Below are positions 1 to 51,153 of a stretch of 51,153 nt of DNA, one piece after another (within the stretch, counting starts at the first letter, position 1; the number at the start of each line of letters is the position of its first letter). This stretch comes from a virus (taxonomy: Duplodnaviria > Heunggongvirae > Uroviricota > Caudoviricetes). The notes under the pieces are model-generated. The model did no database searches, had not been told where the DNA came from, and saw only the letters and a list, made by a program, of their open reading frames with translations. Position numbers and translations under genes: made by a program. The DNA lies in IMG/VR virus record IMGVR_UViG_3300025000_000056. One strand, written 5' to 3'.

Positions 1-1
1 T

Positions 2-703
2 TTAACAGAGCTTGAATCACGGATTAACATGTCTAATTTAATCTTAACAGGTCTTGATATGCTTGAAAAACGTGTACAAGATTTTGAACTCTTACAAAAG
101 GACATATCAACTGTTCGCACAAAGACCTTGGAACTTGCGACAATTTACAGTCATTATGCTCATGTTAAGAAAACCCCTGTGCTTATTAGGGAAGCCGAGA
201 CTACTCTAATTCATCTTGAAACGATGCAAGATCTTAAATCAAAGCTTAGTAAAAATACAGAGGAACATATCTCGATTGAATCCGAGATGAAGATGATTCC
301 TAAGTATGATGCCGCCAAGATCCAAGAAGGTATCGAAGTTCTTAAGCACTTAAATGAACTAGAGTTAATTCAACGTAATTTAGGTACAGTTCAGTTTGGA
401 ATCTTTACTTTAGCTAATGATTTAAAACTTGCTAAGTCCGAAGACGCTATGTTAAGCTCAAGAATACCAGAGATCAAACAGTTAATTGATCGCTTGAAAG
501 ATCTTGAAAGTCTTAATGATGCCGTTCATGTGAATAAGCAAATGATTAAGTCCGAGGAATCTAAACTTGATCAACAAACTGAGCTTTATGATCAAAGCTT
601 AACAGATTATAAGGCAATGCTACTTGAAGCTGGTGAATGTCCTACGTGCCATAGTATAATCACGGATCGGGTCTTGGCTGGCATCTCAGGAAGGAGATCT
701 TAA
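2..703 (+). CDS. SbcC/Rad50-like N-terminal half, 5'-partial (coiled coil ending in the zinc hook)
   Basis: Frame is open from base 2; long coiled coil ending in ECPTCHS (Rad50 CxxC hook) followed by a stop; ATPase C-half lies downstream. Confidence 0.7.
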   Translation, partial: LTELESRINMSNLILTGLDMLEKRVQDFELLQKDISTVRTKTLELATIYSHYAHVKKTPVLIREAETTLIHLETMQDLKSKLSKNTEEHISIESEMKMIPKYDAAKIQEGIEVLKHLNELELIQRNLGTVQFGIFTLANDLKLAKSEDAMLSSRIPEIKQLIDRLKDLESLNDAVHVNKQMIKSEESKLDQQTELYDQSLTDYKAMLLEAGECPTCHSIITDRVLAGISGRRS

Positions 704-705
704 TT

Positions 706-1002
706 GTGAAATACGATGAAATTCATCTAGGAGATGGCGATAATCCTTGGTATTTAAATACGATTGGCGAAGATGGTAATCCTTATCGCTTTAAGGTTTT
801 AGCTTGTATACCGGATGATGATGGACACGAGTATGTTGTTCTCGAAGACGAAGACAAGAGACGAAACATCTATAAGCTCACGCATCAACGTACGCAAATA
901 CACAAGATTTTTGACAAAGTAGAGCAAGACTATGCTCTTAAGATTGTTAAAGAAGCACTTAAAATAGGATTTGAGGAGATGAAACGCCGTGGAAAACTAT
1001 GA
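706..1002 (+). CDS. Hypothetical protein, weakly DUF1292-like
   Basis: RBS AGGAG; FKVLACIPDDDGHEYVVLED resembles the DUF1292 pattern. Confidence 0.4.
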   Translation: MKYDEIHLGDGDNPWYLNTIGEDGNPYRFKVLACIPDDDGHEYVVLEDEDKRRNIYKLTHQRTQIHKIFDKVEQDYALKIVKEALKIGFEEMKRRGKL

Positions 1003-1261
1003 AATTAAGTTAAAAGAAATCAGCAAGCGATCCCAGGATGCTCAAAACTCTATGATTCGTTGTGAGACTAAGTTAGAATCATTAAACCAACGTCGTACGG
1101 AACTCTTAGCAGAGTGCGATAAAAAAGGTGTTGATCCCGATCAGATTGATGAAGCGATTGCTGCTGATAAAGCAAAGCTTGATGAATTGATTCAACAGAT
1201 CGACGGCTTCTTGCCGGACGAGGAGCTGATTGAAGATGACAACAATGCCCTCAGCTTCTGA
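989..1261 (+). CDS. Small coiled-coil protein (possible middle piece of the split SbcC)
   Basis: RBS AGGAG; 90 aa heptad-rich protein directly before the SbcC C-half. Confidence 0.5.
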   Translation: MENYEIKLKEISKRSQDAQNSMIRCETKLESLNQRRTELLAECDKKGVDPDQIDEAIAADKAKLDELIQQIDGFLPDEELIEDDNNALSF

Positions 1262-1913
1262 GTATAAGCAGCGCCTTACCGCTCTACAAAGTCACTTTGA
1301 TTCTCGTAAAGGTCAGCGTGATCAGTTAATCCAACAGAAGGCCGAGTTAACGTTTGAGATTGCTTCAAAGCAATATGAACTTAAAGGTCTTGAAGAAGCA
1401 CGGATCTTACTTCAACAAACCAGTGTTACGGCTCGTGACTATGCCAAAACTAAGCTCGAAGAGATCGTTACAAATGCCTTGCAGTATATTTTTACCTCGG
1501 ACTTCAGATTTGAGATTGAACTTGGAGAGTCCGGTGGTAAGCCACAAGCCGACTTCTTTGTCGTTAGTCTTCAAGATGGTATCGAGGTTCGCAATCGTCC
1601 TGAGGACAGTCGTGGTGGTGGCGTGGTTGATATCATTTCTCTCGCCCTCAGATGGGCTGTCCTTCAAATTCATGCAGACCCTAAGATGAATGGGCCTATG
1701 ATGCTTGATGAGCCAGGAAAGCACGTTTCTGAAGACTATGCGATTAAGCTTGCAGTCTTCTTGAAACAGATGAGTCAGCATTTTAAACGTCAGATCGTTA
1801 TGGTAACACATCAACCCCACTTGGCTGTCGCTGCGGATAATCTCTTTGAAGTAGAACTCAAAGGAGGTAAATCGATTGTTTCAGGAGTCAGTTCAGGAGC
1901 AGGAACTCCTTGA
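1236..1913 (+). CDS. SbcC/Rad50-like ABC-ATPase C-terminal half
   Basis: Coiled coil, then signature-like SRGGGVVDIISLALR, Walker B MMLDEPG, H-loop MVTHQ; ATG 1236 is 10 nt after AGGAG. Confidence 0.85.
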   Translation: MTTMPSASEYKQRLTALQSHFDSRKGQRDQLIQQKAELTFEIASKQYELKGLEEARILLQQTSVTARDYAKTKLEEIVTNALQYIFTSDFRFEIELGESGGKPQADFFVVSLQDGIEVRNRPEDSRGGGVVDIISLALRWAVLQIHADPKMNGPMMLDEPGKHVSEDYAIKLAVFLKQMSQHFKRQIVMVTHQPHLAVAADNLFEVELKGGKSIVSGVSSGAGTP

Positions 1914-2160
1914 GCTTCAAGAAACTGTTGAGAAACCAGATAGTATTTATAAGACATCGGCTATCCATAACTTGTACATCAAGAAATTCTGGAAGACAAC
2001 TAAGAGTCAATTAGATATAGAGATACGTACGGCAAACTATCTTGTAGTTTTAGTTGACCTTAGTATGGCTCAAATTATTTCTTGGTGGAGACAAAAAGAT
2101 AAGCCTATGATCTTAGAGCCTATGATCTATGGAACACTGGAGGATGATTCGAATGTTTAG
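1876..2160 (+). CDS. Hypothetical protein
   Basis: RBS AAGGAGG; coupled to neighbours. Confidence 0.6.
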   Translation: MFQESVQEQELLELQETVEKPDSIYKTSAIHNLYIKKFWKTTKSQLDIEIRTANYLVVLVDLSMAQIISWWRQKDKPMILEPMIYGTLEDDSNV

Positions 2161-2509
2161 ATGTCCTAGCTGTGGTCAAGCAAGGCGTATGCCTTCAAGA
2201 AATGGCGAGTACTATCAACCAATGACAATGGATATAACTTTCTCACTAATCAAGAATTTACCTCCAGTTATTGTGACTGAACTAAATGTTTGTGACGTAG
2301 TCGTATGTCCAGTATGTGATCAACCAAATATTTCAGTTAGCTGGAAAGAAGCCTGGGATAATCCTATGAAGTATTTTGAAGCGGATAATCTATGTCATTG
2401 CGGTGGCGAACTGTGGATGGATCAAGTTGAAGGTACGCCACAATATGCTTTTATCTGTGAAAAATGTGGCTGGGTTAAACCAAAATCCGCTGTAAGTGGA
2501 GCCAGTTAG
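2153..2509 (+). CDS. Multi-CxxC zinc-ribbon protein
   Basis: CPSC, CPVC, CHC, CEKC; GGAGG 9 nt before ATG 2153. Confidence 0.65.
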   Translation: MFRCPSCGQARRMPSRNGEYYQPMTMDITFSLIKNLPPVIVTELNVCDVVVCPVCDQPNISVSWKEAWDNPMKYFEADNLCHCGGELWMDQVEGTPQYAFICEKCGWVKPKSAVSGAS

Positions 2510-2525
2510 TAAAGGAGATAAGTAG

Positions 2526-2738
2526 ATGTTTACACCTGATGAAATATATATCGTTGAAAAAGAATATTCTAATTGTCCTGAAAAGATTGATATACGTGTC
2601 GGAGATCAAATTCAGATCATTGAAAAGATTGGAGAGTCTTATAAGGTTCTAAACTTAAGTCTTGGCATCTCGGATGTCTGGACTATTATAAGTGAAGATG
2701 ACCTTATTGATCTTATAAGATTCGAAGACATTAAGTAA
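2526..2738 (+). CDS. Small hypothetical protein (SH3-like beta pattern)
   Basis: RBS AAAGGAG; IRVGDQIQIIEKIGESYKV. Confidence 0.5.
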   Translation: MFTPDEIYIVEKEYSNCPEKIDIRVGDQIQIIEKIGESYKVLNLSLGISDVWTIISEDDLIDLIRFEDIK

Positions 2739-2745
2739 TCCGTTC

Positions 2746-2781
2746 TATTCTCCTGCTCTCCCCTTCGGGAGCAGGAGAATA
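2746..2781 (+). promoter_or_regulatory. Stem-loop upstream of the primase gene (no U-tract)
   Basis: TATTCTCCTGCTC/GAGCAGGAGAATA 13-bp stem with an inner cTTCGg loop. Confidence 0.6.
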
Positions 2782-2805
2782 TCACTTTAAAAGGAGGTTA
2801 GAAAG

Positions 2806-4032
2806 TTGCACGTCAGTACAGAATTACGTAATGAAATCTGCGAATTAAATCCTCTAGTTGATGTCTTTGCAGAAGAGCGCTTTGAGTTAGAAGATGCCGG
2901 TGGAAATATCTATCGCATGAAGTGCTTTAATAAAGAGCATCGTGACAGCGAACCCAGTATGGTCGTATATAAGGATACACAAACCTTTAGTTGTTTCGGA
3001 TGCAGTATTGCTGATAAGAAACATGGCGGCGTTGGGTCAGATGTTATTGCGTTTATTATGTATCATAAGGATCTTTCATTTCAAGAAGCCTGTGAATACT
3101 TAATGAATCGTGCTGACATACCTATTCCAGAAGACAAAGTTAACCCTAAGATTGAATCTCTAAAGAAATATAAGACCGATAGAAATCGTGACTATTACGA
3201 AGAGTTACGTAAGAATCCTAAGATTATTCGGTACTTACAAAATCGTGGTTTAACACCGGCTAGTATTTCTAAGTGGCGATTTGGTCTCGTTCCTGACAAT
3301 GTTAAGTGGGAGGAAATCCGTGGTAGGTTAGCGATTGGTCTTCATGATTTGATGTTAAAGCAGACATCAACGATTGCTATGGCCTATCGTACATTAAGTG
3401 ACGACAGTCCAAAATATCTTAATGATCCAACAAGTCTTATTTATAATAAGACATGGTATCTATTTGGATTGAACTTTGCAAGACAATCCATAAGGAAAAA
3501 CAAGTTTGCTATTGTCATGGAGGGATACTTTGATGTCATACTTTCTCATCAAGTAGGACTCGATATGACGGTCGGAACCTGTGGAACAAGTTTTACAGAC
3601 GAACAAATGGCAATGCTTAGAAAGTATACGAACTCTATCTACTTATGGTATGACTCAGATAAACCTGGAATAGAAGCAACACTTAAACATCTACCATCTT
3701 TATTTAAATTGGGATTTAAAGTAGATGTCGTTCGGACAATTGGTGTTAAAGATCCAGGAGAACTTCTCATCGGTATGAACTTAGCAGAAGCTAAGGATTA
3801 TATGATAGAAAGTTCATTACCGGCGATGCAGTTTGCTATCAATAATTATTGTGTTCAGCTTTATGACGCAATAGAAAGGGGAGCGCCAGACAACATTGTA
3901 CTTCAAGAGAAAATCAGAGCTCTACGATCCTTGCTTGATTTATTAAGCTGTGTTCAAGATCAAGCAGAGCGAATCGCTTATGCAGATCTTATTAACCACA
4001 AGCTTAACACAGCAATAAGTATTGCAATTTAA
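2806..4032 (+). CDS. dnaG: DnaG-type DNA primase
   Basis: Zn-binding CFNKEH...FSCFGC, KYLNDP, TOPRIM VMEGYFDV and YLWYDSDKPG; TTG start after AGGAGG. Confidence 0.92.
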   Translation: MHVSTELRNEICELNPLVDVFAEERFELEDAGGNIYRMKCFNKEHRDSEPSMVVYKDTQTFSCFGCSIADKKHGGVGSDVIAFIMYHKDLSFQEACEYLMNRADIPIPEDKVNPKIESLKKYKTDRNRDYYEELRKNPKIIRYLQNRGLTPASISKWRFGLVPDNVKWEEIRGRLAIGLHDLMLKQTSTIAMAYRTLSDDSPKYLNDPTSLIYNKTWYLFGLNFARQSIRKNKFAIVMEGYFDVILSHQVGLDMTVGTCGTSFTDEQMAMLRKYTNSIYLWYDSDKPGIEATLKHLPSLFKLGFKVDVVRTIGVKDPGELLIGMNLAEAKDYMIESSLPAMQFAINNYCVQLYDAIERGAPDNIVLQEKIRALRSLLDLLSCVQDQAERIAYADLINHKLNTAISIAI

Positions 4033-4044
4033 AGGAGAAAATCT

Positions 4045-4740
4045 ATGTATAATATTATGGATATCAAGGCTTGGAATGAACATGAAGCGGAATGTAAGTT
4101 TAGTAACCTATATCCAGACTTGACAGTAGCAGGTGTATCGGAGAAAATTACCCCTATAACTGCTGATGGAGTAACCGTAGAAGATCATCCCGTAAAGGGT
4201 TCTCGTCATTGGATTTTAAGACATTATATTTATCAATGCAAAGAAATCAAAATCAATAAAAATCTCAATGGAGAACTTGAAGAGTCTTATGAAGGACTCA
4301 AACTTGTCAATCGTGATATAGAATCTAAAACGGAAGCCGTCAAAGAAGCCAAGAAATTAACACTGTCAACATATCGTCCTCATTCGGTTCGTATTGTTAA
4401 GATACTAGATGGTAATGCCTCAAATGTTGTTTGTGATGTATTACCTAAAGGTGGAGAAGCCGGTACTTACACGATCGTTTATACTCAGTTAGATCCTAGA
4501 TATGCGATCAAGCTTACGAATAAAGTAACGTTAGCAAGTGCTATATCAATTGGTTTCGAAGATGAACTTGGGCATATCTTATCAGAGTTTAAAGCCGATT
4601 GGCTATCCGGCAAAGAAGGGACTGTCATAGGTATAAATCCTGATGGATCTTATATTGTTGAAGTTGATGGAGAACATACTTGTTATACTTATGGCCCTTC
4701 GATGCTTTGTAATCTAGAGTTCGAAGAGGAGGTGATCTAA
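4045..4740 (+). CDS. Hypothetical protein, paralog A of a tandem pair
   Basis: Shares VKG.R.WI..YYIYQC.EIK and K..AVK.AK..TL....PH.VRIVK.L with the next ORF. Confidence 0.7.
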   Translation: MYNIMDIKAWNEHEAECKFSNLYPDLTVAGVSEKITPITADGVTVEDHPVKGSRHWILRHYIYQCKEIKINKNLNGELEESYEGLKLVNRDIESKTEAVKEAKKLTLSTYRPHSVRIVKILDGNASNVVCDVLPKGGEAGTYTIVYTQLDPRYAIKLTNKVTLASAISIGFEDELGHILSEFKADWLSGKEGTVIGINPDGSYIVEVDGEHTCYTYGPSMLCNLEFEEEVI

Positions 4741-5477
4741 TGTATACTATGCAAGCTTATTACTGTTGGCTTGAAGAAGATGCTATTGGTTTCTTTAGAA
4801 GAGATCATGGAGACGCAAAGATTATCAATGTCAGTCAACGGTATCCGGGCGTAAATCCCACGCAATGCCTCAATGATGATCGTAAAGTTAAGGGAGCGAG
4901 AACCTGGATTAGTCAATATTATATCTATCAATGTAATGAGATTAAGAAGGATCCAATTACTGGAGAGAATATTTATATTGGTATGCGTTTAGCCGGTAGT
5001 TCTGAAGCTAAACTTGACGCCGTTAAGCAAGCTAAAGAATTTACATTAGCTAATCAATTACCTCATACCGTTCGAATTGTGAAAGTCTTAACAGACTCTA
5101 ACATTGTAAGTAATCACTGGGTTAAAAACGGAAATACGCCTTGTTGGGATATACTTTATTGTGAAGGTCTTCTCGACAGTGAACTTATTAATGAATCGGA
5201 TAAAATTTCTCTTAATCCATCTGTTAAGTCTGGTGATCACAGTACAAACATTAATGCTCGACTCGAATACAATGCGATGACCTGGCTTAATAACAATGCT
5301 CCAGTTGTTGTTTCTAAGATTGAGGGAGCAAAAGTTACCCTTGCTGGAAATAATTCTATCTTTGATATCAATTGGCTTTGTAAATTTATAGAGCCCATTG
5401 ATATTCCAGAAGACGAACAAGACGAAGAAGATGATTTTGAATTTGACGGCTTCTGGAATGACGAAGAAACTGCATAA
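4740..5477 (+). CDS. Hypothetical protein, paralog B of a tandem pair, acidic tail
   Basis: Same central block as 4045-4740; C-terminus EDEQDEEDDFEFDGFWNDEETA. Confidence 0.7.
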   Translation: MYTMQAYYCWLEEDAIGFFRRDHGDAKIINVSQRYPGVNPTQCLNDDRKVKGARTWISQYYIYQCNEIKKDPITGENIYIGMRLAGSSEAKLDAVKQAKEFTLANQLPHTVRIVKVLTDSNIVSNHWVKNGNTPCWDILYCEGLLDSELINESDKISLNPSVKSGDHSTNINARLEYNAMTWLNNNAPVVVSKIEGAKVTLAGNNSIFDINWLCKFIEPIDIPEDEQDEEDDFEFDGFWNDEETA

Positions 5478-5521
5478 AGCATTACAAATCGGGAATACTA
5501 ATTGTAACATGGAGGGATCCA

Positions 5522-5830
5522 ATGCTTAATCTGGTATTAGCAATGACTAATTTAATTGATCAATGTTATGATGCTGATCCTCTCCATTATGTCGTGACTT
5601 ATAAAAATGATAAGGTCGTAATTAATGATGGTTTATTGTTTAGCGATGCTGTCCTAAAGTTCTTAGAATGTAATCACTTAACTCTCTGTGATTACATTCA
5701 AGAGCTTAAGACTTTATCAAATCTAGAACAACAAGAAGCCCGCATTATGGATGATATATCTCCTGAGCTTTGGCATAATTATGTTGAAGTTCAAATGGAT
5801 CGATATCAACAAGACTTAGAAAGGAGATAA
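5522..5830 (+). CDS. Hypothetical protein
   Basis: RBS GGAGG; in operon. Confidence 0.6.
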   Translation: MLNLVLAMTNLIDQCYDADPLHYVVTYKNDKVVINDGLLFSDAVLKFLECNHLTLCDYIQELKTLSNLEQQEARIMDDISPELWHNYVEVQMDRYQQDLERR

Positions 5831-5832
5831 TT

Positions 5833-6057
5833 ATGCCAGCATGGACTATAAGTTGGGCTGTTGACTCGACTGGTAAGATTGAAGAGAAATGGAAACTCTG
5901 TAAAAATGATACTGAAGTTGTGGGTACTCTTAAAGATATTCTTTATGCTGATGGTGTTACTGGGGAAATTGTTGTAACTCCTCATAGCACAGAATCCGCA
6001 CCCGTACGATTTCATCCTATGAGCGAAACAGAAAAGATTAGGAGGATTCAAGTATGA
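5833..6057 (+). CDS. Hypothetical protein
   Basis: RBS AAGGAG; ATGA overlap with next gene. Confidence 0.6.
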   Translation: MPAWTISWAVDSTGKIEEKWKLCKNDTEVVGTLKDILYADGVTGEIVVTPHSTESAPVRFHPMSETEKIRRIQV

Positions 6058-6275
6058 AAGACACATGCGATCGCTGCGGTAGACATACCATCGTAACCAT
6101 GGTATCTATGATGAATACAGATTCTCTTTGTATGGATTGTAAGTGCGATGAACAAAGTCATTCTCGTTATAAAGAAGCTCGTGATGCCGAAGCGGCCGCA
6201 TGTTGTGCTGGAGATTTTAATTATCCTGGATTATTTGCTGGTCAGAAATATCCATTTAAAATTAAGGAGAATTAA
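6054..6275 (+). CDS. Small Cys-rich (zinc-finger-like) protein
   Basis: CDRCG...LCMDC; RBS AGGAGG. Confidence 0.6.
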   Translation: MKDTCDRCGRHTIVTMVSMMNTDSLCMDCKCDEQSHSRYKEARDAEAAACCAGDFNYPGLFAGQKYPFKIKEN

Positions 6276-6276
6276 T

Positions 6277-6606
6277 ATGAACAATATTCCCCTTAATAAT
6301 GGTAAGGAAGCTATCTATACTAAGACCGTCTCAAGACTTATACCGGATCTTGATCCAAAGAATAAGAGCAATGTTTATTATTACGATGCTCCGTGTCCTG
6401 TTTGTTCTTACCCTAATGTTGTTTATAGTTATGACGGCAGAACCTTTGCAAGTTTTCAGGTAACATGTCGTAGCTGTGGAGTCTTTTATAGACCGGTAAT
6501 TAAGCAGACTCCAGGAACCTATATAGCCGCTAAGTCAGAAGTTAAATCGCAACCACAAGTTAGAGGACGTATGATGAGAGACAATGTAATCGATGACAAA
6601 TGGTAA
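6277..6606 (+). CDS. Zinc-ribbon protein
   Basis: CPVC...CRSC; ATG 6277 follows AAGGAG, so the longer 6148 start is unlikely. Confidence 0.6.
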   Translation: MNNIPLNNGKEAIYTKTVSRLIPDLDPKNKSNVYYYDAPCPVCSYPNVVYSYDGRTFASFQVTCRSCGVFYRPVIKQTPGTYIAAKSEVKSQPQVRGRMMRDNVIDDKW

Positions 6607-6618
6607 AGGAGGGACAGC

Positions 6619-7023
6619 ATGACAGGCTATACACATTTGATGACCGGCATTGTGATGAGCGATGGCTTAAAACTTAATGCTCAGGATACTATACTGTGTA
6701 TGTTTGCTACTTTACTTCCAGACATCGATAAGAAGTGTAGTATTCTCGGGCGCTTTAATCCACTGGCTAAGTATATAAAGCATCGAGGAATTACTCATCA
6801 TCCCTTAATAATCTTAGTCATAAGTGTATTACTTTCTAAATATCACTTAGAGACGCCTTTCTTTTTTGGAGCTCTATCTCATTTGTTCCTTGATAGTTTG
6901 ACACCTATGGGAATTCCACTATGGAATAAACATCGGTTACACCTGGCTTATATCCCTACGGGTTCTATGGGAGAATGGACAGTCTTTCTCATAATCTCAT
7001 TATTACCAATACTTTGGAGGTGA
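6619..7023 (+). CDS. Membrane-bound metal-dependent hydrolase (YdjM/DUF457-like)
   Basis: MTGYTH, LLPDID, HRGITH, SHLFLDSLTPMGIPL motifs. Confidence 0.85.
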   Translation: MTGYTHLMTGIVMSDGLKLNAQDTILCMFATLLPDIDKKCSILGRFNPLAKYIKHRGITHHPLIILVISVLLSKYHLETPFFFGALSHLFLDSLTPMGIPLWNKHRLHLAYIPTGSMGEWTVFLIISLLPILWR

Positions 7024-7026
7024 GTC

Positions 7027-7605
7027 ATGTATAAAAGTAAAGATCAAGAGTTTATGGATCGATTAAAGAAATCAATCTATAAGGCTAAAGAGATCGATAA
7101 GCCCGGTAAGGAATATGTATGGCAACATATGAAGAAGCACATTCAAATGGAAGATCTTCGAACCTATGCTATTACTAAACTTCCTGGCTATATTATTAAG
7201 CTAGGTCAGGGTGATTATAATGTACCGGTTGTTGTCGTGACTCAAAATACTATGACCATAGAAGAGTCTGCTTTATTACTCGATGCATTAAAGGCTGCTA
7301 ATTTATCGGTTCAAGATATTTATTGCACGACGGTTGTCAAGACCGAAGAAGAATCAACCGAGGTAACAAATCATGTTAAGGCCGCTATCTATAATGAAAT
7401 CGTCGCCGCAGAGATTACAATTATTAATCCTAAGGCAATCTTAATAATTGGTGAAACAAGCTATCTATGGGAAGATCGATTGCCTATTGCTTGGTCTGCA
7501 GCGTCGCTGGCTGATTGTTTAACAAGTGACTCAGTGTTACAGAAAAAGCACAAAACATCTCTTTGGAAAGCATTACAAAGAGTAATGCAATATGTTAATG
7601 CTTAA
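7027..7605 (+). CDS. Uracil-DNA-glycosylase-like fold protein, degenerate
   Basis: YCTTVVK, EITIINPKAILIIGET and C-terminal LWKALQRV resemble family-4 UDG scaffolds; catalytic and Fe-S motifs not evident. Confidence 0.45.
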   Translation: MYKSKDQEFMDRLKKSIYKAKEIDKPGKEYVWQHMKKHIQMEDLRTYAITKLPGYIIKLGQGDYNVPVVVVTQNTMTIEESALLLDALKAANLSVQDIYCTTVVKTEEESTEVTNHVKAAIYNEIVAAEITIINPKAILIIGETSYLWEDRLPIAWSAASLADCLTSDSVLQKKHKTSLWKALQRVMQYVNA

Positions 7606-7634
7606 TTGACTCCCTGTTTATTGTATGATACACT
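7606..7634 (+). promoter_or_regulatory. sigmaA-type promoter with extended -10
   Basis: TTGACT (7606-11), 17 nt, TACACT (7629-34) preceded by TGn. Confidence 0.7.
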
Positions 7635-7691
7635 TACATTACATTTAAGAATGCCGCCGAGAATCTAACTATATTATAGGAGGATGCGGCT

Positions 7692-8162
7692 ATGACAGAA
7701 AGTATATCCGTAAGACAGCAGACCCAAGAACAAATCATTGAGTACATTCAGAGACATAGTTCCGATGGAAAATTAACAAGGTCTCTAATGACAATTGCTC
7801 AACAAATAGGGTATAGTAATGCAACGGTTCATAGAGCTATGAAAAAGCTTGAAGCTATTGGTATGATTAAGATCATACCAAGTGACAAGCCAACAGAGCC
7901 AAACACAATTGTTTATCTAGGCCCTGCTACAACTAAACCAAGTGAGGCTACAACGCAAGGAACAAAACTTGTTCGAGAGCTTCAGGAATTATCACAGGAA
8001 ATGTTTGGGTACTTCGAAAACTTATCTAAGAGAATGAAACAATATGAAACTGATCTTCAAACGTATTACGAATTACAAAGTCGATTAGTAGATGTTGTAA
8101 ATTTACCGGACGATAAGTATCAAGTAATGATTCTTATGAAATCAGATAAGGTACTAGAGTAG
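7692..8162 (+). CDS. Winged-helix transcriptional regulator with C-terminal coiled coil
   Basis: SLMTIAQQIGYSNATVHRAMKKLEAIGMIKI HTH-wing pattern. Confidence 0.8.
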   Translation: MTESISVRQQTQEQIIEYIQRHSSDGKLTRSLMTIAQQIGYSNATVHRAMKKLEAIGMIKIIPSDKPTEPNTIVYLGPATTKPSEATTQGTKLVRELQELSQEMFGYFENLSKRMKQYETDLQTYYELQSRLVDVVNLPDDKYQVMILMKSDKVLE

Positions 8163-8191
8163 GTTTACATTAACGTGTAGGCCTACTTTTT
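8158..8191 (+). terminator. Probable intrinsic terminator
   Basis: AGTAGGTTTACAT/GTGTAGGCCTACT stem (G-U pairs) followed by a T run. Confidence 0.55.
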
Positions 8192-8209
8192 ATCTACGGA
8201 GGTAAGACT

Positions 8210-8464
8210 ATGGGATTTATTAATTTGGACCCTTTAGAAGAAGCCTTACTTGGCTTAGACGTCGCTCAAGCTTTACTCGATAAAGCAAGAGAAGACTTTA
8301 AGAATAATCCTGATCTCTTAAATAAATATGAAGTTATTAGTTTAGAAGCTATAGCTTCTTATGAAAAGGAGATTAAACTACTTAGAGAATTAGCTGCAAG
8401 TGTTAAGCTAGCTCAAGAGTATGACAAAGAACTTGATCAATTAAAGGGGGAGTTAAATGAGTAA
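8210..8464 (+). CDS. Hypothetical helical protein
   Basis: RBS GGAGGT. Confidence 0.6.
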   Translation: MGFINLDPLEEALLGLDVAQALLDKAREDFKNNPDLLNKYEVISLEAIASYEKEIKLLRELAASVKLAQEYDKELDQLKGELNE

Positions 8465-8765
8465 ATTCTTAGCAATCTTAAACCCTATTGCTGATCTTCT
8501 TGAACGAAAGAACCAAGACTATGGTAGTTCCTTTTATCAACTTAGGGATAAGTATGGCCCTGTAAGTTTTTATCTTCGTATCATGGATAAACTTAATCGG
8601 CTAGAACAACTTGATCAAAACCCTGCTCGTGTCCATGATGAATCAACAGAGGATACACTGAGGGATATCATTGGATACTGTACACTGGAACTTGATTATC
8701 GTATAAGAAACGAAAGAGGTGCTAACTTTGAGTCGACAGGGTGCCAAATTAAAAACATCAGTTAA
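8457..8765 (+). CDS. DUF1599 / nucleotide-modification-associated domain 1-like protein
   Basis: LERKNQDYG...RIMDKLNRL...DESTEDTLRDIIGY family pattern. Confidence 0.75.
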   Translation: MSKFLAILNPIADLLERKNQDYGSSFYQLRDKYGPVSFYLRIMDKLNRLEQLDQNPARVHDESTEDTLRDIIGYCTLELDYRIRNERGANFESTGCQIKNIS

Positions 8766-9240
8766 CAAACCCGATACCAGTAGGCCATTGAACGCCACAG
8801 CATGGCAACAACTTGAACAGTATTATACGGAGCTCGTAACTCAGATCACGATTCCGGAAGATCCCGAACCCAATGACATTAAGTATGTCGTCTCTGCGAT
8901 TGATTCTGTCTACGCCGAAGCTCGACTTGATCTTGCGAAGGCTCGTCGCGGTCATGACCGTATTGAGCGTAAGTATAAGTTAGCCTCTAAAGAAGCTTAC
9001 TTAGCCGTTAAAGACGCGGGAAAAACTGAGAAGGATAAAGAGGCCTTAGCCGTTGCTTACATCCGCTCAACGAAACTTGACGCCGACCCTATGCCAGTCA
9101 CTGACATGTTAGATATTGCCGAAGAACGATATCTATTCATGCAAGCTGTCGTTGATGTCTTAAATGATAAATCAAATAAGTGCATCATCGAAAATGGCTT
9201 ACTCAAGATTGATGTAAGCTTAGGCGGTCAAGGTGCTTAA
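8719..9240 (+). CDS. Coiled-coil protein, possibly a UvsY-like recombination mediator
   Basis: Long amphipathic helices in a recombination neighbourhood; the UvsY resemblance is weak. Confidence 0.4.
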   Translation: MLTLSRQGAKLKTSVNKPDTSRPLNATAWQQLEQYYTELVTQITIPEDPEPNDIKYVVSAIDSVYAEARLDLAKARRGHDRIERKYKLASKEAYLAVKDAGKTEKDKEALAVAYIRSTKLDADPMPVTDMLDIAEERYLFMQAVVDVLNDKSNKCIIENGLLKIDVSLGGQGA

Positions 9241-9406
9241 TAAGTTCCTTGATTGGATCGTCGATGCCTTAACTTCTCACCGGAAGTGCTCAACCGTTCA
9301 GTGTCATGTTAATTTTGACGGTGAATGCTGTTACGTTGCAATGTCTCCAATCGACTGTCTCGATGCAAATCGACCAGATCATAAACCAGGGTGGGTAATA
9401 CCATGA
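9233..9406 (+). CDS. Small Cys-rich protein (57 aa; not in the ORF track)
   Basis: GTG after AGGCGG; MLNKFLDWIVDALTSHRKCSTVQCHVNFDGECCY...; ends in an ATGA overlap with the next gene. Confidence 0.55.
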   Translation: MLNKFLDWIVDALTSHRKCSTVQCHVNFDGECCYVAMSPIDCLDANRPDHKPGWVIP

Positions 9407-10044
9407 GTTTTAATATTAACGATGATTATATGAGTGACACTATGATCCAAAACACATGGGATTGTGAACACTTTGGACGTTGTATCAATAGTTCAAAGTG
9501 TTTAACGTGTGGACCGACGCAGCGGATGCTTTCACTACCCGAAGACAAGGCTCGTAAAAAGGCTCAGAACAAAGTTCAACAGGCTAGAATCAATCCAAAC
9601 TTGCCTCCTGAGGAGTCTTGGAAGCAGCTTGAAAAACAAGTCGTGGCAGAATTTAAGGCCGTACCTACGCTTAAAGAGTATGACAACACTCATCGCACGC
9701 CTGGTTCTGGTAACCTCTGGTTTGCTCCGGGCGATGTTGTTGATGATGTTGTGCTTGCAGAGTGCAAAGAACGCGGTACCGTTACCGCCAGGGGAGAAAA
9801 GACTATCTCAATTCCAAAGCAGCATTTAGATAAGATCATGGAAGAGTCTAAGGGCTTTGGGTATCCTGTTTATATCTTTCGTTATAGTAAATCTGAAGAT
9901 ATTTACTTTACTCAGAAGTTCGAAGTCTTAGTTGAGATGGTTCATGAAATCAAAGTCCTAAGACGTGAGCGTCTTCGACTAGAAGAAAAGGTTCGACTAC
10001 TCGAAGAAGAAATAAGGAGGCTTAAGTCTAATGCCAGTTATTGA
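9403..10044 (+). CDS. Hjc-like PD-(D/E)XK Holliday junction resolvase/endonuclease
   Basis: RTPGSG...PGDVV...LAECK motif; N-terminal Cys cluster; C-terminal coiled coil. Confidence 0.7.
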   Translation: MSFNINDDYMSDTMIQNTWDCEHFGRCINSSKCLTCGPTQRMLSLPEDKARKKAQNKVQQARINPNLPPEESWKQLEKQVVAEFKAVPTLKEYDNTHRTPGSGNLWFAPGDVVDDVVLAECKERGTVTARGEKTISIPKQHLDKIMEESKGFGYPVYIFRYSKSEDIYFTQKFEVLVEMVHEIKVLRRERLRLEEKVRLLEEEIRRLKSNASY

Positions 10045-10216
10045 TGAGGAATTTATTCGATGCAGTGAATGTGAGAATCCTTACTTTAAACAGGAAGAAC
10101 GATTGATCTTCCATAAAACCATTAGAGAACGGGATGATCCTCATATTGAACTACCAGCTCTTGAAAAAGTTTACGTTTATAAATGTATCAAATGTGGTAA
10201 CGAACTTCCAAAGTAA
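10031..10216 (+). CDS. Small zinc-ribbon protein
   Basis: CSEC...CIKC; RBS AAGGAGG. Confidence 0.65.
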   Translation: MPVIDEEFIRCSECENPYFKQEERLIFHKTIRERDDPHIELPALEKVYVYKCIKCGNELPK

Positions 10217-10266
10217 TTGTATTAACCAATACAAAATAACTGCAACTGTAACTTGGAGGAAACGAA

Positions 10267-12507
10267 ATGAAAGACTATATACTACCGCAAAACTATCCTG
10301 AGGTAAGGATATCTGAAAATGCTTTAACAGTACTTAAACGACGCTATCTTAAAAAAGATAATGCCGGGAATAGTACTGAAACACCTGAGGATATGTTTTA
10401 TAGAGTGGCTAGGGTCGTGGCTGAAATCGACACAACTTATGGAGCTACATCTACTCAAGTAGATGATCGTACTTATGAATTCTATACTGCCATGGCTAAT
10501 ATGGATTTCTTACCAAATTCTCCTACTATGATGAATGCAGGACGCGAACTCGGTCAGCTTAGTGGATGTTATGTAGTACCCGTTGGTGATAGCATGGAAG
10601 AAATCTTCGATGGTATCAAGAACGCTGCGATCATTCATAAGTCTGGCGGAGGAACCGGTTTTAGTTTTACACGGTTACGAGCTAAGAATTCTGCTGTCAA
10701 ATCAACCGGAGGTGTAGCGTCGGGTCCTGTAAGTTTCATGAAAGTATTCAATGCGGCCACCGAAGCAGTAAAGCAAGGCGGTACTCGTCGTGGAGCTAAT
10801 ATGGGTATACTCTCTGTGCATCATCAAGACATCGTTGAGTTTATAACCTGTAAACATGATAAGACTCAACTTAATAACTTTAACATCAGCGTAGGTATCA
10901 CAGAAGAATTCATGCAAGCCGTATTTAATAACTCAGACTATAACATGTATGACAACAAGGGTAATATTGCTGGTACTAAGAATGCCAACGAGATTTTTAA
11001 CTTAATTGTTGATCACGCATGGCTTAATGGAGAACCCGGTATTATCTTTTTAGATAAGATTAACGCTGCCAATCCAACGCCGAGTTTAGGGGAAATTGAA
11101 TCGACCAATCCTTGTGGTGAACAACCATTATTTTCCAATGAAGCATGTAACCTAGGATCACTTAATTTAGCTCATTGCGTAGTGGATGGTAAGATCAATT
11201 GGATCAAGGTTCATAAGCTAACTCGTTTAGGTGTACGATTCTTGGACAATGTAATCGATGCTAACCAGTATCCCTTACCGATTATTGATGAGACGACGAA
11301 ATCGAATCGTAAGATTGGTCTCGGAGTCATGGGTTTTGCCGACATGCTAATCCAATTAGGAATTGCTTATAACTCACCGGAAGCTGTAAAAACTGCTCGA
11401 TCTATTATGGAATGTATTAATCGAGTAGGCCATGAAGAATCTGAAGCCATCGCTAAGGAACGTGGAACCTTTCCTAATTGGGAAGAGAGTATTTATTATC
11501 CGCATCATCCTATGAGAAACGCTACAATCACAACGATCGCTCCAACCGGTACTTTATCAATCATAGCAAGCGCTAGTAGCGGAGTAGAACCATTGTTTGC
11601 ATTAGCCTATACTAAGACTGTCATGGATAAGGATGCTCTAGTTGAAGTCAATCCACTCTTTGAAACAGAAGCTAAAGCAGGTAACTTTTACAGTGAAGAT
11701 TTAATGGCTTGGGTTGCTAAGACGGGATCACTTAACGGTATTGACATTCCAGTACCAGATGCTGTTAAGAAGATCTATGTTACAGCGCAGGATATGTTAC
11801 CTGAATGGCATGTTTATATTCAAGCAGCCTTCCAGGAGTTTACTGACAATGCTGTGAGTAAGACGATTAACTTTCCGAATTCCGCTACTAAAGAAGAGGT
11901 TGCTGAAAGCTATAAGCTGGCCCATAGCTTGAACTGTAAAGGCCTTACTGTCTATCGTGACGGATCTCGTGATGAGCAGGTCTTGACCATAGGATCCGTT
12001 CAAGCAACGGAAACCATTGTCGATTCTGACAACGTCAAACCAGAAGTTACACCAAGACCAAGACCTGAAACCTTAACAGGTATTACTAAGAAGGTTAAGA
12101 TCGGCTGTGGAAATTTATATGTCAACGTTAATTCCGATGACTATGGTATTACCGAAGTATTTACAAACACCGGCAAGGCCGGAGGATGCTCTGCTCAGTC
12201 CGAGGCAACCTCGAGACTTATATCAATAGCCCTTCGATGTGGCATATCAATTGATACGGTTGTAGAACAACTTAAAGGTATTCGTTGTCAGGCTTGCGTA
12301 CGACGTGAAGGTGTTGGTGTAACGTCGTGTCCGGACGCTATTGCTCGAACATTAAAGCAATACTCTAAGAGTATTTCAGTTAGTCAAGTAGAGCTAACTG
12401 AAGTCATTATACCAAGTATTAATATATGTCCAGAGTGTGGTCAGAGTATCAACCATGAGAGTGGATGTGTCACTTGTACTCATTGTGGATATTCAAAGTG
12501 TGGTTAA
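10267..12507 (+). CDS. nrdJ: Class II (B12-dependent) ribonucleotide reductase with fused TSCPD/zinc-ribbon C-terminus
   Basis: FLPNSPT, GQLSGC, GGTRRGANM, TNPCGEQPL, CNLGSLNL, TIAPTGTLS, VSKTIN, VYRDGSR; C-terminal TSCPDAIA and CPEC...CTHC. Confidence 0.96.
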   Translation: MKDYILPQNYPEVRISENALTVLKRRYLKKDNAGNSTETPEDMFYRVARVVAEIDTTYGATSTQVDDRTYEFYTAMANMDFLPNSPTMMNAGRELGQLSGCYVVPVGDSMEEIFDGIKNAAIIHKSGGGTGFSFTRLRAKNSAVKSTGGVASGPVSFMKVFNAATEAVKQGGTRRGANMGILSVHHQDIVEFITCKHDKTQLNNFNISVGITEEFMQAVFNNSDYNMYDNKGNIAGTKNANEIFNLIVDHAWLNGEPGIIFLDKINAANPTPSLGEIESTNPCGEQPLFSNEACNLGSLNLAHCVVDGKINWIKVHKLTRLGVRFLDNVIDANQYPLPIIDETTKSNRKIGLGVMGFADMLIQLGIAYNSPEAVKTARSIMECINRVGHEESEAIAKERGTFPNWEESIYYPHHPMRNATITTIAPTGTLSIIASASSGVEPLFALAYTKTVMDKDALVEVNPLFETEAKAGNFYSEDLMAWVAKTGSLNGIDIPVPDAVKKIYVTAQDMLPEWHVYIQAAFQEFTDNAVSKTINFPNSATKEEVAESYKLAHSLNCKGLTVYRDGSRDEQVLTIGSVQATETIVDSDNVKPEVTPRPRPETLTGITKKVKIGCGNLYVNVNSDDYGITEVFTNTGKAGGCSAQSEATSRLISIALRCGISIDTVVEQLKGIRCQACVRREGVGVTSCPDAIARTLKQYSKSISVSQVELTEVIIPSINICPECGQSINHESGCVTCTHCGYSKCG

Positions 12508-12519
12508 GGAGATGAATCT

Positions 12520-12762
12520 ATGTTAGTAGACGATATTATCGAAAATGATGAAGAGCCAACTATGTTGACTACGATTACCGAAGCACAACTTGCGGGAGTT
12601 TATAGTTTTGCCTGTAAGAATTGTAAACGATGCATACCGAATGTTTTTGTTAAGGGTCGTTATGAGCTATGTGATCTCTATAGGATCCGTGCTGAACTTG
12701 AACCAAGTGTCGTATTGATCGAAGCTTCTAAGGATACGTTAACGAATTGTCCCTTTAGTTAA
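12520..12762 (+). CDS. Small Cys-rich protein
   Basis: CKNCKRC...C...C; RBS AAGGAG. Confidence 0.55.
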   Translation: MLVDDIIENDEEPTMLTTITEAQLAGVYSFACKNCKRCIPNVFVKGRYELCDLYRIRAELEPSVVLIEASKDTLTNCPFS

Positions 12763-12768
12763 AGTATA

Positions 12769-12800
12769 AAGGTGTATCACCGATTAAAGTGATACACCTT
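12769..12800 (+). terminator. Stem-loop (terminator or processing site)
   Basis: AAGGTGTATCAC/GTGATACACCTT perfect 12-bp stem; no clear U-tract. Confidence 0.55.
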
Positions 12801-12825
12801 ACAAATAACCGGAGGTTAAATCCAT

Positions 12826-13200
12826 ATGATTAATTTACATCCTACCATAAGAAAGCTTCAAACTCATCTAGATACAACTATTTTAGATCATCATGATATA
12901 GAGCTTTTTAGTACGGTTATTTCATCACTTAATGCCATTGAAGTTGAGATTAATAATCTTAATGTCGATCTTAGTCATCTCAGAACTATAGTTAATCAGG
13001 CTTCACCAAGTCAGGATCTATCAATTGGCATAAACGTTGCTCGCCACGACGAAATCTTACGAGTTCTCATTAGTCGACAAGAAAAGTTTGAGAAGTCTTT
13101 AGATAAGCTTTGTGATGTTATCTTCTCAAACTTAGACAGGGTTCAGATTAATCAAAATGTCGTTCTCGATACCGTTAATGTTACGAACAATTTAACTTAA
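12826..13200 (+). CDS. Hypothetical coiled-coil protein
   Basis: RBS GGAGGT. Confidence 0.6.
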   Translation: MINLHPTIRKLQTHLDTTILDHHDIELFSTVISSLNAIEVEINNLNVDLSHLRTIVNQASPSQDLSIGINVARHDEILRVLISRQEKFEKSLDKLCDVIFSNLDRVQINQNVVLDTVNVTNNLT

Positions 13201-13213
13201 GGAGAGTGTTACT

Positions 13214-13489
13214 ATGTTATTTAGAAACAAGTCCGGTAAAATGGAAGAGGTCAAGGCTAAACAAGCAAAGCAGAAAAAGAAACTTGATTCAACTTTATCA
13301 GTATTTACAAAGACTCTAAATCAATTAGTTGAAAGTCGCGTTGAAATGCTTGCTGTTGTGGATACTCACCAAGCTTTGATTGCAGAATCTCAAGAGACGA
13401 TTGCTGCAGTCGAGCAAGATCTCGTAATGATTGACAACGTTACTACTAACCTTCGCAATATTCTTGGCACTACGCAGGCAGCAAAGTAG
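13214..13489 (+). CDS. Hypothetical coiled-coil protein
   Basis: RBS AAGGAG. Confidence 0.6.
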   Translation: MLFRNKSGKMEEVKAKQAKQKKKLDSTLSVFTKTLNQLVESRVEMLAVVDTHQALIAESQETIAAVEQDLVMIDNVTTNLRNILGTTQAAK

Positions 13490-13490
13490 T

Positions 13491-14006
13491 ATGAGTCGAC
13501 TAACATGGGATCAGTACTTTATTGAAATGGCTATCACAGCTACGCTGCGTCGAACCTGTATGCGACGCAGCGTAGGAGCTGTATTAGTTAAGGACAATCA
13601 GATTATTTCTACAGGTTATAATGGATCTCCATCGGGTTATCCAAATTGTGTTGATCAAATGGAATGTATTCGAGTAACCAAAGGAATACCATCCGGAGAA
13701 AGATTAGATCTCTGTATTGCGGTTCATGCAGAGATCAATGCCTTAGACCAGGCGTTAAGACGTGGTCTTCCTACTATAGGTACAACACTTTATTGTACGA
13801 CCCTTCCTTGTGAGCGATGCGCAAGAACGATTATTAGATTAGGCGTTAGTCGCGTAGTTTATATAGGTCATTATCCAGGTACTAATAGTTTAGCACTGTT
13901 TAAAGTAGCCGGTATTCAAACCGAATGTATAGAGAGAGGAGAGATGCCCTATGAAACAGATAGATATGCTAAACAAATGTATAACATTGATCAGCCAGAA
14001 CGGTAA
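13491..14006 (+). CDS. dCMP deaminase
   Basis: TWDQYFIEMA, RSVGAVLV, STGYNG, HAEINAL, TTLPCERC; start 13491 follows the upstream stop. Confidence 0.93.
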   Translation: MSRLTWDQYFIEMAITATLRRTCMRRSVGAVLVKDNQIISTGYNGSPSGYPNCVDQMECIRVTKGIPSGERLDLCIAVHAEINALDQALRRGLPTIGTTLYCTTLPCERCARTIIRLGVSRVVYIGHYPGTNSLALFKVAGIQTECIERGEMPYETDRYAKQMYNIDQPER

Positions 14007-14571
14007 ACTAACAAATTATGAATCTTTTGAAAAGCTTATGGATTATATGGCTGTTAAACTAAGTCTTGATAACGAAGCCATCTATACATTACCGCAAGTC
14101 GTCGCTGATACATTAGACGGAGGCCTCTTGGACTGGGACTTATTACGGTCTGATCCATGGGATTGGCTCGGCGAAACGTATAGTCAATTAGGTCTTTGTA
14201 ACTTAGCCTTGAGTCAGTTCTTCACGCCGCGGGCCGTCACTGAAGCGATGGCACAGATGACATTATTTGATTGTAAGCCTCGTACCGATAAGTTACCAAT
14301 TACTATGCTTGATCCCTGTGTAGGCTCTGGTCGCATGATTTTATCAGCTCATAAAATCCTAGGCGATGAAGCTATTTACTTTGGTGTCGATCTTGATTTA
14401 CATAGCTATCGTATTGCCTTAATTAATATGGCCTTGTATAAGATACCGGCTTTCTTACTTAGGGCCGATAGCCTTGTGAGCAATATTGATTTAAACTCAG
14501 AGAATTGGCATCAAGCAAATCTCTGGTATCCAGGAAACATCAGTAAGTTATCCAAGAAGGAGAGTGTTTAA
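13951..14571 (+). CDS. N6-adenine methylase (HsdM-like) SAM-binding protein lacking the NPPY/F motif
   Basis: DWLGETY, QFFTP, LDPCVGSGRM, GVDLD; ORF ends with no motif IV. Confidence 0.75.
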   Translation: MKQIDMLNKCITLISQNGKLTNYESFEKLMDYMAVKLSLDNEAIYTLPQVVADTLDGGLLDWDLLRSDPWDWLGETYSQLGLCNLALSQFFTPRAVTEAMAQMTLFDCKPRTDKLPITMLDPCVGSGRMILSAHKILGDEAIYFGVDLDLHSYRIALINMALYKIPAFLLRADSLVSNIDLNSENWHQANLWYPGNISKLSKKESV

Positions 14572-14794
14572 TGTGGCCCAATGTTTTCACTGTGGCTATA
14601 AGGGTAACGTCGTTAACTTTCAAGAGCTTAGCTTCGATGGCAGACCTGTGTCTACTGTTTCAGGTAAGGCTGTCTTCAACGATGATGGATCCATCGGACT
14701 CACTCCTATCCCAAGCAGTACGACGATCACGCTTATATACCTCTGCCCTGAATGTGAAGAAACGGTAAGCGTAAACGATGTATTAATCGAATGA
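14564..14794 (+). CDS. Small zinc-ribbon protein
   Basis: CFHC...CPEC; RBS AAGGAG. Confidence 0.6.
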   Translation: MFNVAQCFHCGYKGNVVNFQELSFDGRPVSTVSGKAVFNDDGSIGLTPIPSSTTITLIYLCPECEETVSVNDVLIE

Positions 14795-14808
14795 TGTCGT
14801 AATTTGTC

Positions 14809-14864
14809 TTGTTATTATGGACAGTCTAATGTATAATCCAGACATATTAGTAATATACTATGTC
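14809..14864 (+). promoter_or_regulatory. sigmaA promoter with a downstream palindromic operator candidate
   Basis: TTGTTA (14809-14), 17 nt, TATAAT (14832-37); GACATA-N12-TATGTC at 14841-64. Confidence 0.65.
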
Positions 14865-14890
14865 AGAATTAACATTAGGAGGTTACAACA

Positions 14891-15283
14891 ATGGCAGAGT
14901 TAGATTACCAGGGAAGTTATAATCGATTATTTCCAATGAAGATGGGTACCACATCGTTTCTCATGGTCTATATCTTGTGGATGTTATCCGGTCGAGAGAA
15001 CCTTTATGGTAAGCAGATCGTTGATGATATAACCACTAAGCTAGAATCAAATTGGAAACCTTCTCATGGTCTTGTCTATCCAATCCTTAGAGATCTCGAA
15101 AAATCTGGATGGGTTCACGGATTTTGGGATAATCAAGAGTCCGATAAGAAGACTCGTCGCTTCTATAGTATTTCTAAGGAAGGCCGTGAAGAACTTGAGA
15201 AACGTAAATTAGAATATCTACCAATGTTTGAAGCAAGTCTCGGTGTTCTAAACACGATCATTAAAGATGTTTACAACAGGTAA
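14891..15283 (+). CDS. PadR-family transcriptional regulator
   Basis: LYGKQIV, PSHGLVYPILRDLEKSGWV, RRFYSISKEGREEL. Confidence 0.92.
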   Translation: MAELDYQGSYNRLFPMKMGTTSFLMVYILWMLSGRENLYGKQIVDDITTKLESNWKPSHGLVYPILRDLEKSGWVHGFWDNQESDKKTRRFYSISKEGREELEKRKLEYLPMFEASLGVLNTIIKDVYNR

Positions 15284-15352
15284 TCCTGGCGAAAGCCAAG
15301 ATCATACTAGGGAACACCCTAGAGTCCACGGTGCGATGAAGGAGGAGTTTTT

Positions 15353-15478
15353 ATGACGCCAACTATCACCTGCCCCAAATGTAATTCTACGAACGTTGAT
15401 GTCGTAGACAAACAACGATTCCTGGAGAAATGTGTTTGTAAGGACTGCCAGGAGAAATTCAATGTTTCCAAACGGTAG
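15353..15478 (+). CDS. 41-aa zinc-ribbon protein (not in the ORF track)
   Basis: AAGGAGG RBS; MTPTITCPKCNSTNV...CVCKDCQEKFNVSKR. Confidence 0.75.
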   Translation: MTPTITCPKCNSTNVDVVDKQRFLEKCVCKDCQEKFNVSKR

Positions 15479-15492
15479 GTCGGCAATCGACC

Positions 15493-15527
15493 AAAGCCCC
15501 GATGATTAAAGTCATCGGGGCTTTTTT
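15493..15527 (+). terminator. Intrinsic terminator
   Basis: AAAGCCCCGATGA/TCATCGGGGCTTT 13-bp stem plus T6. Confidence 0.9.
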
Positions 15528-15574
15528 AATGTACGCGTAGCGCCTTCGGCAACTTATCTGTTACGGAAAGAGCT

Positions 15575-15612
15575 CATACACTAACATAGGACACAATGTG
15601 ACAGCATATTAT
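15575..15612 (+). promoter_or_regulatory. sigmaE-like (mother-cell sporulation) promoter(s) for the ftsK operon
   Basis: aCATAgg (15584-90), 14 nt, CATATTAT (15605-12) matches sigmaE geometry; a second consensus -10 CATACACT at 15575-82 has a weak -35; lies just after a strong terminator. Confidence 0.6.
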
Positions 15613-15630
15613 GTCCTAGGAGGTGAAATT

Positions 15631-16827
15631 ATGCAACAAAATCAATTCGTTGACAACGGCACAAGTCAAGAATTAAGTCAATCCCTACGTCGTTTGGTTT
15701 TACTCTGGAGAGGTCATGATATAGCATTAATTATTGAAGACGTAATTAAATTTAAGTACAACAAGACACCGATACCGCGAATCTTTAAGAAGTTTAAGTT
15801 AACTAAAACTGCTTGGGAATTCTTAATTAAACTACCAGCAGGCTACGCTTACAAAGATTTTAAAGCCATGGAAACATTATTCTCAGATGCCGTAGGGGAT
15901 GGTGCCGTTCAGATTAGCCGTCATGGTAAGGTGATTAAAATGTGTGTTTCAACTGAGAGACTTAAAGATTACTATCCATATAAGTTTGATCCAACTCTTT
16001 ATCCTAAGATGTATCTACCAATTCACTGTGGGTATACAGCGATTGGTGAAATTGTTAAGGACTTAAGTTCAATGGTCAATGTCTTGTGTGCCGGTCATCC
16101 GGGTTCCGGCAAATCAACCTGGATTCATTCGATTGCTATGAATTTAATTCACAACAACATGGTGAATCCTAAGGGTCTTGTGAATTTAGTCGTCATTGAT
16201 TTAAAACTTATGGAGTTTAAATATTTAGAGAAACATGCTTTGATCGTAACGCAAAAAGAAGACATCACGAATTTACTTCAATCGTGTAATCGTGAGATGG
16301 ATCGTAAATTAGCTATACTTTCTAAGGCCCGTTGTGTTAGGATTCAAGACTATATTAAAAAGGGAAATTCGATGCCCTTTACTGTAGTCATTGTCGATGA
16401 GCTAACAGAAATCTCTGATAATGAAGAAGCTCAGATCTTATTAAATCGTATTGCTCGCCTTGGCCGTGCGGCTGGCTGCCTGTTGGTATTCTCTACTCAG
16501 CGTCCCTCGGCTCAAACGTTTGCTAACTTCACAGAGACTCGTGCTCAGTTTCAAGCTAGTATGTGTTTTCATGTACGAGATGCTATGAATTCTATGATCG
16601 TTTTAGGTAATGAACTAGCAAGTCAGATTCCTAATAAGCCAGGTCGTGCAATATTTCAATATGATGATCAGCTAGAAACTCAGACCATGTGTCTGCCAAC
16701 TGATGATCCTGATAGAATGGAGGAGTTGCTTGATGCCATTAGCCCGCCCATCGTCCAAAACATACCCTTCTATACCAGTTTTAAATCAACCCGCACCGCA
16801 GAACTCCCAGTCCGTAAAAAGAAATAA
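15631..16827 (+). CDS. Soluble FtsK/SpoIIIE-family ATPase (coupling-protein-like)
   Basis: Walker A AGHPGSGKS, VIDLK, Walker B VIVDEL, RLGRAAG...STQRP, GRAIF; ATG 15631 follows GGAGGTG. Confidence 0.93.
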   Translation: MQQNQFVDNGTSQELSQSLRRLVLLWRGHDIALIIEDVIKFKYNKTPIPRIFKKFKLTKTAWEFLIKLPAGYAYKDFKAMETLFSDAVGDGAVQISRHGKVIKMCVSTERLKDYYPYKFDPTLYPKMYLPIHCGYTAIGEIVKDLSSMVNVLCAGHPGSGKSTWIHSIAMNLIHNNMVNPKGLVNLVVIDLKLMEFKYLEKHALIVTQKEDITNLLQSCNREMDRKLAILSKARCVRIQDYIKKGNSMPFTVVIVDELTEISDNEEAQILLNRIARLGRAAGCLLVFSTQRPSAQTFANFTETRAQFQASMCFHVRDAMNSMIVLGNELASQIPNKPGRAIFQYDDQLETQTMCLPTDDPDRMEELLDAISPPIVQNIPFYTSFKSTRTAELPVRKKK

Positions 16828-17521
16828 TCATATTCGATGTGTAAATAGGGATCGTGAAATCATGAAGTTTATTAATCAAGTCAAATACGCTAATACTGAA
16901 CAAATTAACTTAGTGAATTTTAAATCAAGTTCTATGAGGATGTGTCAAAGACGATTGCAGATCCTAAGTAAGTCAACGAAACGTCATCCAAATCCTCCGC
17001 TTAGGAGAGACCGGTATACAATCAATGAACCCTATTATTATTACAATGCGTCGAGTAAGAAATTAGATCAAATAGAACATATCTTAGGAGTTACCTGGAT
17101 TGTTACTTGGATGATTCATAAGCTCAGTGGCTGTGAGAAATTCTATAGCTTTGATCGTGAGGTTAAAGAGTATGAATCACAAGTTAGACTAAGACCGGAT
17201 GGTCTCATTGGGATTGAGAACCTCATGGAAAGGACGATTGATTTTACATTCATAGAATTTGATATCGAGGAGTCCGGTAATAAATTCTTGAAGGTTCCAA
17301 AGTATTGTAATCTTAAACTCTCTAAAGCCTATATGAAATCATGGTGGGTATCTAAAACAAAGTCGTTTCCTAGAATCTTAATCGTAACGACCGGTAATCC
17401 CAGAAAGATTAGAGATGCCATAGAGCGTGATAATTCAGAAGGTCTTGACTTTACTGTGGTGACACTCGATCAACTTAAGGAGGAATGTGGCTATGGGAGA
17501 AGCAGCCTACGTCATCTTTAA
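16733..17521 (+). CDS. Replication-relaxation (Replic_Relax-like) protein
   Basis: RDREIMKFI...EQI...CQRRLQIL wHTH, EHILGV, RPDGLI, FIEFDI, KVPKY; ATG 16733 follows GGAGGAG. Confidence 0.82.
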   Translation: MPLARPSSKTYPSIPVLNQPAPQNSQSVKRNNHIRCVNRDREIMKFINQVKYANTEQINLVNFKSSSMRMCQRRLQILSKSTKRHPNPPLRRDRYTINEPYYYYNASSKKLDQIEHILGVTWIVTWMIHKLSGCEKFYSFDREVKEYESQVRLRPDGLIGIENLMERTIDFTFIEFDIEESGNKFLKVPKYCNLKLSKAYMKSWWVSKTKSFPRILIVTTGNPRKIRDAIERDNSEGLDFTVVTLDQLKEECGYGRSSLRHL

Positions 17522-17726
17522 GCCAGGTGGTGAAGGATTTCCAATTATCGTTATTGTAATGCTTGCCTTTGTAGGATGGCTTGGTAAACAGATTGCTGGT
17601 TTTACTGAGAGTGGTAAGTCTGCACTCTTTGTTCAGACCCTTGTGACAATCATAGGAGTCGGTGTGGTTTTAAGAGCTGCTAAGGTTTTACTCGATGCTT
17701 TCTTTGCAACGGCTGGGTATAAATAA
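17493..17726 (+). CDS. Two-TM hairpin membrane protein, SpoIIIAC/AD-like
   Basis: Two hydrophobic helices separated by GK..A.FV.TL, as in SpoIIIAC; ATG 17493 is 9 nt after AAGGAGG. Confidence 0.55.
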   Translation: MGEAAYVIFKPGGEGFPIIVIVMLAFVGWLGKQIAGFTESGKSALFVQTLVTIIGVGVVLRAAKVLLDAFFATAGYK

Positions 17727-18308
17727 ATGACCCAGTGGATTGGTTTAGTCTTATTCATGATGGTTTTTACGTACGGCGCTTACGTTATACTTAAGGCTTT
17801 TGGTTTTAATGATCTTTCTAAGGGAGTTATAATTCTAACAATACTAATTATTGTTAAGAGTACAGTCGTAACTCTAACTCCTTATATTAAGGCCGCTCAA
17901 ACTAAGACAAATTCAATACAAAACTCATTAGATCGCGTTGCAAACTTCGGTCAAGGCAAATGGAATTCACCGATTAAAGGTAAGATCACACAAGAGTATG
18001 CTGGGAAGGATCATCATGGCCTTGACTTTGCGGCTCCCGCTGGAACTAAAGTCAAAGCCACACGAGAAGGTGACGTATCGAAAGTAGGATGGGATGATAT
18101 CTACGGCAATATGATTGTGATCGACCATGACCAGGGAATGCAATCAATCTACGGTCATTTATCCGGTATCGATATTAAAGTAGGATATCCCGTAGTCGCT
18201 GGCCAGACTATTGGTAGTTGTGGAACTACGGGGCATTCCACTGGGCCTCATTTACATTTTGAATTAAGACGTAACGGTCTGGCTGTTGATCCTATGGGGT
18301 ATTTGTAA
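17727..18308 (+). CDS. Membrane-anchored M23 (LytM) peptidase with a SpoIIIAC-like two-TM N-terminus
   Basis: HHGLD (HxxxD), YGHL, STGPHLHFE; N-terminal YVILKAFG...VIILTILIIV hairpin. Confidence 0.9.
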   Translation: MTQWIGLVLFMMVFTYGAYVILKAFGFNDLSKGVIILTILIIVKSTVVTLTPYIKAAQTKTNSIQNSLDRVANFGQGKWNSPIKGKITQEYAGKDHHGLDFAAPAGTKVKATREGDVSKVGWDDIYGNMIVIDHDQGMQSIYGHLSGIDIKVGYPVVAGQTIGSCGTTGHSTGPHLHFELRRNGLAVDPMGYL

Positions 18309-18337
18309 AGTAGCTAGGGATAATCCCTAGCTACTTT
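18307..18337. terminator. Bidirectional terminator between convergent genes
   Basis: AAAGTAGCTAGGGA-TAA-TCCCTAGCTACTTT 14-bp stem. Confidence 0.8.
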
Positions 18338-18339
18338 CT

Positions 18340-18654
18340 TTAGTCTAGATACATATTCTCATTCCAGGTAAGGATGTTGTCGACCACGACCATCTTATGA
18401 ATTCCATGGAGTTTAAAGTGTCTGTAGTTTGAATCTCGTAGCTCACATTTTGCTAAGAATCCATGACCCTTTTGGTTCGACTGCAAGAACTTAATAGGCT
18501 TTACCAGTCTTGCAGTGAACTGGTGATCAGAATCCGTGTACTCAATGTAGAGCCACTTGTCTTTCGTGATAGCAAATCCGATGATGGCCTGCTGTCTAAT
18601 GTAATTGAATTCTTCTAACATTCGACTACCCTCTTTAAACCATGCTTTAATCAT
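18340..18654 (-). CDS. Stand-alone WYL-like domain protein
   Basis: LYIEYTD...TARLVKPI...FLAKCELR...RHFKLHGIHKM pattern; RBS AAGGAGG. Confidence 0.7.
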   Translation of the reverse strand: MIKAWFKEGSRMLEEFNYIRQQAIIGFAITKDKWLYIEYTDSDHQFTARLVKPIKFLQSNQKGHGFLAKCELRDSNYRHFKLHGIHKMVVVDNILTWNENMYLD

Positions 18655-18745
18655 ATAAGTTCCTCCCTTAATTCTATGTCATTACCTTAATACTAGTATC
18701 ACCAATTCTATTACATTTATGCATTATATTTTGTAATATATTTAT

Positions 18746-18774
18746 GTATAACATTTTGGTACATGGACATACTA
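18746..18774 (+). promoter_or_regulatory. sigmaG/sigmaF (forespore) promoter
   Basis: GTATA (18746-50), 17 nt, CATACTA (18768-74) fits sigmaG consensus; GGacAtAcTA (18765-74) also fits the sigmaF -10. Confidence 0.75.
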
Positions 18775-18795
18775 CTATCATAAGGTGGTGAGGCG

Positions 18796-18870
18796 GTGAG
18801 AAAATTACTAGGAATTCTTGTTATAGCAACACCGTTTATTGGTTTATTGATTTACAAATTAATTCATTAG
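18796..18870 (+). CDS. 24-aa hydrophobic membrane peptide (not in the ORF track)
   Basis: GTG after AAGGTGGTGAGG; MRKLLGILVIATPFIGLLIYKLIH; its stop overlaps the next RBS. Confidence 0.6.
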   Translation: MRKLLGILVIATPFIGLLIYKLIH

Positions 18871-18882
18871 GAGGAATTAATT

Positions 18883-19146
18883 ATGGCAAAAGCACACGTT
18901 ATTAAACTAAGACCCAATCAGGAGCCAGACGTTAAATCAGTACTCGATCTGTTTCCGGATCTACTTAAAGAAAAGCAGCCTATTATTATCGTGTTGAATC
19001 AGACACCGCCAGCCGTTCAGCGCAGGGTTTTAACAAGGCCTAATCTAAAACACTTTAGCTCGAAGATTAACACTACATGGGAGACAGTGAGTAAAGTTCT
19101 GGCGGTTTTATTCGTTCTCTATGTGATCCATGGTCTTGCAAACTGA
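18883..19146 (+). CDS. Small protein with a C-terminal membrane anchor
   Basis: RBS AGGAGG; C-terminal VLAVLFVLYVIHGLAN. Confidence 0.7.
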   Translation: MAKAHVIKLRPNQEPDVKSVLDLFPDLLKEKQPIIIVLNQTPPAVQRRVLTRPNLKHFSSKINTTWETVSKVLAVLFVLYVIHGLAN

Positions 19147-19167
19147 TGTCTTATTAAAGAAATAGGC

Positions 19168-19205
19168 CATAAACTTTAATAAGAAAATCCTTATTAAAGT
19201 TTATG
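19168..19205. terminator. AT-rich 16-bp inverted repeat with an alternative pairing partner
   Basis: CATAAACTTTAATAAG/CTTATTAAAGTTTATG; a third copy CTTATTAAAG at 19150-59. Confidence 0.55.
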
Positions 19206-19214
19206 AGCTTACTG

Positions 19215-19243
19215 GAATGATTTTGGATAATTGTTCATACAAT
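19215..19243 (+). promoter_or_regulatory. sigmaE-like promoter
   Basis: Consensus -10 CATACAAT (19236-43); GAATGAT (19215-21) at sigmaE spacing. Confidence 0.5.
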
Positions 19244-19276
19244 TTGTAATAGAGATTGATATAAGGAGTGATTATC

Positions 19277-19462
19277 GTGGATATTGTAGCGGTTCAGAAG
19301 ATCTTAACAGATGCTATAAAGGAATATGAACTCACAGGGAATCTTCCTGCAGAGGTTCTCGTAAGTTTTATCTCAGTGGATATTTACCGGAAGCTTAATG
19401 CCGGTTCGTCCAAAGTTTCGAAGCCGAAATCGCCAGGGTTTCCCTCTGGTCACCCTTCTTAA
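19277..19462 (+). CDS. Small hypothetical protein
   Basis: AAGGAGTG RBS then GTG; C-terminal third overlaps an antisense structured element. Confidence 0.5.
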   Translation: MDIVAVQKILTDAIKEYELTGNLPAEVLVSFISVDIYRKLNAGSSKVSKPKSPGFPSGHPS

Positions 19463-19552
19463 AAACGTGCGACCCTACTCTCCCTAGTAAAACTACTCGT
19501 CTTTCATACATTCTAGCGTATGATGCGACGTACCAGTAAACGAACCAACCAC
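19398..19552 (-). ncRNA. Candidate structured non-coding RNA
   Basis: On the - strand GTGGTTGGTTCGT pairs with ACGAACCGGCAT (12 bp with G-U pairs, one bulge); internal hairpins TCATAC/GTATGA, GG-GAAA-CC, TTTCG-GCTT-CGAAA; TATAGT just upstream. Confidence 0.4.
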
Positions 19553-19580
19553 CGTACTATAATTAAGGAGCTGACAATCA

Positions 19581-19748
19581 GTGCATAAATCTCTAATCAA
19601 CCATAGAGAAGGTAATGTATTGTATCCTAAGGCCTTTATTCATAGAATCTATAAAGCAAATTGGGAGCAGCTTAAGAAGTATTTAGATTCTAAGAATCCT
19701 TATCTATTACAGAAAACAAATAGCTCACTAGAAGTATTTCCCTTCTAG
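19581..19748 (+). CDS. Small hypothetical protein (55 aa; not in the ORF track)
   Basis: AAGGAG 10 nt before GTG; MHKSLINHREGNVLYPKAFIHRIYKANWEQLKKYL... Confidence 0.4.
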   Translation: MHKSLINHREGNVLYPKAFIHRIYKANWEQLKKYLDSKNPYLLQKTNSSLEVFPF

Positions 19749-19760
19749 TGAGCTATTTGT
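19716..19760. terminator. Hairpin at the convergence of the two gene blocks
   Basis: ACAAATAGCTCACTAGAAG/CTTCTAGTGAGCTATTTGT perfect 19-bp stem. Confidence 0.8.
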
Positions 19761-19769
19761 CTGTGTTAT

Positions 19770-19919
19770 TTATCGACTAGGCCCAAATTGTTCAAAGATC
19801 TTTCGAACCATTCTTCCGCCAACCGATCCGTTCTCACGACTTGTGCGATCTGCACCAAGTTGAATTCCTAATTCACGAGCTGTTTCCTCTTTATTAACGG
19901 GCATATTATACTTCGCCAT
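19770..19919 (-). CDS. ssp: Alpha/beta-type small acid-soluble spore protein (SASP), 49 aa; not in the ORF track
   Basis: AAAGGAGG RBS; MAKYNMPVNKEETARELGIQLGADRTSRENGSVGGRMVRKIFEQFGPSR has both SASP signatures (K.E.A.ELG and TSR.NGSVGG.M.K). Confidence 0.9.
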   Translation of the reverse strand: MAKYNMPVNKEETARELGIQLGADRTSRENGSVGGRMVRKIFEQFGPSR

Positions 19920-19975
19920 GTGTATCGCCTCCTTTTATTTATGATAGTATTATTGCTCGAAGACGACGATAATAA

Positions 19976-20539
19976 TCAGGTAAAGTCTGGCATTAGAAGG
20001 CCACCGGCCTGTAGTGCTTCAGCTATAAAAGCCTTAACAAAATCAACAACCACACCTAACTCTAGATCATTGTTAATCAGTAAATCACAATTGGTGAGAT
20101 TAGCCACGTCTTTATTATAGGTTCTGAAATGTTTGTAATAGTTAAACTCATCTGAACCATAGCGTTCTTTAAGACGACGCTTAATCTCTTCTTCATTACA
20201 TTTGACCCCAATGATAATGACATTATCAACGTGCCGCGTATAAGCATCCGATCCTTTACGGTTTAAAGCAATACAACAATCGACATTACTAGAGTTCAGC
20301 AATTCAAGTTGAACTTTTGTCATTCCATAGTAGTCACCTTGAATAATTTCATACGTAGCCCAGCCCTGTTCGGCGTCTAAGGCTTTAAATTCTTCGAGTG
20401 ATATAAAATGATAGTCAACACCATTGGTCTCATCAACGCGCTTCTCACGCGTTGTATACGTTATAAGAATCGGAAGACCACAGGCTTTAGTCAACGTTGT
20501 TTTGCCAGCACACGACGGGCCCTGAAAGATAACTAACAT
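19976..20539 (-). CDS. gmk: Guanylate kinase-like nucleoside monophosphate kinase
   Basis: GPSCAGKTT, TYTTREKR..E.NGVDYHFIS, YYGMT; start 20539 in a TAATG overlap. Confidence 0.88.
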   Translation of the reverse strand: MLVIFQGPSCAGKTTLTKACGLPILITYTTREKRVDETNGVDYHFISLEEFKALDAEQGWATYEIIQGDYYGMTKVQLELLNSSNVDCCIALNRKGSDAYTRHVDNVIIIGVKCNEEEIKRRLKERYGSDEFNYYKHFRTYNKDVANLTNCDLLINNDLELGVVVDFVKAFIAEALQAGGLLMPDFT

Positions 20540-20898
20540 TAATCGCATCCCCCTCCACAATCACAGCTTCCAGAATCAAAACCGCCAAAGTCACAGCTAT
20601 TACCGTGATCATGATGGTGATGTCCACCATCATAAGCACTAAACACACCCATATACGGAAGTACATAGTCATCGTTATTTCTATAAGAACTAGACTTTGG
20701 TGCAGGTGTCGATATTTTAACAGAGTGTATAGACTTAGTTACCGTCGTTTTGGGTTGTACTGAACTAGGTCTTGTATTGGCTTGATAAAATTCGGGTTCC
20801 GTCTTAGCCTCATAAGGTTTGGCGGGCTTCATGAGATACATAAAACATAGAGTACCTAAGATGACCATAATTGTGACTGCGATTAAGACAAATACCAT
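20539..20898 (-). CDS. Membrane-anchored protein with His/Cys/Gly-rich tail
   Basis: AAAGGAGG before ATG 20898; N-terminal TM helix; tail GGHHHHDHGNSCDFGGFDSGSCDCGGGCD. Confidence 0.7.
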   Translation of the reverse strand: MVFVLIAVTIMVILGTLCFMYLMKPAKPYEAKTEPEFYQANTRPSSVQPKTTVTKSIHSVKISTPAPKSSSYRNNDDYVLPYMGVFSAYDGGHHHHDHGNSCDFGGFDSGSCDCGGGCD

Positions 20899-20911
20899 AG
20901 TTATCCCTCCT

Positions 20912-21781
20912 TTATCTATAAATCTGACCATCGTCCGGCATGGTAATTTGAACAACCTTAACGGTACCGTAGTTCTCGTTAGCATCAACAGCAGAGATGC
21001 TAATATAAAGGGTATCACCTGGAGGAAACTCCATCGTAATGAATTCCTGATTTTGAACTAGTCCTTCATGGAGTTTAGTCCATGGCCCATAAGAACTATA
21101 AGAATAGCTTAATATATAACCCGCTACATCCGTACTATCATCAAAAACTAAAGTATCAGAGAGCGCGTACCAGTAGTCTTTAATACCGGGTTGATAGTAC
21201 GTCGTCACATTGTCTGAGGTGATATGAAAGTCATCCGTACCAATCCAGTACTCTTCGACGCGATAACTACGATGCTGCATATAGGCATAGGCCTCATGCC
21301 AGCCAACCGTAGTTAAATTATTACTAGGATCTGTTCCATGATAGATAAATGCCGGAGGCTCCGGAGGACAGGAATCAGTAAAGGGGTCAGTAAAATAACC
21401 TAGATTAATACTTTCATCCATAAAGACTCCATCACGATAAACCTTATAATAACAGAGTGGATTAACATTCCATGTAATCGTGACAGACTCATGATCATAC
21501 GTCGACTGCAGTTGAAGGTTTGATGTATCAAAATCATTGGTTGGCAATGTGATGTTAGGTATCGTCGCCGCATAGGTATCTGGGATAATAATCTGATGAA
21601 GAATTGTATTACTTAGTTTCCCCGAATTATCACGAGACTTCATCTTGAGATTCCAGACACCAGGATGGAGTGTCCGTTGAATTTGTGTTGACTCCGTATA
21701 GCCGGAGTCACATTGGCTAAAATCCATTGATAACTGGATACCGCGGTGTTGTTCAATTAATAGAATCTGTGGCGTATACAT
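20912..21781 (-). CDS. FN3/Ig-like beta-sandwich protein, probably virion-associated
   Basis: VTITWNVNPLCYYKVYRDG, YWYALSD, LYISISAVDANENYG. Confidence 0.6.
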   Translation of the reverse strand: MYTPQILLIEQHRGIQLSMDFSQCDSGYTESTQIQRTLHPGVWNLKMKSRDNSGKLSNTILHQIIIPDTYAATIPNITLPTNDFDTSNLQLQSTYDHESVTITWNVNPLCYYKVYRDGVFMDESINLGYFTDPFTDSCPPEPPAFIYHGTDPSNNLTTVGWHEAYAYMQHRSYRVEEYWIGTDDFHITSDNVTTYYQPGIKDYWYALSDTLVFDDSTDVAGYILSYSYSSYGPWTKLHEGLVQNQEFITMEFPPGDTLYISISAVDANENYGTVKVVQITMPDDGQIYR

Positions 21782-21794
21782 AGTTTCCTCCTAT

Positions 21795-22034
21795 TTACCA
21801 GCCTAGATTTTGAAACCTAAAGATTATAACATCCTCAGGAATGACATCAAATGTAAACTGAACAGTCAAGGCATTGAGCTCTAAGTAATCTTGGTTACGA
21901 ACCGCGACAACGCCGTTAAAGAAAACCGTAAGATCACCAAGTCCTGGATGATAGCCCTGTTTAAGATTAAAAATCTGAGTCGGTTCAATGACGGTATGTA
22001 TTTCTTCATCATTATAGGGTTCGTTCCAAGCCAT
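21795..22034 (-). CDS. Small beta-sandwich tail-type domain protein
   Basis: LTVFFNGV..VRNQDYLE...VQFTF....EDVIIF, a pattern typical of phage tail repeats. Confidence 0.55.
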   Translation of the reverse strand: MAWNEPYNDEEIHTVIEPTQIFNLKQGYHPGLGDLTVFFNGVVAVRNQDYLELNALTVQFTFDVIPEDVIIFRFQNLGW

Positions 22035-22045
22035 GTTAATTCCTC

Positions 22046-22372
22046 CTATCCGAGAAGCGTTGCCTTAAATGTTTCTGATTGAGTCGACTCGTGATAGATC
22101 TTAAGGATGACACGTTTACCAGCCGGTACGATAAAGGCACGATCTGCGACGTAGGCGGTACGTAAACTAGGACTGGTCTGATACGAATAATAAGCTCCAT
22201 CGCCTAATGCACCGATTTCATCATCGTCTTCAACATAGAGAGAAAATTCTGCGGAATAGGTGCCCGTTCCCATGAATCCCATAACCTTAGTAACTCCGTC
22301 AGATTCCCATTCAATAATGGATTGCTCTACTCCAGGTTGAATCAGTGTTCCTGAATTGTTTCGATAAATCAT
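22046..22372 (-). CDS. Hypothetical beta-rich protein
   Basis: Coupled ORF with RBS. Confidence 0.6.
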   Translation of the reverse strand: MIYRNNSGTLIQPGVEQSIIEWESDGVTKVMGFMGTGTYSAEFSLYVEDDDEIGALGDGAYYSYQTSPSLRTAYVADRAFIVPAGKRVILKIYHESTQSETFKATLLG

Positions 22373-22914
22373 TACATATCCTCCTCGTAAGTGTCGTCCA
22401 CGATGGTGATAGCCTTTAGTTTATCTAAGAGACCCTCTTCCTGGAGGCGTCTAATGAGATAGCCCTTGGTGATATCTTTATCATACTTAATCGTTAGTAA
22501 GTTGATCCCTTGTTCAACGCAGAGACGAGCTTTAAGTTTATCACAGGCCCGCAAGTATTCAAAGGCTTCTTTTGTCTTGTGCATATATGAATTATACGTG
22601 TAATGTTGCCTGCCATTAAATTCAAAGGCTAGGTTGAGTTTAGGGAAGAACATATCAAGTTGCATGGGTTGATTCTTTGGCGACATGAGCCAATTATAAT
22701 AACCACCAATAATGTATTCATCGTTAGGAAGTATCATAGCCATGACCTTATGCATCTCACGTTCACTCTTACTTTGCTGAGGTAAATTAGCCTTAGGTTG
22801 TTTGTAAACTCCCTTATAGGGATTACATTTCTTACAAAACTTTGGCTTCTTGGTTTTGTAATTTAACTTGGCACCGCATTTCGTACAACTTGCTGTCTTA
22901 TACATACGTACCAC
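22372..22914 (-). CDS. Zinc-ribbon plus Vsr/DUF559-like endonuclease
   Basis: CTKC...CKKC; LDMFFPKLNLAFEFNGRQHY. Confidence 0.8.
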   Translation of the reverse strand: MVRMYKTASCTKCGAKLNYKTKKPKFCKKCNPYKGVYKQPKANLPQQSKSEREMHKVMAMILPNDEYIIGGYYNWLMSPKNQPMQLDMFFPKLNLAFEFNGRQHYTYNSYMHKTKEAFEYLRACDKLKARLCVEQGINLLTIKYDKDITKGYLIRRLQEEGLLDKLKAITIVDDTYEEDM

Positions 22915-23707
22915 CCCTTAGTTTAGCAATAGTTGCCAAACGCCTTCTGTTAATAGTTGCCCTACAGGTTCCTAGGATGTTTGCTATCTGCTGATCTGTG
23001 AGTTCATCAATATAATAAAGCTTAATGATCTTTCGATCAAAGATACTTAATGTATGAAACGAATCCGAACAGGTAAGCCCGTTAACCCAGTTATCGTTGA
23101 TCTCATCCATGTCGTCTTCAATGCTTGAGGCCTCCATAGAAGCAATCCACTCATCTGAATGGTCCATATCAGATTCAATATACTGTGATAAATAATCCGC
23201 GTCTTCATCAGAATCAAAGCTTTGATTATTCTTTGCTTGAAAGACAACGGGGTCTGAGATAAGAGTCCGTAGCTGTCGGTGAAGTTGATAAGCAAATGTT
23301 TTATCTACGTAGTAATGAAATCGTGGTTTACCATCGGGTGATTTATAACGCTTAGCAAGCGTTAGTAAGGCAAGCGCTGTCTCTTGTATGATTTCTTCAT
23401 AAGAGTACTTGCTGAAGAATCCCTTAATTGAATTAGTGATCTTATAGATTTCATTGTGAGCAAATCGAGATCGTCTAAACCTATGAAGGTTAGCTCGTGT
23501 CAGAGGATTTGAAATATAAAGACTGATGAATTGCCGTTGTCCCCTGCGGGAAGCACTGATGGTTCCCTTTTTAATCAAGTTAACAAACTGAGCCATGTAT
23601 TCTTTGAATGCTATCAATAATTGTTCGGCCGCGCCTGATTTGTTTTCTTGATAAGCAAGGACTAAGGCTTCAGTTTCTTCATACGTAAACCGTTTAGTGT
23701 CTGTCAT
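22898..23707 (-). CDS. Phage sigma70-family RNA polymerase sigma factor
   Basis: Region-2-like EIIQETALALLTLAKRY...RFHYYV; region 4 IIKLYYIDELTDQQIANILGTCRATINRRR. Confidence 0.82.
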   Translation of the reverse strand: MTDTKRFTYEETEALVLAYQENKSGAAEQLLIAFKEYMAQFVNLIKKGTISASRRGQRQFISLYISNPLTRANLHRFRRSRFAHNEIYKITNSIKGFFSKYSYEEIIQETALALLTLAKRYKSPDGKPRFHYYVDKTFAYQLHRQLRTLISDPVVFQAKNNQSFDSDEDADYLSQYIESDMDHSDEWIASMEASSIEDDMDEINDNWVNGLTCSDSFHTLSIFDRKIIKLYYIDELTDQQIANILGTCRATINRRRLATIAKLRGGTYV

Positions 23708-23741
23708 GATGTCTTCCTCCGAACGTGTTACTGACCTCTCT

Positions 23742-24251
23742 TTAAGAAGCTCTACCTGCCTTTAGCAATTTGTGAGTATGATAAATTGCCAAGGCATCTG
23801 CCATATCATCCACCTTACCTTTACTAGTGAGTTGACTCAAAACAATCTCTTGATTTCCATAAAGATCTAAAACAGATTCCCGAACTTTATCTTTACTGGC
23901 ATTGCCTTTTCCGGTCACCGTCTTCTTAATCTCAGCAGGAGTATAAACAACGAAGGGTATATCAAGTAAACTGGTGGCAAGCATAATGACACCACGAGCT
24001 CTAGATAAGATCAAGGCTACCTGTTTATTGCCAGCTAAACCTGTATTAACAAATTGATCTTCTGATACTACCTCCGTGATCTCGTACCGAGAAACGATGC
24101 TTGCAAAGGCTGTGTAGATCTGACTGAGCCGTTTACTTTGTAGGTATTTAGGTATTGTCTTGATGACATTTAAATCAAGGACATGATCGTCATTATCAAA
24201 AATGACATAACCAGATGCTGCAAGGCTGGGATCAATTGCAAGCTTAGCCAC
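23742..24251 (-). CDS. ruvC: RuvC-like Holliday junction resolvase
   Basis: LAIDPSLAASGY, VVSEDQF, YTPAEIKKTVTGKGNASKD, DMADALAI. Confidence 0.9.
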   Translation of the reverse strand: MAKLAIDPSLAASGYVIFDNDDHVLDLNVIKTIPKYLQSKRLSQIYTAFASIVSRYEITEVVSEDQFVNTGLAGNKQVALILSRARGVIMLATSLLDIPFVVYTPAEIKKTVTGKGNASKDKVRESVLDLYGNQEIVLSQLTSKGKVDDMADALAIYHTHKLLKAGRAS

Positions 24252-24393
24252 GTTCTACAGCATCCTTAAGTTCCGCCGGTATGTTTCCCGTCTCCTTCAG
24301 TTTTGTCTTCCAAGCTTCGTTTAGGACTTCGACCTTTCCTTGATCGTCTTCTTTTAAAATAACTTCGCCTTGGCTGTTTTTCAATGTTAACAT
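24244..24393 (-). CDS. 49-aa protein overlapping the nuclease 3' end (not in the ORF track)
   Basis: AAAGGA RBS; MLTLKNSQGEVILKEEDQGKVEVLNEAWKTKLKETGNIPAELKDAVERG; its stop overlaps the ruvC GTG. Confidence 0.6.
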   Translation of the reverse strand: MLTLKNSQGEVILKEDDQGKVEVLNEAWKTKLKETGNIPAELKDAVERG

Positions 24394-25294
24394 TGGTGTA
24401 CCAGTCCTTTCTTATACACGGCTCCTGGTACGAACACTTATAACAGCGTTCATCCATGACCGGGTAATAGATATTAGTCTCAATAGCCTTATACACATTT
24501 TCTATGACGCGAAGTAGTCGTATATAGTCTTCTTTATCGCGTTTAGTATAGTATATGGTTCCCGTAACTAAGTCATGATAGGCGACTCTGTCCTCTTTCT
24601 TATTAAAGAGTTTACGGTATGCATAACTGGCTGCTGTAATTTCAAGATCATGACGTATGTGATTGCTCATTAAACGCTCTTCAACTTTGAAGTCAACAAT
24701 CTCTGTGATAGTTTTATTGTTTTCCCTTAGGAGTCGAACTAACTCAAAGGTGCCAGATAATTTAAACCCCTCAATGTCTACTGTATAGTTTGATCCAACC
24801 ATTAAAACCTTACCAGGATTATCTTGAAACATATCGAGCATATCGAGGATCGCTTGGGTTCCCTTGCGTTCAAGTTGCCTGCGTTGATCGGCCCATGGAC
24901 CAGTAAAGAAGATGATCTCTTCTTTTGTACGGCTCTGTCCCCATACAACACTCCAACGCTGTTTCATTCTAGCGGGAGAAGGGAACGTACCATCTTGAAT
25001 GTAGTTAAATAGATAGTACGCCATAACATGTAGATCTCTAACAAATTTAGGCCCGAGGATTTTAAAATTAAGTGTTCCGTCGTCTTTTAAAAAGACCTTG
25101 TTTTTGTCGATATGCTTAAACTTATACATAAGCGGACAAAATGTATAGTCTAAAAGCTGTTCGACTGTAATGAATTTCTTAGCGGTCAAGAGTTGTTGGC
25201 TCGATCGTTTGTATAAATCGTATGGCTTCCCAAACACTCGTCGTCCGCTTAAGTAGATTCTTATGTTTAAGGCTCTGATTATAAGGCCATTCAA
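24266..25294 (-). CDS. PD-(D/E)XK (RecB/Cas4-like) exonuclease; true start probably near TTG 25189
   Basis: QLLDYTFCPLMY, EIVDFK, LEITAASYAY, C-terminal CYKCSYQEPC. Confidence 0.8.
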   Translation of the reverse strand: MNGLIIRALNIRIYLSGRRVFGKPYDLYKRSSQQLLTAKKFITVEQLLDYTFCPLMYKFKHIDKNKVFLKDDGTLNFKILGPKFVRDLHVMAYYLFNYIQDGTFPSPARMKQRWSVVWGQSRTKEEIIFFTGPWADQRRQLERKGTQAILDMLDMFQDNPGKVLMVGSNYTVDIEGFKLSGTFELVRLLRENNKTITEIVDFKVEERLMSNHIRHDLEITAASYAYRKLFNKKEDRVAYHDLVTGTIYYTKRDKEDYIRLLRVIENVYKAIETNIYYPVMDERCYKCSYQEPCIRKDWYTNVNIEKQPRRSYFKRRRSRKGRSPKRSLEDKTEGDGKHTGGT

Positions 25295-25775
25295 TCACAA
25301 CAACCTTGATGCCAGCTTCGGCCAGTGCCATGATATTATGTGGATTGTCTTCGATCATAACATTGATCTTGAGTTGTTTGCAGGTATCGACTTTGTCTTT
25401 AGTATAATAGACCGGAGCATGAGGGAAATTATTGGCATCTAACCAATCGACGGTTTCCTGAATGACATCGCTTTGTCTGTTCGTAATATAAAAGATACTA
25501 TGACCACGCATTTGCATAGCTGTTACACAAGCTTCTGGATTAAAGGCACTAGTGCTTACTTTCGTAATCATCTCTAAGTGATTCTTACTCCAGAAGCTTA
25601 GATCCTCTTCGTCAGTAAAGTCAAAGCGATCCTTAGTGGTTCCCAAGGTTAAGTTTAAGGCGTTACATCCCGTGCAGTCCCTAGTTCTAGTTTCCCTGCA
25701 GTGTCTGCATCCGTACTCTCCTATAATCTCGGGAAGATTATTTAAAACCCCGTCGATGTCGAACCCTATATTCAT
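25179..25775 (-). CDS. HAD-family 5'(3')-deoxyribonucleotidase-like protein
   Basis: IGFDIDGVL, FYITNR, K..TCKQL.INVMIEDN. Confidence 0.85.
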   Translation of the reverse strand: MNIGFDIDGVLNNLPEIIGEYGCRHCRETRTRDCTGCNALNLTLGTTKDRFDFTDEEDLSFWSKNHLEMITKVSTSAFNPEACVTAMQMRGHSIFYITNRQSDVIQETVDWLDANNFPHAPVYYTKDKVDTCKQLKINVMIEDNPHNIMALAEAGIKVVVIEWPYNQSLKHKNLLKRTTSVWEAIRFIQTIEPTTLDR

Positions 25776-26329
25776 GCCATAGAGGCCTCCACTTCGTATT
25801 TATATACCATTGAACTTCCTGTCATGAGCCTATTTTGTGCAACTTCATCTAGGAAGTGGGCTTGAAACATTGTGACATGATGTTTCATCCAGTTACTGCG
25901 GTTAAACCATATGTCCTTGATAACGTCAGGCCTTGGCTTACCTTGATCATCAAATCCACGATCTCCGCTGTTTCCGATAATTAAGATTCGACTGGCCTTG
26001 GCTTTCTCTGCCCATTCAAGCGTTGCTACGATGTGCTCATCTCTTACTAAATAAGGTGCCGTAAGAATAACTTGTGTCTTTGTTAGATCTGCATCTATAC
26101 CTCGGCCGGTTCCTTCAAGAATCTGTTGATAGTTAAAGAGACTAGCGGTGGATTGATATCGTTCGATTCCATATAATATAGGAGCAATGACAATACTTAC
26201 ACCGGACCATCGTGCTATGCGCTCTTTAATAATAGTATCCTTGCCGGTCATCCTAGCCATGACAGCTAGGATGCGCGGTGAATTATCTTGAATGATATCA
26301 AGCTGATAATCGTTGAGTTGAATATCCAA
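25772..26329 (-). CDS. Degenerate terminase-ATPase-like domain protein
   Basis: LNDYQ, ARMTGKDT, HVTMFQAHFLD...YKYEVEA resemble a TerL ATPase domain; no Walker B, no nuclease domain. Confidence 0.45.
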   Translation of the reverse strand: MDIQLNDYQLDIIQDNSPRILAVMARMTGKDTIIKERIARWSGVSIVIAPILYGIERYQSTASLFNYQQILEGTGRGIDADLTKTQVILTAPYLVRDEHIVATLEWAEKAKASRILIIGNSGDRGFDDQGKPRPDVIKDIWFNRSNWMKHHVTMFQAHFLDEVAQNRLMTGSSMVYKYEVEASMA

Positions 26330-26334
26330 TATTA

Positions 26335-26562
26335 TTACCTCCGATGCATTGATTGACGTTCACTCGTAATATGAGATTCACGATCCAGAAGATTCAGGGT
26401 TTGAAGATAACAGTCATAATGGATCGACCATTTCTCTTCGTACTGAGCCCATCTTGGGTTTTCATCATACGTTTCGATTGGCATACCGCATTGCATACAG
26501 ATTTGTTGACCGGCATCATTCCGAAGAACCTTAACAGGATGTTTAACTCGTGGTTGTCGCAA
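26335..26562 (-). CDS. Small zinc-finger-like protein
   Basis: ICMQCG...HYDC. Confidence 0.55.
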   Translation of the reverse strand: MRQPRVKHPVKVLRNDAGQQICMQCGMPIETYDENPRWAQYEEKWSIHYDCYLQTLNLLDRESHITSERQSMHRR

Positions 26563-26767
26563 TGTTTGTCACCTCTATATCAAATTTTGATCCGCTTGTA
26601 ATTAAGTAGTTAAAGAAATCAACTTTATCCAGGGTATAATGTCCGCTGATGGTCGTAACAGTTAAGCGAGTAGGATCGTATCCAAACTTAAGACACTCTA
26701 TTAGGCTCTTGAGACTTGTTTCTCTTGCCATAGAGAGGCGTCTTGATGCATTACGTTGTATAGCCAT
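26543..26767 (-). CDS. Hypothetical protein
   Basis: RBS GGAGGA. Confidence 0.55.
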   Translation of the reverse strand: MAIQRNASRRLSMARETSLKSLIECLKFGYDPTRLTVTTISGHYTLDKVDFFNYLITSGSKFDIEVTNIATTTS

Positions 26768-26777
26768 TTACTTCCTC

Positions 26778-27050
26778 CTAATTAAATATCTTAAGCATGT
26801 GATGAAAGTGAATGAGACCTTGTACTATGAATTTATCAATAGAACTTAAGTTAGGATTAGGTATGACCTTAACATTGATACCAATGGCTTTAAACCAGTT
26901 TTCAGCCATGAACATAAATTCAAATGGATACGCTACCTTGGTGTGATTATAATGCATGAAGGCCATAAAGAGTTTTATAACGCCGTCTCCCTCGATAACT
27001 AAGACTAAGTTTTTACCAGCCTCAGTTGTTACCTTCTCCATGAGTATCAC
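26778..27050 (-). CDS. Hypothetical protein
   Basis: Coupled ORF in operon. Confidence 0.55.
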   Translation of the reverse strand: MILMEKVTTEAGKNLVLVIEGDGVIKLFMAFMHYNHTKVAYPFEFMFMAENWFKAIGINVKVIPNPNLSSIDKFIVQGLIHFHHMLKIFN

Positions 27051-27297
27051 CTAGCTTTTTAAAAAGCTCGCCGACTTCAGGTGATACATTAATCGCGAAG
27101 TTCTCTCGCTTGATGACCATATTACGAGTACGATCGTCATGAACACAGAAGGGAATTGGACACTCGGCGCAGAGTTCAAATAGATGGCTGGCCTTACTCA
27201 TGCATCGGTAACAGACAGGGCAGGGATTGTATCTTGAGCAGGCGACGGCTTCAAACTCTTCTTTGCGTTTCGATCCGAGTTGATTAATTTCAAGCAT
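27022..27297 (-). CDS. Small Cys-rich metal-binding protein
   Basis: CSRYNPCPVCYRC...CAECPIPFCVH. Confidence 0.6.
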   Translation of the reverse strand: MLEINQLGSKRKEEFEAVACSRYNPCPVCYRCMSKASHLFELCAECPIPFCVHDDRTRNMVIKRENFAINVSPEVGELFKKLGDTHGEGNN

Positions 27298-27581
27298 TAC
27301 GTAAGCTCCTTTATCTTGGGAACTATTTTATCAACGATTCCTCCGACGAAATTTGCCACTTCATCTAAGACTTCAACAGGAACCTCCCTGATAGCCTCGG
27401 CCATAAAGTTGAAGTCTTTAACCATTTCCGCCTTCATGTCAATAAGTTCCTTATTCGTAATAAGACCCTTCTTCAAGAGAACTCCCGCTAAGACCATGTT
27501 ATCTTCAATGAATTCCTCCGCTGTCATACCGTTTTTACCGATAGCATTAATAAGGTCTTCAAACTTATTGATTTCCTTCAT
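27297..27581 (-). CDS. Hypothetical protein
   Basis: AGGAG before ATG 27581. Confidence 0.55.
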   Translation of the reverse strand: MKEINKFEDLINAIGKNGMTAEEFIEDNMVLAGVLLKKGLITNKELIDMKAEMVKDFNFMAEAIREVPVEVLDEVANFVGGIVDKIVPKIKELT

Positions 27582-27651
27582 TTTATCTTCTCCTAACATT
27601 TTGTAATAAACTTTGGTATAAAGAGTAGACTTTGTACATATACTTAAATCA

Positions 27652-27695
27652 GGGCTGGAACAAGTTCACTCGGCGGCAGTTCCAGCTTTCTTTTT
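27652..27695 (+). terminator. Terminator-like hairpin oriented antisense to the surrounding genes
   Basis: GGGCTGGAAC/GTTCCAGCTT stem followed by TCTTTTT on the + strand. Confidence 0.5.
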
Positions 27696-27715
27696 CACCG
27701 AGATTAGTCCAAGCA

Positions 27716-28024
27716 TTATTGATATAGACGGATGTCGCCTAATTGTTCTTTTAAGACGCAGGCTACTTCGTCGAGAAACTTAATGCATTCACTAACCCTG
27801 AAACGCTTATCTTGTAACATAGCTAAGAGTGTTGGTTCCATAGGAGCAATAGAGTCACAACATTCACTAATCTTTGGTCCGAAGACTTGAGCATGAATTT
27901 GTCCAACAAGTTTCTCTAGAGAATAAAGTTCTCCACTCATAGTGTCGCATTCATCTTGAAGAATTGATGATTGAGCTTTAATACCGGCCGCGCTAGACAT
28001 ATGTTCAACTAACTTATTAATCAT
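27716..28024 (-). CDS. Hypothetical coiled-coil protein
   Basis: GGAGG before ATG 28024. Confidence 0.55.
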   Translation of the reverse strand: MINKLVEHMSSAAGIKAQSSILQDECDTMSGELYSLEKLVGQIHAQVFGPKISECCDSIAPMEPTLLAMLQDKRFRVSECIKFLDEVACVLKEQLGDIRLYQ

Positions 28025-28026
28025 AA

Positions 28027-28812
28027 TTACCTCCCCGTCCACAAATCGGTAACATATTTAGCGATGTATTGATACGGTAGATAGAAGTAACCCTTGTCGC
28101 CCCAGCCGGTACCCCAGGAGTTTCGTACGATAACAATTCCATTGGTTACGCCAGTGATATAATTTGTGAGTTTGTTTAACATGCCGGTCGTCGTATCTTT
28201 ATAGCCTACGATTAGAACCGCGTGGCCACCAAGGTTTTGTTCACCGCGTTTTGGCATAGGAACATTACCAGTGCTTGCTACTAGAGTTGATTCAAAGGAT
28301 TCAAAGATTGGCATACCCATAACAACCGGATACCCTTCGATTAAGGATCGCTTAATATCCGTAAGGGTCGTAATCCGTTGATACGATGTTAGCTTATGAC
28401 TAGGAGCTGCCGTATCCGCTTCAGCAGGAGGCTTAATCGTAAATTGCGAAATGATATAAGGCCATATAGGTTCTGGGCATATTCCCATGGAAACAGCCAG
28501 CTTCATTCCATCACGAATCATAGCTCCAGAATCTTCATTGATTGTTCCAATAACTTCACGCTCTTTATAATAATGATAGAGCCGACTTAGTGGGACTAGA
28601 GCTTGTCCATTCTTGAGCTGTACATATTCCATAAGGCCTGAGCCAATAGCGTTACTCGTGCAGGAGCCCAGCTCTAATTGGTTAACAACCCGAGGCATCT
28701 TAGGTCGTAGGTCTACGCTGGATGGAGCTTTAGTTGGTAAGGCCATCCTAGAAAAGATATGATCTCGATTATCGATGGTATCCGGTAGTAAATTATAAGG
28801 ATGTTTAGCCAT
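28027..28812 (-). CDS. Papain-like (C1) cysteine peptidase
   Basis: SVDLR, NQLELGSCTSNA (Cys), GGHAVLIVGY (His), VRNSWGTGWGDKGYF (Asn). Confidence 0.93.
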   Translation of the reverse strand: MAKHPYNLLPDTIDNRDHIFSRMALPTKAPSSVDLRPKMPRVVNQLELGSCTSNAIGSGLMEYVQLKNGQALVPLSRLYHYYKEREVIGTINEDSGAMIRDGMKLAVSMGICPEPIWPYIISQFTIKPPAEADTAAPSHKLTSYQRITTLTDIKRSLIEGYPVVMGMPIFESFESTLVASTGNVPMPKRGEQNLGGHAVLIVGYKDTTTGMLNKLTNYITGVTNGIVIVRNSWGTGWGDKGYFYLPYQYIAKYVTDLWTGR

Positions 28813-29006
28813 TACTCTGTCTCCTCATCATAGGCTTCGTCGAAGACGATAATGCCGGCTTCTTCGAGGAGTTCATCGTGCTTATCAATAACCATTTTGA
28901 TGACTTCGATATCTAAGTTAAGTTCCTTAGCCATCCGTTCGAAAAGCAGCGTTCCGTCAATTAAAATTGAGCCATCTGGTTCGGTTGAGTAAAACAATTC
29001 TTCCAT
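28812..29006 (-). CDS. Small acidic protein
   Basis: RBS AGGAGG. Confidence 0.55.
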   Translation of the reverse strand: MEELFYSTEPDGSILIDGTLLFERMAKELNLDIEVIKMVIDKHDELLEEAGIIVFDEAYDEETE

Positions 29007-29018
29007 TAATAATTCCTC

Positions 29019-29582
29019 CTAAGATTTTGTTAAGTATTTGAATCCTTTATAATCACACACGGCTAGGATTACATTACTAGCACATTGTAGAAATAAAGCC
29101 ATGTTAAGCGGTAGTATATTAACAAGTAATACGGCGATTCCACCACCGGCGACCGTCGCCCAAAGGGCTACTGAATTAGACAGTGTTTGAAAATCTGTGA
29201 GCTTGTCTGATGATAGAGTATCGTTAATGGCTGACATCATAATCGTTGACCAGACTGTCATAGTTGTTGAGAAAAGTATCGCAAAGCCGATAAAGCGAAT
29301 GTTAGGATTGAGTGTTCCGAAATATGATAGAGCGAAATAACCGATAGAATCTATTACAAGAATGGGTGCAAAGTATTTTCTAAGTTTAGTTCGGTTGGCT
29401 TGTTTGCTTAGAAACATTGTCATAATTGCGGCTGACATAGTTGAGATCACTTGAGCCGTTGAATAGATCTGAGGGCTTACAATCTTCATGTAATAGAGGT
29501 GAACGGTTGGAGACGTCAAGGCCATAACGAAACTGAAGAACGACGTTGATAGAATTAAGAGCCATTTGATCTTTAGAGACAT
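29019..29582 (-). CDS. Six-TM membrane protein resembling half an MFS transporter
   Basis: Six hydrophobic helices, about 187 aa; FQTLSNSVALWATVAGGGIA resembles MFS helix 5. Confidence 0.6.
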   Translation of the reverse strand: MSLKIKWLLILSTSFFSFVMALTSPTVHLYYMKIVSPQIYSTAQVISTMSAAIMTMFLSKQANRTKLRKYFAPILVIDSIGYFALSYFGTLNPNIRFIGFAILFSTTMTVWSTIMMSAINDTLSSDKLTDFQTLSNSVALWATVAGGGIAVLLVNILPLNMALFLQCASNVILAVCDYKGFKYLTKS

Positions 29583-29584
29583 GA

Positions 29585-29806
29585 TTAGTCTCCTTCAATT
29601 TCAACTGCGTAAGTATAGACTTTATTTTCATTGAGTATTCTCTTAGGATCACTGGCAACAATCCAGTTTGTTTTACCATGCTTGTCCTTTACTGGTTCGC
29701 CCGTTGGCTCAAACATCCTGAATTCATCACCGATTTTAAGTTTACTCATGCTAGATAGTTTAATCCAGTGATCATCTTTAAGTACTTCTAGAAGTCTCAT
29801 CTTCAT
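29585..29806 (-). CDS. Hypothetical protein
   Basis: RBS AGGAGG. Confidence 0.55.
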   Translation of the reverse strand: MKMRLLEVLKDDHWIKLSSMSKLKIGDEFRMFEPTGEPVKDKHGKTNWIVASDPKRILNENKVYTYAVEIEGD

Positions 29807-29818
29807 AGTTCACCCTCC

Positions 29819-30802
29819 TTAGTCATTCGCATAGATTAAGTTGTTGTAGCGTTTGACGTCTCCAACTAAGGCCTGTTCGAATCGAGCCATCTCAGGATAG
29901 AATTCAAAGAAGAGTCGGCCTTTGAACCGAGTGTATTTATTCTTGCCAAACTTAACTTCAAATACGGGCTGCTTAGAAGCATTACCTTGTATCTCGAAGT
30001 AAACTCCGGCACTCTCTCCTTTAACGCCAACTTCGTTGTAACACAACATAATGGACTTGGCTTCATACTTAATCTTAACTGACTCTCGTATGTCATCAAC
30101 GTGAGGTCTACGGTTCCCATTAAGCTTTTTAAACTCAGCCGTTGTGATGATCGGTATGTCATAGAGGGTAGCCATATCAGATATTCGCTGGGCGAGATAG
30201 TCGTATTTGTTTTTGTCACCTTGAGAGGCCTCCTTGGAACTGGTGGTTAAATCATGAAAGTTATCAATGAACACAACCACTCGGCGCTTAGATCCGATAG
30301 CCTTTATTTCGATGATGTGACGTTTAATCGTCTCCTCGATTTTATCTATGTCGGTCGAGTGATTCGCATCGTAGGCTTTATAACAGTGAATGGTTTTCTT
30401 AAGTAAGTCGATACCGGCATTACGCCGAGCAATCATATTTGGTAAATGCATGTAGTTATTAGGTGTGCGGACGGAATTGATTAGAACTTTGTTTGCCGCC
30501 GCGACAACCCTTGGTAACTTTTCGTGCATTGGATCATCTAAGCTAAAATCGATAACATATGCATCGTTGTCGGGATGATTGGCGACTTGCCATGCGAGTT
30601 GAGATAAGAAACTAGTTTTACCAATATTAGAATCTCCGGCAATTAAATGCCATCCGGTTTGGATTCCTTCTAGGGCATCATCAAATTGATCCCAACCCGT
30701 TTTGAAGCCTTTATTGTCAGCACTCCAAGCTCTTAATTCAAACGCATCAATCACATCGAGCATTTCCTGAGCATACCCTGGGGTCTTTGCCATATATTCC
30801 AC
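29819..30802 (-). CDS. DnaB-like replicative helicase (RecA-fold domain only)
   Basis: GFKTGWDQFD, IAGDSNIGKT, VFIDNFH, IITTAEF, VKFGKNK. Confidence 0.85.
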   Translation of the reverse strand: MEYMAKTPGYAQEMLDVIDAFELRAWSADNKGFKTGWDQFDDALEGIQTGWHLIAGDSNIGKTSFLSQLAWQVANHPDNDAYVIDFSLDDPMHEKLPRVVAAANKVLINSVRTPNNYMHLPNMIARRNAGIDLLKKTIHCYKAYDANHSTDIDKIEETIKRHIIEIKAIGSKRRVVVFIDNFHDLTTSSKEASQGDKNKYDYLAQRISDMATLYDIPIITTAEFKKLNGNRRPHVDDIRESVKIKYEAKSIMLCYNEVGVKGESAGVYFEIQGNASKQPVFEVKFGKNKYTRFKGRLFFEFYPEMARFEQALVGDVKRYNNLIYAND

Positions 30803-30803
30803 C

Positions 30804-31844
30804 CTACTTCTTTAGTTTACACTCATGTTCATTGCAGTTTCCTAAGTCCTTGAGTGTTCTGCATCCATAGGAATACTCTCCACGATAGATACTATGAACG
30901 GTACTAACGACCTCTTGTCGTTTAAGCATAGGACTACAATATGCTTCATTCCATTGGTCAATTAATTCGTAGGCTTTATCTTCACTATATCCTCGTTGTT
31001 TGAAGTGAGAGACAATGTAAGCCGTCGCGTTATTACGCTGTCCTTCATTCGTTGGATTGTTAAGTAAGTATTTAATACAGGGAGGCGTGTAGTTAAGAGT
31101 ACCATTGCCTTTAGACTTGGACATCTTGTTAGTCTTCTTCTCTTCTTCCCATTGTCTGTAAAAGTCCTGAACGATTCGATAAGCCTTTGGATTATACATA
31201 GGTTTTGCAAAATCTATAACTCGCGCTTCTTTAGCGATGGATCTAATTGAAGCAAAGCTTAGATTTGTAAGCTCATGATATGTAAGTGGTACTTTGTATA
31301 ATCCCGTGTCTTGATGAATCGATCCTGGGACTCTGAAGAGTCGCTTGCGATCATAGATGCATGTATCAAGTGTCTTATGTTTGCTGGATTTCTTAATATC
31401 AAGTGCCATAAGTCGAAAGATCTCGTTGAGTTCCTTATCCGGTCTAAGGCCTAATGTCTTAGCAGGTACAATAAGGTGTAAACCTTTCTTACCCGAGAAG
31501 AAGATTCGTACCTGTTCTTCTGGTATGTTATAAATGGCACTTAGTACGACTAAGGCATGTAGGGCATCTTCCCTAACAATATCAAAATCCATTTCAGGGT
31601 TGTCAGAATTGACAAGGTCAGCTAAATCAAAATCTAAGTAGAGATTTCCGTATAAGTAAGCTTCATCTTGGTTGGCGTCGTTGTAGCAGTAAGCCGTTAT
31701 GTAGACGCCCGTATTGTTATGCTTGTTCCTAAATTCTTTAATACCCGTAGCAGGAATGATCATGTTGCGTCGAAACTTCTTTGGCCCTAAGTTAACTCCT
31801 GCTTCGATTAGATAACACTCGCTTTCGAGGCACGACATGATCAT
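30804..31844 (-). CDS. Archaeo-eukaryotic-type primase with PriCT-like C-terminus
   Basis: LYLDFD, FSGKKGLH, YDRKRLFRVPGSIH; C-terminal PPCI...EGQRNN...SIY...YGC...C...C. Confidence 0.8.
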   Translation of the reverse strand: MIMSCLESECYLIEAGVNLGPKKFRRNMIIPATGIKEFRNKHNNTGVYITAYCYNDANQDEAYLYGNLYLDFDLADLVNSDNPEMDFDIVREDALHALVVLSAIYNIPEEQVRIFFSGKKGLHLIVPAKTLGLRPDKELNEIFRLMALDIKKSSKHKTLDTCIYDRKRLFRVPGSIHQDTGLYKVPLTYHELTNLSFASIRSIAKEARVIDFAKPMYNPKAYRIVQDFYRQWEEEKKTNKMSKSKGNGTLNYTPPCIKYLLNNPTNEGQRNNATAYIVSHFKQRGYSEDKAYELIDQWNEAYCSPMLKRQEVVSTVHSIYRGEYSYGCRTLKDLGNCNEHECKLKK

Positions 31845-32478
31845 TACCAGCTCCTCGCTCTTCAGTAATCTTAGCTCCCATATTCTCTAACGCTTCACGA
31901 TCATAGTTGTTAAGCTCGACCGGTTCAAAGTATCCCTTATCCGTTTCCTCGTCCTTGAGGTTGCCACCGATATCGATCATGAAGAGAACTAAATCGACAC
32001 TGTGCTGCTTAAGGAGCCACTTAAGACCACCAAGCATTCTTGCTCTGGCATACTCTGAATCCGTTAATCCCATTTGTCTGAGATAGTATTTGTAAAGATC
32101 CAATAAGGTGTAGCTCGCTCTAAGTTCTAAGAAGTAGTACTCCTCGATCGTCGTGATCTCTCCAGTGTCTTGATCCCAATGCTTCTTTGGAACTCCGGGC
32201 ATCACTCTAAGCTGTGGATGATAGTAGAACTTATCAGGGCTTAATAGATTTCGTTGCTTTGGCTTACCGTTAAATAAGTTCGGTATCAACGGAATATGGC
32301 TCGGGTTATCTTCAACGTAATCATTTAGAATATCTAAGATTTCTGTATCCGTATAACCACGAGCCAATGTTTCTTTTAAGTCCCTTAGGATTTGATTCTT
32401 AATCCGATTGTTGATTTCTTTAGGCATGATATAAAGTTCGATATAATCAACTGCCAGATCGTAGATGCTTTTTGCCAT
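31792..32478 (-). CDS. Hypothetical replication-module protein (possible loader/initiator)
   Basis: Lies between sak and primase-helicase and is coupled to them; function inferred from position only. Confidence 0.45.
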   Translation of the reverse strand: MAKSIYDLAVDYIELYIMPKEINNRIKNQILRDLKETLARGYTDTEILDILNDYVEDNPSHIPLIPNLFNGKPKQRNLLSPDKFYYHPQLRVMPGVPKKHWDQDTGEITTIEEYYFLELRASYTLLDLYKYYLRQMGLTDSEYARARMLGGLKWLLKQHSVDLVLFMIDIGGNLKDEETDKGYFEPVELNNYDREALENMGAKITEERGAGNDHVVPRKRVLSNRSRS

Positions 32479-32485
32479 CTCACTT

Positions 32486-33145
32486 CTATCCCTTCAAGTC
32501 CTCAAAATCCTCTGGGTTTTCTTCGACGTATTCAAGGAATGCATCGACATTATCTCCATTGAGTTGGTTCATGCTCGTGAAGGATTTATTCCAGACCTTT
32601 AAGAACTTGAGAAGTTCTGAATTATCTGTGATGCTGTAAGCTTCCTTCAGCGTAATCATAGCTTTGATTTGTTTTTCAGTAAACGTAGCTTTGGTTTTAG
32701 TCTTGGCCTTAGCCGGTGGAGGCGTATCATCTTCTTCAAAGAGCTCATCTTCGAAACCATCGTCAAGTAGGGACTGTCCAACACCAAGTAGTTTACAGGC
32801 TGCCTTAAAGGCATTTGAATTAGCAACACTAATTTGCTGGGAGTTATCTGTTTGATCAAGCTTAGCAGCTCCAAAGGCTTCTTTGATACCGATGCCCGGT
32901 ACGCTAAGGCGACCCATAACATAGACAAACTTCGCATCAACGATCTCATGTTTAATAACTTCCCAAGACCATTTGTAACCGAAGATCGTATTCATTAACC
33001 GCTTAAAGACTCCAATATCCAAGTAGTCTTTTTTACCTTTGCCGTACTTGTTGTTTTTGATAAGATCATCATTAATCTTAGCCTCAAGGTTCTTAATAGC
33101 GTTTGGTTCCAGTGGCATGTTCATGATATTAACGACTTCGCTCAT
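32486..33145 (-). CDS. Rad52/Rad22-family (Sak) single-strand annealing protein
   Basis: YLDIG...RLMNTIFGYKWSWEV, RLSV, KEAFG, A.SNAFKAACKLLGVGQSL. Confidence 0.85.
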   Translation of the reverse strand: MSEVVNIMNMPLEPNAIKNLEAKINDDLIKNNKYGKGKKDYLDIGVFKRLMNTIFGYKWSWEVIKHEIVDAKFVYVMGRLSVPGIGIKEAFGAAKLDQTDNSQQISVANSNAFKAACKLLGVGQSLLDDGFEDELFEEDDTPPPAKAKTKTKATFTEKQIKAMITLKEAYSITDNSELLKFLKVWNKSFTSMNQLNGDNVDAFLEYVEENPEDFEDLKG

Positions 33146-33179
33146 GTGTGTTCCCCTCTCGATTGATTGACTATACCTT

Positions 33180-33222
33180 ATTATACACTTTGTGTTACAC
33201 TAAGTCAACCAATTTGTAACAC
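33180..33222 (-). promoter_or_regulatory. sigmaA promoter of the replication operon with an operator-like inverted repeat
   Basis: TTGACT (33208-03), 17 nt, TATAAT (33185-80); GTGTTACA (33192-99) / TGTAACAC (33215-22) flank the -35. Confidence 0.8.
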
Positions 33223-33238
33223 CTATGAAAAATAAAGT

Positions 33239-33262
33239 TAGCAGGCCAGTGTTGGCCTGCTA
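33239..33262 (-). terminator. Terminator ending the virion/lysis operon
   Basis: TAGCAGGCCA-GTGT-TGGCCTGCTA followed by ACTTTATTTTT on the - strand. Confidence 0.75.
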
Positions 33263-33266
33263 TGGA

Positions 33267-33950
33267 TTACTTAACCTTAACCGCTAGTATGTTAGAACTA
33301 AAGCTACGTTGAAGGTGTATCTTTATGTTTTCCTCTGCATGATTTAATGTATCCCAACTTAAGTTTGATAACTCTTCTCCGATAGAAACCCAGTTATGCA
33401 TCATCTCGCTACGTTTAAGACTATCTGGTTCAGAACAAACATACTTTGAGTAATCAGCATAATAGGAGCAGAGGCTTTTAATAGAACTAAACTTATCCGT
33501 GAGTCCTTGATCATTAAGCTTCCTAGCTTTATCGATAAGCTTATCAAGTTGAGTATAAACGATATCAAGTTTAGCACTAGCATCTGCGAGATCCCTATTG
33601 TCCCTGTTTATATTACAGTAAGTAACCCGTGTTATAGCTTGAATGAAATTAGCGATCGATAATTGAACATCCTTCTTATGAATGGTTTGAATAACATTAC
33701 GGATAATCTTAAGCCGGAAACCTTCGCCAACAATTAATCCAATACTCAGCATAATCCAACTCACAATTAAATGAACGATTGTGAGCCCCGGCATCTCGGG
33801 GTTTTGATAATAGACAAAGGCATTGGCAATAAGAAAAACAATGCTTCCGAGTTTAATTTCATCGATTGAGAGTCCTTCCTGTTTGTCACAAAGGAAGAAC
33901 CCTATAATCGCACCAACAACAAATTCAATAGGCATTAATATTAGAATCAT
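33267..33950 (-). CDS. Membrane protein with helical C-terminal domain
   Basis: Three N-terminal hydrophobic segments. Confidence 0.6.
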   Translation of the reverse strand: MILILMPIEFVVGAIIGFFLCDKQEGLSIDEIKLGSIVFLIANAFVYYQNPEMPGLTIVHLIVSWIMLSIGLIVGEGFRLKIIRNVIQTIHKKDVQLSIANFIQAITRVTYCNINRDNRDLADASAKLDIVYTQLDKLIDKARKLNDQGLTDKFSSIKSLCSYYADYSKYVCSEPDSLKRSEMMHNWVSIGEELSNLSWDTLNHAEENIKIHLQRSFSSNILAVKVK

Positions 33951-34447
33951 TCGACAACCCCCTCTGAGGTTTCTACTGCAGTAAGTTCTTCTTGCAGCTT
34001 TTGAAGCTTCTTCAGCTTGCTAATCTTACTTCTAAGCTGGACGATTTGATCGTCAATATCGTCAGACTTATTACTAGTACTACCGTTGAAATCCATCATG
34101 TCGCCAGAGCGCTTCGTTAAGATGTATGGAACTTCAACACCTAGATAGTTAACCGCTTTAAGTATCGATCCAAATTCACGACCAAAGAGAATAATTGAGA
34201 TCGAGAATTGAGTCGAACCCTTCCAGCCAAGGAGATGGTTAATCATAAGACTATCTAATTGATTTGCCAAGACGATAAAGATAATATACGCAAGTAGTTT
34301 CTTAAGATCCGTTTGTAAGGCCTTAAGTTTATCAACGGATTCGATGACATTAACAATCATGTTAATAGAGAAAATAATGATAAGTGGACACATGATCGCA
34401 TTGAATGTTCCAACGATATACGTTTGAATAAAGGTTAGTATTTGCAC
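33947..34447 (-). CDS. Phage holin (Phage_holin_4_1-like) with coiled-coil tail
   Basis: TM helices; LKKLLAYIIFIVLANQLD and REFGSILKAVNYLGVEVP resemble E..SILEN...LGVP. Confidence 0.7.
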   Translation of the reverse strand: MQILTFIQTYIVGTFNAIMCPLIIIFSINMIVNVIESVDKLKALQTDLKKLLAYIIFIVLANQLDSLMINHLLGWKGSTQFSISIILFGREFGSILKAVNYLGVEVPYILTKRSGDMMDFNGSTSNKSDDIDDQIVQLRSKISKLKKLQKLQEELTAVETSEGVVE

Positions 34448-34489
34448 AAGCCTTCCCTCCCTAATCCGGAGAGAACCGGATAGAGTGGT

Positions 34490-35671
34490 CTACTTATAGA
34501 CCAGTTCTACACTTTCTAGTGCAGGCGTTGCTTGATTATTTGGATCAAGTAAGATCATACCATCAAGAACGACTTTAGTTTCAGTCGTTGGAATAGGTAG
34601 TGAGTCCTTAGTATATTGAAACTCTCCATTACTTACGGTATAGAGGTTGTAGGTAAACAAGTTACGCATATCAAGGTTGGCATTTAAAGCCTTCGTATTA
34701 GAGAAGATAGGTTTGATCTCCGTGATGGTCTTTAATCCTTCCTTGCCATCTAAATTAAACGATGCCCTAAAGCTTCCCTTGACACCATACTCTGTATGAT
34801 AGATCCCAATCTCTTCGGCACCTAGATAGAATACCTTTTTACCGTTTTCACTATGAGCGGTATTTTGAACCATTGTTACTCGAACCTTCGCAATCTTTAA
34901 AGAAGCAAAGCATAGTTCAATATTACCTGCCTTAATAATAGGTTCAAATCCAGGGACTGTTATCCATCCACCGTCAAGTTTGTATTTAACTTCCGTGATA
35001 TCAAGTGAGTTTAGTGGAAATGGATGAATGATAATCGTATTTACGTCACGATTAGAAATGATATTGTCTGGTAAGGTAATCTCTACTTGGACAGTAGCCT
35101 TCGAGGTTGTATCGTTTGGAGAGATTAAGACCTTACGCATCCAATAATTTGAGTTAATACCATCAAAGGCATTTAACAGATCCGTATCAACAATAAAGCC
35201 GTCACTGGCGGCCGGATTCAGTGTAACACCTAACGTTGAAGGGATAATAATCTGATCATAGTCTTCATCGTATAGGTAAACCTTTGATGTTCTACGAACG
35301 ATTGGTAGTGTAACAACCCTATGAAACATATCGATCTCAGCTCGCTCGGAGGCTTCCGCAATGGAATCAACAGTTAAGTCTTCCACAAAGGCACGACTTG
35401 TAATGGAGCTATTAAGTCCATTTAATAGATCGATCTTATCTTGCAGGATCCTTGTCTTGTCTTCGAGATCTTTAATACGCATATCTTGAAACTGACTTTG
35501 GATCGTGTAGATATCCCTTAGGGTATTTAATTGATTCGTATAGGTATTTAGATTGTTATAGAGATTAACAACATCAAAGAAGGAATCATCGAGCTGCTTA
35601 TTATAAGCTTCGCTGCTTGTTGGACTCCTAAAGGCAACTTGCTGTTTTGTTAAAGCAGGTATATTAGACAT
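34490..35671 (-). CDS. Putative virion structural protein (paralog family)
   Basis: N-terminal SEAYN...D motif plus coiled coil, beta-rich body, C-terminal TPALESVEL. Confidence 0.6.
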   Translation of the reverse strand: MSNIPALTKQQVAFRSPTSSEAYNKQLDDSFFDVVNLYNNLNTYTNQLNTLRDIYTIQSQFQDMRIKDLEDKTRILQDKIDLLNGLNSSITSRAFVEDLTVDSIAEASERAEIDMFHRVVTLPIVRRTSKVYLYDEDYDQIIIPSTLGVTLNPAASDGFIVDTDLLNAFDGINSNYWMRKVLISPNDTTSKATVQVEITLPDNIISNRDVNTIIIHPFPLNSLDITEVKYKLDGGWITVPGFEPIIKAGNIELCFASLKIAKVRVTMVQNTAHSENGKKVFYLGAEEIGIYHTEYGVKGSFRASFNLDGKEGLKTITEIKPIFSNTKALNANLDMRNLFTYNLYTVSNGEFQYTKDSLPIPTTETKVVLDGMILLDPNNQATPALESVELVYK

Positions 35672-35912
35672 TCATTAATTCACCTCCTATCGTCTTAATT
35701 ATCTTAAGTTTAGAACTTATAAGGTTACTACGATCATAAATTGAAGCTTCTAAACTGTTAAGATTCGCCTTTAGTAAATTTAACTGTTCACATAGATAGG
35801 TTATGTTGTAAACTAAATCCTGGTTATTGCGATTTAGTTTCTGAGACTCTATAGGTCCGCGACGACGCATATTGGTTCTTACCATGGATGGATAGATATT
35901 TATGATAATCAC
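35664..35912 (-). CDS. Small putative structural protein (N-terminal module only)
   Basis: GPIESQKLNRNNQDL plus coiled coil. Confidence 0.55.
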   Translation of the reverse strand: MIIINIYPSMVRTNMRRRGPIESQKLNRNNQDLVYNITYLCEQLNLLKANLNSLEASIYDRSNLISSKLKIIKTIGGELMNV

Positions 35913-35915
35913 TCC

Positions 35916-37907
35916 TTACTCTACAATGATTTGATAACTACGTAGACTTGGAGATATGTCTTTAAAGCTAGGGTCTCGACTTAAAATTGCCATAAATCGC
36001 AAAGCATTTTGATCCTGTAATACAGGGCGTTTATAGGTTAAGTTATACATGACTCCTGCACCGGTAGAGTCGATTGCTCTAGGGTCGTAATTAACAATGA
36101 TACTGCTTATAGTCTTACCAGCTACCTCGGCAGTATCAATGGCAAAGTTCGTATGATCTCGTTTGCTTGTATTATTTAGTAGGTTATAAAGACTAGTCTC
36201 ACGTAATGGGTCATTACTAGCATAGACCTTATTCGATACATACGTTAGATTAAATCCCTTATCGATTGTAGTATCGTCAATGGCACTTGTAATAATCTGA
36301 ATCTTATTCCAGCCCGCCCTCAAGTAATACGTATAGTAATCTCCCACGGCTTTAATAAGATTGTTATTTAAATAGACATTAAACTTCACGTTACTAGATA
36401 ATCCTTCGGTTACTTGAATCACATTATGATCAATAATGTTTGCCGTTTCGCAATAGAGGTTTACCGTAAAGCGCTGCTTACAGTTCTTTAAGATCTTCAT
36501 AGGTGCATTAAGAGGAATATAATTCGTAGTATATCCGCTCATCTTAATCCAGTCCTTTAAACTTGGATTATCCAGCACACTGATGGGTGAATTGTAAAGA
36601 TCGTGCTGCCACATGTTTTCGCCCATGTAAAGAAGGGCGGATCCAGGCATAATAGCATAAGGAATATCGGCAATATTATAATAGTCATTACCATACTGAC
36701 TATTTACCTTTGATCCATAGCCTTTATAGAAGCTATCAATACCAAAGGTAGTTGATTTCATCCCGCCCATATCATGAGGTACATTAGGTTGAATCTCCTG
36801 CCATTCAAAGAGGTCATCATTGTCGATGGCAATATAATAACGAATGTCGGTATTGGATGGTAAACTAGAATCGACTTGTAATGTAATACGATCAATAGCC
36901 TCGTTGCCTATGTAGTATTGACGACTAACTACAATGCCACGTTCCTTATAAGCTTCCTTATAGATCGCTAAAGATTTGCATCCGAATAGATAGTTGTTAT
37001 TAGTGCCTGTCGTTTCATCTGCTTCATATTTAGTCAGAGTGAGTCTTAAGGCCTTAGCGCTCACTGTGTTAAAACTCCACTGCACGAATCCTCCGGACTG
37101 TTTATTATATGGTTGATAGATTATACCATCCGAAGAAATAGACAAGGTGATGTCCGTTGATTTGGGGCTGTTGCTTTCAAAGCTAAAACTCGTGATGGAT
37201 ACTTCACTATCTAAAGCTATATCAATTTGCAGCGTTACCGGTAAGTCATTGTCAGTTACTATAAGCTGACGCCACGTCTCATTAATAATATCTGTTAACA
37301 TGAGATTAGGTTTACTTAACTCAGTATTTGTTACGTAGGATGTTATTGGAGTTACACTGATCTCTGCCTTACTTAAATCAATCCGGTCTCCATTACTAAT
37401 CTTATTTAAGACAGCTTCTCCTTTAAGTAAATCAATAAAGGCATCAGTATTGGGTCGGTTGACTTGAGCTCTGCCAATAAACTCAACGTTCTGGAAATCC
37501 TGGAAGGTATCGAAGATAACATTAGACCGTACATTATGACTAAGCTTATCAATAAGTCCATCCATACGATTATTTAAGCGCTTCAACTGCATTTGAATCA
37601 GAGCTTTCTCTGTCTCATAGTAATTAACCACCGCCATGAGACGATCCGTTTGATAACCGGACTCATCAAACATAGTATTTAGGTCTTCAAAGATCTGATT
37701 CATCATCGTGTTATAACTTAGTGATGAGCTGATGTCTCCTTCGGCAACAGCCTGTAATTCAAATCTAGGTAACCCTATAGGACGATTACGGATCTCATTG
37801 AAAACACTGTCTTGAATCGTTGTAAGATCCGGGAACCGACCGGCTAATAACTCAGAGCTTAAGGCCCTATTACTAGCACGGATTAGTTGTCGATCACGTA
37901 TACTCAT
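35916..37907 (-). CDS. Putative virion structural protein (paralog family)
   Basis: SLSYN...EDL motif; C-terminal SPSLRSYQI. Confidence 0.6.
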   Translation of the reverse strand: MSIRDRQLIRASNRALSSELLAGRFPDLTTIQDSVFNEIRNRPIGLPRFELQAVAEGDISSSLSYNTMMNQIFEDLNTMFDESGYQTDRLMAVVNYYETEKALIQMQLKRLNNRMDGLIDKLSHNVRSNVIFDTFQDFQNVEFIGRAQVNRPNTDAFIDLLKGEAVLNKISNGDRIDLSKAEISVTPITSYVTNTELSKPNLMLTDIINETWRQLIVTDNDLPVTLQIDIALDSEVSITSFSFESNSPKSTDITLSISSDGIIYQPYNKQSGGFVQWSFNTVSAKALRLTLTKYEADETTGTNNNYLFGCKSLAIYKEAYKERGIVVSRQYYIGNEAIDRITLQVDSSLPSNTDIRYYIAIDNDDLFEWQEIQPNVPHDMGGMKSTTFGIDSFYKGYGSKVNSQYGNDYYNIADIPYAIMPGSALLYMGENMWQHDLYNSPISVLDNPSLKDWIKMSGYTTNYIPLNAPMKILKNCKQRFTVNLYCETANIIDHNVIQVTEGLSSNVKFNVYLNNNLIKAVGDYYTYYLRAGWNKIQIITSAIDDTTIDKGFNLTYVSNKVYASNDPLRETSLYNLLNNTSKRDHTNFAIDTAEVAGKTISSIIVNYDPRAIDSTGAGVMYNLTYKRPVLQDQNALRFMAILSRDPSFKDISPSLRSYQIIVE

Positions 37908-39649
37908 TAGTTAACACCGCTTTCAACTGTACATTTAAGCTCATAATTATAGACAATTGGACTGTAATAATCTGCATCAATAATGTCTGTAGGCCTTGAT
38001 AGACTAATCTTTAAACGAACACTTGTCACTGGATCTTTTGTATCGATATAGCCACTATAATCCATGCGACCGTCCTCTGGCATATTAGCATTTAAAATGT
38101 ATGTTGTTACGTCACTACTTGAACGATTACTAGGCGCTATGGCATGCCAGTTATTACCCTCATCGACACTGATAAAGTAATTGATCCAGTTCCCTGTAGG
38201 GAACTCTTTAGGAACTTCATCCTTAACTAATAGCTGAATACTTGTGATGGGATTCGTATAGGTAAAACTTGTTGAGACGTAATCACTCTCTTGATTAAAG
38301 CGATAGTTAGCACCTAGTGTTTCACGTAGTCCGATTTGATAGCGCCAAGCATCTACTGTCTCAAGTCCGACTTGGATGTCTTGAACTTCAGGGAGTGTGA
38401 ATAGATTGTTAATGATCTGATTTGTATTTCCTACGGTATAGTCATTTGTCACTTCCGGTTGAATTAAGTTACGGGTGGATGGATCATACATGAAACCTAG
38501 ATTTGTAATACTAGGCTTTGGTCCATCCACCCGTTTACCATCTTGAGGTTTATCTTTCTCTAGGTAATTCATTGAGGCGATCGGTAGTTCCTTAAAGAAG
38601 AAATGTCCCACTTGAGTTAAATAGCTAATCGATTGTTCCAATGTAATTAAGATCTTCTTGGTCTTCATTTGACCAAACATATAAACCTTATCTTCATTGA
38701 AGCGATCGTTATTCACAAGCTCCTTTGTGATTCCCTTACCGTCACTGACGACAATACTCTTTATATAAGAAGGAATAACCCCTTTTTGACTTGGTAGATA
38801 AGGCGAAAGACTTAGGAAGTTTAATGTCTTTGCTATGGGAAGTTCTATCTCTAAGGCAAGCGTCATAGGTGTTGAGTCATTCTTAGCCCAGCTTTGGCCT
38901 TCATTATAAGTTAAACCATAGCTTGAGATGCTTGATCTAACCGTATCAGATATATTAAACAGTTCATATTCAAACCAGGTGTCAGAGTTACCATCGAGTA
39001 TCTCAGCTAAGTTAATGTGTAAGTTATCCTCACCATAGAACTTCGTCTTACCAGATAAATTCCGCACTTGATGAGTATCTCCTGGATACCCATTAGATTT
39101 ATCTAAGATACGAATCGTAGCATTTGTAATCTCACTAGCTTCGATCGTATTGAGAGTTAGGATACCCACACCAATATGTAGCTTAGCAGGCGTTGCGGTC
39201 ACCATGTCGGTATCGTACGTCTTCTGATTAATAAAACTATCACGGAAGTTTACTTCATGGATCTTTTGATTTAGCTTTAGATTAATAATACTTAATTTAT
39301 CTTCTAGGGATTTAAGCTGATTGTTAAGAGACGACCGATCCAGTGTAACCTGTTCATAGAGATCACTCAGCGCTTTAACTAAGGCATTACTCTCAGTAAG
39401 CATACTACTAGTGTCAGCAGAAATCTCATGCAAGCATTGATTATAATCTGCGCTCATAGGCGCTCCGTTTGCCGGCCTAAGCTGCATTGTGGGCTTCCCG
39501 AGATTAGCATAGAAGTTTTGTAGGGATGCGAAGAAGTAACTAAACATCTCGGTCTCTGTTGAGAAGTTCTTATTCTTTAAATTCTTTAAGATCTCCTTTG
39601 CCTTATTCTCAAGAAGACTTGTTTTGTTCTTAATTAGCATTAAGTTCAC
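37907..39649 (-). CDS. Putative virion structural protein (paralog family)
   Basis: SADYN...ADT motif; discoidin-like LDGNSDTWF; C-terminal SPIVYNYEL. Confidence 0.6.
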   Translation of the reverse strand: MNLMLIKNKTSLLENKAKEILKNLKNKNFSTETEMFSYFFASLQNFYANLGKPTMQLRPANGAPMSADYNQCLHEISADTSSMLTESNALVKALSDLYEQVTLDRSSLNNQLKSLEDKLSIINLKLNQKIHEVNFRDSFINQKTYDTDMVTATPAKLHIGVGILTLNTIEASEITNATIRILDKSNGYPGDTHQVRNLSGKTKFYGEDNLHINLAEILDGNSDTWFEYELFNISDTVRSSISSYGLTYNEGQSWAKNDSTPMTLALEIELPIAKTLNFLSLSPYLPSQKGVIPSYIKSIVVSDGKGITKELVNNDRFNEDKVYMFGQMKTKKILITLEQSISYLTQVGHFFFKELPIASMNYLEKDKPQDGKRVDGPKPSITNLGFMYDPSTRNLIQPEVTNDYTVGNTNQIINNLFTLPEVQDIQVGLETVDAWRYQIGLRETLGANYRFNQESDYVSTSFTYTNPITSIQLLVKDEVPKEFPTGNWINYFISVDEGNNWHAIAPSNRSSSDVTTYILNANMPEDGRMDYSGYIDTKDPVTSVRLKISLSRPTDIIDADYYSPIVYNYELKCTVESGVN

Positions 39650-39660
39650 GTTAGTTCCTC

Positions 39661-41970
39661 CTAAAGTAAGGATTTGAAATTGACAGTGATAGAATTGACA
39701 ATAGGAGTAAGCCCAAGAAAGTTATTGATGGTACGTCTAAGTATAGCACGAGTTCTTAAGTTTTTGAGAATATAAGGATACTCTATAATAATTTGTGTGT
39801 TAGCAGGAAGTGACGTATTGAATTGTATTGTATTGCCAATAACTTGATACTGATACTCCAGTGTGATAACACCGTTGGAGTCTACGACTTCAGTTAAAGG
39901 ATCTAGAAAGCTAGTGTTAGGATTAATGTAATCCGTTTTATTCGTAATAAAGATTAAACCAGTATCTGACGGATCAGTCTTTTGTTCGATATGTTTACCT
40001 TCGGCCGTAATTAATTTGATCTTCAGTGGAACGTAGGAGTAACTGAGGTACGTTGGGTCGTAGTCTTTACTTTGAGAGTTTAACTTAACCTTATCAATAA
40101 AGGGATAGTAACTTAGGTTAATCAAGCCATTACGATCAGTACCTAAAAAGCGCTCCGTAACGGTATTAGGATAGACCTCAGGAAGATTAGTTACTTTATT
40201 GATTACAGTATGTAGTTTAATAAAGTCCACTTCGTGTGAGTCTTTAGGTTTATAGTTTACCGTATAGGTTTTAGAAACATCATATTTAACAAAGGTTATT
40301 GTCCGAGTAGTCGGATCAAAGTTATAGTCAGAACTAGGAAGTCTTGTCGATGCGGCATTACAATAGATATCAATGTCTCCATCAACTGGAAACCTCAACA
40401 TTGCCTTACGTCGACTACCTCCCTTAGGAATAGCAGCCTCTAAGAGCTCTCCTATAACCGTGGATTGATTCATTGGTACAATATTGTACCAATTAAGACC
40501 ATCGTCAGGACTTACAGAATATTCAACATGAGTGATCGCTGTATCATATGAGCTAGGCAGCGGGTGTTCTTCATTAGAGAGTAATGTTACGGACTTAATA
40601 TTACCTGGGACATCCATAGGCTTGGAGATATAGTATCCGCAATTTACATACTCATTGCGATTCATTCCTATATTATATAAACCATATGAATATTGATATT
40701 TGGTCAGTGATTTAGATACTTGAACGGAATTAAATAACTTATCAAGTCCCTTAATATCTAGATTTTTCATAGCTTCAGCAAAGTAAACCCATGATGGATT
40801 GACTGTTATTCGATTCGTATAAATGGGATTAAAGATACCATCAGTCTTTAGATCGACGGCAGTATTGCGATTAAACCACCGGTCGAGCTCATCGGCCACT
40901 TGCTTATTTGAAATATAATTTGTACGAACATAGTGACGTTGGTTGAGTTGAATGCGTACTCGCTTAACTAAGGTATCCGGAAACTGAAAGATAACCGGAT
41001 CAGTTGTTGAGGTATTATAGACGGTACCATCAGTATGAGTCGGCTTAATAATAATGGAGTTTGGAGTATCCTTGCTGTCGGTCGTATCAAACCGAATCGC
41101 CACAATATCCATAGGGTATTCACTAAAGGGCATTAGACTAATTTCATTGATTACCATTAGAGCATCAAAGTTAACTTCGAATTCACAGAGGGCTCCATAT
41201 TGAATGCCGAAGTAGCTGGAGTCCAGAGGCACCTCTAGAGGTGCCTCTGTTAATATTGTTTCAGACCAGAAAGTTTCAAAACTCGTGTCAATGGCCTTAT
41301 TAATGTTATGCTCAGGATTCGTAACACGGATAAACCCAGAACCCAATTGCTTAGTAATAGTAATCTTACCCAGGTTAATACCACTCGGTCCGATCAGGGC
41401 GCTCTCTGAATAAAGCAGTGGTAACTTAATTGCTTCTTTATTAACATCAAGTGTTGAGATATAGCCCGAAGCTAATGGTACGGGATCAGTCCCTCCGGTT
41501 GGTACCGACGTGTAATAGCGAAGATCCGTCTCAAAGTTATTAGCATCCCTAAAGGCTTCTAAGATAATCCCAGAATTATCTCCGTATAGACTTAGAAGTT
41601 CTAACCGATCCAGCTCGTCGTTGAGTTTATGGATTCTAAGTTTGATATCGTTAATAACACCCTGATTTAATTGCTGATGCTTTGTCACGGTATTATCCAC
41701 TAGGTTGATCTGATTAAAGATTGTAGCCATATCAATACTTAGCTCCTGAAAGTTAAGGTTGAAGTTATTAGGATTCGACTGATTACTTTGTTCCCTAACT
41801 TGCATGATGGGCTCATTAGAACTCACCTTAGAAAGCATCTCTTGAAGTTGACTTTGATAATCTTCTTCGGTTGTAATAATTCCATCGGTATATTGTTGAT
41901 TTAGAATCTCTAGAATAATCCTACGTTGAGTCTCCTCCAAATCAACACTTGCTTGCTGTATAGAGTTCAT
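39661..41970 (-). CDS. Putative virion structural protein (paralog family)
   Basis: PNNFN...IDM motif; AIDTSFETFWSE; C-terminal TPIVNSITV. Confidence 0.6.
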   Translation of the reverse strand: MNSIQQASVDLEETQRRIILEILNQQYTDGIITTEEDYQSQLQEMLSKVSSNEPIMQVREQSNQSNPNNFNLNFQELSIDMATIFNQINLVDNTVTKHQQLNQGVINDIKLRIHKLNDELDRLELLSLYGDNSGIILEAFRDANNFETDLRYYTSVPTGGTDPVPLASGYISTLDVNKEAIKLPLLYSESALIGPSGINLGKITITKQLGSGFIRVTNPEHNINKAIDTSFETFWSETILTEAPLEVPLDSSYFGIQYGALCEFEVNFDALMVINEISLMPFSEYPMDIVAIRFDTTDSKDTPNSIIIKPTHTDGTVYNTSTTDPVIFQFPDTLVKRVRIQLNQRHYVRTNYISNKQVADELDRWFNRNTAVDLKTDGIFNPIYTNRITVNPSWVYFAEAMKNLDIKGLDKLFNSVQVSKSLTKYQYSYGLYNIGMNRNEYVNCGYYISKPMDVPGNIKSVTLLSNEEHPLPSSYDTAITHVEYSVSPDDGLNWYNIVPMNQSTVIGELLEAAIPKGGSRRKAMLRFPVDGDIDIYCNAASTRLPSSDYNFDPTTRTITFVKYDVSKTYTVNYKPKDSHEVDFIKLHTVINKVTNLPEVYPNTVTERFLGTDRNGLINLSYYPFIDKVKLNSQSKDYDPTYLSYSYVPLKIKLITAEGKHIEQKTDPSDTGLIFITNKTDYINPNTSFLDPLTEVVDSNGVITLEYQYQVIGNTIQFNTSLPANTQIIIEYPYILKNLRTRAILRRTINNFLGLTPIVNSITVNFKSLL

Positions 41971-42008
41971 CGTAATCCTTCTTTCCTAATAATCTTATTC
42001 ATAGATAA

Positions 42009-43214
42009 TTAGACTGCTTTCCAGTAACCTCTTACACTTGGAAAACTTGTCATGCCGCTATCGTTAGTAAGATAGACCCACCAGTAATAAACTGTGCCAA
42101 ATACTATTCCGTCTTCATTGCATGTATACGTGTTATCGATATTCGGTTGCTCAATTTTACCGGTAGCGCCTGTTGGATCATTAAAGACTACATCGAATAC
42201 TGAACACACTTCATCATAACTCCAGCTCCATACCGGATGGATCGTATTGACGATATTAGGATCGTCGCTCGTAAGGCCATTACAGCTTGTCAATGTGGGA
42301 GGTAAACCGGTCATAAAGTAACCATCCGAACTAATGTCACTCGTATTGTTATAACTGTCCATAACTTGAACGTTCCAATAGTAAAGGCTATCAGCATTTA
42401 ACGTGGTGGCTGGTAGAGTTACACTTGTAGCACTACTATTAATCCAGTTTGTCTGGAAGACATTAACGCCATCTGAGTCATAGACATTAACAATATAGCT
42501 GGATTGTGGATTGTTTTCCGGATCAGTATAATGCCAAGATAGTACTGGTCTAATATATTTACACTCGTTCGGAGTACCTTGTGTTCCGTTAAATGTTAAT
42601 AGACTAACATTTGGATTAAGATTTGGCAAGGTGATATGGATGTATCCCGTCTCAACGCTTGCAACGGATGGATCGAAATGGCCCCATACCATCCATCGAT
42701 AGTCCAGACCATTCTTTAAAACTAAAGGACCCGTGGGTATTGTATGTGTTCCTGAAGTCTCATTCGTTATATTTGTTGGTATAGCCGTATCAATTGATAG
42801 TGATCTTAAGTCCTTATCAAGTGAATTGTAGAAGACGACGAAGGTATCGGCACCGTCTATAAAGCGTATCTGAACCTCTAAATCAATCGGTGAGTAATTA
42901 CAACTCCAAGTTAATGTTGGAGTTAATGTCGTACTAACGACGGGCGATTCTTGGGTGCCGATAAAGTTTGTTAAGTGAACGATTCCTGGGATAGGAGCAA
43001 TCTTAAAATAACTCTTATCTGAGATAGTCGTAGCTCCAGTTACAGTGTCCGTTACAGAAGCTGTCCAGTAATAATCCGTACTTACGATTAATTGATCAGT
43101 CGAAACAGTAATGTCAAAGTCTCGATTAGTATTTACGAGAGGAATCGTAGTGTAAACTTCACTATCGTCCGAAACTTTAAAGATACTGATCCCGGTACTT
43201 ATCGTTGTTGCCAT
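42009..43214 (-). CDS. FN3/Ig-like repeat protein: N-terminal half-domain plus 3 domains
   Basis: Starts mid-repeat (...YYWTASVTD...SDKSYFK), then three repeats of the giant-protein type. Confidence 0.7.
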   Translation of the reverse strand: MATTISTGISIFKVSDDSEVYTTIPLVNTNRDFDITVSTDQLIVSTDYYWTASVTDTVTGATTISDKSYFKIAPIPGIVHLTNFIGTQESPVVSTTLTPTLTWSCNYSPIDLEVQIRFIDGADTFVVFYNSLDKDLRSLSIDTAIPTNITNETSGTHTIPTGPLVLKNGLDYRWMVWGHFDPSVASVETGYIHITLPNLNPNVSLLTFNGTQGTPNECKYIRPVLSWHYTDPENNPQSSYIVNVYDSDGVNVFQTNWINSSATSVTLPATTLNADSLYYWNVQVMDSYNNTSDISSDGYFMTGLPPTLTSCNGLTSDDPNIVNTIHPVWSWSYDEVCSVFDVVFNDPTGATGKIEQPNIDNTYTCNEDGIVFGTVYYWWVYLTNDSGMTSFPSVRGYWKAV

Positions 43215-43558
43215 TCAATAGCCTCCTATACAGTTACTCTAAAGTAACCATTATCACTCAAAGGACCCCATAATCCTCGACTGTCTTTAACTTTTCCATT
43301 CCAGTAATAATCTCCATTTGGATAATGACCCGCGATTGTTCCACCTGTTACGTGTTCAATAAGTGTTCCGTCAATAGAATAAATAAAAGCTTCCCATGAA
43401 TCCACGGTATCTCCATCAGGGTCATTATAGCCTAATGTAAATATAGGATCTAAGGTTGTCATAGGTGCTGGATTATCTATGGTTCCATTGTAAGACGTTA
43501 ATGTACAAGTCGGTGGTGAATTTGAAGCAATCTTAAAATAACTCTTATCAGAGATAGT
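42996..43558. repeat. 33-nt direct repeat pair (42996-43028 and 43526-43558), 32/33 identical
   Basis: AGCAATCTTAAAATAACTCTTATC(T/A)GAGATAGT, encoding TISDKSYFKIA in both genes. Confidence 0.9.
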
Positions 43559-43735
43559 TGTGATACTACCATCATTAACAGTAGCAATCCAATAATAAGT
43601 ATCATCAAGTATTAATAAGCTACAGTCAACAAGTAAATCAAAATCACGAGAGGTACCGGCAACTGAGTCCATAGTTTTAATTAGGCTATCATTACTATCG
43701 TAAATATTGATAAATGAACTTAACATTGTTGGCAT
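43226..43735 (-). CDS. FN3/Ig-like repeat protein: N-terminal half-domain plus 1 domain
   Basis: Starts SSFINIYD...YYWIATVND...SDKSYFK, then one full repeat. Confidence 0.7.
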   Translation of the reverse strand: MPTMLSSFINIYDSNDSLIKTMDSVAGTSRDFDLLVDCSLLILDDTYYWIATVNDGSITTISDKSYFKIASNSPPTCTLTSYNGTIDNPAPMTTLDPIFTLGYNDPDGDTVDSWEAFIYSIDGTLIEHVTGGTIAGHYPNGDYYWNGKVKDSRGLWGPLSDNGYFRVTV

Positions 43736-43752
43736 TTAATAACCTCCAGTAT

Positions 43753-43790
43753 TAGGACTAACTCGTGGGATATCCCACGAGTTAGTCCTA
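43753..43790. repeat. Perfect 38-bp palindrome between the giant gene and its partner
   Basis: TAGGACTAACTCGTGGGAT|ATCCCACGAGTTAGTCCTA. Confidence 0.9.
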
Positions 43791-43805
43791 TAATATTAAT
43801 GATCC

Positions 43806-46800
43806 TTAATCATTATAACGATAGGTGAAATGAACTACATGATCTACAGGATTGGCAACTGATAATGGACTAGACAAGGTTCCGAGAGGACTTAATAAGG
43901 TGATCGTCGGTTCAACAACAACAGCGGGTTCAACCGTAAAATAACCCGGAGTAGAGATAGTCTTCTTACCATTGACGTCCGTTACTTCGGCCGTAAGATG
44001 ATAGACAACATCTTCAGTAAAGAAAGATACTGCAGCAGGTTCTACTGCGCTATCACCGGGAATCATTGAGGCCACAACATCTTTAGTCCAAACAACCGTG
44101 TCACTAGGATCATAGATTATTAAAGTCGTACTAGCGACATTGACGGCTGTATTGCAATTATACTTCCAGCCAATAGTAACGTCCGTATCGTCTGGAATAG
44201 TAACAATTGGGGTAGTTAGAGTTCCATTACAAGTCATGAGTGTTACCGAAGCATTCGAGACAACCGTGCCACCTTCTGTTCGGAAGTAAGCAAAATCACT
44301 ATTTGGACTTAGCGTACCTAGAGTGTTCTTAACTTGAACCGTCCAATGATAGGTAGTTCCGGCTACTAGTTTACCACTTGGTATAGTACGAGACTTAGAA
44401 GCGCTTGTTACCCAATCAGAATTATAGATAACAACACCAAGATCGTTATAAAGCGTGACGTTATAAGCAGCTTGTGGCTTATTAACGGGATCAATATAAC
44501 TCCAGGTTAGAGCAGGTGGAAATAAAACACAACCCGTACATCCTGCAGGAGCAGCTTGTGTTCCATTGTAAGACTTAGCAGCAACCCTAATTGGATTGCC
44601 TTGAGCTAGTTTAAAGTAGCCCGCCTTACTGGTTCCAACGTTATCGTCTACATCCGTTACTTCAACTGTCCAATGATAGACGACGTCTTTAGTTAGCGTA
44701 AAGGCAATTCCGGAGCTGATTCCACATGGACTATATATTGTATCCGTATCGGTCCGAGTGAAGACAACCGTATTACTAGCGTCATAAATTGTTATTACGC
44801 TTTTCTTAGCATCCTTTGCTAAGGGATGAACATAACGGAACATGAAATTAGGAATGGATTTTTGATCAATAAACGGAGTAGCTAATGATCCATTATCGCT
44901 TTCTAAAGTTACGATAGGATTATTGGTGTTCTCGGGTGTCTTGAAATAACCATGCTTATCAATAACGCTCATGTTACCCGTGGTATCCTTGACTTGGATG
45001 GTCCAATGATAGGTTTCATTCGAATCCAGTGGTCCAGCGACAACGGTTGTTGCAGTGCCGTCAGTCCAGCCGGAAGTATACTCGACCCCTAAACTGCTAT
45101 TGTATACGGAAACGCAGTAGGACGCCTGTAGATTCGACTGAGCTTGATAATAAGACCATGTCAAATTTGGAGATGTGGTATCGCAAGCAGCAGGGTTTGT
45201 GATAATTCCATTGAAATTAGTTGGGCTTGCCACGGGAGACGTACCAAGAACCGTTTTGAAATAGACCGGGTCAGATACTTTGCTTAGATTACCGTTCGTA
45301 TCTTTAACCTGAATCACCCAGTGATAGACGACTGACACGAGTAACTTAGACTCTGGCACTTGAATCATTACATCGCTACCAACAACCCAATTCGAATCCC
45401 AGACTATGGTGTTACTATTGTCTGATACGATGATGTTAAACATCGCTTGATCACTATTTTGTGCTTGATAGTAAGTCCAGGTCAACGACGGTGTTAGAGT
45501 TGATGCAGAATAGGGTGAAGCAAATGTGCCAGCATAACTAGCCGGAGTAACAATAGGTAAGGTATTGGTTGCTGCCCTTGTGAAGAAGTAACCGTAATTA
45601 CTCATAGGGCTTATTAGGCCTTTATTATCCTTAACGATAACGCACCATTTATAGGTATTGTTAGCATTAGGGATCTTTCCAGAGGGCACCGTGATCTCCT
45701 TGATACCGCCACTTACCCAGTTCGAAGAGTAAACTAAGTCTCCCGTGATTGAATCATAAACCGTAACTAAGGAGTCTCCCTCGGGATCATTGTTTTGATC
45801 ATAATAGCTCCAGTTTAATTTAGGAATCAATGTGTTGCAAATTACGGCTGTTGACACGGTTCCATTATAGCTTGTTAAGATTGGCTTATCAGGAGCTTTG
45901 TTTGTACTAGCTACTGGTTTAAAGTAAGCCTTGATACCTACAGGGCTCTGAATGTTGTTGCTATTCTTAACTGAGATATCCCAATAGTAAAGCGTACCTA
46001 CAGTTAATGGAACGTTCGTGATACAGAATTGCTCTGAACTGGTTTTCCAATTTGAACTATATACAATGGTTCCGGTAGAATCATAGATCTGAGCCAGATA
46101 CGATGTTTGTGGATTCTTACCGGCATCGATATAATCCCAGGTCAATGCAGGAGTTAAGGTGAGACATTCCTTAGGACTTGTGACATCGCCATTGTAGTTA
46201 TTAGGAATAGCCACTGGGAAACTATTGTTAGTACCGGTTGTCTTAAAGTAGCTAGGAGCAGTCGTAACACTTTCTCCTCCTTGAGAATCCGTTACGGTAA
46301 CTTTCCAGTAGTAACTTGTATTTCCAGCCAAGGGTGTTGTCAATAGATGATAATACCGCTCATCCTCTATTGCGCCACTCGTCGAAACCAAGACTCCAGC
46401 CGTACTATAGACATCAACGACGTACGACACTTGAATATCTCGATCAAGATCAGAGTACTTCCAAATGAAGAGTGGAGTATATGATGGAGAAATAACAGGA
46501 GCGTTAATAGGTCCATTGTAATTTGCCGTAACGACAACAGGTACTCTATTAAAAATAGGTTTAAAGTATCCTTTTGAACTTACTCCGCTATTACCCTTAG
46601 AATCAAATACCGTAACATACCAGGAGTATACTCTTCCACTGGTGAGTTTGTTTGCCGGTACGACCGTATTCTTAGATAGGCTATTCGCAATGCCAGTATC
46701 ATACACTACGGCATCTGTCTCAACATCAATGATGCCTACGTTAAAGGATTTTTGTATATCGTTATCGGCATCCGTATAGGCCCAGGATAGTACAGGTGTT

Positions 46801-49800
46801 AAAGTCGTACAGGCATCAGGATCTTCTTTGGTTTCTCCGCAGAAACTTGAAAGTACAACAGTCGGAGGGTTGTTTATCTCAGTTGAGGTAGGCTTAAAGT
46901 ATCCATTAGAACTTATAGGACTCATGCGTCCGCTTGTATCTTTGACTTGAATCTTCCAGTAGTACATTACATCTTCACTCAATACTGTAGAGGTAACATC
47001 ATATGATGTTGCAGTACCGGATGTCCACGGAATATCAATGACCGTAGCATTTGTCGTAGCAGCGCAAACCGTTAGTTTATAAGAACCTTGTGGAACATTC
47101 TTTGAATGATGATATGTCCATGTTAATGTGGGCTTCGTGGTTGTTTCCGTAGGATTAGAAATAGTGCCATAACAACTAGTTAGTCCAGGTTTATCAGGAG
47201 AAGCTACTGTACTGGTACCCGTAGTTTTGAAATAACATACTCTACCGTCAGCGGACGCCCCGGTGGAATCCGTTACAGATACTTTCCAGTTATAATTTGT
47301 ACCTTCAAGAAGACGACTAGCACTTGGAACAGAATAGTAACGGTTCTGACTTGTGATAGCTCCTGTATTGATTATCTCAACACCATCTGAATTCCTAATA
47401 ACAACCGTATAGGTTTTCTGTGGATTCTTTTCCTTATCGCTATAACTCCATGTCAAGGTTGGTAATAGAGTACTAGACACAGAAGGAGCTGCCGAGGTAC
47501 CAGTATAGCTTGTTGGCGTTACGACAGGAGGAGTATTAGCAGCTTCATTACTATACTTAAAATAACAAGGATCTGTCATGATACTGACTTCTCCACTACT
47601 GTTTTTATCCTTAACTTGAAGGATCCAGTAATAGACGGTTCCAGCAACAATTCCATTGGGCACCGTATAGGTTTTAGCAGAACTAGTAATCCATCCAGAA
47701 TCTTTAATTCGTGTCCCTGAAGCTGTAAAGACTTGAACATGATAAGCACCCTGTACATCATTGTCTGCGTCAGTATATTCCCAAGTTAAGACCGGCTTCA
47801 GGGTTGTACTAGTTGCCGGCTCAAGCTTCGTTCCTTTGTAACTCGTAGGAACAACGACAGGAGCTGCGTTAGGAGGAGGTGTTCCGGTTTTGAAATAGCC
47901 ACTGCGAACCGGTGAGCCTTTAGCGCCGCGCTTATCACTTACTGTTACAGTCCAATGATACGTAGTGCTTGGTGCTAGTTTACCGAAAGGAACAACATAA
48001 CGAAGAGCCGAACTAGTAACTGTGCCGCTCGTATGAACAAGGGTATTACTACTACTGAAGATATCTACTTTATAGTTGTACTGTACATCATTGTCGGGAT
48101 CTTCATATTCCCAAGCTAAGCTGGGAATCGTATTGTCACAACTTGATACTTCAGACTCATCACCATTATAATTTGACAAGATAATTACCGGCACATGGTT
48201 AACGATTGAAGGTAGAGTCTTGAAATAGTTTTGAGAACTTACGAGACTCTCATCATCTTGATTATCTTTAACTTGAACCGTCCAGTAGTACAATGTGTTG
48301 TACTCTAAAGAAGAGGCCTTAGGTGTGTAGTATTTAAGAGTACTTGGTTCATAATCTATAGCATCAGTCGACGCACTAACAGGCGTTGTATTACCAACCT
48401 TATAAATTAAGACCTTAAAACCAGACTGTGGATCATTGTCAGTATCTTTGTAAGTCCAAGTAAACGTAGGATTTAACGTCGTGCAATCCTTAGGTGATGC
48501 TAAGGTTCCCAAGAAGCTCGTAGGACTTACAGTTGGTTTAGTATGGGGTCGATCAATGGTCTTAAAGTAAACTGGGAAACTTGTTAAGCTCATATTTGAT
48601 TTTGGATCCTTAAGCTGTACTGTCCAGGAATAGACTGTTAGTGGATCAAGTTTTAAATTCGTAGCCGTATAGGTCGCCGCTGAAGAACTTATTAACTTAG
48701 TATCTCTAACTACAGCTCCCTGATCATTATAGATTATTACTCTAAAGGCTGTTTGAGATGTTGCTCCAGTAAAAGTCCATTTGAATATTGGAGCCAATAA
48801 GGTATTACAGGCTGCAGGACTACCGACAGATCCATTTAAGTTATTCGGCGTTACAACAAAGGTAACAGGAACGCCCGGTGTTTTAAAATATCCCATAGGA
48901 GATACTTGACTCGTAAGGCCACGACTATCTTTAACTTGGACATTCCAATGATATATAGTCCCTGTATTTAATAGAGAATCAGGAACCTTAAAGTAATCAT
49001 TAGAACTTCCTGTCCATCCCTGTGAGGAAATTAATACGCCTGAAGCATTGTAGACACGGACAGAATAAGAACCTTGTGGATCATTATCTGGATCAGTATA
49101 ATCCCAGGTTAGAATCGGCGTTGTATCTTGAGCAAGTACAGGACTAGAAGGAGAAGATCCATTGTAATTTACTAACGTGGCACTCGGCGGATGATTAACT
49201 AAGGCATCGCTCGTTTTAAAGCTAACCCATGGGCTCGTAGGACCTTGACTGCCGCCTGGAGTCTTCAATGTAATACGCCAAGTGTATTTAACGCCTCCAA
49301 GTAGTTTAATAGGGAACGTCTCATCAATCATATAGCTATTGATAGAACTATTAATCCAGCCAGAGGTCTGAGTATAAATTATACTTCCATAGCTACCAGA
49401 GAACATCTCAACCTTGAAAAAGCCTTGTGTCTTACCGGTATCTGACGGATCAATACAGTCCCAAGTTAACGTTGGAGTCAATGTATCACAGGGGTCTGGA
49501 ATTAATGATGTTCCATTATAGCTTGTAGGATTACTGATGACAGACGTAATGACCTTAAAATAACCTTGTTTAGAGATTAGACTTTCTAGACCAATAGTAT
49601 CCCGCACCATAACCTGCCATGAATGAACAGTATTCGTCGATATACCAACACCACTATGTGTATAGCTAGTATTTGAACTAAGAATCCATGGAGTCCATTG
49701 TCCGGCAACTAAGAGTCTAAAGGCCGCCTGTTCATAACCGTCGTATTCATTATAGTTCCAAGAAAATGTGAGACCTTGAGTGTAGCCTATTTCAGGCGTT

Positions 49801-50195
49801 GCACTAGTCAGTCCATTGTAATTAAGTAGATCGGGCTTAGGTGGAGCCGTGGGAACTGTAAAATAAACTGGTACGCTCCAATCTCCAAAACTACTCATAC
49901 TCTCTCCAACTCGAACTTGCCAGTAATACGTATAGCCCTTATAGGCTTCAAGACTCATTGAAGAGATATATGGAAACGTATGACTTGATGCTGTACCGGT
50001 AACTAATCCATAGCTTGCTACCGTTGTCTCGCCGGTTCCGCTATTCTGACGCATGATTCTTAATCCATAGATTTTATATTGATTTGTGCGAGTCCATGTT
50101 ACCGTAACGGGTTGAATGATTCCGAATGGCACGTTATTACCACTCGAAGAATTCCCGTTCGTTGTCATGGCGGTTTCATACATAGTTGAACTCAT
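43806..50195 (-). CDS. Giant virion fibre-like protein with 19 complete FN3/Ig-like repeats plus a C-terminal half-repeat
   Basis: Repeat of about 108 aa: P.L.W.Y.D.D.DPQ.SY.V.VY...SGW...L..G..Y.W.V.VKD...YFK; I count 19 YFK-type ends. Confidence 0.8.
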   Translation of the reverse strand: MSSTMYETAMTTNGNSSSGNNVPFGIIQPVTVTWTRTNQYKIYGLRIMRQNSGTGETTVASYGLVTGTASSHTFPYISSMSLEAYKGYTYYWQVRVGESMSSFGDWSVPVYFTVPTAPPKPDLLNYNGLTSATPEIGYTQGLTFSWNYNEYDGYEQAAFRLLVAGQWTPWILSSNTSYTHSGVGISTNTVHSWQVMVRDTIGLESLISKQGYFKVITSVISNPTSYNGTSLIPDPCDTLTPTLTWDCIDPSDTGKTQGFFKVEMFSGSYGSIIYTQTSGWINSSINSYMIDETFPIKLLGGVKYTWRITLKTPGGSQGPTSPWVSFKTSDALVNHPPSATLVNYNGSSPSSPVLAQDTTPILTWDYTDPDNDPQGSYSVRVYNASGVLISSQGWTGSSNDYFKVPDSLLNTGTIYHWNVQVKDSRGLTSQVSPMGYFKTPGVPVTFVVTPNNLNGSVGSPAACNTLLAPIFKWTFTGATSQTAFRVIIYNDQGAVVRDTKLISSSAATYTATNLKLDPLTVYSWTVQLKDPKSNMSLTSFPVYFKTIDRPHTKPTVSPTSFLGTLASPKDCTTLNPTFTWTYKDTDNDPQSGFKVLIYKVGNTTPVSASTDAIDYEPSTLKYYTPKASSLEYNTLYYWTVQVKDNQDDESLVSSQNYFKTLPSIVNHVPVIILSNYNGDESEVSSCDNTIPSLAWEYEDPDNDVQYNYKVDIFSSSNTLVHTSGTVTSSALRYVVPFGKLAPSTTYHWTVTVSDKRGAKGSPVRSGYFKTGTPPPNAAPVVVPTSYKGTKLEPATSTTLKPVLTWEYTDADNDVQGAYHVQVFTASGTRIKDSGWITSSAKTYTVPNGIVAGTVYYWILQVKDKNSSGEVSIMTDPCYFKYSNEAANTPPVVTPTSYTGTSAAPSVSSTLLPTLTWSYSDKEKNPQKTYTVVIRNSDGVEIINTGAITSQNRYYSVPSASRLLEGTNYNWKVSVTDSTGASADGRVCYFKTTGTSTVASPDKPGLTSCYGTISNPTETTTKPTLTWTYHHSKNVPQGSYKLTVCAATTNATVIDIPWTSGTATSYDVTSTVLSEDVMYYWKIQVKDTSGRMSPISSNGYFKPTSTEINNPPTVVLSSFCGETKEDPDACTTLTPVLSWAYTDADNDIQKSFNVGIIDVETDAVVYDTGIANSLSKNTVVPANKLTSGRVYSWYVTVFDSKGNSGVSSKGYFKPIFNRVPVVVTANYNGPINAPVISPSYTPLFIWKYSDLDRDIQVSYVVDVYSTAGVLVSTSGAIEDERYYHLLTTPLAGNTSYYWKVTVTDSQGGESVTTAPSYFKTTGTNNSFPVAIPNNYNGDVTSPKECLTLTPALTWDYIDAGKNPQTSYLAQIYDSTGTIVYSSNWKTSSEQFCITNVPLTVGTLYYWDISVKNSNNIQSPVGIKAYFKPVASTNKAPDKPILTSYNGTVSTAVICNTLIPKLNWSYYDQNNDPEGDSLVTVYDSITGDLVYSSNWVSGGIKEITVPSGKIPNANNTYKWCVIVKDNKGLISPMSNYGYFFTRAATNTLPIVTPASYAGTFASPYSASTLTPSLTWTYYQAQNSDQAMFNIIVSDNSNTIVWDSNWVVGSDVMIQVPESKLLVSVVYHWVIQVKDTNGNLSKVSDPVYFKTVLGTSPVASPTNFNGIITNPAACDTTSPNLTWSYYQAQSNLQASYCVSVYNSSLGVEYTSGWTDGTATTVVAGPLDSNETYHWTIQVKDTTGNMSVIDKHGYFKTPENTNNPIVTLESDNGSLATPFIDQKSIPNFMFRYVHPLAKDAKKSVITIYDASNTVVFTRTDTDTIYSPCGISSGIAFTLTKDVVYHWTVEVTDVDDNVGTSKAGYFKLAQGNPIRVAAKSYNGTQAAPAGCTGCVLFPPALTWSYIDPVNKPQAAYNVTLYNDLGVVIYNSDWVTSASKSRTIPSGKLVAGTTYHWTVQVKNTLGTLSPNSDFAYFRTEGGTVVSNASVTLMTCNGTLTTPIVTIPDDTDVTIGWKYNCNTAVNVASTTLIIYDPSDTVVWTKDVVASMIPGDSAVEPAAVSFFTEDVVYHLTAEVTDVNGKKTISTPGYFTVEPAVVVEPTITLLSPLGTLSSPLSVANPVDHVVHFTYRYND

Positions 50196-50234
50196 TAGAA
50201 AACCTCCTAAAGTTATATGCTTTAACTAGATTTA

Positions 50235-50891
50235 CTAGTTGTATTGTGGGTTAAAGTAGATGATCTTAGAATCAACGGCATAGCCAATGATTTGTACGGG
50301 CCCTGTGGTCGGTTTTATAGACGTTATAGACCCTGCGACAGTAGGACTTACGTAGAGTAATGCGCCCTTAGTAAAATTCCAAGCAATGTTTTTAAGATAT
50401 CCTTTCTTCAAGATAACCCTGTCACCTGCAGCGGCGGTTTCTGTAGCTATAGCTACACAAGGTAGATACGTAATATCTGAGGCCTTAGATAAGGCGTATC
50501 CCTCAATGGTTAAATAAAGTAAGCTTCCTATATCGGTATCGATTGAAACATATTCCTTAGATAATTCACCGCTATAATCTCCATCGTTAATAGGCATTAG
50601 CGATACAGCCTTATTTGATAAACTACCAAGATCTTCAACAAGGACGTAGTCACTTGATGGGTGACCGTTTAATCGAATGGCATCAATATTACCTAGATCA
50701 AACGGCTTAACTAAGTTATCAACGGCAAACATGACCTCTCGAATACCGATAACTAAATTAGCAATTTGTTCATCAAGTTCGGCAAACTTAACAGCGTTTT
50801 GATTACTCATGAGCTGTTGATAAAGACTCTTCTCTAGTGGGGAAGGTTCCTTAACAAAGGTTCCATCTTCCTTTTGTGAAACGACACTCAT
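50235..50891 (-). CDS. Virion decoration/fibre protein (DUF2190-like C-terminus)
   Basis: DAIRLNGHPSSDY fibre-type motif; GALLYVSPTVAGSIT...IIGYAV...FNP. Confidence 0.55.
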   Translation of the reverse strand: MSVVSQKEDGTFVKEPSPLEKSLYQQLMSNQNAVKFAELDEQIANLVIGIREVMFAVDNLVKPFDLGNIDAIRLNGHPSSDYVLVEDLGSLSNKAVSLMPINDGDYSGELSKEYVSIDTDIGSLLYLTIEGYALSKASDITYLPCVAIATETAAAGDRVILKKGYLKNIAWNFTKGALLYVSPTVAGSITSIKPTTGPVQIIGYAVDSKIIYFNPQYN

Positions 50892-50896
50892 TATGA

Positions 50897-51151
50897 TCAG
50901 CTCCTTGATCTTGATATAATTTCTTGAACTTCAGCTTCAACGGCATCTTTAATTCTCTTATCAATGCCGGTCAATCTGCCTTCTGTTCTGATTAAGGTTT
51001 CAATCGAAGCGATCCCTAGTTTAATCGTAACGGCTTGATCTAGATTGCCAGCGATATCGTAAACTAAATAGATATCTTCCTCGGGCCCTCTAACGCCAAT
51101 GACTCTACCAGCATTATTATAATCAAGTTCATTTAAGCCGGGAATACCAAA
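50897..51151 (-). CDS. Partial ORF (5' end outside the window)
   Basis: Open frame ...LDYNNAGRVIGV...YDIAGNL...SRSRS*. Confidence 0.5.
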   Translation of the reverse strand, partial: FGIPGLNELDYNNAGRVIGVRGPEEDIYLVYDIAGNLDQAVTIKLGIASIETLIRTEGRLTGIDKRIKDAVEAEVQEIISRSRS

Positions 51152-51153
51152 GA

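Follow-up and report, generated by a model that had tools for sequence, protein, structure and literature searches.

A conjugation-like gene cassette adjoined by sporulation-type promoters in a groundwater jumbo phage

A conjugation-like gene set for DNA pumping, adjoined by sporulation-type promoters, was found in a large groundwater phage. The carrier, a jumbo phage with a genome of about 220 kb, infects an endospore former, and in the window (the whole 51,153-nt stretch of DNA analysed here) the cassette forms an insulated unit within a small sporulation island that includes forespore-type promoters and a SASP gene. Its operon (15631–18308) consists of four tightly coupled genes, encoding an FtsK-like ATPase, a Replic_Relax nuclease, a membrane hairpin protein and another hairpin joined to an M23 domain (Table 1), and the cassette is common to this jumbo phage and to temperate phages of Desulfitobacterium-, Desulfosporosinus- and Moorella-type hosts. 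As a tentative leading reading, the cassette may be a DNA-processing and DNA-translocation unit, derived from conjugation machinery, that moves phage DNA from the mother cell into the forespore; mobilisation and replication/segregation are live rivals.

Table 1 Features of the cassette and the adjoining sporulation island (positions in the window)
Feature	Position	Strand	Evidence or remark
Intrinsic terminator-like hairpin, insulates cassette from upstream genes	15493..15524	+	14-bp stem, 7 GC pairs, then T run
Candidate sigmaE/K-type -10 element CATACACT	15575..15582	+	perfect -10, poor -35
Imperfect inverted repeat between -10 element and ribosome-binding site	15587..15618	+	14-nt arms, 86% complementary
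Soluble FtsK/TcpA-like coupling-type ATPase, 398 aa	15631..16827	+	Pfam FtsK_SpoIIIE 1.5e-17
Replic_Relax (MOBC-type, PD-(D/E)XK) nuclease / relaxase-like protein, divergent	16703..17521	+	phrog_9381 1.4e-8
Two-helix membrane hairpin, 77 aa	17493..17726	+	TM 11-35 and 43-69
Second two-helix hairpin fused to M23 peptidoglycan endopeptidase, 193 aa	17727..18308	+	Pfam M23 6.3e-34
Terminator-like hairpin, operon end	18307..18337	+	15-nt arms, 100% complementary
104-aa gene resembling WYL domain	18340..18654	-	PADLOC WYL models 8.7e-13 and 3e-6
Forespore-type (sigmaF/G) promoter GTATAA-N13-GGACATACTA	18746..18774	+	-10 identical to host-lineage spoIIR promoters
24-aa ORF, one TM	18796..18870	+	good ribosome-binding site
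87-aa protein, C-terminal TM segment, orphan	18883..19146	+	downstream of forespore-type promoter
Second sigmaE-consensus-like motif GAATGAT-N14-CATACAAT	19215..19243	+	ahead of small ORF 19268-19462
Alpha/beta-type SASP gene, 49 aa	19770..19919	-	Pfam SASP 2e-11, 44 bits vs cut-off 22

The four gene identities proposed in the first-pass annotation, including a coupling-type ATPase paired with a relaxase-type nuclease, were borne out by Pfam, PDB, PHROG, transmembrane (TM) and motif evidence. Walker A and Walker B motifs lie at residues 155 and 252 of the ATPase, no TM segment was found along its length, and in the PDB it matches 6o1w best ('DNA translocase coupling protein', 2e-14, residues 45–350), an entry that we take to be TcpA of Clostridium perfringens pCW3. 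The nuclease itself had no match in Pfam; it is 45% identical to the protein of the related locus L004, which passes the Pfam Replic_Relax cut-off, and its residues D113, E132 and K144 are invariant across 67 relatives. Restriction-endonuclease folds were the top matches of its structure model (pLDDT 93). Its true start is uncertain because homology, from about 16826, extends 12 codons upstream of the called start (16862), within a frame open from 16703; the first two genes of the operon have a 34-nt gap or an overlap, the second and third overlap by 29 nt, and the third and fourth abut.

Both hairpins are kept in all cassette relatives, and they are related to each other. Since the relative of the 77-aa hairpin in locus L101 carries a signal peptide, we assign an N-out topology; the ends of both hairpins probably face outward. 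The M23 domain that follows the second hairpin (TM 4–24 and 27–52) has intact motifs in the window (HxxxD at 96, HxH at 175) and is a predicted active cell-wall endopeptidase. However, its occurrence is limited to the window and the groundwater clade, and it is missing from three relatives and is therefore not a core part of the cassette. The parts recall B. subtilis SpoIIIE and SpoIIIA-SpoIIQ (both combine a P-loop DNA pump with small membrane hairpins and an M23/LytM domain), as does the setting to which they were likened, the mother-cell/forespore interface. Taken as homology, this analogy was not supported: the hhalign probability of a match to SpoIIIAC/AD was 0.7% for the 77-aa hairpin and 38%, a weak lead, for the second hairpin, the SpoIIQ model reached 63 bits (cut-off 250), and no convincing homology to SpoIIIAC/AD or SpoIIQ emerged. 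Nor is the ATPase an orthologue of SpoIIIE, whose membrane and gamma domains it lacks, and unlike SpoIIQ, the cassette M23 domain is catalytically intact by sequence and sits in a putative mother-cell operon.

The four-gene core, made up of the ATPase, the nuclease and the two hairpins, was present at no fewer than nine loci, comprising groundwater viral contigs, a D. hafniense Y51 prophage (AP008230), a Desulfosporosinus MAG and L101. The nearest relatives are temperate phages from groundwater that carry all four genes, and the closest cassettes belong to prophages of Desulfitobacterium hafniense Y51, a Desulfosporosinus MAG and a Moorella MAG. In relatives, a small gene ahead of the ATPase seems, from reading of the sequence, to encode a ribbon-helix-helix protein, and the cassette is followed by a noncoding element that contains repeats and is a possible oriT; in contrast to these relatives, no candidate cis site was found near the cassette in the window. 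The same two-gene core of ATPase and nuclease occurs in Bacillus/Geobacillus phages and plasmids (GBSV1, Wbeta/gamma-like phages, BtCS33, Curly, RBClin15 and pLW1071), with ATPases 24–31% identical to that of the cassette, but in the three loci inspected no TM protein comes after the pair, and a different motif, CATAGGCTA, is conserved in the regions upstream of these pairs. This FtsK/SpoIIIE and 'replication-relaxation' pair has been assigned no function, although a sporulation role has been speculated (PMC4113786, PMC3853048).

Host range fits a link to sporulation, the relatives being from spore formers. The genes spoIIIAC/AD and spoIIR were present in all sampled genomes of the host class (26/26), and the Bacillus-type pair was found in 345 plasmids, for which every genus listed forms endospores. 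The partner protein of this pair occurs in 26 phage records, all Bacillus-type except one labelled Stenotrophomonas and two labelled Staphylococcus. Thus, apart from these oddly labelled phage records, confinement to spore formers was upheld in the collections searched.

The promoters give a graded picture. Terminator-like hairpins on both sides of the operon confirmed its insulation, and the inverted repeat in its leader is a possible operator or leader hairpin. The -10 element CATACACT lies 48 nt ahead of the ATPase start codon, and no sigma-70-like site was found before the operon on the plus strand; however, -10 motifs of this kind occur in the window at the chance rate (8 seen, 7 expected), and the site at 15575 is outside the top matches of a sigmaE matrix derived from the spoIIIA promoters of host-lineage genomes. 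The sigmaE promoter call in the window itself is weak. In the three nearest sequence variants, a strict sigmaE-type pattern is present once per locus, between the terminator and the cassette, with -35 and -10 kept and the spacer diverged. Its -10 in the nearest relatives, CATACCTT, is that of host-lineage spoIIIA promoters, and the promoter ranks first or second per locus with the host-derived matrix. No clear sigmaE-like promoter was seen in the more distant relatives, including those of D. hafniense, Desulfosporosinus and Moorella.

Downstream of the operon, the claim of a strong forespore-type promoter was substantiated. Using a sigmaF matrix built from host-lineage spoIIR promoters, the site at 18746 outscored all others among the 234,666 positions of the 117-kb record: it reached 18.1 and the runner-up 14.9, and one of 20 shuffles attained its score. 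Nearest relatives also have a sigmaF-type promoter 3' of the cassette, in the recurring order sigmaE-type promoter, cassette, sigmaF-type promoter and small exported protein. The downstream genes are not homologous between the window and relatives: the 24-aa ORF has no homologue in cassette relatives, and the 87-aa protein matched only itself among 5.8 billion proteins. The suggestion that these two proteins are 'receiving subunits' was not sustained. A sigmaF-like motif (GCATA-N14-GGTGATACT) lies upstream of the WYL-like gene on the minus strand, from 18722. The SASP gene, about 1.5 kb downstream of the cassette, is also called in the 220-kb contig and was confirmed, though on the minus strand. 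A divergent sigma factor is encoded by the phage itself and could be a reader of the sporulation-type promoters, which weighs against the forespore-delivery reading.

Known systems offer partial parallels. In Streptomyces, TraB and the Spd proteins (pSVH1) spread plasmid DNA through septal cross-walls by means of an FtsK-like translocase, the Spd proteins being small membrane and peptidoglycan-binding proteins (PMC4447253). The cassette is alike in its FtsK-like pump, small membrane proteins and wall-directed activity, and would be alike also in moving an element between compartments of one organism with no T4SS. The clt site of TraB-type plasmids adjoins traB, an arrangement reminiscent of the noncoding element with repeats next to the cassette in relatives. 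TraB differs in having its own membrane and DNA-recognition domains and in needing no relaxase, and its hosts are not endospore formers; NCBIfam TraB scored 47 bits (cut-off 800), with no sequence relationship beyond the ATPase.

An ordinary mobilisation module, sending phage or plasmid DNA to other cells via a co-resident T4SS or a minimal hairpin pore, is a rather unlikely alternative. Its parts would be the TcpA-type coupling protein, indicated by the match to 6o1w, the MOBC-type relaxase and, in relatives, the ribbon-helix-helix accessory with the possible oriT. Replic_Relax is the MOBC relaxase class, and a coupling-protein gene upstream of a relaxase gene with no T4SS is the known compact mobilisation module of Firmicutes integrative mobilisable elements; in streptococcal elements, however, MOBC relaxases pair with VirD4 and not TcpA (PMC5357655). 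Such modules are also borne by small plasmids, and in them a TcpA-type FtsK-like coupling-protein gene precedes a non-canonical relaxase gene. The cassette shares with them the order of ATPase gene and relaxase-type nuclease gene and the lack of T4SS genes, in line with the claimed absence of a nearby T4SS (no VirB4-like gene, AAA_10, in the 117-kb record searched). It differs in its two hairpin proteins and M23 domain, its sporulation-type promoters and its phage carriers, and its ATPase has no membrane anchor, lacking an N-terminal membrane domain. Among the 345 plasmids with the Bacillus-type pair, 120 were typed mobilisable or conjugative, which favours mobilisation, but 225 were typed non-mobilisable. 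A 220-kb, apparently lytic phage also seems an unlikely cargo for conjugation, and mobilisation leaves the mother-cell-type and forespore-type promoters and the restriction to spore formers unexplained.

It is likewise doubtful that the cassette is a replication/segregation module of plasmid-like elements, in which Replic_Relax would nick to start replication and the ATPase would resolve or partition copies at a division septum. Database names of Replic_Relax proteins ('replication initiation by nicking', 'replication initiation protein'), the predominance of non-mobilisable carrier plasmids, the adjacency of ParM/StbA partition genes to the pair in plasmids of Geobacillus and B. mycoides, and a paper on phage RBClin15 that counts its operon among the replication and maintenance functions (PMC11526630) all favour it. 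Against this, the jumbo phage encodes nucleotide and DNA metabolism functions of its own, and L004-type phages have a separate O-like gene (weak match, E 0.005) and what looks, from reading of the sequence, like a DnaD-like gene. Because both have other replication genes, the cassette is not their replication module; hairpins, M23, transcriptional insulation and sporulation-type promoters are also left unexplained. A defence, exclusion or host-manipulation module, acting against rival phages or DNA or interfering with engulfment or mother-cell lysis, is improbable: an ATPase with a nuclease and TM proteins is a frequent defence layout, the prophage cassettes hold an accessory-gene position between lysis genes and integrase with their own promoter and terminator, and the ATPase matches P-loop parts of the PADLOC models SspH, mad8 and HerA, but these matches are limited to the generic ATPase domain, the other three proteins matched nothing in PADLOC, the closest specific relatives are conjugation proteins, and the cassette has no link to known defence hot spots.

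Delivery of phage DNA to the forespore faces an objection of its own, as an integrated prophage enters the spore without such a machine. In Bacillus phage Fah, the FtsK/SpoIIIE gene is reported to be expressed in ordinary infection, in the delayed class, which also speaks against forespore delivery, and early and late genes reportedly need the sigmaA holoenzyme (review, PMC4113786). If the forespore-delivery reading holds, the cassette, by the timing that we infer for this phage, would be transcribed once the cell has divided asymmetrically, in the mother cell, and the nuclease would nick or mark phage DNA at a cis site. The soluble TcpA/FtsK-type ATPase, presumably hexameric, would be held at the membrane by the hairpins and would pump phage DNA across the mother-cell/forespore interface, where the M23 peptidase may breach the wall of the septum. 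In this way the spore would acquire phage DNA that had remained behind in the doomed mother cell.

Open reading frame calls, Pfam, PHROGs and simple hydropathy analysis bore out the four tightly packed genes of the cassette, and terminator-like hairpins lie on both sides of the unit. Gene 1 encodes an FtsK/SpoIIIE P-loop ATPase of 398 aa (Pfam PF01580: 64.3 bits vs. a cut-off of 24), with Walker A (GHPGSGKS, residue 155) and Walker B (VVIVDE, residue 252) motifs and no transmembrane segment along its entire length. Its best match in the PDB (2.1e-14, residues 45–350) is the 'DNA translocase coupling protein' 6o1w, which we take to be TcpA of the conjugative plasmid pCW3. FtsK chains in the PDB align with gene 1 in the core only (about 100 residues in the best stretch), and over the whole soluble domain gene 1 is closer to TcpA than to FtsK in this comparison. 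Gene 1 falls far under the cut-offs of the NCBIfam FtsK, TraB and EssC models, with the FtsK model matching the ATPase core only (48 bits vs. 1566). Based on the 6o1w match and these model scores, gene 1 encodes a coupling-type ATPase. The first-pass annotation, which proposed a candidate phage-encoded system delivering DNA from the mother cell to the forespore, had likened it to SpoIIIE; a SpoIIIE/FtsK orthologue is ruled out by the FtsK score and by the lack of an N-terminal multi-pass membrane domain and of the DNA-recognition gamma domain. TcpA has been described in reviews as an FtsK-type coupling protein (PMC7434980), and no TcpA-type N-terminal transmembrane domain was found in gene 1.

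Gene 2, the Replic_Relax-like nuclease, returned no Pfam match even at an E-value of 5. PHROG 9381 ('replication initiation by nicking') is matched at 1.4e-8, a relative with 45% identity to gene 2, on the viral contig L004, passes the Replic_Relax model (Pfam PF13814: 36.6 bits vs. a cut-off of 25.3), and many members of its subfamily carry precomputed 'faint' Replic_Relax matches. The top PDB neighbours of an AlphaFold model of gene 2 (67 relatives, pLDDT 93) are restriction-endonuclease folds, including MunI, EndoMS, BstEII, FokI and the BspD6I nickase, at weak E-values (1e-3 to 1e-2), and residues D113, E132 and K144 show no variation across 67 sequences. The modelled protein is thereby predicted to adopt the PD-(D/E)XK restriction-endonuclease fold, and the acidic and lysine residues expected of it are conserved; this fits the published placement of Replic_Relax in the PD-(D/E)XK superfamily and the MOBC relaxase class (PMC3424549, PMC5357655). 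Homology to the relatives extends 12 codons upstream of the called ATG (16862), precisely as far as the gene 1 stop codon, so the true start of gene 2 is uncertain: the interval 16826–16862 contains no canonical start codon, the next in-frame ATGs lie at 16733 and 16703, and coupled or unusual initiation is among the options. Using the window nuclease as a tblastn query, we recovered two weak Geobacillus phage matches and no plasmid.

The remaining two genes encode membrane proteins. Gene 3 is a 77-aa two-helix hairpin, and gene 4 is a second two-transmembrane hairpin fused to a Peptidase M23 (LytM) domain (116.5 bits vs. a cut-off of 28.7) with intact zinc-binding motifs (HxxxD as HHGLD at residue 96; HxH as HLH at residue 175). 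The hairpins align to each other with an hhalign probability of 80% and, judging by this alignment, may be paralogues; a search of 5.8 billion proteins with the N-terminal part of the M23 protein returned that protein alone. The L101 locus is the most distant relative with all four genes, and its first hairpin carries an N-terminal signal peptide ahead of the conserved part. Since an M23 domain also needs to be extracellular, both hairpin termini would lie outside and the short basic loop inside; the predicted cytoplasmic loops are about 8 residues long. The layout of the L101 hairpin (leader, two hydrophobic helices, basic loop) recalls a T4SS pilin. The M23 domain is confined to the window and the groundwater clade, and the fourth protein is a hairpin alone in Desulfitobacterium hafniense, Desulfosporosinus and L101, which defines the four genes as the core and the peptidase as an add-on. 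In another prophage lineage (L187, L188), genes for an M23 peptidase and a holin, apparently lysis genes, directly precede the ATPase gene, an arrangement suggesting that the M23 domains of the cassette may stem from adjoining lysis modules.

The proposed likeness to SpoIIIA and SpoIIQ was less well supported than the gene calls. Gene 4 scored 63.3 bits against the NCBIfam SpoIIQ model (cut-off 250), lower than against several generic M23 enzymes, and whereas SpoIIQ has a single N-terminal transmembrane segment and is expressed in the forespore, gene 4 has two transmembrane helices and is the last gene behind a mother-cell-type motif. Neither hairpin matched SpoIIIAC/AD in Pfam (PF06686), and comparison with 31 host-lineage SpoIIIAC/AD segments (hhalign) gave probabilities of 0.7% for gene 3 and 38% for the second hairpin. 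A language-model search returned, at rank 2 (score 0.85), a cluster with 14% SpoIIIAC-carrying members, which we treat as a lead only. Given these SpoIIIAC/AD and SpoIIQ results, the resemblance to SpoIIIA/SpoIIQ is probably functional at most. In composition, the cassette corresponds to a DNA-processing and DNA-pumping unit of conjugation type that lacks a secretion channel; joined to it are a pair of outward-facing hairpins and, in this phage, a wall hydrolase.

The same four genes occur in the same order in L004 (39–51% identical), and nuclease pattern searches identified further copies on groundwater viral contigs, in a prophage of D. hafniense Y51 (AP008230), in a Desulfosporosinus MAG and in L101. 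The ATPase, nuclease, hairpin and second hairpin are kept in all of these relatives. Nucleotide searches with the cassette against the phage and plasmid collections found no match, and the ATPase alone found no close relative in viral contigs. A profile search of 1.84 billion representatives yielded 636 clusters at E ≤ 1e-3 (97 at E ≤ 1e-30); the sampled contexts, one of them a Moorella MAG, were prophage ends in which the cassette neighbours integrase or lysis genes. A small gene, ribbon-helix-helix-like on our reading of its sequence, precedes the ATPase in temperate relatives. Behind the cassette, the relatives share a conserved noncoding element (see the table), whose repeat word is GACCGAT in the groundwater clade and differs in D. 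hafniense and Desulfosporosinus. Its repeats could mark a candidate oriT, clt or iteron site on which the nuclease or the ATPase would act in cis. When repeat clusters of the oriT/clt kind were sought around the window cassette, none rose above chance level, and the motifs of the relatives (GACCGAT, GGACCARGT and CATAGGCTA) do not cluster in the window. Mobilisation between cells, which the gene order and the oriT-like element fit, seems unlikely to be the function of the cassette. When a VirB4-like ATPase of a partner T4SS was sought, the sole AAA_10 match in 117 kb (about half of the phage genome) was gene 1 itself.

Features of the window and of comparison loci discussed in the text
Feature	Locus	Position	Strand	Remarks
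PadR-family protein, also matching the replication terminator protein (RTP) family	window	14891-15283		just upstream of the cassette's terminator
41-aa zinc-ribbon ORF	window	15353-15478		after the PadR/RTP-type gene
Inverted repeat	window	15587-15618		in the cassette leader
Four-gene cassette	window	15631-18308	+	
Gene matching WYL-domain models of defence systems	window	18340-18654	-	104 aa
SigmaF-like motif GCATA-N14-GGTGATACT	window	18695-18722	-	points toward the WYL-like gene
SigmaE-type motif GAATGAT-N14-CATACAAT	window	19215-19243	coding strand	intergenic; before ORF 19268-19462
SigmaE-type -10 CATACATT	window	19505-19512	coding strand	intergenic; before ORF 19581-19748
Alpha/beta-type SASP gene	window	19770-19919	-	49-aa product
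Divergent sigma-70-family factor	window	22898-23707	-	region 4 match; weak matches to ECF, FliA and SigB/F/G models
Conserved noncoding element	L004	6600-6790		directly behind cassette; four short direct/inverted repeats, terminal hairpin
Conserved noncoding element	L085, L086	6400-6600		as in L004
Conserved noncoding element	L092	6113-6320		as in L004
Conserved noncoding element	L099	2655-2830		as in L004
First hairpin with signal peptide	L101	5582-5911		
M23 peptidase and holin	L187	3584-4585		
M23 peptidase and holin	L188	932-1933		
Motif CATAGGCTA	L001	~3245		Geobacillus phage GBSV1, plasmid pLW1071 and a B. mycoides plasmid are L001-L003
Motif CATAGGCTA	L002	~4273		
Motif CATAGGCTA	L003	~4608		

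A cassette protein was found letter for letter on groundwater-metagenome contigs of 220–229 kb; the record analysed is a 117-kb fragment, about half of a phage genome of approximately 220 kb. The window is laid out convergently, with nucleotide-metabolism and early genes on the plus strand and structural genes, including one for a 2129-aa protein, on the minus strand. Contig size and these convergent blocks mark it as an uncultured jumbo phage. The reported SASP gene near the cassette was recovered on the minus strand and is of the alpha/beta type (Pfam PF00269: 44.1 bits vs. a cut-off of 22), and its carriage by the phage indicates that the host is an endospore former. The phage's own divergent sigma factor could read some of the sporulation-type motifs described here, and the leader of the cassette holds an inverted repeat that may serve as an operator. 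The 87-aa protein encoded beyond the cassette retrieved itself alone in a homologue search among 5.8 billion proteins.

To place the promoter motifs, host-lineage genomes were compared with the phage loci. All 26 sampled genomes of the class to which the Desulfosporosinus MAG belongs contain spoIIIAC/AD and spoIIR, and host-lineage genomes share a sigmaE-type promoter upstream of spoIIIAA (e.g., TGTCTAA-N15-CATACCTT) and a promoter upstream of spoIIR (GT(T/C)TAA-N15-GG(A/C)A..A.T). Three groundwater temperate-phage variants (L004, L085 and L086, the nearest relatives) carry GAATATA, GAATAAA or TAATATT, N15 and CATACCTT right after the terminator and before the cassette. Their -10 element is identical to that of the host-lineage spoIIIA promoters, the strict sigmaE-type pattern occurs once per 10–12-kb locus, and both elements are kept with a diverged spacer. 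With a matrix trained on host spoIIIA and run on both strands, the cassette site ranks first in L085 and second in L004 and L086, although the host-derived matrices are narrow because each represents one orthologous promoter. The groundwater relatives also have their locus's only strict sigmaF-type match directly after the cassette (GCATA-N14/15-GGTAATAAT or GGACATAAT), preceding a gene for a 91-aa exported DUF4359 protein; a complex prediction of this protein with the L004 M23 domain scored 0.00, which gives no verdict and speaks neither way. Among more distant relatives (L092, L099, L183–L189), no convincing sigmaE-like promoter was found before the cassette.

In the window, the forespore-type (sigmaF/G) promoter described beyond the cassette is present as GTATAA-N13-GGACATACTA at 18746 and, scored with a matrix from host-lineage spoIIR promoters, is the top site of the 117-kb record (18.1 vs. 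14.9 for the next best; 1 of 20 window shuffles reaches 18.1). Its -10 element, GGACATACT, is identical to that of three host-lineage spoIIR promoters, with a spacer 2 nt shorter than in those promoters. The site, which two small membrane ORFs follow, falls within a 140-nt intergenic region; together with the sigmaF-like motif on the minus strand it forms a divergent forespore-type promoter pair within this one spacer. The sigmaE-like motif reported before the operon is a weak promoter candidate in the window: the -10 element CATACACT fits the B. subtilis sigmaE consensus, but the -35 element is poor and the host sigmaE matrix does not rank the site at the top. Of four plus-strand CATACAHT matches in the window, three are located between 15.5 and 19.6 kb. 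Overall consensus counts in the window are at chance level (sigmaG-type: 2 seen vs. 2.3–2.7 expected; sigmaE -10: 8 vs. 7), so that motif presence alone proves nothing.

Host range was surveyed by tblastn using the Bacillus-type partner protein of GBSV1. Matches were found in 345 of 72,556 plasmids, and the genera named (Bacillus, Priestia, Geobacillus, Parageobacillus, Brevibacillus, Anoxybacillus, Paenibacillus and similar) are all endospore formers, with one more genus unnamed in the output. Of 26 matching phage records, all are of Bacillus type except one labelled Stenotrophomonas (phage TS-12, MW302330.1) and two labelled Staphylococcus (phage SpaA1, HE614281.1 and NC_018277.1). Identity and match coordinates of the SpaA1 records equal those of Bacillus phage BceA1. 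The TS-12 and SpaA1 records contain the Bacillus-type pair of FtsK and Replic_Relax genes, and their host labels may be wrong. Within the collections searched, the result agrees with the expected confinement to phages and plasmids of spore formers, and it is confounded by host relatedness because the reach of tblastn is limited. The wider Replic_Relax family is also found in Actinobacteria and streptococci (PMC3424549, PMC5357655). CATAGGCTA, a 9-mer in keeping with the sigmaK -10 form CATA---TA, lies 165–270 nt upstream of the FtsK and Replic_Relax operon and is kept in GBSV1, pLW1071 and the B. mycoides plasmid, with AC 16–17 nt before it in two of the three loci. As a motif it could be a candidate late mother-cell promoter or a protein-binding site.

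Delivery of DNA into the forespore would cover more features than any other reading, namely the sporulation-type promoters of L004, L085 and L086, a forespore-type promoter and a SASP gene in the window, the host range, the insulation of the cassette and the presence of other replication genes in its carriers; we put it forward tentatively, as the leading reading. Against it stands a review's report that in phage Fah the FtsK/SpoIIIE homologue is a delayed-class gene during ordinary infection (PMC4113786). A role in replication or segregation, in line with how databases name the genes and with their ParM neighbours on plasmids, is also unlikely in our estimate. That the cassette is the phage's replication module was set aside as a main reading, since replication genes other than the cassette are present. 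Defence or host manipulation appears improbable, and PADLOC returned generic ATPase matches only. Returning to forespore delivery, a broader and rather doubtful extension is that FtsK-like and Replic_Relax modules constitute a general 'spore-entry' system of the phages and plasmids of endospore formers, which would transfer extrachromosomal DNA from mother cell to forespore within one sporangium in a conjugation-like manner, here with two hairpins and a wall hydrolase added. If true, this would account for the entry of low-copy plasmids and of infecting phages into spores.

The literature covered contains annotations of the gene pair, speculation linking phage FtsK/SpoIIIE to sporulation and lists of sporulation-like phage genes. 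We did not find the four-gene cassette and its promoters described there; most subscription journals lay outside this coverage, so that absence alone does not prove novelty. FtsK/SpoIIIE homologues are among the 'sporulation-like' genes most often noted in Bacillus phages, and their role there has been called undetermined (PMC3853048, PMC4113786). The locus and its relatives make that role testable through a conserved four-gene core, host-matching mother-cell and forespore promoters, a candidate cis site and a spore-former host range in the collections searched. If the cassette serves mobilisation or maintenance only, it would still represent a new subfamily with unusual membrane partners. If it moves DNA into the forespore, parts of conjugation machinery would be put to a new use inside one developing cell, and viruses and plasmids would have a mechanism of persistence in spores, with a bearing on phage–host dynamics in soils, sediments and guts.

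What the first reader, a model, noticed from the sequence alone, without database searches (positions are those of the whole stretch)
17493..18308. SpoIIIAC-like hairpin fused to an M23 domain: an A-Q-like fusion
Seen: the N-terminus (AYVILKAFGFNDLSKGVIILTILIIV) follows the SpoIIIAC pattern (LHTIL..MG....A..V.L.G...IL), as does the preceding 77-aa ORF. The M23 domain keeps HxxxD and HxH. Known: B. subtilis SpoIIQ has a degenerate zinc site, whereas an intact site permits peptidoglycan endopeptidase activity. Inference: one protein both seeds a membrane ring and opens septal peptidoglycan locally. The SpoIIIAC resemblance is by eye only.
Basis: inference. Interest (0 to 1): 0.7.

Follow-up and report, generated by a model that had tools for sequence, protein, structure and literature searches.

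The report
Phage SpoIIIAC-like hairpin fused to M23
A large groundwater phage carries a four-gene operon (DNA-pumping ATPase, DNA-binding initiator, two small membrane hairpins, the second fused to an intact cell-wall-cutting enzyme), and both hairpins are distant look-alikes of the sporulation proteins SpoIIIAC/AD, which had no relatives outside the sporulation operon in the papers I searched.

Summary
Window 17493-17726 encodes a 77-aa two-helix membrane protein. Window 17727-18308 encodes a 193-aa protein: two-helix hairpin, helical stalk, complete M23 zinc peptidase.

The by-eye SpoIIIAC resemblance survives profile tests at family level.
- hhalign against 34 real SpoIIIAC: 81-88% for the M23 N-terminal hairpin family and 86% for the small-protein family. 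The SpoIIIAC-SpoIIIAD control gives 92%.
- Reversed, region-shuffled and ATP-synthase-c controls stay at 3% or below.
- In 9,756 ORFs, the reciprocal HMM hits are SpoIIIAC only.

No member reaches Pfam's PF06686 cut-off, and the window's own two sequences give no PF06686 hit. They are remote relatives, not members.

The genes close a terminator-bounded operon: FtsK/SpoIIIE-like ATPase without membrane helices, Replic_Relax-like protein, hairpin, hairpin-M23. This operon recurs in Desulfosporosinus prophages, in ParM-carrying phage or plasmid-like contigs and in this jumbo phage.

Most likely the hairpins form a small membrane platform that holds an active wall endopeptidase outside the membrane. 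Less certainly, they dock the soluble DNA motor inside. The "ring-seeding, septal A-Q fusion" reading is only partly supported: the held half of the genome has no SpoIIIAH or SpoIIIAE, the M23 domain is not specifically SpoIIQ-like, and ring and septal location are untested. A first-reader note (e1-5683401) reports the same cassette in another genome.

The parts
15493..15524 (+). Intrinsic-terminator-like hairpin (14-bp stem, T run) that closes the upstream unit and marks the left edge of the cassette
   Evidence: sequence
15631..16827 (+). FtsK/SpoIIIE-type P-loop ATPase with no membrane helix. The ORF is open from GTG 15598, but AGGAGGTG lies 6 nt before ATG 15631, which is the likelier start.
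   Evidence: PF01580 E 1.5e-17 and phrog_1358 E 8e-48. NCBIfam best hits are EssC, FtsK and TraB, all far below cut-off. Maximum 19-aa hydropathy is 1.32. RBS seen.
16862..17521 (+). Replic_Relax-like protein (putative origin-binding/nicking initiator). The ORF is open from 16703. Homologues align from about residue 41 (about 16823), but the first canonical start after that point is ATG 16862, so the start is uncertain.
   Evidence: phrog_9381 'replication initiation by nicking' E 1.4e-8. 40-43% identity to the PF13814(faint)-bearing neighbours of FtsK in L007, L008 and L089. Sequence.
17493..17726 (+). Small two-helix membrane protein (77 aa; 79 aa if GTG 17487 is used), here called hairpin 1. 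It belongs to a family of 70 clusters that always lies between the Replic_Relax gene and the hairpin-M23 gene. It overlaps the end of the Replic_Relax gene by about 30 nt, as its homologues do.
   Evidence: Two TM helices in 70 of 70 members. SpoIIIAC link.
17727..18308 (+). 193-aa hairpin-stalk-M23 protein, the subject of the finding
17730..17876 (+). Hairpin 2: TM helix 1 (residues 2-24), tight turn (25-27), TM part of helix 2 (28-50). SpoIIIAC-like at family-profile level.
   Evidence: AF2 helices 2-24 and 28-72 with pLDDT 84-91. hhalign 81-88% to SpoIIIAC. PF06686 sub-threshold hits in relatives, always in register.
17877..17942 (+). Helical stalk (residues 51-72) that continues TM helix 2 beyond the membrane. 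It begins at the near-invariant 'LTP' (P52).
17982..18293 (+). M23 (LytM-type) zinc endopeptidase domain, residues 86-189. Zinc and catalytic residues: H96 (18012), D100 (18024), H144 (18156), H175 (18249), H177 (18255).
   Evidence: PF01551 116.5 bits. PDB 2hsi E 1e-21. Foldseek 9gy1 E 8.6e-13, TMt 0.80. Residue conservation.
18307..18337 (+). Terminator-like hairpin (14-bp stem) overlapping the M23 stop codon; right edge of the cassette

Best explanation
What is shown. Window 15631-18308 is a self-contained, terminator-bounded four-gene operon that recurs as a unit in phages and prophages of Desulfosporosinus-like spore-forming Bacillota. Its genes are:
1. a soluble FtsK/SpoIIIE-type ATPase;
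2. a Replic_Relax-type DNA-binding or initiator protein;
3. a 77-aa two-helix membrane hairpin;
4. a second hairpin that continues into a helical stalk and a catalytically complete M23 peptidoglycan endopeptidase.
Both hairpins are remote relatives of the sporulation proteins SpoIIIAC/AD. They fall below family-membership thresholds.

How it most likely works (inferred).
- The tightly abutting or overlapping genes of the operon suggest coupled translation, so the two hairpins are probably made together.
- Like the adjacent spoIIIAC and spoIIIAD genes (SpoIIIAD is a tandem hairpin), they would pack into a small membrane platform with the loops in the cytoplasm.
- The platform would hold the M23 domain about 20 stalk residues above the outer face of the membrane, where it cuts peptidoglycan cross-links locally.
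- Less certainly, the platform docks the membrane-less FtsK-like motor with its DNA-bound partner on the inner face.
- The phage DNA-handling machine would then be fixed at, or reach through, the envelope. This parallels the VirB1-class hydrolases that serve Gram-positive DNA-transfer machines.
For: Operon and its conservation:
- Gene order FtsK - Replic_Relax - hairpin - hairpin-M23 recurs with 37-53% identities in L002, L005, L007, L008 and L089, and again in L213, L214 and L243.
- Start and stop codons overlap or abut in all of them.
- Strong terminators bracket the window copy.

Hosts and setting:
- Named sources are Desulfosporosinus sp. OT and PR and Desulfosporosinus MAGs.
- In L243 the operon follows the cro-like genes of a chromosomal prophage. 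That prophage has its own holin plus Amidase_3 lysin, so the M23 protein is not the main endolysin.

M23 domain: intact and predicted with pLDDT above 90.

Topology: K+R density is highest in the hairpin loop (1.9 in 7.5 residues, against 0.36 in the N-tail). SpoIIIAC shows the same pattern.

SpoIIIAC likeness:
- Pfam PF06686 is the most recurrent sub-threshold hit. It appears for 7 of 31 N-terminal hairpins (best 22.0 bits, E 1.8e-4) and 2 of 15 small proteins, always in register.
- hhalign gives 81-96% against 92% for the SpoIIIAC-SpoIIIAD control.
- Controls stay at 3% or below, and 0 of 150 shuffles reach the real score.
- An HMM built from genuine SpoIIIAC finds, outside the sporulation loci, only cassette hairpins at significant scores (29.1, 26.8 and 24.7 bits). 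The hairpin HMMs find at least 15 SpoIIIAC each, with no decoy in between.
- The small-family profile's best six-frame hit in a 3.7-Mb Clostridium genome is that genome's spoIIIAC.

Motor: the FtsK-like protein has no hydrophobic helix.

Architecture: all 49 longer proteins that carry this hairpin are M23 fusions.
Against: - No window sequence and no relative reaches Pfam's 24-bit cut-off for PF06686.
- The window's 78-aa subfamily does not match SpoIIIAC directly (3%).
- Short two-helix membrane proteins can converge, and hhalign probabilities are not calibrated for them.
- Contact between the hairpins, or between a hairpin and the ATPase, has not been shown.
- Hairpin-only forms without M23 exist: the 97-aa protein at L212:10240-10533, and P0252, P0230 and P0231. 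Wall cutting is therefore dispensable in some lineages.
- Cultured Bacillus and Geobacillus phages carry the FtsK-Replic_Relax pair without recognisable hairpins or M23. The core pair therefore works without them and may simply be a replication module.
- The biochemical role of SpoIIIAC/AD is itself unknown, so homology gives little mechanism.
Confidence: 0.5

Rival explanations
1. Sporulation-specific 'A-Q-like' device. The hairpin-M23 protein seeds or joins a ring or channel at the sporulation septum. It either mimics or plugs into the host SpoIIIA-SpoIIQ complex, or works with the SpoIIIE-like motor to bring phage DNA into the forespore.
For: - The hairpins resemble SpoIIIAC/AD specifically.
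- The hosts of related cassettes are endospore formers.
- The motor is FtsK/SpoIIIE-type.
- SpoIIQ is also a membrane-anchored M23-fold protein.
- spoIIIE homologues are listed among sporulation genes carried by phages (PMC10294663).
Against: - No SpoIIIAH or SpoIIIAE is found in the held half of the genome.
- The M23 domain is not closer to SpoIIQ than to any other M23.
- In prophages the operon lies in the early lytic unit behind cro-like genes.
- The sigma-E/K-like -10 motif upstream occurs at chance frequency and is not conserved.
- No ring-building (RBM) protein is present in the cassette.
Confidence: 0.12
2. Generic membrane anchor, with no real kinship to SpoIIIAC. The FtsK-Replic_Relax pair is just the phage replication or segregation module. 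The two downstream membrane proteins are an add-on with a separate job, such as accessory wall remodelling for lysis or release, or exclusion of superinfecting phage.
For: - All PF06686 hits are below threshold.
- The window's own sequences give none.
- The FtsK-Replic_Relax pair occurs without hairpins in GBSV1, Curly and SP-15.
- M23 domains are common in phage lysins and tape measures.
Against: - The similarity to SpoIIIAC is specific against reversed, shuffled and unrelated-hairpin controls, and it is reciprocal.
- The four genes stay together, with overlapping or abutting codons, across 35-50% sequence divergence and across three kinds of element.
- The Desulfosporosinus prophage has a separate holin-endolysin pair.
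Confidence: 0.25
3. Minimal conjugation-like transfer module. A TraB/TcpA-like FtsK motor, a relaxase-like protein, small membrane proteins and a VirB1-class wall hydrolase move the element's DNA from cell to cell.
For: - NCBIfam plasmid TraB scores E 1e-12 on the ATPase.
- The membrane-anchored hydrolase recalls PrgK, CwlT and TcpG (from my own knowledge).
- Some carriers have integrases or ParM and look plasmid-like or like integrative elements.
Against: - No VirB4, VirB6 or VirB8 class gene lies in any locus.
- The carriers that can be read are phages or prophages with lysis genes.
- The Replic_Relax protein finds no match in 72,556 plasmids.
- No T4SS small-protein family appears among the Pfam hits of the hairpins.
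Confidence: 0.1

Closest known systems
SpoIIIAC / SpoIIIAD (Pfam PF06686), membrane parts of the SpoIIIA-SpoIIQ sporulation complex
   Same: - Two-helix hairpin of about 55-65 residues with a short charged loop (G-K/R-x-D/E-x-A type).
- Positive charge concentrated in the loop.
- Two hairpin genes side by side, as with spoIIIAC-spoIIIAD.
- Profile-profile similarity of 81-96%, nearly as strong as SpoIIIAC versus SpoIIIAD.
   Different: - Below Pfam's cut-off.
- Not in a spoIIIA operon: no AA, AB or AE-AH genes beside it.
- Encoded by phages and prophages.
- The second hairpin carries a stalk and an M23 domain, which neither SpoIIIAC nor SpoIIIAD has.
- The ATPase partner is FtsK-type, not the SpoIIIAA type.
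SpoIIQ (membrane-anchored LytM/M23-fold protein of the forespore)
   Same: N-terminal membrane anchor followed by an M23-fold domain facing the space outside the membrane. Matches at E 5e-12 by sequence and TMt 0.66-0.72 by fold.
   Different: - Two helices rather than one.
- NCBIfam SpoIIQ model scores 63 bits against a 250-bit cut-off.
- Closer to generic active M23 enzymes (2hsi, StM23, lysostaphin, LytM).
- No SpoIIIAH partner found.
VirB1-class wall hydrolases of Gram-positive DNA-transfer systems (PrgK of pCF10, CwlT of ICEBs1, TcpG of pCW3) - from my own knowledge, not tested here
   Same: A membrane-anchored peptidoglycan hydrolase encoded inside a DNA-translocation gene cluster of a mobile element. 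PrgK also contains a LytM/M23 domain.
   Different: - No VirB4-type ATPase or other T4SS parts.
- M23 is the only hydrolase domain.
- The anchor is a SpoIIIAC-like hairpin.
- The carriers are phages.
FtsK/SpoIIIE - replication-relaxation gene pair of Bacillus/Geobacillus phages (GBSV1 gp42-43, Curly gp65-66, RBClin15 CDS30-31)
   Same: The same two core genes in the same order, overlapping, in the early or lysogeny-proximal region.
   Different: The cultured phages have no recognisable SpoIIIAC-like hairpins and no M23 gene downstream. Identity of the ATPase is only 23-32%.
SPP1 gp31.1-gp31.2-gp32 type cassette (membrane proteins plus a large HerA/VirB4-like ATPase), from earlier scan note e1-3288568
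   Same: An early operon in phages of spore formers that combines small membrane proteins, in some phages a wall hydrolase, and an FtsK/HerA-superfamily ATPase.
   Different: SPP1 gp31.1 and gp31.2 show no similarity to either hairpin family or to SpoIIIAC (bit scores about 0-2). The ATPase is of a different class, and there is no Replic_Relax gene.

Membership tests
Peptidase M23 (PF01551) | Score above Pfam's gathering threshold | tested here: met
   116.5 bits against 28.7, residues 95-189 cover model positions 2-96 of 96
Peptidase M23 (PF01551) | Zinc ligands H-x3-D and the second His of H-x-H, plus the catalytic histidines | tested here: met
   H96, D100, H144, H175 and H177 are present. 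They are conserved in 45-50 of 50 relatives.
Peptidase M23 (PF01551) | LytM-type beta fold | tested here: met
   AF2 pLDDT 89-94 over residues 100-190. Foldseek 9gy1 E 8.6e-13 with TMt 0.80, and 4bh5 with TMt 0.86.
Peptidase M23 (PF01551) | Peptidoglycan endopeptidase activity | not testable with these tools
   Needs a muropeptide or zymogram assay
SpoIIIAC/AD (PF06686) | Score above Pfam's gathering threshold (24 bits) | tested here: not met
   The window proteins give no hit at E<=1, and a six-frame search gives none at E<=10. The best relative scores 22.0 bits (P0009 N-terminus); others score 13-20 bits.
SpoIIIAC/AD (PF06686) | Two-helix hairpin of about 56 residues with a short charged loop | tested here: met
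   Two TM helices in 70 of 70 small proteins and 11 of 12 N-termini, with the same charge pattern as 34 SpoIIIAC. AF2 helices 2-24 and 28-72.
SpoIIIAC/AD (PF06686) | Profile-level sequence similarity to genuine SpoIIIAC, specific against controls | tested here: met
   hhalign 80.9-87.7% for the N-terminus, 85.7% for the small family and 95.9% for the 68-aa subfamily, against 92.3% for SpoIIIAC-SpoIIIAD. Controls are at most 3%, and 0 of 150 shuffles reach the real score. Reciprocal HMM hits are specific. The window's 78-aa subfamily links only transitively.
SpoIIIAC/AD (PF06686) | Location in a spoIIIA operon (AA-AH) and a role in the A-Q complex | tested here: not met
   The neighbours are FtsK-like and Replic_Relax-like genes. 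No SpoIIIAH or SpoIIIAE in the 117 kb held. The role itself cannot be tested here.
SpoIIQ | NCBIfam equivalog NF053738 above its cut-off | tested here: not met
   63.3 bits against 250
SpoIIQ | Single N-terminal TM helix and a SpoIIIAH partner | tested here: not met
   Two helices. No SpoIIIAH match, although only about half of the genome is held.
FtsK-Replic_Relax module of Bacillota phages | Adjacent, overlapping PF01580 ATPase gene and replication-relaxation gene in a phage | tested here: met
   PF01580 E 1.5e-17 and phrog_9381 E 1.4e-8. The same pair occurs in GBSV1 and Curly. PF13814 is only 'faint' in relatives.
Gram-positive T4SS (VirB1-class hydrolase) | Encoded together with a VirB4-type ATPase and VirB6/VirB8-like proteins | tested here: not met
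   No such Pfam family appears in any of the loci read

The most novel reading that the evidence does not exclude
The two hairpins are true homologues of SpoIIIAC/AD. The phage operon would then be a miniature, mobile counterpart or ancestor-like relative of the sporulation 'feeding tube' base: hairpin platform + M23 + translocating ATPase. Phages of spore formers would use it either to plug into the host SpoIIIA-SpoIIQ complex or to pass their own DNA across the sporulation septum into the forespore.
Probability: 0.12. Interest if true: 0.9.

Novelty: new variant of a known kind. Interest (0 to 1): 0.6.

Why it matters
SpoIIIAC and SpoIIIAD are conserved, essential sporulation proteins with unknown function. 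Doan et al. 2009 (PMC2703783) list secretion-system look-alikes for SpoIIIAA, AB, AE, AF, AG and AH, but none for AC and AD. The papers I searched mention no phage or prophage homologue.

A small, separable phage operon that combines SpoIIIAC-like hairpins with an active M23 domain and an FtsK/SpoIIIE-type motor would help in two ways.
- It offers a much simpler system in which to ask what this hairpin does: who it binds, and whether it docks an ATPase or positions a wall enzyme.
- It offers a concrete lead on the unexplained FtsK-Replic_Relax modules that are common in phages of spore formers.

If the kinship is only convergence, the find is an ordinary membrane-anchored phage wall hydrolase in a conserved operon.

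Tried and rejected
- Complex prediction of hairpin-stalk (residues 1-80) with the small protein gave 'no answer' (score 0.00; controls not run). It is not evidence either way.
- The first attempt at that job failed because the machine was busy.
The first call gave only a lead: a 68-aa Bacillota cluster in which 14% of members carry PF06686, score 0.85.
- The shallow hhalign (4 Clostridium SpoIIIAC) gave 2.9% for the N-terminus. I replaced it with 34-sequence alignments.
- The N-terminal profile (A5) searched against four Clostridium genomes found no spoIIIAC.
- DUF7442 ('phage membrane protein') hit the window's small protein at E 0.019, but it appears in only 1 of 6 members and not in the six-frame search. 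Dropped.
- Megablast of the cassette against 50,697 phages found no match.
- The Replic_Relax protein found no match in plasmids.
- The search for related loci in GTDB species genomes returned only M23-domain hits and no full-length architecture.
- Sigma-E/sigma-K-like -10 motif (CATACACT at 15575): 8 matches in the window against 8.9 expected, and absent upstream of the cassette in 9 related loci. Rejected as a sporulation promoter.
- SPP1 gp31.1/gp31.2, GBSV1 gp44, Curly gp67/68 and SP-15_160 are not recognisably related to the hairpins.
- Main-endolysin role: rejected, because the Desulfosporosinus prophage with the cassette has its own holin and Amidase_3.
Full report
**What is in the window**

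The window is part of an IMG/VR virus record of 117 kb, estimated 52% complete. The identical M23 protein also lies on a 229,618-bp contig. Earlier notes of this scan call it a groundwater jumbo phage.

Around the finding, the + strand carries four tightly packed genes:
- An FtsK/SpoIIIE-type ATPase. The ORF opens at 15598, but a strong AGGAGGTG precedes ATG 15631.
- A Replic_Relax-like protein. The ORF opens at 16703, and the first canonical start consistent with homologues is 16862.
- A 77/79-aa protein at 17493/17487-17726.
- A 193-aa protein at 17727-18308, whose ATG follows the previous TAA directly.

Two terminator-like hairpins with 14-bp stems, at 15493-15524 and 18307-18337, bracket exactly these four genes.

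**Checking the observation**

The 193-aa protein matches Peptidase_M23 at E 6.3e-34 over residues 95-189. It keeps H96-x3-D100, H144 and H175-x-H177, which are conserved in 45-50 of 50 relatives.

AlphaFold2, with a 12-row alignment, gives mean pLDDT 86. It predicts helix 2-24, a three-residue turn, one long helix 28-72, and then the beta-rich M23 domain with pLDDT about 90.

The closest solved proteins are ordinary active M23 enzymes and LytM domains: 2hsi, StM23, EnvC, DipM, lysostaphin and LytM. SpoIIQ appears only at E 5e-12 by sequence and rank 37 by fold. The NCBIfam SpoIIQ model scores 63 bits against a cut-off of 250.

Both the small protein and the N-terminus of the M23 protein have two hydrophobic helices.

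**Is the SpoIIIAC resemblance real?**

*Direct tests on the window are negative.* PF06686 gives no hit on either protein at E<=1, and none on the six-frame translation of the record at E<=10.

*Relatives tell another story.* I collected the families: 12, later 50, full-length hairpin-M23 proteins, and 70 small proteins. I took 34 genuine spoIIIAC and spoIIIAD genes from Bacillota genomes found with PF06686.

*Single-sequence Pfam scans.* PF06686 is the most recurrent sub-threshold family. It always covers the whole hairpin in register.
- N-termini: 22.0, 20.4, 18.0, 16.3, 15.2, 14.5 and 14.4 bits, for 7 of 31 tested.
- Small proteins: 14.9 and 13.4 bits, for 2 of 15 tested.
- None reaches the 24-bit cut-off.

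*Profile-profile comparison with deep alignments*:

| Comparison | Probability | P-value |
|---|---|---|
| Small family vs SpoIIIAC | 85.7% | 5.5e-6 |
| M23 N-terminus vs SpoIIIAC, 12 sequences | 87.7% | 3.4e-6 |
| M23 N-terminus vs SpoIIIAC, 50 sequences | 80.9% | 1.3e-5 |
| SpoIIIAC vs SpoIIIAD (positive control) | 92.3% | 5.4e-7 |

*Controls.*
- Reversed alignments give at most 3%.
- An unrelated real hairpin, the ATP-synthase c subunit, gives at most 2.3%.
- SPP1 membrane proteins score about 0-2 bits.
- Column shuffles that keep the helix-loop-helix layout and the composition of each region never reach the real score: 0 of 150 in each case. The null mean is 12-13 and the null maximum 20-24, against real scores of 31, 32 and 45.

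*Reciprocal HMM searches.* The database was 9,756 ORFs from all loci held.
- The SpoIIIAC model's only significant non-sporulation hits are cassette small proteins, at 29.1, 26.8 and 24.7 bits.
- The two hairpin models, after their own families, each list at least 15 SpoIIIAC in a row with no decoy.
- The small-family profile's best six-frame hit in a 3.7-Mb Clostridium genome is that genome's spoIIIAC, at E 0.0015.

*Caveats.*
- Splitting the small family shows that the signal sits in the 68-73-aa subfamily (95.9% to SpoIIIAC).
- The window's own 78-aa subfamily gives only 3% directly. It is 91.8% similar to the 68-aa subfamily and occupies the same slot in the operon.
- The N-terminal profile did not find spoIIIAC in four genomes.

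I conclude that the hairpins are specific, remote relatives of SpoIIIAC/AD. My estimate that this is true homology is about 70%. They are not members by the curated criterion.

**The surroundings**

The four-gene order recurs, with 37-53% identities and overlapping start and stop codons, on many metagenomic contigs.

The carriers are of three kinds:
- Integrated prophages. L243 lies in a 220-kb Desulfosporosinus chromosomal contig between ordinary bacterial genes. There the operon sits directly behind divergent cI/cro-like HTH genes, and a separate holin plus Amidase_3 is present. L007 and L213 have tyrosine integrases and L008 a serine recombinase. L212, from Desulfosporosinus sp. OT, has the DUF3006 and MBL-fold genes also seen beside the module in Geobacillus phage GBSV1.
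- Phage or plasmid-like contigs with a ParM-type gene, Thy1, guanylate kinase and a homing endonuclease (L005, L214).
- This jumbo phage.

Other points:
- Named hosts are Desulfosporosinus, an endospore former, plus one Moranbacteria-labelled MAG that may be misbinned.
- Among cultured phages, the FtsK-like protein finds 353 records. Of these, 249 are Bacillus phages, at only 23-32% identity.
- GBSV1 and Curly have the FtsK-Replic_Relax pair, but no recognisable hairpin or M23 gene downstream.
- Papers describe this pair as of unknown or presumed replication/segregation function.
- All 49 longer proteins found with the hairpin profile are M23 fusions.
- An exhaustive profile search of 1.84 billion representatives finds only 28 clusters. 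These include hairpin-plus-stalk forms of about 100-120 aa without M23, one of them (P0252) very close to the window's hairpin.
- The FtsK-like ATPases have no membrane helix.

**Mechanism**

*Shown:*
- an intact M23 domain behind a two-helix hairpin and a stalk;
- a second hairpin gene immediately upstream, abutting it;
- a soluble FtsK-type ATPase and a Replic_Relax-type protein in the same terminator-bounded operon;
- conservation of this set as a unit.

*Inferred:*
- The positive-inside pattern, shared with SpoIIIAC, puts the loop in the cytoplasm and the N-terminus, stalk and M23 domain outside.
- The two hairpins pack together, as the tandem hairpins of SpoIIIAD presumably do.
- They position the wall enzyme and may dock the ATPase, so that phage DNA handled by the Replic_Relax protein and the motor is fixed at, or passes through, the envelope.

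I put about 0.5 on this composite reading.

The sporulation-channel reading is attractive because of the host range and the SpoIIIE/SpoIIIAC/SpoIIQ triple resemblance, but several results weigh against it:
- no other A-Q parts were found;
- the M23 domain has no specific affinity to SpoIIQ;
- in prophages the operon sits in the early lytic unit;
- no sporulation-type promoter is conserved.

I give it 0.12. Convergence with an unrelated add-on function gets 0.25. A conjugation-like module gets 0.1, because there are no T4SS parts and no plasmid matches.

**Novelty**

Doan et al. 2009 list secretion-system look-alikes for SpoIIIAA, AB, AE, AF, AG and AH, but not for AC and AD. The papers found with SpoIIIAC/SpoIIIAD and prophage terms do not report phage homologues. 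A survey of sporulation genes in gut phages lists spoIIIE but no spoIIIA gene in its main text.

The scan itself has first-reader notes on this stretch (e1-5439880) and on the same cassette in another genome (e1-5683401). It also has a follow-up on a different phage cassette of membrane proteins, a hydrolase and an ATPase (e1-3288568), which I found unrelated at sequence level.

I class the finding as a new variant of a known kind: a membrane-anchored wall hydrolase within a phage FtsK-type module. Its distinctive feature is the SpoIIIAC-like hairpin pair.

Noticed in passing
window 15598-15640: The FtsK-like ORF is listed from GTG 15598, but a consensus AGGAGGTG lies 6 nt before ATG 15631. 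The protein is therefore probably 398 aa rather than 409 aa.
   Followed up: partly
window 16703-16870: Homologues of the Replic_Relax-like protein align from about residue 41 of the open frame (about 16823). There is no ATG, GTG or TTG between that point and ATG 16862. Either the start is non-canonical (an ATT lies at 16832) or the N-terminus is shorter than in relatives.
   Followed up: partly
L212:10240-10533 (Desulfosporosinus sp. OT, AGAF01000142.1); proteins P0230, P0231, P0241, P0252: These are hairpin-plus-stalk proteins of 97-116 aa without any M23 domain. The L212 one sits in the slot where the hairpin-M23 gene normally lies. P0252 has nearly the window's own hairpin sequence. The M23 domain is thus an optional module on a conserved hairpin-stalk core.
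   Followed up: partly
L005 about 5690-5720 and L214 about 7895-7925 (upstream of the FtsK-like gene): A palindrome of the form CGTTTGCATAGGCAAACG (L214: CCGTTTGTATAGGCAAACGG), followed by AAACGTATATACACAC, is conserved between two ParM-carrying elements. It lies between the ParM-type gene and the cassette and could be an operator or centromere-like site.
   Followed up: no
window 20539-21018 (-): A 159-aa protein with one membrane helix and a C-terminal His/Cys/Gly-rich tail (a run of histidines followed by several Cys-x-Cys and Gly-Gly motifs). It could be a metal-binding membrane protein. It has no annotation.
   Followed up: no
window 22898-23707 (-) and 23742-24251 (-): A phage sigma-70-family factor: TIGR02937 at E 6e-13, with only weak partial matches to SigF/SigG/FliA region 4. 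A RuvC-like gene lies next to it. The factor is not a close copy of a sporulation sigma factor.
   Followed up: partly
window 14891-15283 and 15353-15478 (+): A PadR-family regulator that also matches the replication terminator protein family RTP (E 5.5e-7), and a 41-aa four-cysteine zinc-ribbon ORF. Both lie just upstream of the terminator that precedes the cassette.
   Followed up: no
L213 (ANAN16 groundwater scaffold_104; P0137, P0199): NCBI labels the cassette proteins on this contig as Candidatus Moranbacteria. The contig, however, carries an integrase, P63C, GmrSD and SPbeta YomX-like genes, and its closest relatives are in Desulfosporosinus. It is probably a phage or prophage contig misbinned into a CPR genome.
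   Followed up: no

What the first reader, a model, noticed from the sequence alone, without database searches (positions are those of the whole stretch)
19770..19975. Phage-encoded SASP with an altered germination-protease site
Seen: a compact 49-aa alpha/beta SASP missed by the ORF track. The usual E-(I/F)-A-x-E GPR cleavage motif reads E-T-A-R-E, and the second helix is more basic (GGRMVRK). Upstream, a weak sigmaG-like pair (GATTA-N18-AATAATA) is present. Known: alpha/beta SASPs coat spore DNA and are degraded by GPR at germination. Inference: it protects entrapped phage DNA, or persists after germination to silence host DNA or shield phage DNA from restriction.
Basis: partly seen in the sequence, partly recalled or inferred. 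Interest (0 to 1): 0.75.

Follow-up and report, generated by a model that had tools for sequence, protein, structure and literature searches.

The report
Host-derived spore DNA-coating gene in phage
An uncultured ~220-kb groundwater phage carries a real 49-residue spore DNA-binding protein (alpha/beta SASP) gene, taken with its sporulation-type promoter and terminator from a Desulfosporosinus-like host. This kind of gene is already known from Bacillus phages such as SPbeta, and the "altered protease site" is a rare natural variant, not a demonstrated adaptation.

Summary
Window 19770-19919 (-) encodes a 49-aa protein that passes the Pfam SASP model (44 bits, cut-off 22) and matches the solved SspC-DNA structure 2Z3X. 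E-T-A-R-E, G-G-R-M-V-R-K and GATTA-N18-AATAATA are all present.

Three points change the reading.
1. Compact size is not a phage invention. The closest relatives (69-80% identity, 48-49 aa) are multi-copy chromosomal SASPs of Desulfosporosinus/Peptococcaceae.
2. The phage copy is a whole captured cassette. Its upstream block, Shine-Dalgarno region and terminator hairpin (with one compensatory stem change) are homologous to the host loci. Its promoter, TTACCTGATTA-N18-AATAATA, lies within the variation of host ssp promoters (TTACCTGAGTA-N17-CATAATA) and is unique in the 117-kb phage record. Synonymous sites are saturated and dN/dS is about 0.1, so the capture is old and the gene is under selection.
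3. Thr after the scissile Glu is rare (5 of 91 distinct SASP motifs). It also occurs in chromosomal, thiI-linked SASPs. Net charge equals that of the host copies.

Most likely the gene is transcribed in the forespore and joins the SASP coat that also covers trapped phage DNA, as with SPbeta sspC. It is a new member of a known kind. Resistance to the germination protease (GPR) is possible but untested. This scan earlier noted sporulation-type features next to this gene in the same phage.

The parts
19770..19919 (-). 49-aa alpha/beta-type SASP gene (protein P0001), short subfamily
   Evidence: ORF. Pfam PF00269 at 44.1 bits against cut-off 22. 2Z3X SspC E 1.2e-6. 69-80% identical to 48-49 aa chromosomal Desulfosporosinus SASPs. 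dN/dS about 0.1 against the host copies.
19928..19934 (-). Shine-Dalgarno AAGGAGG, 8 nt before the ATG
   Evidence: Read from the sequence. The same AAGGAGGCGAT block is present in host loci L013 and L011.
19948..19954 (-). -10-like element AATAATA (sigmaG type; host-lineage consensus CATAATA)
   Evidence: Coordinates. AATAATA is the -10 in 4 of 29 host-lineage ssp promoters of this type and CATAATA in 22.
19973..19983 (-). extended -35 block TTACCTGATTA; overlaps the stop codon of the upstream gene
   Evidence: Only match to TTACCWGWKTW in the window. The block plus N17-18 plus -10 occurs once in the 117-kb record. Host ssp promoters carry ACCTGAGTA (23), ACCTGACTA (3) or ACCTGATTA (2).
19976..19994 (-). 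19-nt upstream block AATGCCAGACTTTACCTGA, identical to the block upstream of the closest short-SASP genes (chromosomal L013 and prophage-like L079); marks the 5' part of the captured cassette
   Evidence: It is conserved even though synonymous sites in the CDS are saturated.
19716..19760 (.). 19-bp hairpin terminator shared with the convergent + strand unit; homologous to the hairpin after host short-SASP genes
   Evidence: Terminator scan. Folds and sequences show host stems CATTAG/CTAATG and the phage stem CACTAG/CTAGTG, a compensatory change. Aligned.
19976..20560 (-). upstream guanylate-kinase-like gene (context); its last codons and stop lie inside the captured block, and no terminator separates it from the SASP gene
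   Evidence: Pfam Guanylate_kin 52 bits. PHROG guanylate kinase. No - strand terminator between the genes.

Best explanation
This is a genuine alpha/beta-type SASP gene that an uncultured 0305phi8-36-like jumbo phage acquired long ago from a Desulfosporosinus-type host. It was taken as a complete transcription unit: ssp-type forespore promoter, ribosome-binding site, coding sequence and hairpin terminator. These points are shown: family membership; homology of the coding and flanking sequence to chromosomal short-SASP loci; a promoter that falls within the host ssp promoter family; purifying selection. These points are inferred: when an infected cell sporulates and the phage genome is trapped in the forespore, host forespore RNA polymerase (sigmaG, possibly sigmaF) transcribes the gene. 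The protein then joins the SASP pool that coats all DNA in the spore core, phage DNA included, and raises its resistance to UV, heat and desiccation. At germination it is removed by the host germination protease, perhaps with somewhat altered kinetics because Thr replaces Val/Ile after the scissile Glu. This is the same logic as sspC of Bacillus phage SPbeta.
For: Family: Pfam SASP at 44 bits against cut-off 22, and 55% identity to SspC of 2Z3X over the two DNA-binding helices. Phage context: virion proteins, primase, helicase and RNR; 33% identity to a 0305phi8-36 virion protein; an IMG/VR record of 117 kb, about 52% complete; the same protein on 220-230-kb groundwater contigs. Host origin: the best full-length matches are Desulfosporosinus MAGs at 78% and 69%, and the 48-49 aa homologues sit among ordinary chromosomal genes, up to five copies per contig. 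Cassette homology: the 19-nt upstream block is identical, the SD block is shared and the terminator is homologous with a compensatory pair change. Promoter: the host long-class ssp genes carry ACCTGAGTA-N17-CATAATA. The phage's exact -35 variant (ACCTGATTA) and -10 variant (AATAATA) both occur among chromosomal ssp promoters. The motif is unique in the phage record, and no sigma-70-type promoter was found in front of the gene. Selection: pS 0.65-0.78, pN about 0.15, dN/dS about 0.1. GPR is present in two Desulfosporosinus genomes. Precedent: SPbeta sspC is sigmaG-regulated (PMC8270828). Its upstream region reads GTATA-N17-CATAATA. Phage genomes do get trapped in spores (PMC2731898, PMC9429907). 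A second, unrelated siphophage-like contig (L079) carries the same cassette in reverse orientation inside its tail module, the arrangement of an autonomously expressed inserted gene (a 'moron').
Against: There are no expression data. Promoter assignment rests on homology and consensus, and sigmaG dependence has not been shown for Desulfosporosinus ssp genes. The spacer is 18 nt against the usual 17 in the long class. The region between -35 and -10 has diverged from the nearest host copies, and 17 nt are missing after the -10. The gene lies 56 nt behind a co-oriented phage gene with no terminator between them, so it may also be made during lytic growth. Host assignment rests on this cassette alone; the guanylate-kinase-like neighbour gave no host signal. 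Whether this phage is ever trapped in spores is unknown. The phage record lacks GPR and Spo0A-like genes, but it is only about half the genome.
Confidence: 0.6

Rival explanations
1. One reading: the phage copy has evolved to escape or slow the germination protease (Thr at P1', Arg at P3') and to bind DNA more tightly (Arg after G-G). It would then stay on DNA after germination, delaying host outgrowth or shielding phage DNA.
For: Thr at P1' is rare: 5 of 91 distinct motifs, against Ile 50 and Val 32. Arg after G-G occurs in 2 of 91. Every close host homologue has Val or Ile at P1' and Gln or Glu after G-G. The phage copy has 6 Arg where hosts have 3-4. From memory, not read here (the paper is not held): Carrillo-Martinez and Setlow 1994 showed that changes in this pentapeptide can block GPR cleavage.
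Against: E-T-A also occurs in chromosomal thiI-linked SASPs P0018 and P0019, which presumably must be degraded at germination. Thr is isosteric with the common Val. Arg at P3' occurs in chromosomal SASPs. Some chromosomal short SASPs lack the P1 Glu altogether, so the site is loosely constrained in this subfamily. Net charge is unchanged. Five other phage SASPs keep E-I-A.
Confidence: 0.12
2. The gene is expressed mainly during lytic infection, as the last gene of the RuvC-sigma-...-guanylate-kinase-like block. It would act on vegetative DNA, either compacting and silencing the host nucleoid or covering phage DNA against nucleases.
For: It has the same orientation as the upstream gene, lies 56 nt behind it, and no terminator separates them. 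From memory: SASPs made in growing cells condense DNA and are toxic. An engineered antibacterial phage delivery system has been built on this toxicity.
Against: The cassette keeps a host-type forespore promoter block under evident constraint, which read-through expression would not need. SASP binding is not sequence-specific, so phage DNA would be silenced too. In L079 the same cassette sits antisense within late tail genes, which is incompatible with read-through. The phage sigma factor is not a SigF/SigG orthologue (26.8 bits against a cut-off of 234).
Confidence: 0.15
3. The gene is a passenger with no benefit to the phage: a leftover of illegitimate recombination with host DNA, or a gene that benefits only the host spore.
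For: It is a small gene at the end of a block, flanked by host-derived non-coding DNA. Such insertions are common in large phages.
Against: Synonymous sites are saturated, yet the protein is conserved (dN/dS about 0.1). The ORF, SD, promoter block and terminator are intact, and the terminator shows a compensatory change. The protein is identical on more than 20 contigs from different samples. SASP genes have been captured independently by several phage lineages.
Confidence: 0.08

Closest known systems
SspC of Bacillus phage SPbeta (SPBc2 sspC)
   Same: A phage-borne alpha/beta SASP with its own forespore promoter and terminator. It is 54.5% identical over residues 10-42. The SPbeta upstream region reads GTATA-N17-CATAATA, and the gene is sigmaG-regulated and part of the host sporulation network (PMC8270828).
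   Different: SspC is 72 aa and has the canonical E-I-A-S-E-F site. It is carried by a temperate Bacillus siphophage. The present gene is 49 aa, has E-T-A-R-E-L, sits in an uncultured jumbo phage, and derives from a Desulfitobacteriaceae-type host.
SASP genes of lytic Bacillus phages (SPO1 gp34.25, CampHawk, Goe2, Chewbecca, Thrax5, phage G)
   Same: Annotated alpha/beta SASPs in large virulent phages. The authors presume they protect phage DNA (PMC3868849; PMC12484599).
   Different: Those proteins are 79-80 aa with the canonical E-I-A site and share 46-49% identity with P0001. Their hosts are Bacillus species. None has been tested functionally, as far as the papers searched show.
Chromosomal 48-49 aa SASPs of Desulfosporosinus/Peptococcaceae (P0002-P0012; for example Desulfosporosinus sp. 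SMAG_U7261 and Peptococcaceae bacterium BRH_c23)
   Same: Same length and architecture, 69-80% identity, and homologous promoter block, SD and terminator.
   Different: They are chromosomal, multi-copy and often tandem. They have E-(V/I)-A at the protease site, or N/T/K-I-A in one branch, and Gln or Glu after G-G. Their -10 region is GGTTAGATTA-like, where the phage has AATAATA.
SASP cassette in the IMG/VR contig IMGVR_UViG_3300025600_000117 (L079)
   Same: A short SASP 78% identical to P0001, with the same upstream block and terminator, inside phage DNA.
   Different: It is an HK97-like siphophage tail module, and the cassette lies antisense between the major tail protein gene and the tape-measure side. 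The protease site is the canonical E-V-A-K-E.

Membership tests
alpha/beta-type SASP (Pfam PF00269) | Score above the curated family threshold | tested here: met
   44.1 bits against 22, E 2e-11. The six-frame search of the record gave 43.2 bits.
alpha/beta-type SASP (Pfam PF00269) | Two conserved helix regions: K-x-E-x-A-x-E-(L/F/M)-G, and N-G-S-V-G-G followed by a basic helix | tested here: met
   Both regions align without gaps to 19 other SASPs. Invariant columns are K10, E16, L21, G22, R28 and N30-G35. They also align to SspC of 2Z3X. The AF2 model has helices 10-16 and 27-45 but low confidence (pLDDT 65).
alpha/beta-type SASP (Pfam PF00269) | Canonical GPR site E-(I/F/V)-A-x-E-(F/L/M) | tested here: inconclusive
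   P1 Glu, P2' Ala, P4' Glu and P5' Leu are present. P1' is Thr, seen in 5 of 91 distinct motifs, some of them chromosomal. Cleavage itself cannot be tested with these tools.
alpha/beta-type SASP (Pfam PF00269) | Forespore-specific (sigmaG/sigmaF) promoter | tested here: inconclusive
   TTACCTGATTA-N18-AATAATA is the positional homologue of the host ssp promoters and lies within their variation. It differs from the B. subtilis consensus GHATR-N17/18-CATXHTA (recalled from memory) at one position in each element. There are no expression data.
alpha/beta-type SASP (Pfam PF00269) | Non-specific binding of double-stranded DNA with a change to an A-like helix, and protection from UV | not testable with these tools
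   Biochemical property; inferred only from conservation of the DNA-binding helices.
Phage-borne autonomously expressed inserted gene ('moron': own promoter and terminator) | Host-derived gene with its own promoter and terminator inside a phage genome | tested here: met
   Flank homology to host loci on both sides, phage genes on both sides, and the L079 parallel. Promoter activity itself is not shown.

The most novel reading that the evidence does not exclude
The phage has retuned a captured host SASP so that it outlasts the host's own SASPs at germination: Thr after the scissile Glu, Arg at P3', and Arg after G-G. This would keep the spore's DNA, or preferentially the phage genome, coated and silent until the phage is ready to resume. 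It would act together with the neighbouring sporulation-type DNA-transfer cassette (window about 15.6-19.2 kb) as a dedicated 'spore hitch-hiking' module.
Probability: 0.12. Interest if true: 0.65.

Novelty: new member of a known kind. Interest (0 to 1): 0.3.

Why it matters
Phage-borne SASPs have been annotated for decades, but none appears to have been tested for its benefit to the phage in the papers I searched. This case adds three things. First, it extends the phenomenon beyond Bacillus phages to a groundwater jumbo phage of a sulfate-reducing, spore-forming clostridial lineage. Second, it shows cleanly that the whole forespore transcription unit was captured and then maintained under selection, which argues for expression inside the spore and not as a lytic gene. 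Third, it gives a host prediction (Desulfosporosinus) for an otherwise orphan jumbo phage. It also brings to light a minimal 48-49 aa SASP subfamily that I did not find described in the papers I searched. That subfamily could help define the smallest DNA-protecting unit.

Tried and rejected
- Megablast of 6 kb around the gene against 50,697 phage records found nothing.
- The phage sigma factor (22898-23707, -) is not a SigF/SigG orthologue: the SigBFG model gave 26.8 bits against a cut-off of 234. There is therefore no support for a phage sigma driving the promoter.
- The guanylate-kinase-like neighbour has only about 30% identical relatives scattered over many phyla, so it gives neither a host signal nor a clear junction.
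- An exact 18-mer of the upstream block gave 10 hits in the genome collection. That is about the chance level (my estimate, roughly 17 for a collection of this size), and only the Desulfosporosinus SMAG_U7261 hit lies upstream of an ssp gene.
- Strict B. subtilis-type sigmaG pattern matches in the 117-kb record (5 found) are about what chance gives by my own rough estimate, so they carry no weight alone.
- The AF2 model was of low confidence (pLDDT 65), so I ran no fold search.
- The single-protein search of the 50%-identity representative library returned only 34 hits. The profile search found 7,997 proteins but listed 120, so the motif tally rests on 91 distinct motifs biased towards relatives.
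- The Thr-bearing SASPs P0043 and P0049 lie on contigs of about 1 kb, so their origin (phage or cell) could not be settled.
- The GPR-site mutagenesis paper (PMC196721) and the SspC-DNA structure paper (PMC2268541) are not held. What I say about them is from memory.
- No complex prediction was run, because DNA cannot be a partner in that tool.

Full report
**1. What is there**

Window 19770-19919 on the minus strand is an ATG-started 49-codon ORF. A strong Shine-Dalgarno (AAGGAGG, 19928-19934) precedes it, and a 19-bp hairpin terminator (19716-19760) follows it. The product (P0001) passes the Pfam alpha/beta SASP model at twice the curated threshold (44.1 bits against 22, E 2e-11). It falls in PHROG phrog_10367. 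It aligns to SspC of the solved SspC-DNA complex 2Z3X over both DNA-binding helices (residues 10-42, E 1.2e-6).

- E-T-A-R-E at residues 12-16;
- G-G-R-M-V-R-K at residues 34-40;
- GATTA-N18-AATAATA upstream.

**2. The setting**

The window is phage DNA. It encodes virion structural proteins, a 2129-aa fibre or tail protein, primases, a DnaB-like helicase, ribonucleotide reductase, an FtsK/SpoIIIE-like ATPase and a sigma factor. Its virion protein is 33% identical to ORF171 of Bacillus jumbo phage 0305phi8-36. The window belongs to a 117-kb IMG/VR record judged about 52% complete. The identical SASP is found on more than 20 contigs, most of them 220-230 kb, from groundwater metagenomes. The record has one SASP gene, no GPR gene and no Spo0A-like gene.

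**3. Phage SASPs are not new**

A tblastn search of 50,697 phage records found SASP genes in 37 Bacillus phage records, many annotated as such. These include SPbeta/SPBc2 sspC, SPO1 gp34.25, CampHawk, Goe2, Chewbecca, Thrax5 and KoopaTroopa.
- The CampHawk announcement already proposes that the phage SASP protects phage DNA (PMC3868849).
- Phage G carries one too (PMC12484599).
- SPbeta sspC is known to be sigmaG-regulated (PMC8270828).

**4. Where this copy came from**

The nearest relatives are not phage proteins. A family of 48-49 aa SASPs, 69-80% identical to P0001, lies in ordinary chromosomal neighbourhoods. Neighbouring genes include glycyl-radical enzyme, purine synthesis, aldehyde:ferredoxin oxidoreductase, corrinoid methyltransferases and Spo0E-like genes. 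Up to five copies lie on one contig.

Named genomes place the family in Desulfosporosinus. The matches are 78% to MAG SMAG_U7261, 69% to UBA8488, and a protein named from Peptococcaceae bacterium BRH_c23. These genomes also carry the usual 65-68 aa SASPs and GPR. So the compact size is a host-lineage trait.

**5. A whole cassette was captured**

Homology runs past the coding sequence on both sides.
- Upstream, a 19-nt block (AATGCCAGACTTTACCTGA, window 19994-19976) is identical to the block in front of the closest host copies. The Shine-Dalgarno block is shared as well.
- The last codons and the stop of the phage's guanylate-kinase-like gene lie inside this block.
- Downstream, the phage hairpin is the homologue of the hairpin after every host short-SASP gene. 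The stem carries one compensatory change (CATTAG/CTAATG in hosts, CACTAG/CTAGTG in the phage).

Within the coding sequence, nucleotide identity is only about 73%. Synonymous sites are saturated (pS 0.65-0.78), pN is about 0.15 and dN/dS is about 0.1. The capture is therefore old, or the true donor is unsampled, and the protein has been kept by selection. Against that background, the perfectly conserved non-coding block is best read as a functional cis-element.

**6. The promoter**

Upstream of the canonical long SASP genes of Desulfosporosinus and Desulfitobacterium I found a recurrent ATTACCTGAGTA-N17-CATAATA. This is a good sigmaG-type promoter when set beside SPbeta sspC (GTATA-N17-CATAATA).

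Of 76 distinct upstream regions, 29 carry the two-part motif. The -35 block variants are ACCTGAGTA (23), ACCTGACTA (3), ACCTGATTA (2) and ACCAGATTA (1). The -10 variants are CATAATA (22), AATAATA (4), TAGATTA (2) and TATAATA (1).

The phage has TTACCTGATTA-N18-AATAATA, so each of its elements is an attested chromosomal variant. The spacer is one base longer than the mode. The extended block occurs once in the window, and the full motif occurs once in the 117-kb record. No sigma-70-type promoter was found in front of the gene.

The segment between the two elements has diverged from the nearest host copies, and 17 nt are missing after the -10, so activity is not assured. The phage's own sigma factor is not a SigF/SigG orthologue.

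**7. The protease site**

I anchored on the N-G-S-V-G-G motif and tallied 91 distinct motif windows from 157 proteins.

| Position | Residues (count) |
|---|---|
| P1 | Glu 81 |
| P1' | Ile 50, Val 32, Thr 5 |
| P2' | Ala 83 |
| P3' | Asn 44, Ser 16, Thr 8, Gln 5, Arg 4 |
| P4' | Glu 84 |
| After G-G | Glu 36, Gln 34, Arg 2 |

Thr is therefore rare but recurrent. Two of the other Thr carriers (P0018 and P0019, tandem two-domain SASPs) lie directly after thiI. As I recall, that is where sspA sits in B. subtilis, so E-T-A exists in SASPs that appear to be chromosomal. One branch of the chromosomal short SASPs has Asn, Thr or Lys in place of the P1 Glu. Five other phage SASPs keep E-I-A. Thr is isosteric with Val.

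Net charge is +3 in both the phage and host short SASPs. The phage copy mainly replaces Lys with Arg and gains Arg after G-G, offset by changes elsewhere. None of this shows protease escape, and none excludes it.

**8. A second phage with the same cassette**

The only IMG/VR relative (L079, 5.6 kb) carries a short SASP 78% identical to P0001, with the same upstream block and terminator. It lies antisense between a major tail protein gene and the tail-chaperone and tape-measure genes of an HK97-like siphophage. That is the position expected of an autonomously expressed inserted gene (a 'moron'), and it cannot be expressed by read-through of the late operon. It shows that phages of this host group have taken up the cassette more than once.

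**9. How it most likely works**

The shown steps are the family, the origin, the cassette structure and the selection. The inferred steps are as follows. In a sporulating infected cell, host forespore RNA polymerase transcribes the gene. The protein joins the SASP coat on all DNA in the spore core, including a trapped phage genome. GPR removes it at germination. Phage genome entrapment in spores is established for Bacillus phages (PMC2731898; PMC9429907; PMC12991052). I put this reading at about 0.6.

The rivals are:
- a protease-resistant, persistent variant (0.12);
- mainly lytic expression by read-through, since no terminator separates the gene from the co-oriented upstream gene (0.15);
- a neutral passenger (0.08).

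**10. Earlier notes from this scan**

Earlier notes on the same phage describe a conjugation-like DNA-pumping cassette with sporulation-type promoters at window 15.6-19.2 kb, and a sigmaG-consensus site at 18746. My own pattern search found that site (GTATA-N17-CATACTA), although five such strict matches in 117 kb are about what chance gives by my rough estimate. These notes fit a sporulation-linked neighbourhood, but I did not test them further.

**11. Verdict**

It is a new member of a known kind (phage-borne, forespore-type SASP), with unusually clear evidence that the whole host transcription unit was captured, and with a host prediction. The 'altered protease site' is a rare natural variant whose effect is untested. 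Interest is modest (0.3).

Noticed in passing
L007:635-12435, L008, L009:9657-10147 (Desulfosporosinus-type metagenome contigs): There is a minimal 48-49 aa alpha/beta SASP subfamily lacking the usual N- and C-terminal extensions. It occurs in up to five copies per contig, often as tandem pairs, each copy with the same roughly 80-nt conserved upstream region and hairpin terminator. I did not find it described in the papers I searched.
   Followed up: partly
L079:1459-1608 (IMGVR_UViG_3300025600_000117): A short-SASP cassette is inserted antisense between the major tail protein gene and the tape-measure side of an HK97-like siphophage tail module. This is a second, independent phage capture of the same host cassette.
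   Followed up: partly
P0010-P0012 (for example L002:7461-7610): One branch of the chromosomal short SASPs has Asn, Thr or Lys in place of the conserved Glu before the protease cut site (N-I-A, T-I-A, K-I-A). It is open whether GPR cleaves these at all.
   Followed up: no
P0018, P0019, P0021, P0023, P0024, P0029; P0020 (908 aa) and P0037 (539 aa): Some proteins have two SASP domains in tandem. Two long proteins have 9 and 5 SASP-like stretches. P0018 and P0019 lie directly after thiI.
   Followed up: partly
window 18746-18774 (+): GTATA-N17-CATACTA is a strict match to the B. subtilis sigmaG consensus. It lies about 1 kb from the SASP gene and heads a unit convergent on it. Five such matches in the 117-kb record are about chance level by my rough estimate.
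   Followed up: partly
upstream of the short-SASP genes in L006, L007, L009, L011, L013 and L079 (about -110 to -30): The conserved region extends well beyond a promoter: a GCCATTAATGCCAGAC box 5' of the -35, and CCTGA ... TCAGG inverted around the promoter. The phage keeps the 5' box but not the 3' half. The function is unknown; it may be a regulator site.
   Followed up: no
window 19581-19748 (+): A 55-aa ORF without family matches has its last codons running into the shared terminator hairpin. Whether it is a real gene is unclear.
   Followed up: no

Follow-up and report, generated by a model that had tools for sequence, protein, structure and literature searches.

Pilins of the chaperone-usher type (Fim, Pap, Caf1) lack the C-terminal G strand of their Ig-like fold and receive one N-terminal strand from the neighbouring subunit; pili of this kind need both a periplasmic chaperone and an usher. 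In phages Mu and P1 a recombinase flips a piece of DNA (the G segment of Mu, the C segment of P1), and a fused fibre gene is consequently read one way or the other. The closest solved precedent for the locus described here is the BppU-BppA joint in the baseplate tripod of the Lactococcus phage Tuc2009, in which, as seen in the crystal structure, the C-terminal 25-residue hairpin of BppU completes the sheet of BppA domain 2 to form a titin-like Ig domain, and BppA provides the adhesion device with another, second carbohydrate-binding function (PMC4742702).

In this work we analyse 51,153 nucleotides of phage DNA (the window), in which one Ig-like repeat is divided between the end of a giant fibre gene and the beginnings of two small downstream genes, here called tipA and tipB. 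We lean towards the view that the three genes encode one modular fibre, the parts of which are joined post-translationally by completing the split domain; this would be a known kind of joint in a new variant.

The phage and its fibre module

The locus originates from an uncultured groundwater jumbo phage with a genome of ~225 kb. Homologues of gp171-gp175, arranged in the same order, place it among the 0305phi8-36-like jumbo phages: the 769-aa protein shows 33% identity to gp171 of 0305phi8-36 over 100% of the query (tblastn), and the window proteins of 769, 580, 663 and 393 aa fall into PHROG families annotated as virion structural proteins (phrog_20243, 21108, 19683 and 19670 were matched by window proteins at E 1e-81 to 1e-151). 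Judged by its relatives, this lineage infects Firmicutes.

The fibre module, which comprises a 218-aa gene, the giant gene, tipA and tipB (Table 1), is a lineage-specific insertion of ~9 kb into the conserved gene order. The C-terminus of the 218-aa protein bears a weak likeness to Phage_cement_2 (E 0.011, below the cut-off). Since a conserved gp163-like giant of 2700 aa is also encoded upstream in the same phage, the split fibre would be an extra appendage.

Table 1. Features of the split-fibre locus (positions in the window)
Feature	Position	Strand	Description and basis
218-aa gene	50235..50891	-	head of the inserted module; N-terminal 50 aa like relatives' 78-aa protein
Giant fibre protein	43806..50195	-	2129 aa, 19 Ig_Rha78A_N repeats and a terminal one-third repeat; ORF list, translation, Pfam, own-repeat HMM
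Putative plug	43809..43931	-	giant residues 2089-2129: linker and strands A, A', B of repeat 20, end in B-C loop; joined alignment and domain-19 model
8-bp RNA hairpin	43797..43815	-	over the giant's last codons and TAA stop; RNA fold of 43840..43715
38-nt perfect palindrome	43753..43790	.	in the 70-nt gap; as RNA a 17-bp stem with 4-nt loop, no T-run after; RNA fold, repeat analysis
tipA ribosome-binding site	43743..43747	-	GGAGG; TAA in tipA frame directly before ATG (43738-43736); sequence
tipA	43226..43735	-	169 aa: socket at the N-terminus (repeat 20 from strand C to strand G), then one full repeat; own-repeat HMM, joined alignment
tipA socket	43520..43735	-	residues 1-72; profile 39-101 alone, 34-101 joined to plug
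tipA 36-nt patch	43526..43561	-	end of socket, strand G, peptide TTISDKSYFKIA; repeat family D11; 94% identical to tipB patch
tipB ribosome-binding site	43222..43226	-	GGAGG, overlaps tipA TAG stop; in-frame TGA directly before ATG (43217-43215); sequence
tipB	42009..43214	-	401 aa: N-terminal socket and three repeats; own-repeat HMM; PF25788 58.4 bits (cut-off 27.4)
tipB socket	42990..43214	-	residues 1-75; profile 40-101 alone; 47% identical to tipA socket
tipB 36-nt patch	42996..43031	-	matches tipA patch; repeat analysis, codon comparison

One repeat divided among three genes

The giant protein matches the Pfam family PF25788 (Ig_Rha78A_N) with 419 bits in 13 stretches (cut-off 27.4). A repeat HMM of 102 positions, built from the giant protein itself, resolves it into 19 repeats and a terminal fragment (aa 2096-2128), which taken alone corresponds to profile positions 1-30. 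Once the halves are aligned as one sequence, the final residue, D2129, occupies profile position 33 of 102, in agreement with the original prediction that the protein ends after the first part of repeat 20. The strands of this fragment were mapped on a model of the neighbouring domain 19, which is confidently predicted (pLDDT 92.7) and exhibits the seven- to eight-strand β-sandwich of the Ig_Rha78A_N fold (strands A, A', B, C, C', E, F and G); its Foldseek matches include the N-terminal Ig domains of rhamnosidases (6i60, 3w5n), and also GbpA. On this model the cut falls in the B-C loop.

The same HMM aligns aa 6-68 of tipA to profile positions 39-101, followed by one full repeat (E 4e-27 against the giant's repeat profile), and aa 7-71 of tipB to positions 40-101, followed by three repeats, the first of which is divergent (positions 2-80). 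No Pfam match was found for tipA, and a phmmer search of all PDB chains with tipB gave no match at E 0.01 or better. When the C-terminus of the giant protein is joined in silico to the N-terminus of either tip, both tips begin at profile position 34, i.e. they carry the remaining two thirds of the domain, and the product is a single domain that covers positions 1-101 (61.7 and 59.6 bits) without insertion or deletion where the halves meet. That both downstream genes start with the missing part and continue with one or three repeats, as had been proposed, is therefore confirmed, and because three gene ends coincide at the same profile position (33/34) the pattern is not due to chance.

The N-terminal parts of the two tips, which we call sockets, are 47% identical to each other, compared to 14-31% identity with the second halves of other repeats, and have RDFD and TTISDKSYFKIA in common, both absent from the other repeats; by this measure they are each other's closest relatives. 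Between the paralogous sockets pS reaches 0.62, near synonymous saturation, with pN of 0.36, which argues that the split form is old and has been kept twice.

Each tip gene possesses its own GGAGG ribosome-binding site, 7-8 nt ahead of an ATG that directly follows an in-frame stop codon, as a consequence of which tipA and tipB should be made as separate polypeptides. These signals exclude fusion by read-through or frameshifting and uphold the earlier view that the split is no simple frameshift error. The further claim that both tips are out of frame with the giant gene holds for tipA (73 nt) and fails for tipB, which lies in the same phase (594 nt) behind intervening stop codons, an error without consequence for the observation.

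The gap between the giant gene and tipA measures 70 nt and contains the longest perfect palindrome of the window, present there in a single copy; as RNA it would form a very stable 17-bp hairpin after the giant's stop codon (-40.7 kcal/mol, z -6.2). It has no copy in viral_contigs and no significant match in Rfam, and it was not called as a terminator. We speculate that it may set the ratio of shaft to tip at the RNA level.

At least 24 contigs share the gene neighbourhood. Two of them that were fetched, from JGI and ENA, match the window at 100% identity across 11.5 kb, and a strain assembled in another study, 98.5% identical, has the same junction, with no indel in 3603 nt, so the split is not an assembly error. 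Between the strains pN/pS amounts to 0.05 in the giant gene, 0.10 in tipA and 0.04 in the socket codons of tipB, values that show purifying selection on all three genes. The plug itself carries five single-nucleotide differences, three synonymous and two V-to-I. Searches beyond this strain returned little: blastn and tblastn against phage records gave nothing for the fibre or tipA, queries with tipA, with tipB and with the 769-aa neighbour found no related locus in viral_contigs, a two-socket profile run with HMMER against 1.84 billion representatives recovered only the sockets themselves and two weak matches to interior repeats, and the giant's last 370 residues returned only themselves. The comparative support for the split thus appears to span one strain-level variant, with no fibre relatives in the databases searched.

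Proposed assembly of the fibre and competing explanations

In the proposed mechanism the giant protein would be a shaft of 19 beads, whose terminal 33-41 residues, comprising strands A, A' and B of the twentieth Ig_Rha78A_N domain, would be unable to fold alone and would act as a plug. The N-termini of the tips would present an open socket made of the five strands that are left (C, C', E, F and G), followed by one or three complete domains. Plug and socket would fold into one sandwich, thereby linking the shaft non-covalently to a distal piece, either short or long. As there is one plug for two paralogous sockets, the pieces should compete and the fibres should occur in two forms. That the tips are alternatives on the virion we infer from the presence of a single plug and of two sockets in the DNA examined, which is all but about 90 kb of the ~225-kb genome; binding, competition and any role in host recognition are inferences too.

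The original prediction had suggested modelling the complex of the giant's end with each tip's N-terminus, which was carried out for tipA. Residues 1-75 of tipA and 2089-2129 of the giant protein gave an ipSAE of 0.58 (runs 0.63, 0.58 and 0.58), against 0.00 for the best control; the contacts agree between runs by at least 94%, the partner pLDDT is at least 74, and both chains reach pLDDT 75-81 together versus 34-57 in the controls. In calibration 58 of 80 solved complexes attained the mark, as did 2 of 110 mismatched pairs, counts that hold only roughly here because self-made paralogue alignments were used. Among the cases that attained it, values of 0.60 or less occurred in only 7 of the 80 complexes and in both mismatched pairs, and halves of a split domain can pass through their likeness to solved Ig folds. 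The prediction lends weak support to a physical association between the plug and the tipA socket. Modelled alone (AlphaFold2 with the paralogue alignment), tipA reaches pLDDT 91 and its socket folds confidently by itself; the models do not indicate that the socket needs a partner, and this confident solo fold appears neutral with respect to socket stability. The earlier proposal that split-domain complementation joins the tips to the fibre stands in part: the exact split, independent translation, purifying selection and the reproduced junction are shown, and its association step has the weak support of one complex prediction.

The split could instead be a leftover of module shuffling or gene fission, the proteins being real and the half domains unpaired: the giant's tail and the tips' N-termini would then be remnants, flexible or folded only in part, and the small proteins would have another attachment site or work independently. 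The ~9-kb insertion testifies to recombination in the region, and the unique palindrome in the gap and the weak complex score fit this explanation as well. Remnants, however, should decay, yet the plug and both sockets differ mostly synonymously between strains, the socket has survived a duplication whose synonymous sites are saturated, and the cut occupies the same position in three genes with nothing missing or duplicated. We regard such a leftover as rather unlikely.

It is less probable still that tip type is switched by recombination, besides or instead of competition between proteins, through the 36-nt patches, nearly identical to each other, with which the sockets end. Recombination between them would either remove 530 bp, leaving the tipA socket fused to the body of tipB, or turn one socket into the other, and the population would then vary in tip type. 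The two patches stand out by their 94% identity against a pS of 0.69 in the remaining socket codons, both differences being synonymous, and in one strain contig the first 18 nt of the tipB patch match the tipA version. That mosaic signal, however, lies in the last 18 nt of the contig and may be an assembly-end artefact, the gene order is constant in all contigs read, and the 12 encoded residues form the conserved G strand, so that protein constraint and codon bias could explain part of the identity.

A fusion of the giant protein to tipA by recoding, either by bypass of the 70-nt gap in the manner of T4 gene 60 or by frameshifting, seems very improbable, even though the giant's stop codon lies inside the 8-bp hairpin and is followed by the 17-bp one. 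The tipA frame is closed by TAA directly before an ATG preceded by a canonical GGAGG, and the first in-frame GAT codons that match the take-off are codons 13 and 16 of tipA, where landing would delete strand C; a bypass of the gene 60 type is rejected on these grounds. Moreover, tipB carries the same half domain 594 nt away, behind an 11-nt gap free of such a hairpin.

An assembly or sequencing artefact or a pseudogene is hardly credible, and nothing was found in its favour: some NCBI gene calls for the same phage are fragmented (897, 966 and 487 aa), but elsewhere in the giant gene, and against it stand the agreement of the JGI and ENA assemblies, the indel-free junction from another project, the purifying selection and the nature of the gap, a structured spacer and not a homopolymer slip.

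Comparison with known systems

If the halves join as proposed, there would be a simple rule for assembling and diversifying very long phage appendages: a repeat is cut in a loop and both halves are kept, which makes distal pieces exchangeable while the 6.4-kb shaft gene remains untouched. It would also aid the interpretation of fibre modules from uncultured jumbo phages, in which genes this short mostly remain annotated as hypothetical, and the two-strand split-Ig pair would be a natural tool for coupling proteins. More tentatively, phage fibres may commonly use plug-and-socket joints derived from tandem Ig-like repeats cut in a loop. Here one plug and two sockets would give two fibre ends per virion population without DNA rearrangement, with the spacer setting their ratio and the 36-nt patch re-assorting sockets and bodies by recombination, i.e. 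a natural, genetically encoded split-domain coupling for swapping distal ends.

With the fibre/baseplate module of 0305phi8-36 (gp163-gp175; PMC2147016) the locus shares its genomic position. Neither that phage nor its nearer counterparts among the relatives have the Ig_Rha78A_N giant or the two tips: no such split was seen in gp163, gp165 and gp166 of 0305phi8-36, and the relatives found through the gp171 homologue (~40% identity) carry a different fibre module.

The inversion systems of Mu and P1 resemble the present locus in combining a constant fibre part with one of two alternative distal parts. Here, however, the two distal parts are read in the same direction, each from start signals of its own, and no invertase is encoded in the fibre module or within 10 kb on either side.

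The analogy to chaperone-usher pili, drawn in the original prediction, holds in principle, as an incomplete Ig-like fold would be completed by a neighbouring subunit into a non-covalent fibre. It fails in the details: strands A, A' and B are missing here instead of G, the donor would be the C-terminus of the preceding protein and not an N-terminal extension, and no chaperone or usher genes were found in the fibre module and 10 kb either side, where the neighbours are virion structural proteins.

A literature search on strand complementation in phage fibres yielded no direct description. The likeness to the BppU-BppA joint of Tuc2009 is that a C-terminal extension of one virion protein would complete the Ig-like sandwich of a second, and the geometry fits by alignment and by the domain-19 model, with weak support from the complex prediction (ipSAE 0.58 versus 0.00), a likeness of mechanism and not of family membership. 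Unlike in Tuc2009, the cut here passes through the B-C loop of a regular repeat in a tandem array, with the socket at the N-terminus and two paralogous sockets for one plug.

A single Ig-like repeat divided between genes

The genes considered here are all encoded on the minus strand: the gene for the giant, a 2129-aa fibre protein, is separated by 70 nt from tipA, which is separated by 11 nt from tipB, and the gene for a 769-aa virion protein comes next. In Pfam the giant is an array of Ig_Rha78A_N domains (PF25788, 419 bits, 13 stretches), a family also detected in tipB. NCBI gene calls for the giant are broken into 897, 966 and 487 aa in some records of the same phage, and a JGI variant carries 28 substitutions, every one inside the first 1061 residues; the C-terminus (...YRYND) is identical across all cluster members extending that far.

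Features of the split-fibre locus
Feature	Position	Strand	Basis or remark
218-aa gene	50235-50891	minus	N-terminal 50 aa match relatives' 78-aa gp170-like protein (37% identity)
giant ORF, 2129 aa	50195 to 43806	minus	ORF list, translation
8-bp hairpin around giant's last two codons and TAA stop	43797-43815	minus	RNA fold
38-nt perfect palindrome, 17-bp stem when folded	43753-43790		RNA fold; in the gap splitting the domain
tipA ORF, 169 aa	43735 to 43226	minus	ORF list, translation
36-nt patch at socket end	43526-43561 (tipA), 42996-43031 (tipB)		encodes TTISDKSYFKIA; two differences, both synonymous
tipB ORF, 401 aa	43214 to 42009	minus	ORF list, translation

With a 102-position profile made from the giant's own repeats, the giant was resolved into 19 repeats and a terminal fragment (aa 2096-2128), while tipA begins with a partial repeat (aa 6-68, profile positions 39-101) followed by one full repeat, and tipB with another (aa 7-71, positions 40-101) followed by three. 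Joining the end of the giant in silico to the start of tipA or tipB yields a single domain spanning positions 1-101 (61.7 and 59.6 bits), with no indels at the joint; the giant ends at position 33 and the Met of each tip occupies position 34, which confirms the original observation that one Ig-like repeat is split between the giant and both downstream genes. The equivalent cut point was derived for every repeat and, mapped on the model of the adjoining repeat 19 (pLDDT 92.7), it falls in the B-C strand loop, so that strands A, A' and B come from the giant and the other five (C, C', E, F and G) from the tips. In Foldseek this model matches generic Ig-like sandwiches, rhamnosidase N-terminal domains among them. 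The sole complete repeat of tipA (43226-43513, minus strand) is about 9 residues shorter than other repeats and lacks an E-region strand in its model, and is therefore a trimmed terminal domain.

Association of the giant's C-terminal part-repeat (the plug, residues 2089-2129) with the N-terminal part-repeat of a tip (the socket) was modelled for tipA (residues 1-75), paralogous half repeats being aligned as input for each chain. The ipSAE score was 0.58 (runs 0.63, 0.58 and 0.58), against 0.00 for the best control, which places the predicted pairing in the weak-support band. Of 80 solved complexes 58 reach the mark used, as do 2 of 110 mismatched pairs, scores at the mark and up to 0.60 coming from only 7 of the 80 and from both passing mismatched pairs; these counts are only approximate here, custom paralogue alignments having been supplied, and halves of a single domain may score via likeness to solved Ig folds. 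Contact agreement between runs was at least 94%, partner pLDDT at least 74, and chain pLDDT 75-81 together versus 34-57 in controls. Modelled alone (AlphaFold2, paralogue alignment), tipA presents a confident open socket, as such an alignment leads one to expect, and this speaks neither for nor against the pairing.

Separate translation of the tips

Two hairpins form in the folded RNA of the gap preceding tipA (-40.7 kcal/mol, z -6.2), an arrangement reminiscent of T4 gene 60. Ribosomal bypass into tipA is unlikely, since a ribosome taking off at GAT would meet no in-frame landing codon before tipA codon 13, use of which would remove strand C, and since tipB has the same half domain without a comparable gap. 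Fusion of the tips to the giant by read-through or frameshifting is excluded by an own-frame stop abutting each ATG (TAA-ATG in tipA, TGA-ATG in tipB); as proposed originally, each tip has its own ribosome-binding site, GGAGG, 7-8 nt upstream of the ATG. An assembly error at the junction is ruled out by two 225-kb contigs (JGI and ENA; groundwater, SRR1658472), 100% identical to the window across 11.5 kb, and by an indel-free strain variant from a different project (3.6-kb contig, sediment metagenome, SRR944699; 98.5% identity, 55 SNPs), in which 43847 to 43684 is unchanged. An identical 769-aa neighbour occurs in 31 blocks of the collection, with the same neighbouring genes in 24 of 24 contigs read.

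The palindrome is the longest perfect one of the 51-kb window; it has no second copy there or in viral_contigs, no accompanying T-run and no meaningful Rfam match. Possible roles are in RNA processing or stability, as an attenuator or as a protein-binding site.

An extra-fibre module and the history of its sockets

The window belongs to a 117-kb IMG/VR record, 225-kb versions of which are from aquifer samples. The phage is distantly related to Bacillus phage 0305phi8-36, its 769-aa protein being 33% identical to gp171 and the gp171-gp175 order being preserved. Upstream of the window's end (L016, the same phage, 1-10000) the full genome encodes another giant fibre protein (2700 aa, Big_1 and Invasin_D3), the counterpart of gp163, and four further conserved genes separate it from the split-fibre module. 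Since relatives (about 40% identity) have just a 78-aa gene between the conserved upstream genes and the gp171 homologue, the 218-aa gene, the giant, tipA and tipB constitute an insertion of about 9 kb, an extra-fibre module. The added C-terminal domain of the 218-aa protein shows weak likeness to Phage_cement_2 (PF09956, E 0.011, below cut-off) and to phrog_4368, and this protein may serve as the anchor of the extra fibre. Searches of phage records, viral_contigs and protein representatives found no relatives of the giant, tipA or tipB.

The strain comparison gives pN/pS values of 0.05 (giant, last 936 codons), 0.10 (tipA) and 0.04 (tipB socket). The sockets differ from one another at a near-saturated pS of 0.62 (pN 0.36), and share 47% identity, versus 14-31% with the second half of any other repeat. 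Taken together, these values argue that the socket is an old unit, duplicated and maintained, rather than debris. The likeness of the two 36-nt patches is a sign of gene conversion or of strong constraint. Where strain contig L015 covers the tipB patch (3586-3603), it reads exactly as the tipA patch does; the contig stops after these 18 nt, and the match may reflect gene conversion or an artefact of the contig end.

Comparison with known trans-completed Ig folds

Completion in trans of the split Ig-like domain by plug and socket is the best reading, one we favour by a modest degree over its being wrong, and it is reasonable to regard tipA and tipB as two putative alternative tips. The principle is already known from pili, in which different strands are supplied and a chaperone/usher is used, none being involved in the fibre of this phage. 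Our literature search retrieved no description of a loop-cut tandem repeat with one plug and two N-terminal paralogous sockets. In the tripod of phage Tuc2009, BppU contributes a C-terminal hairpin of 25 residues that completes a sheet of BppA domain 2 to give a titin-like Ig domain (PMC4742702). Here, in contrast, the cut passes through a loop of a regular tandem-array repeat, the socket lies at the N-terminus, and one plug faces two paralogous sockets.
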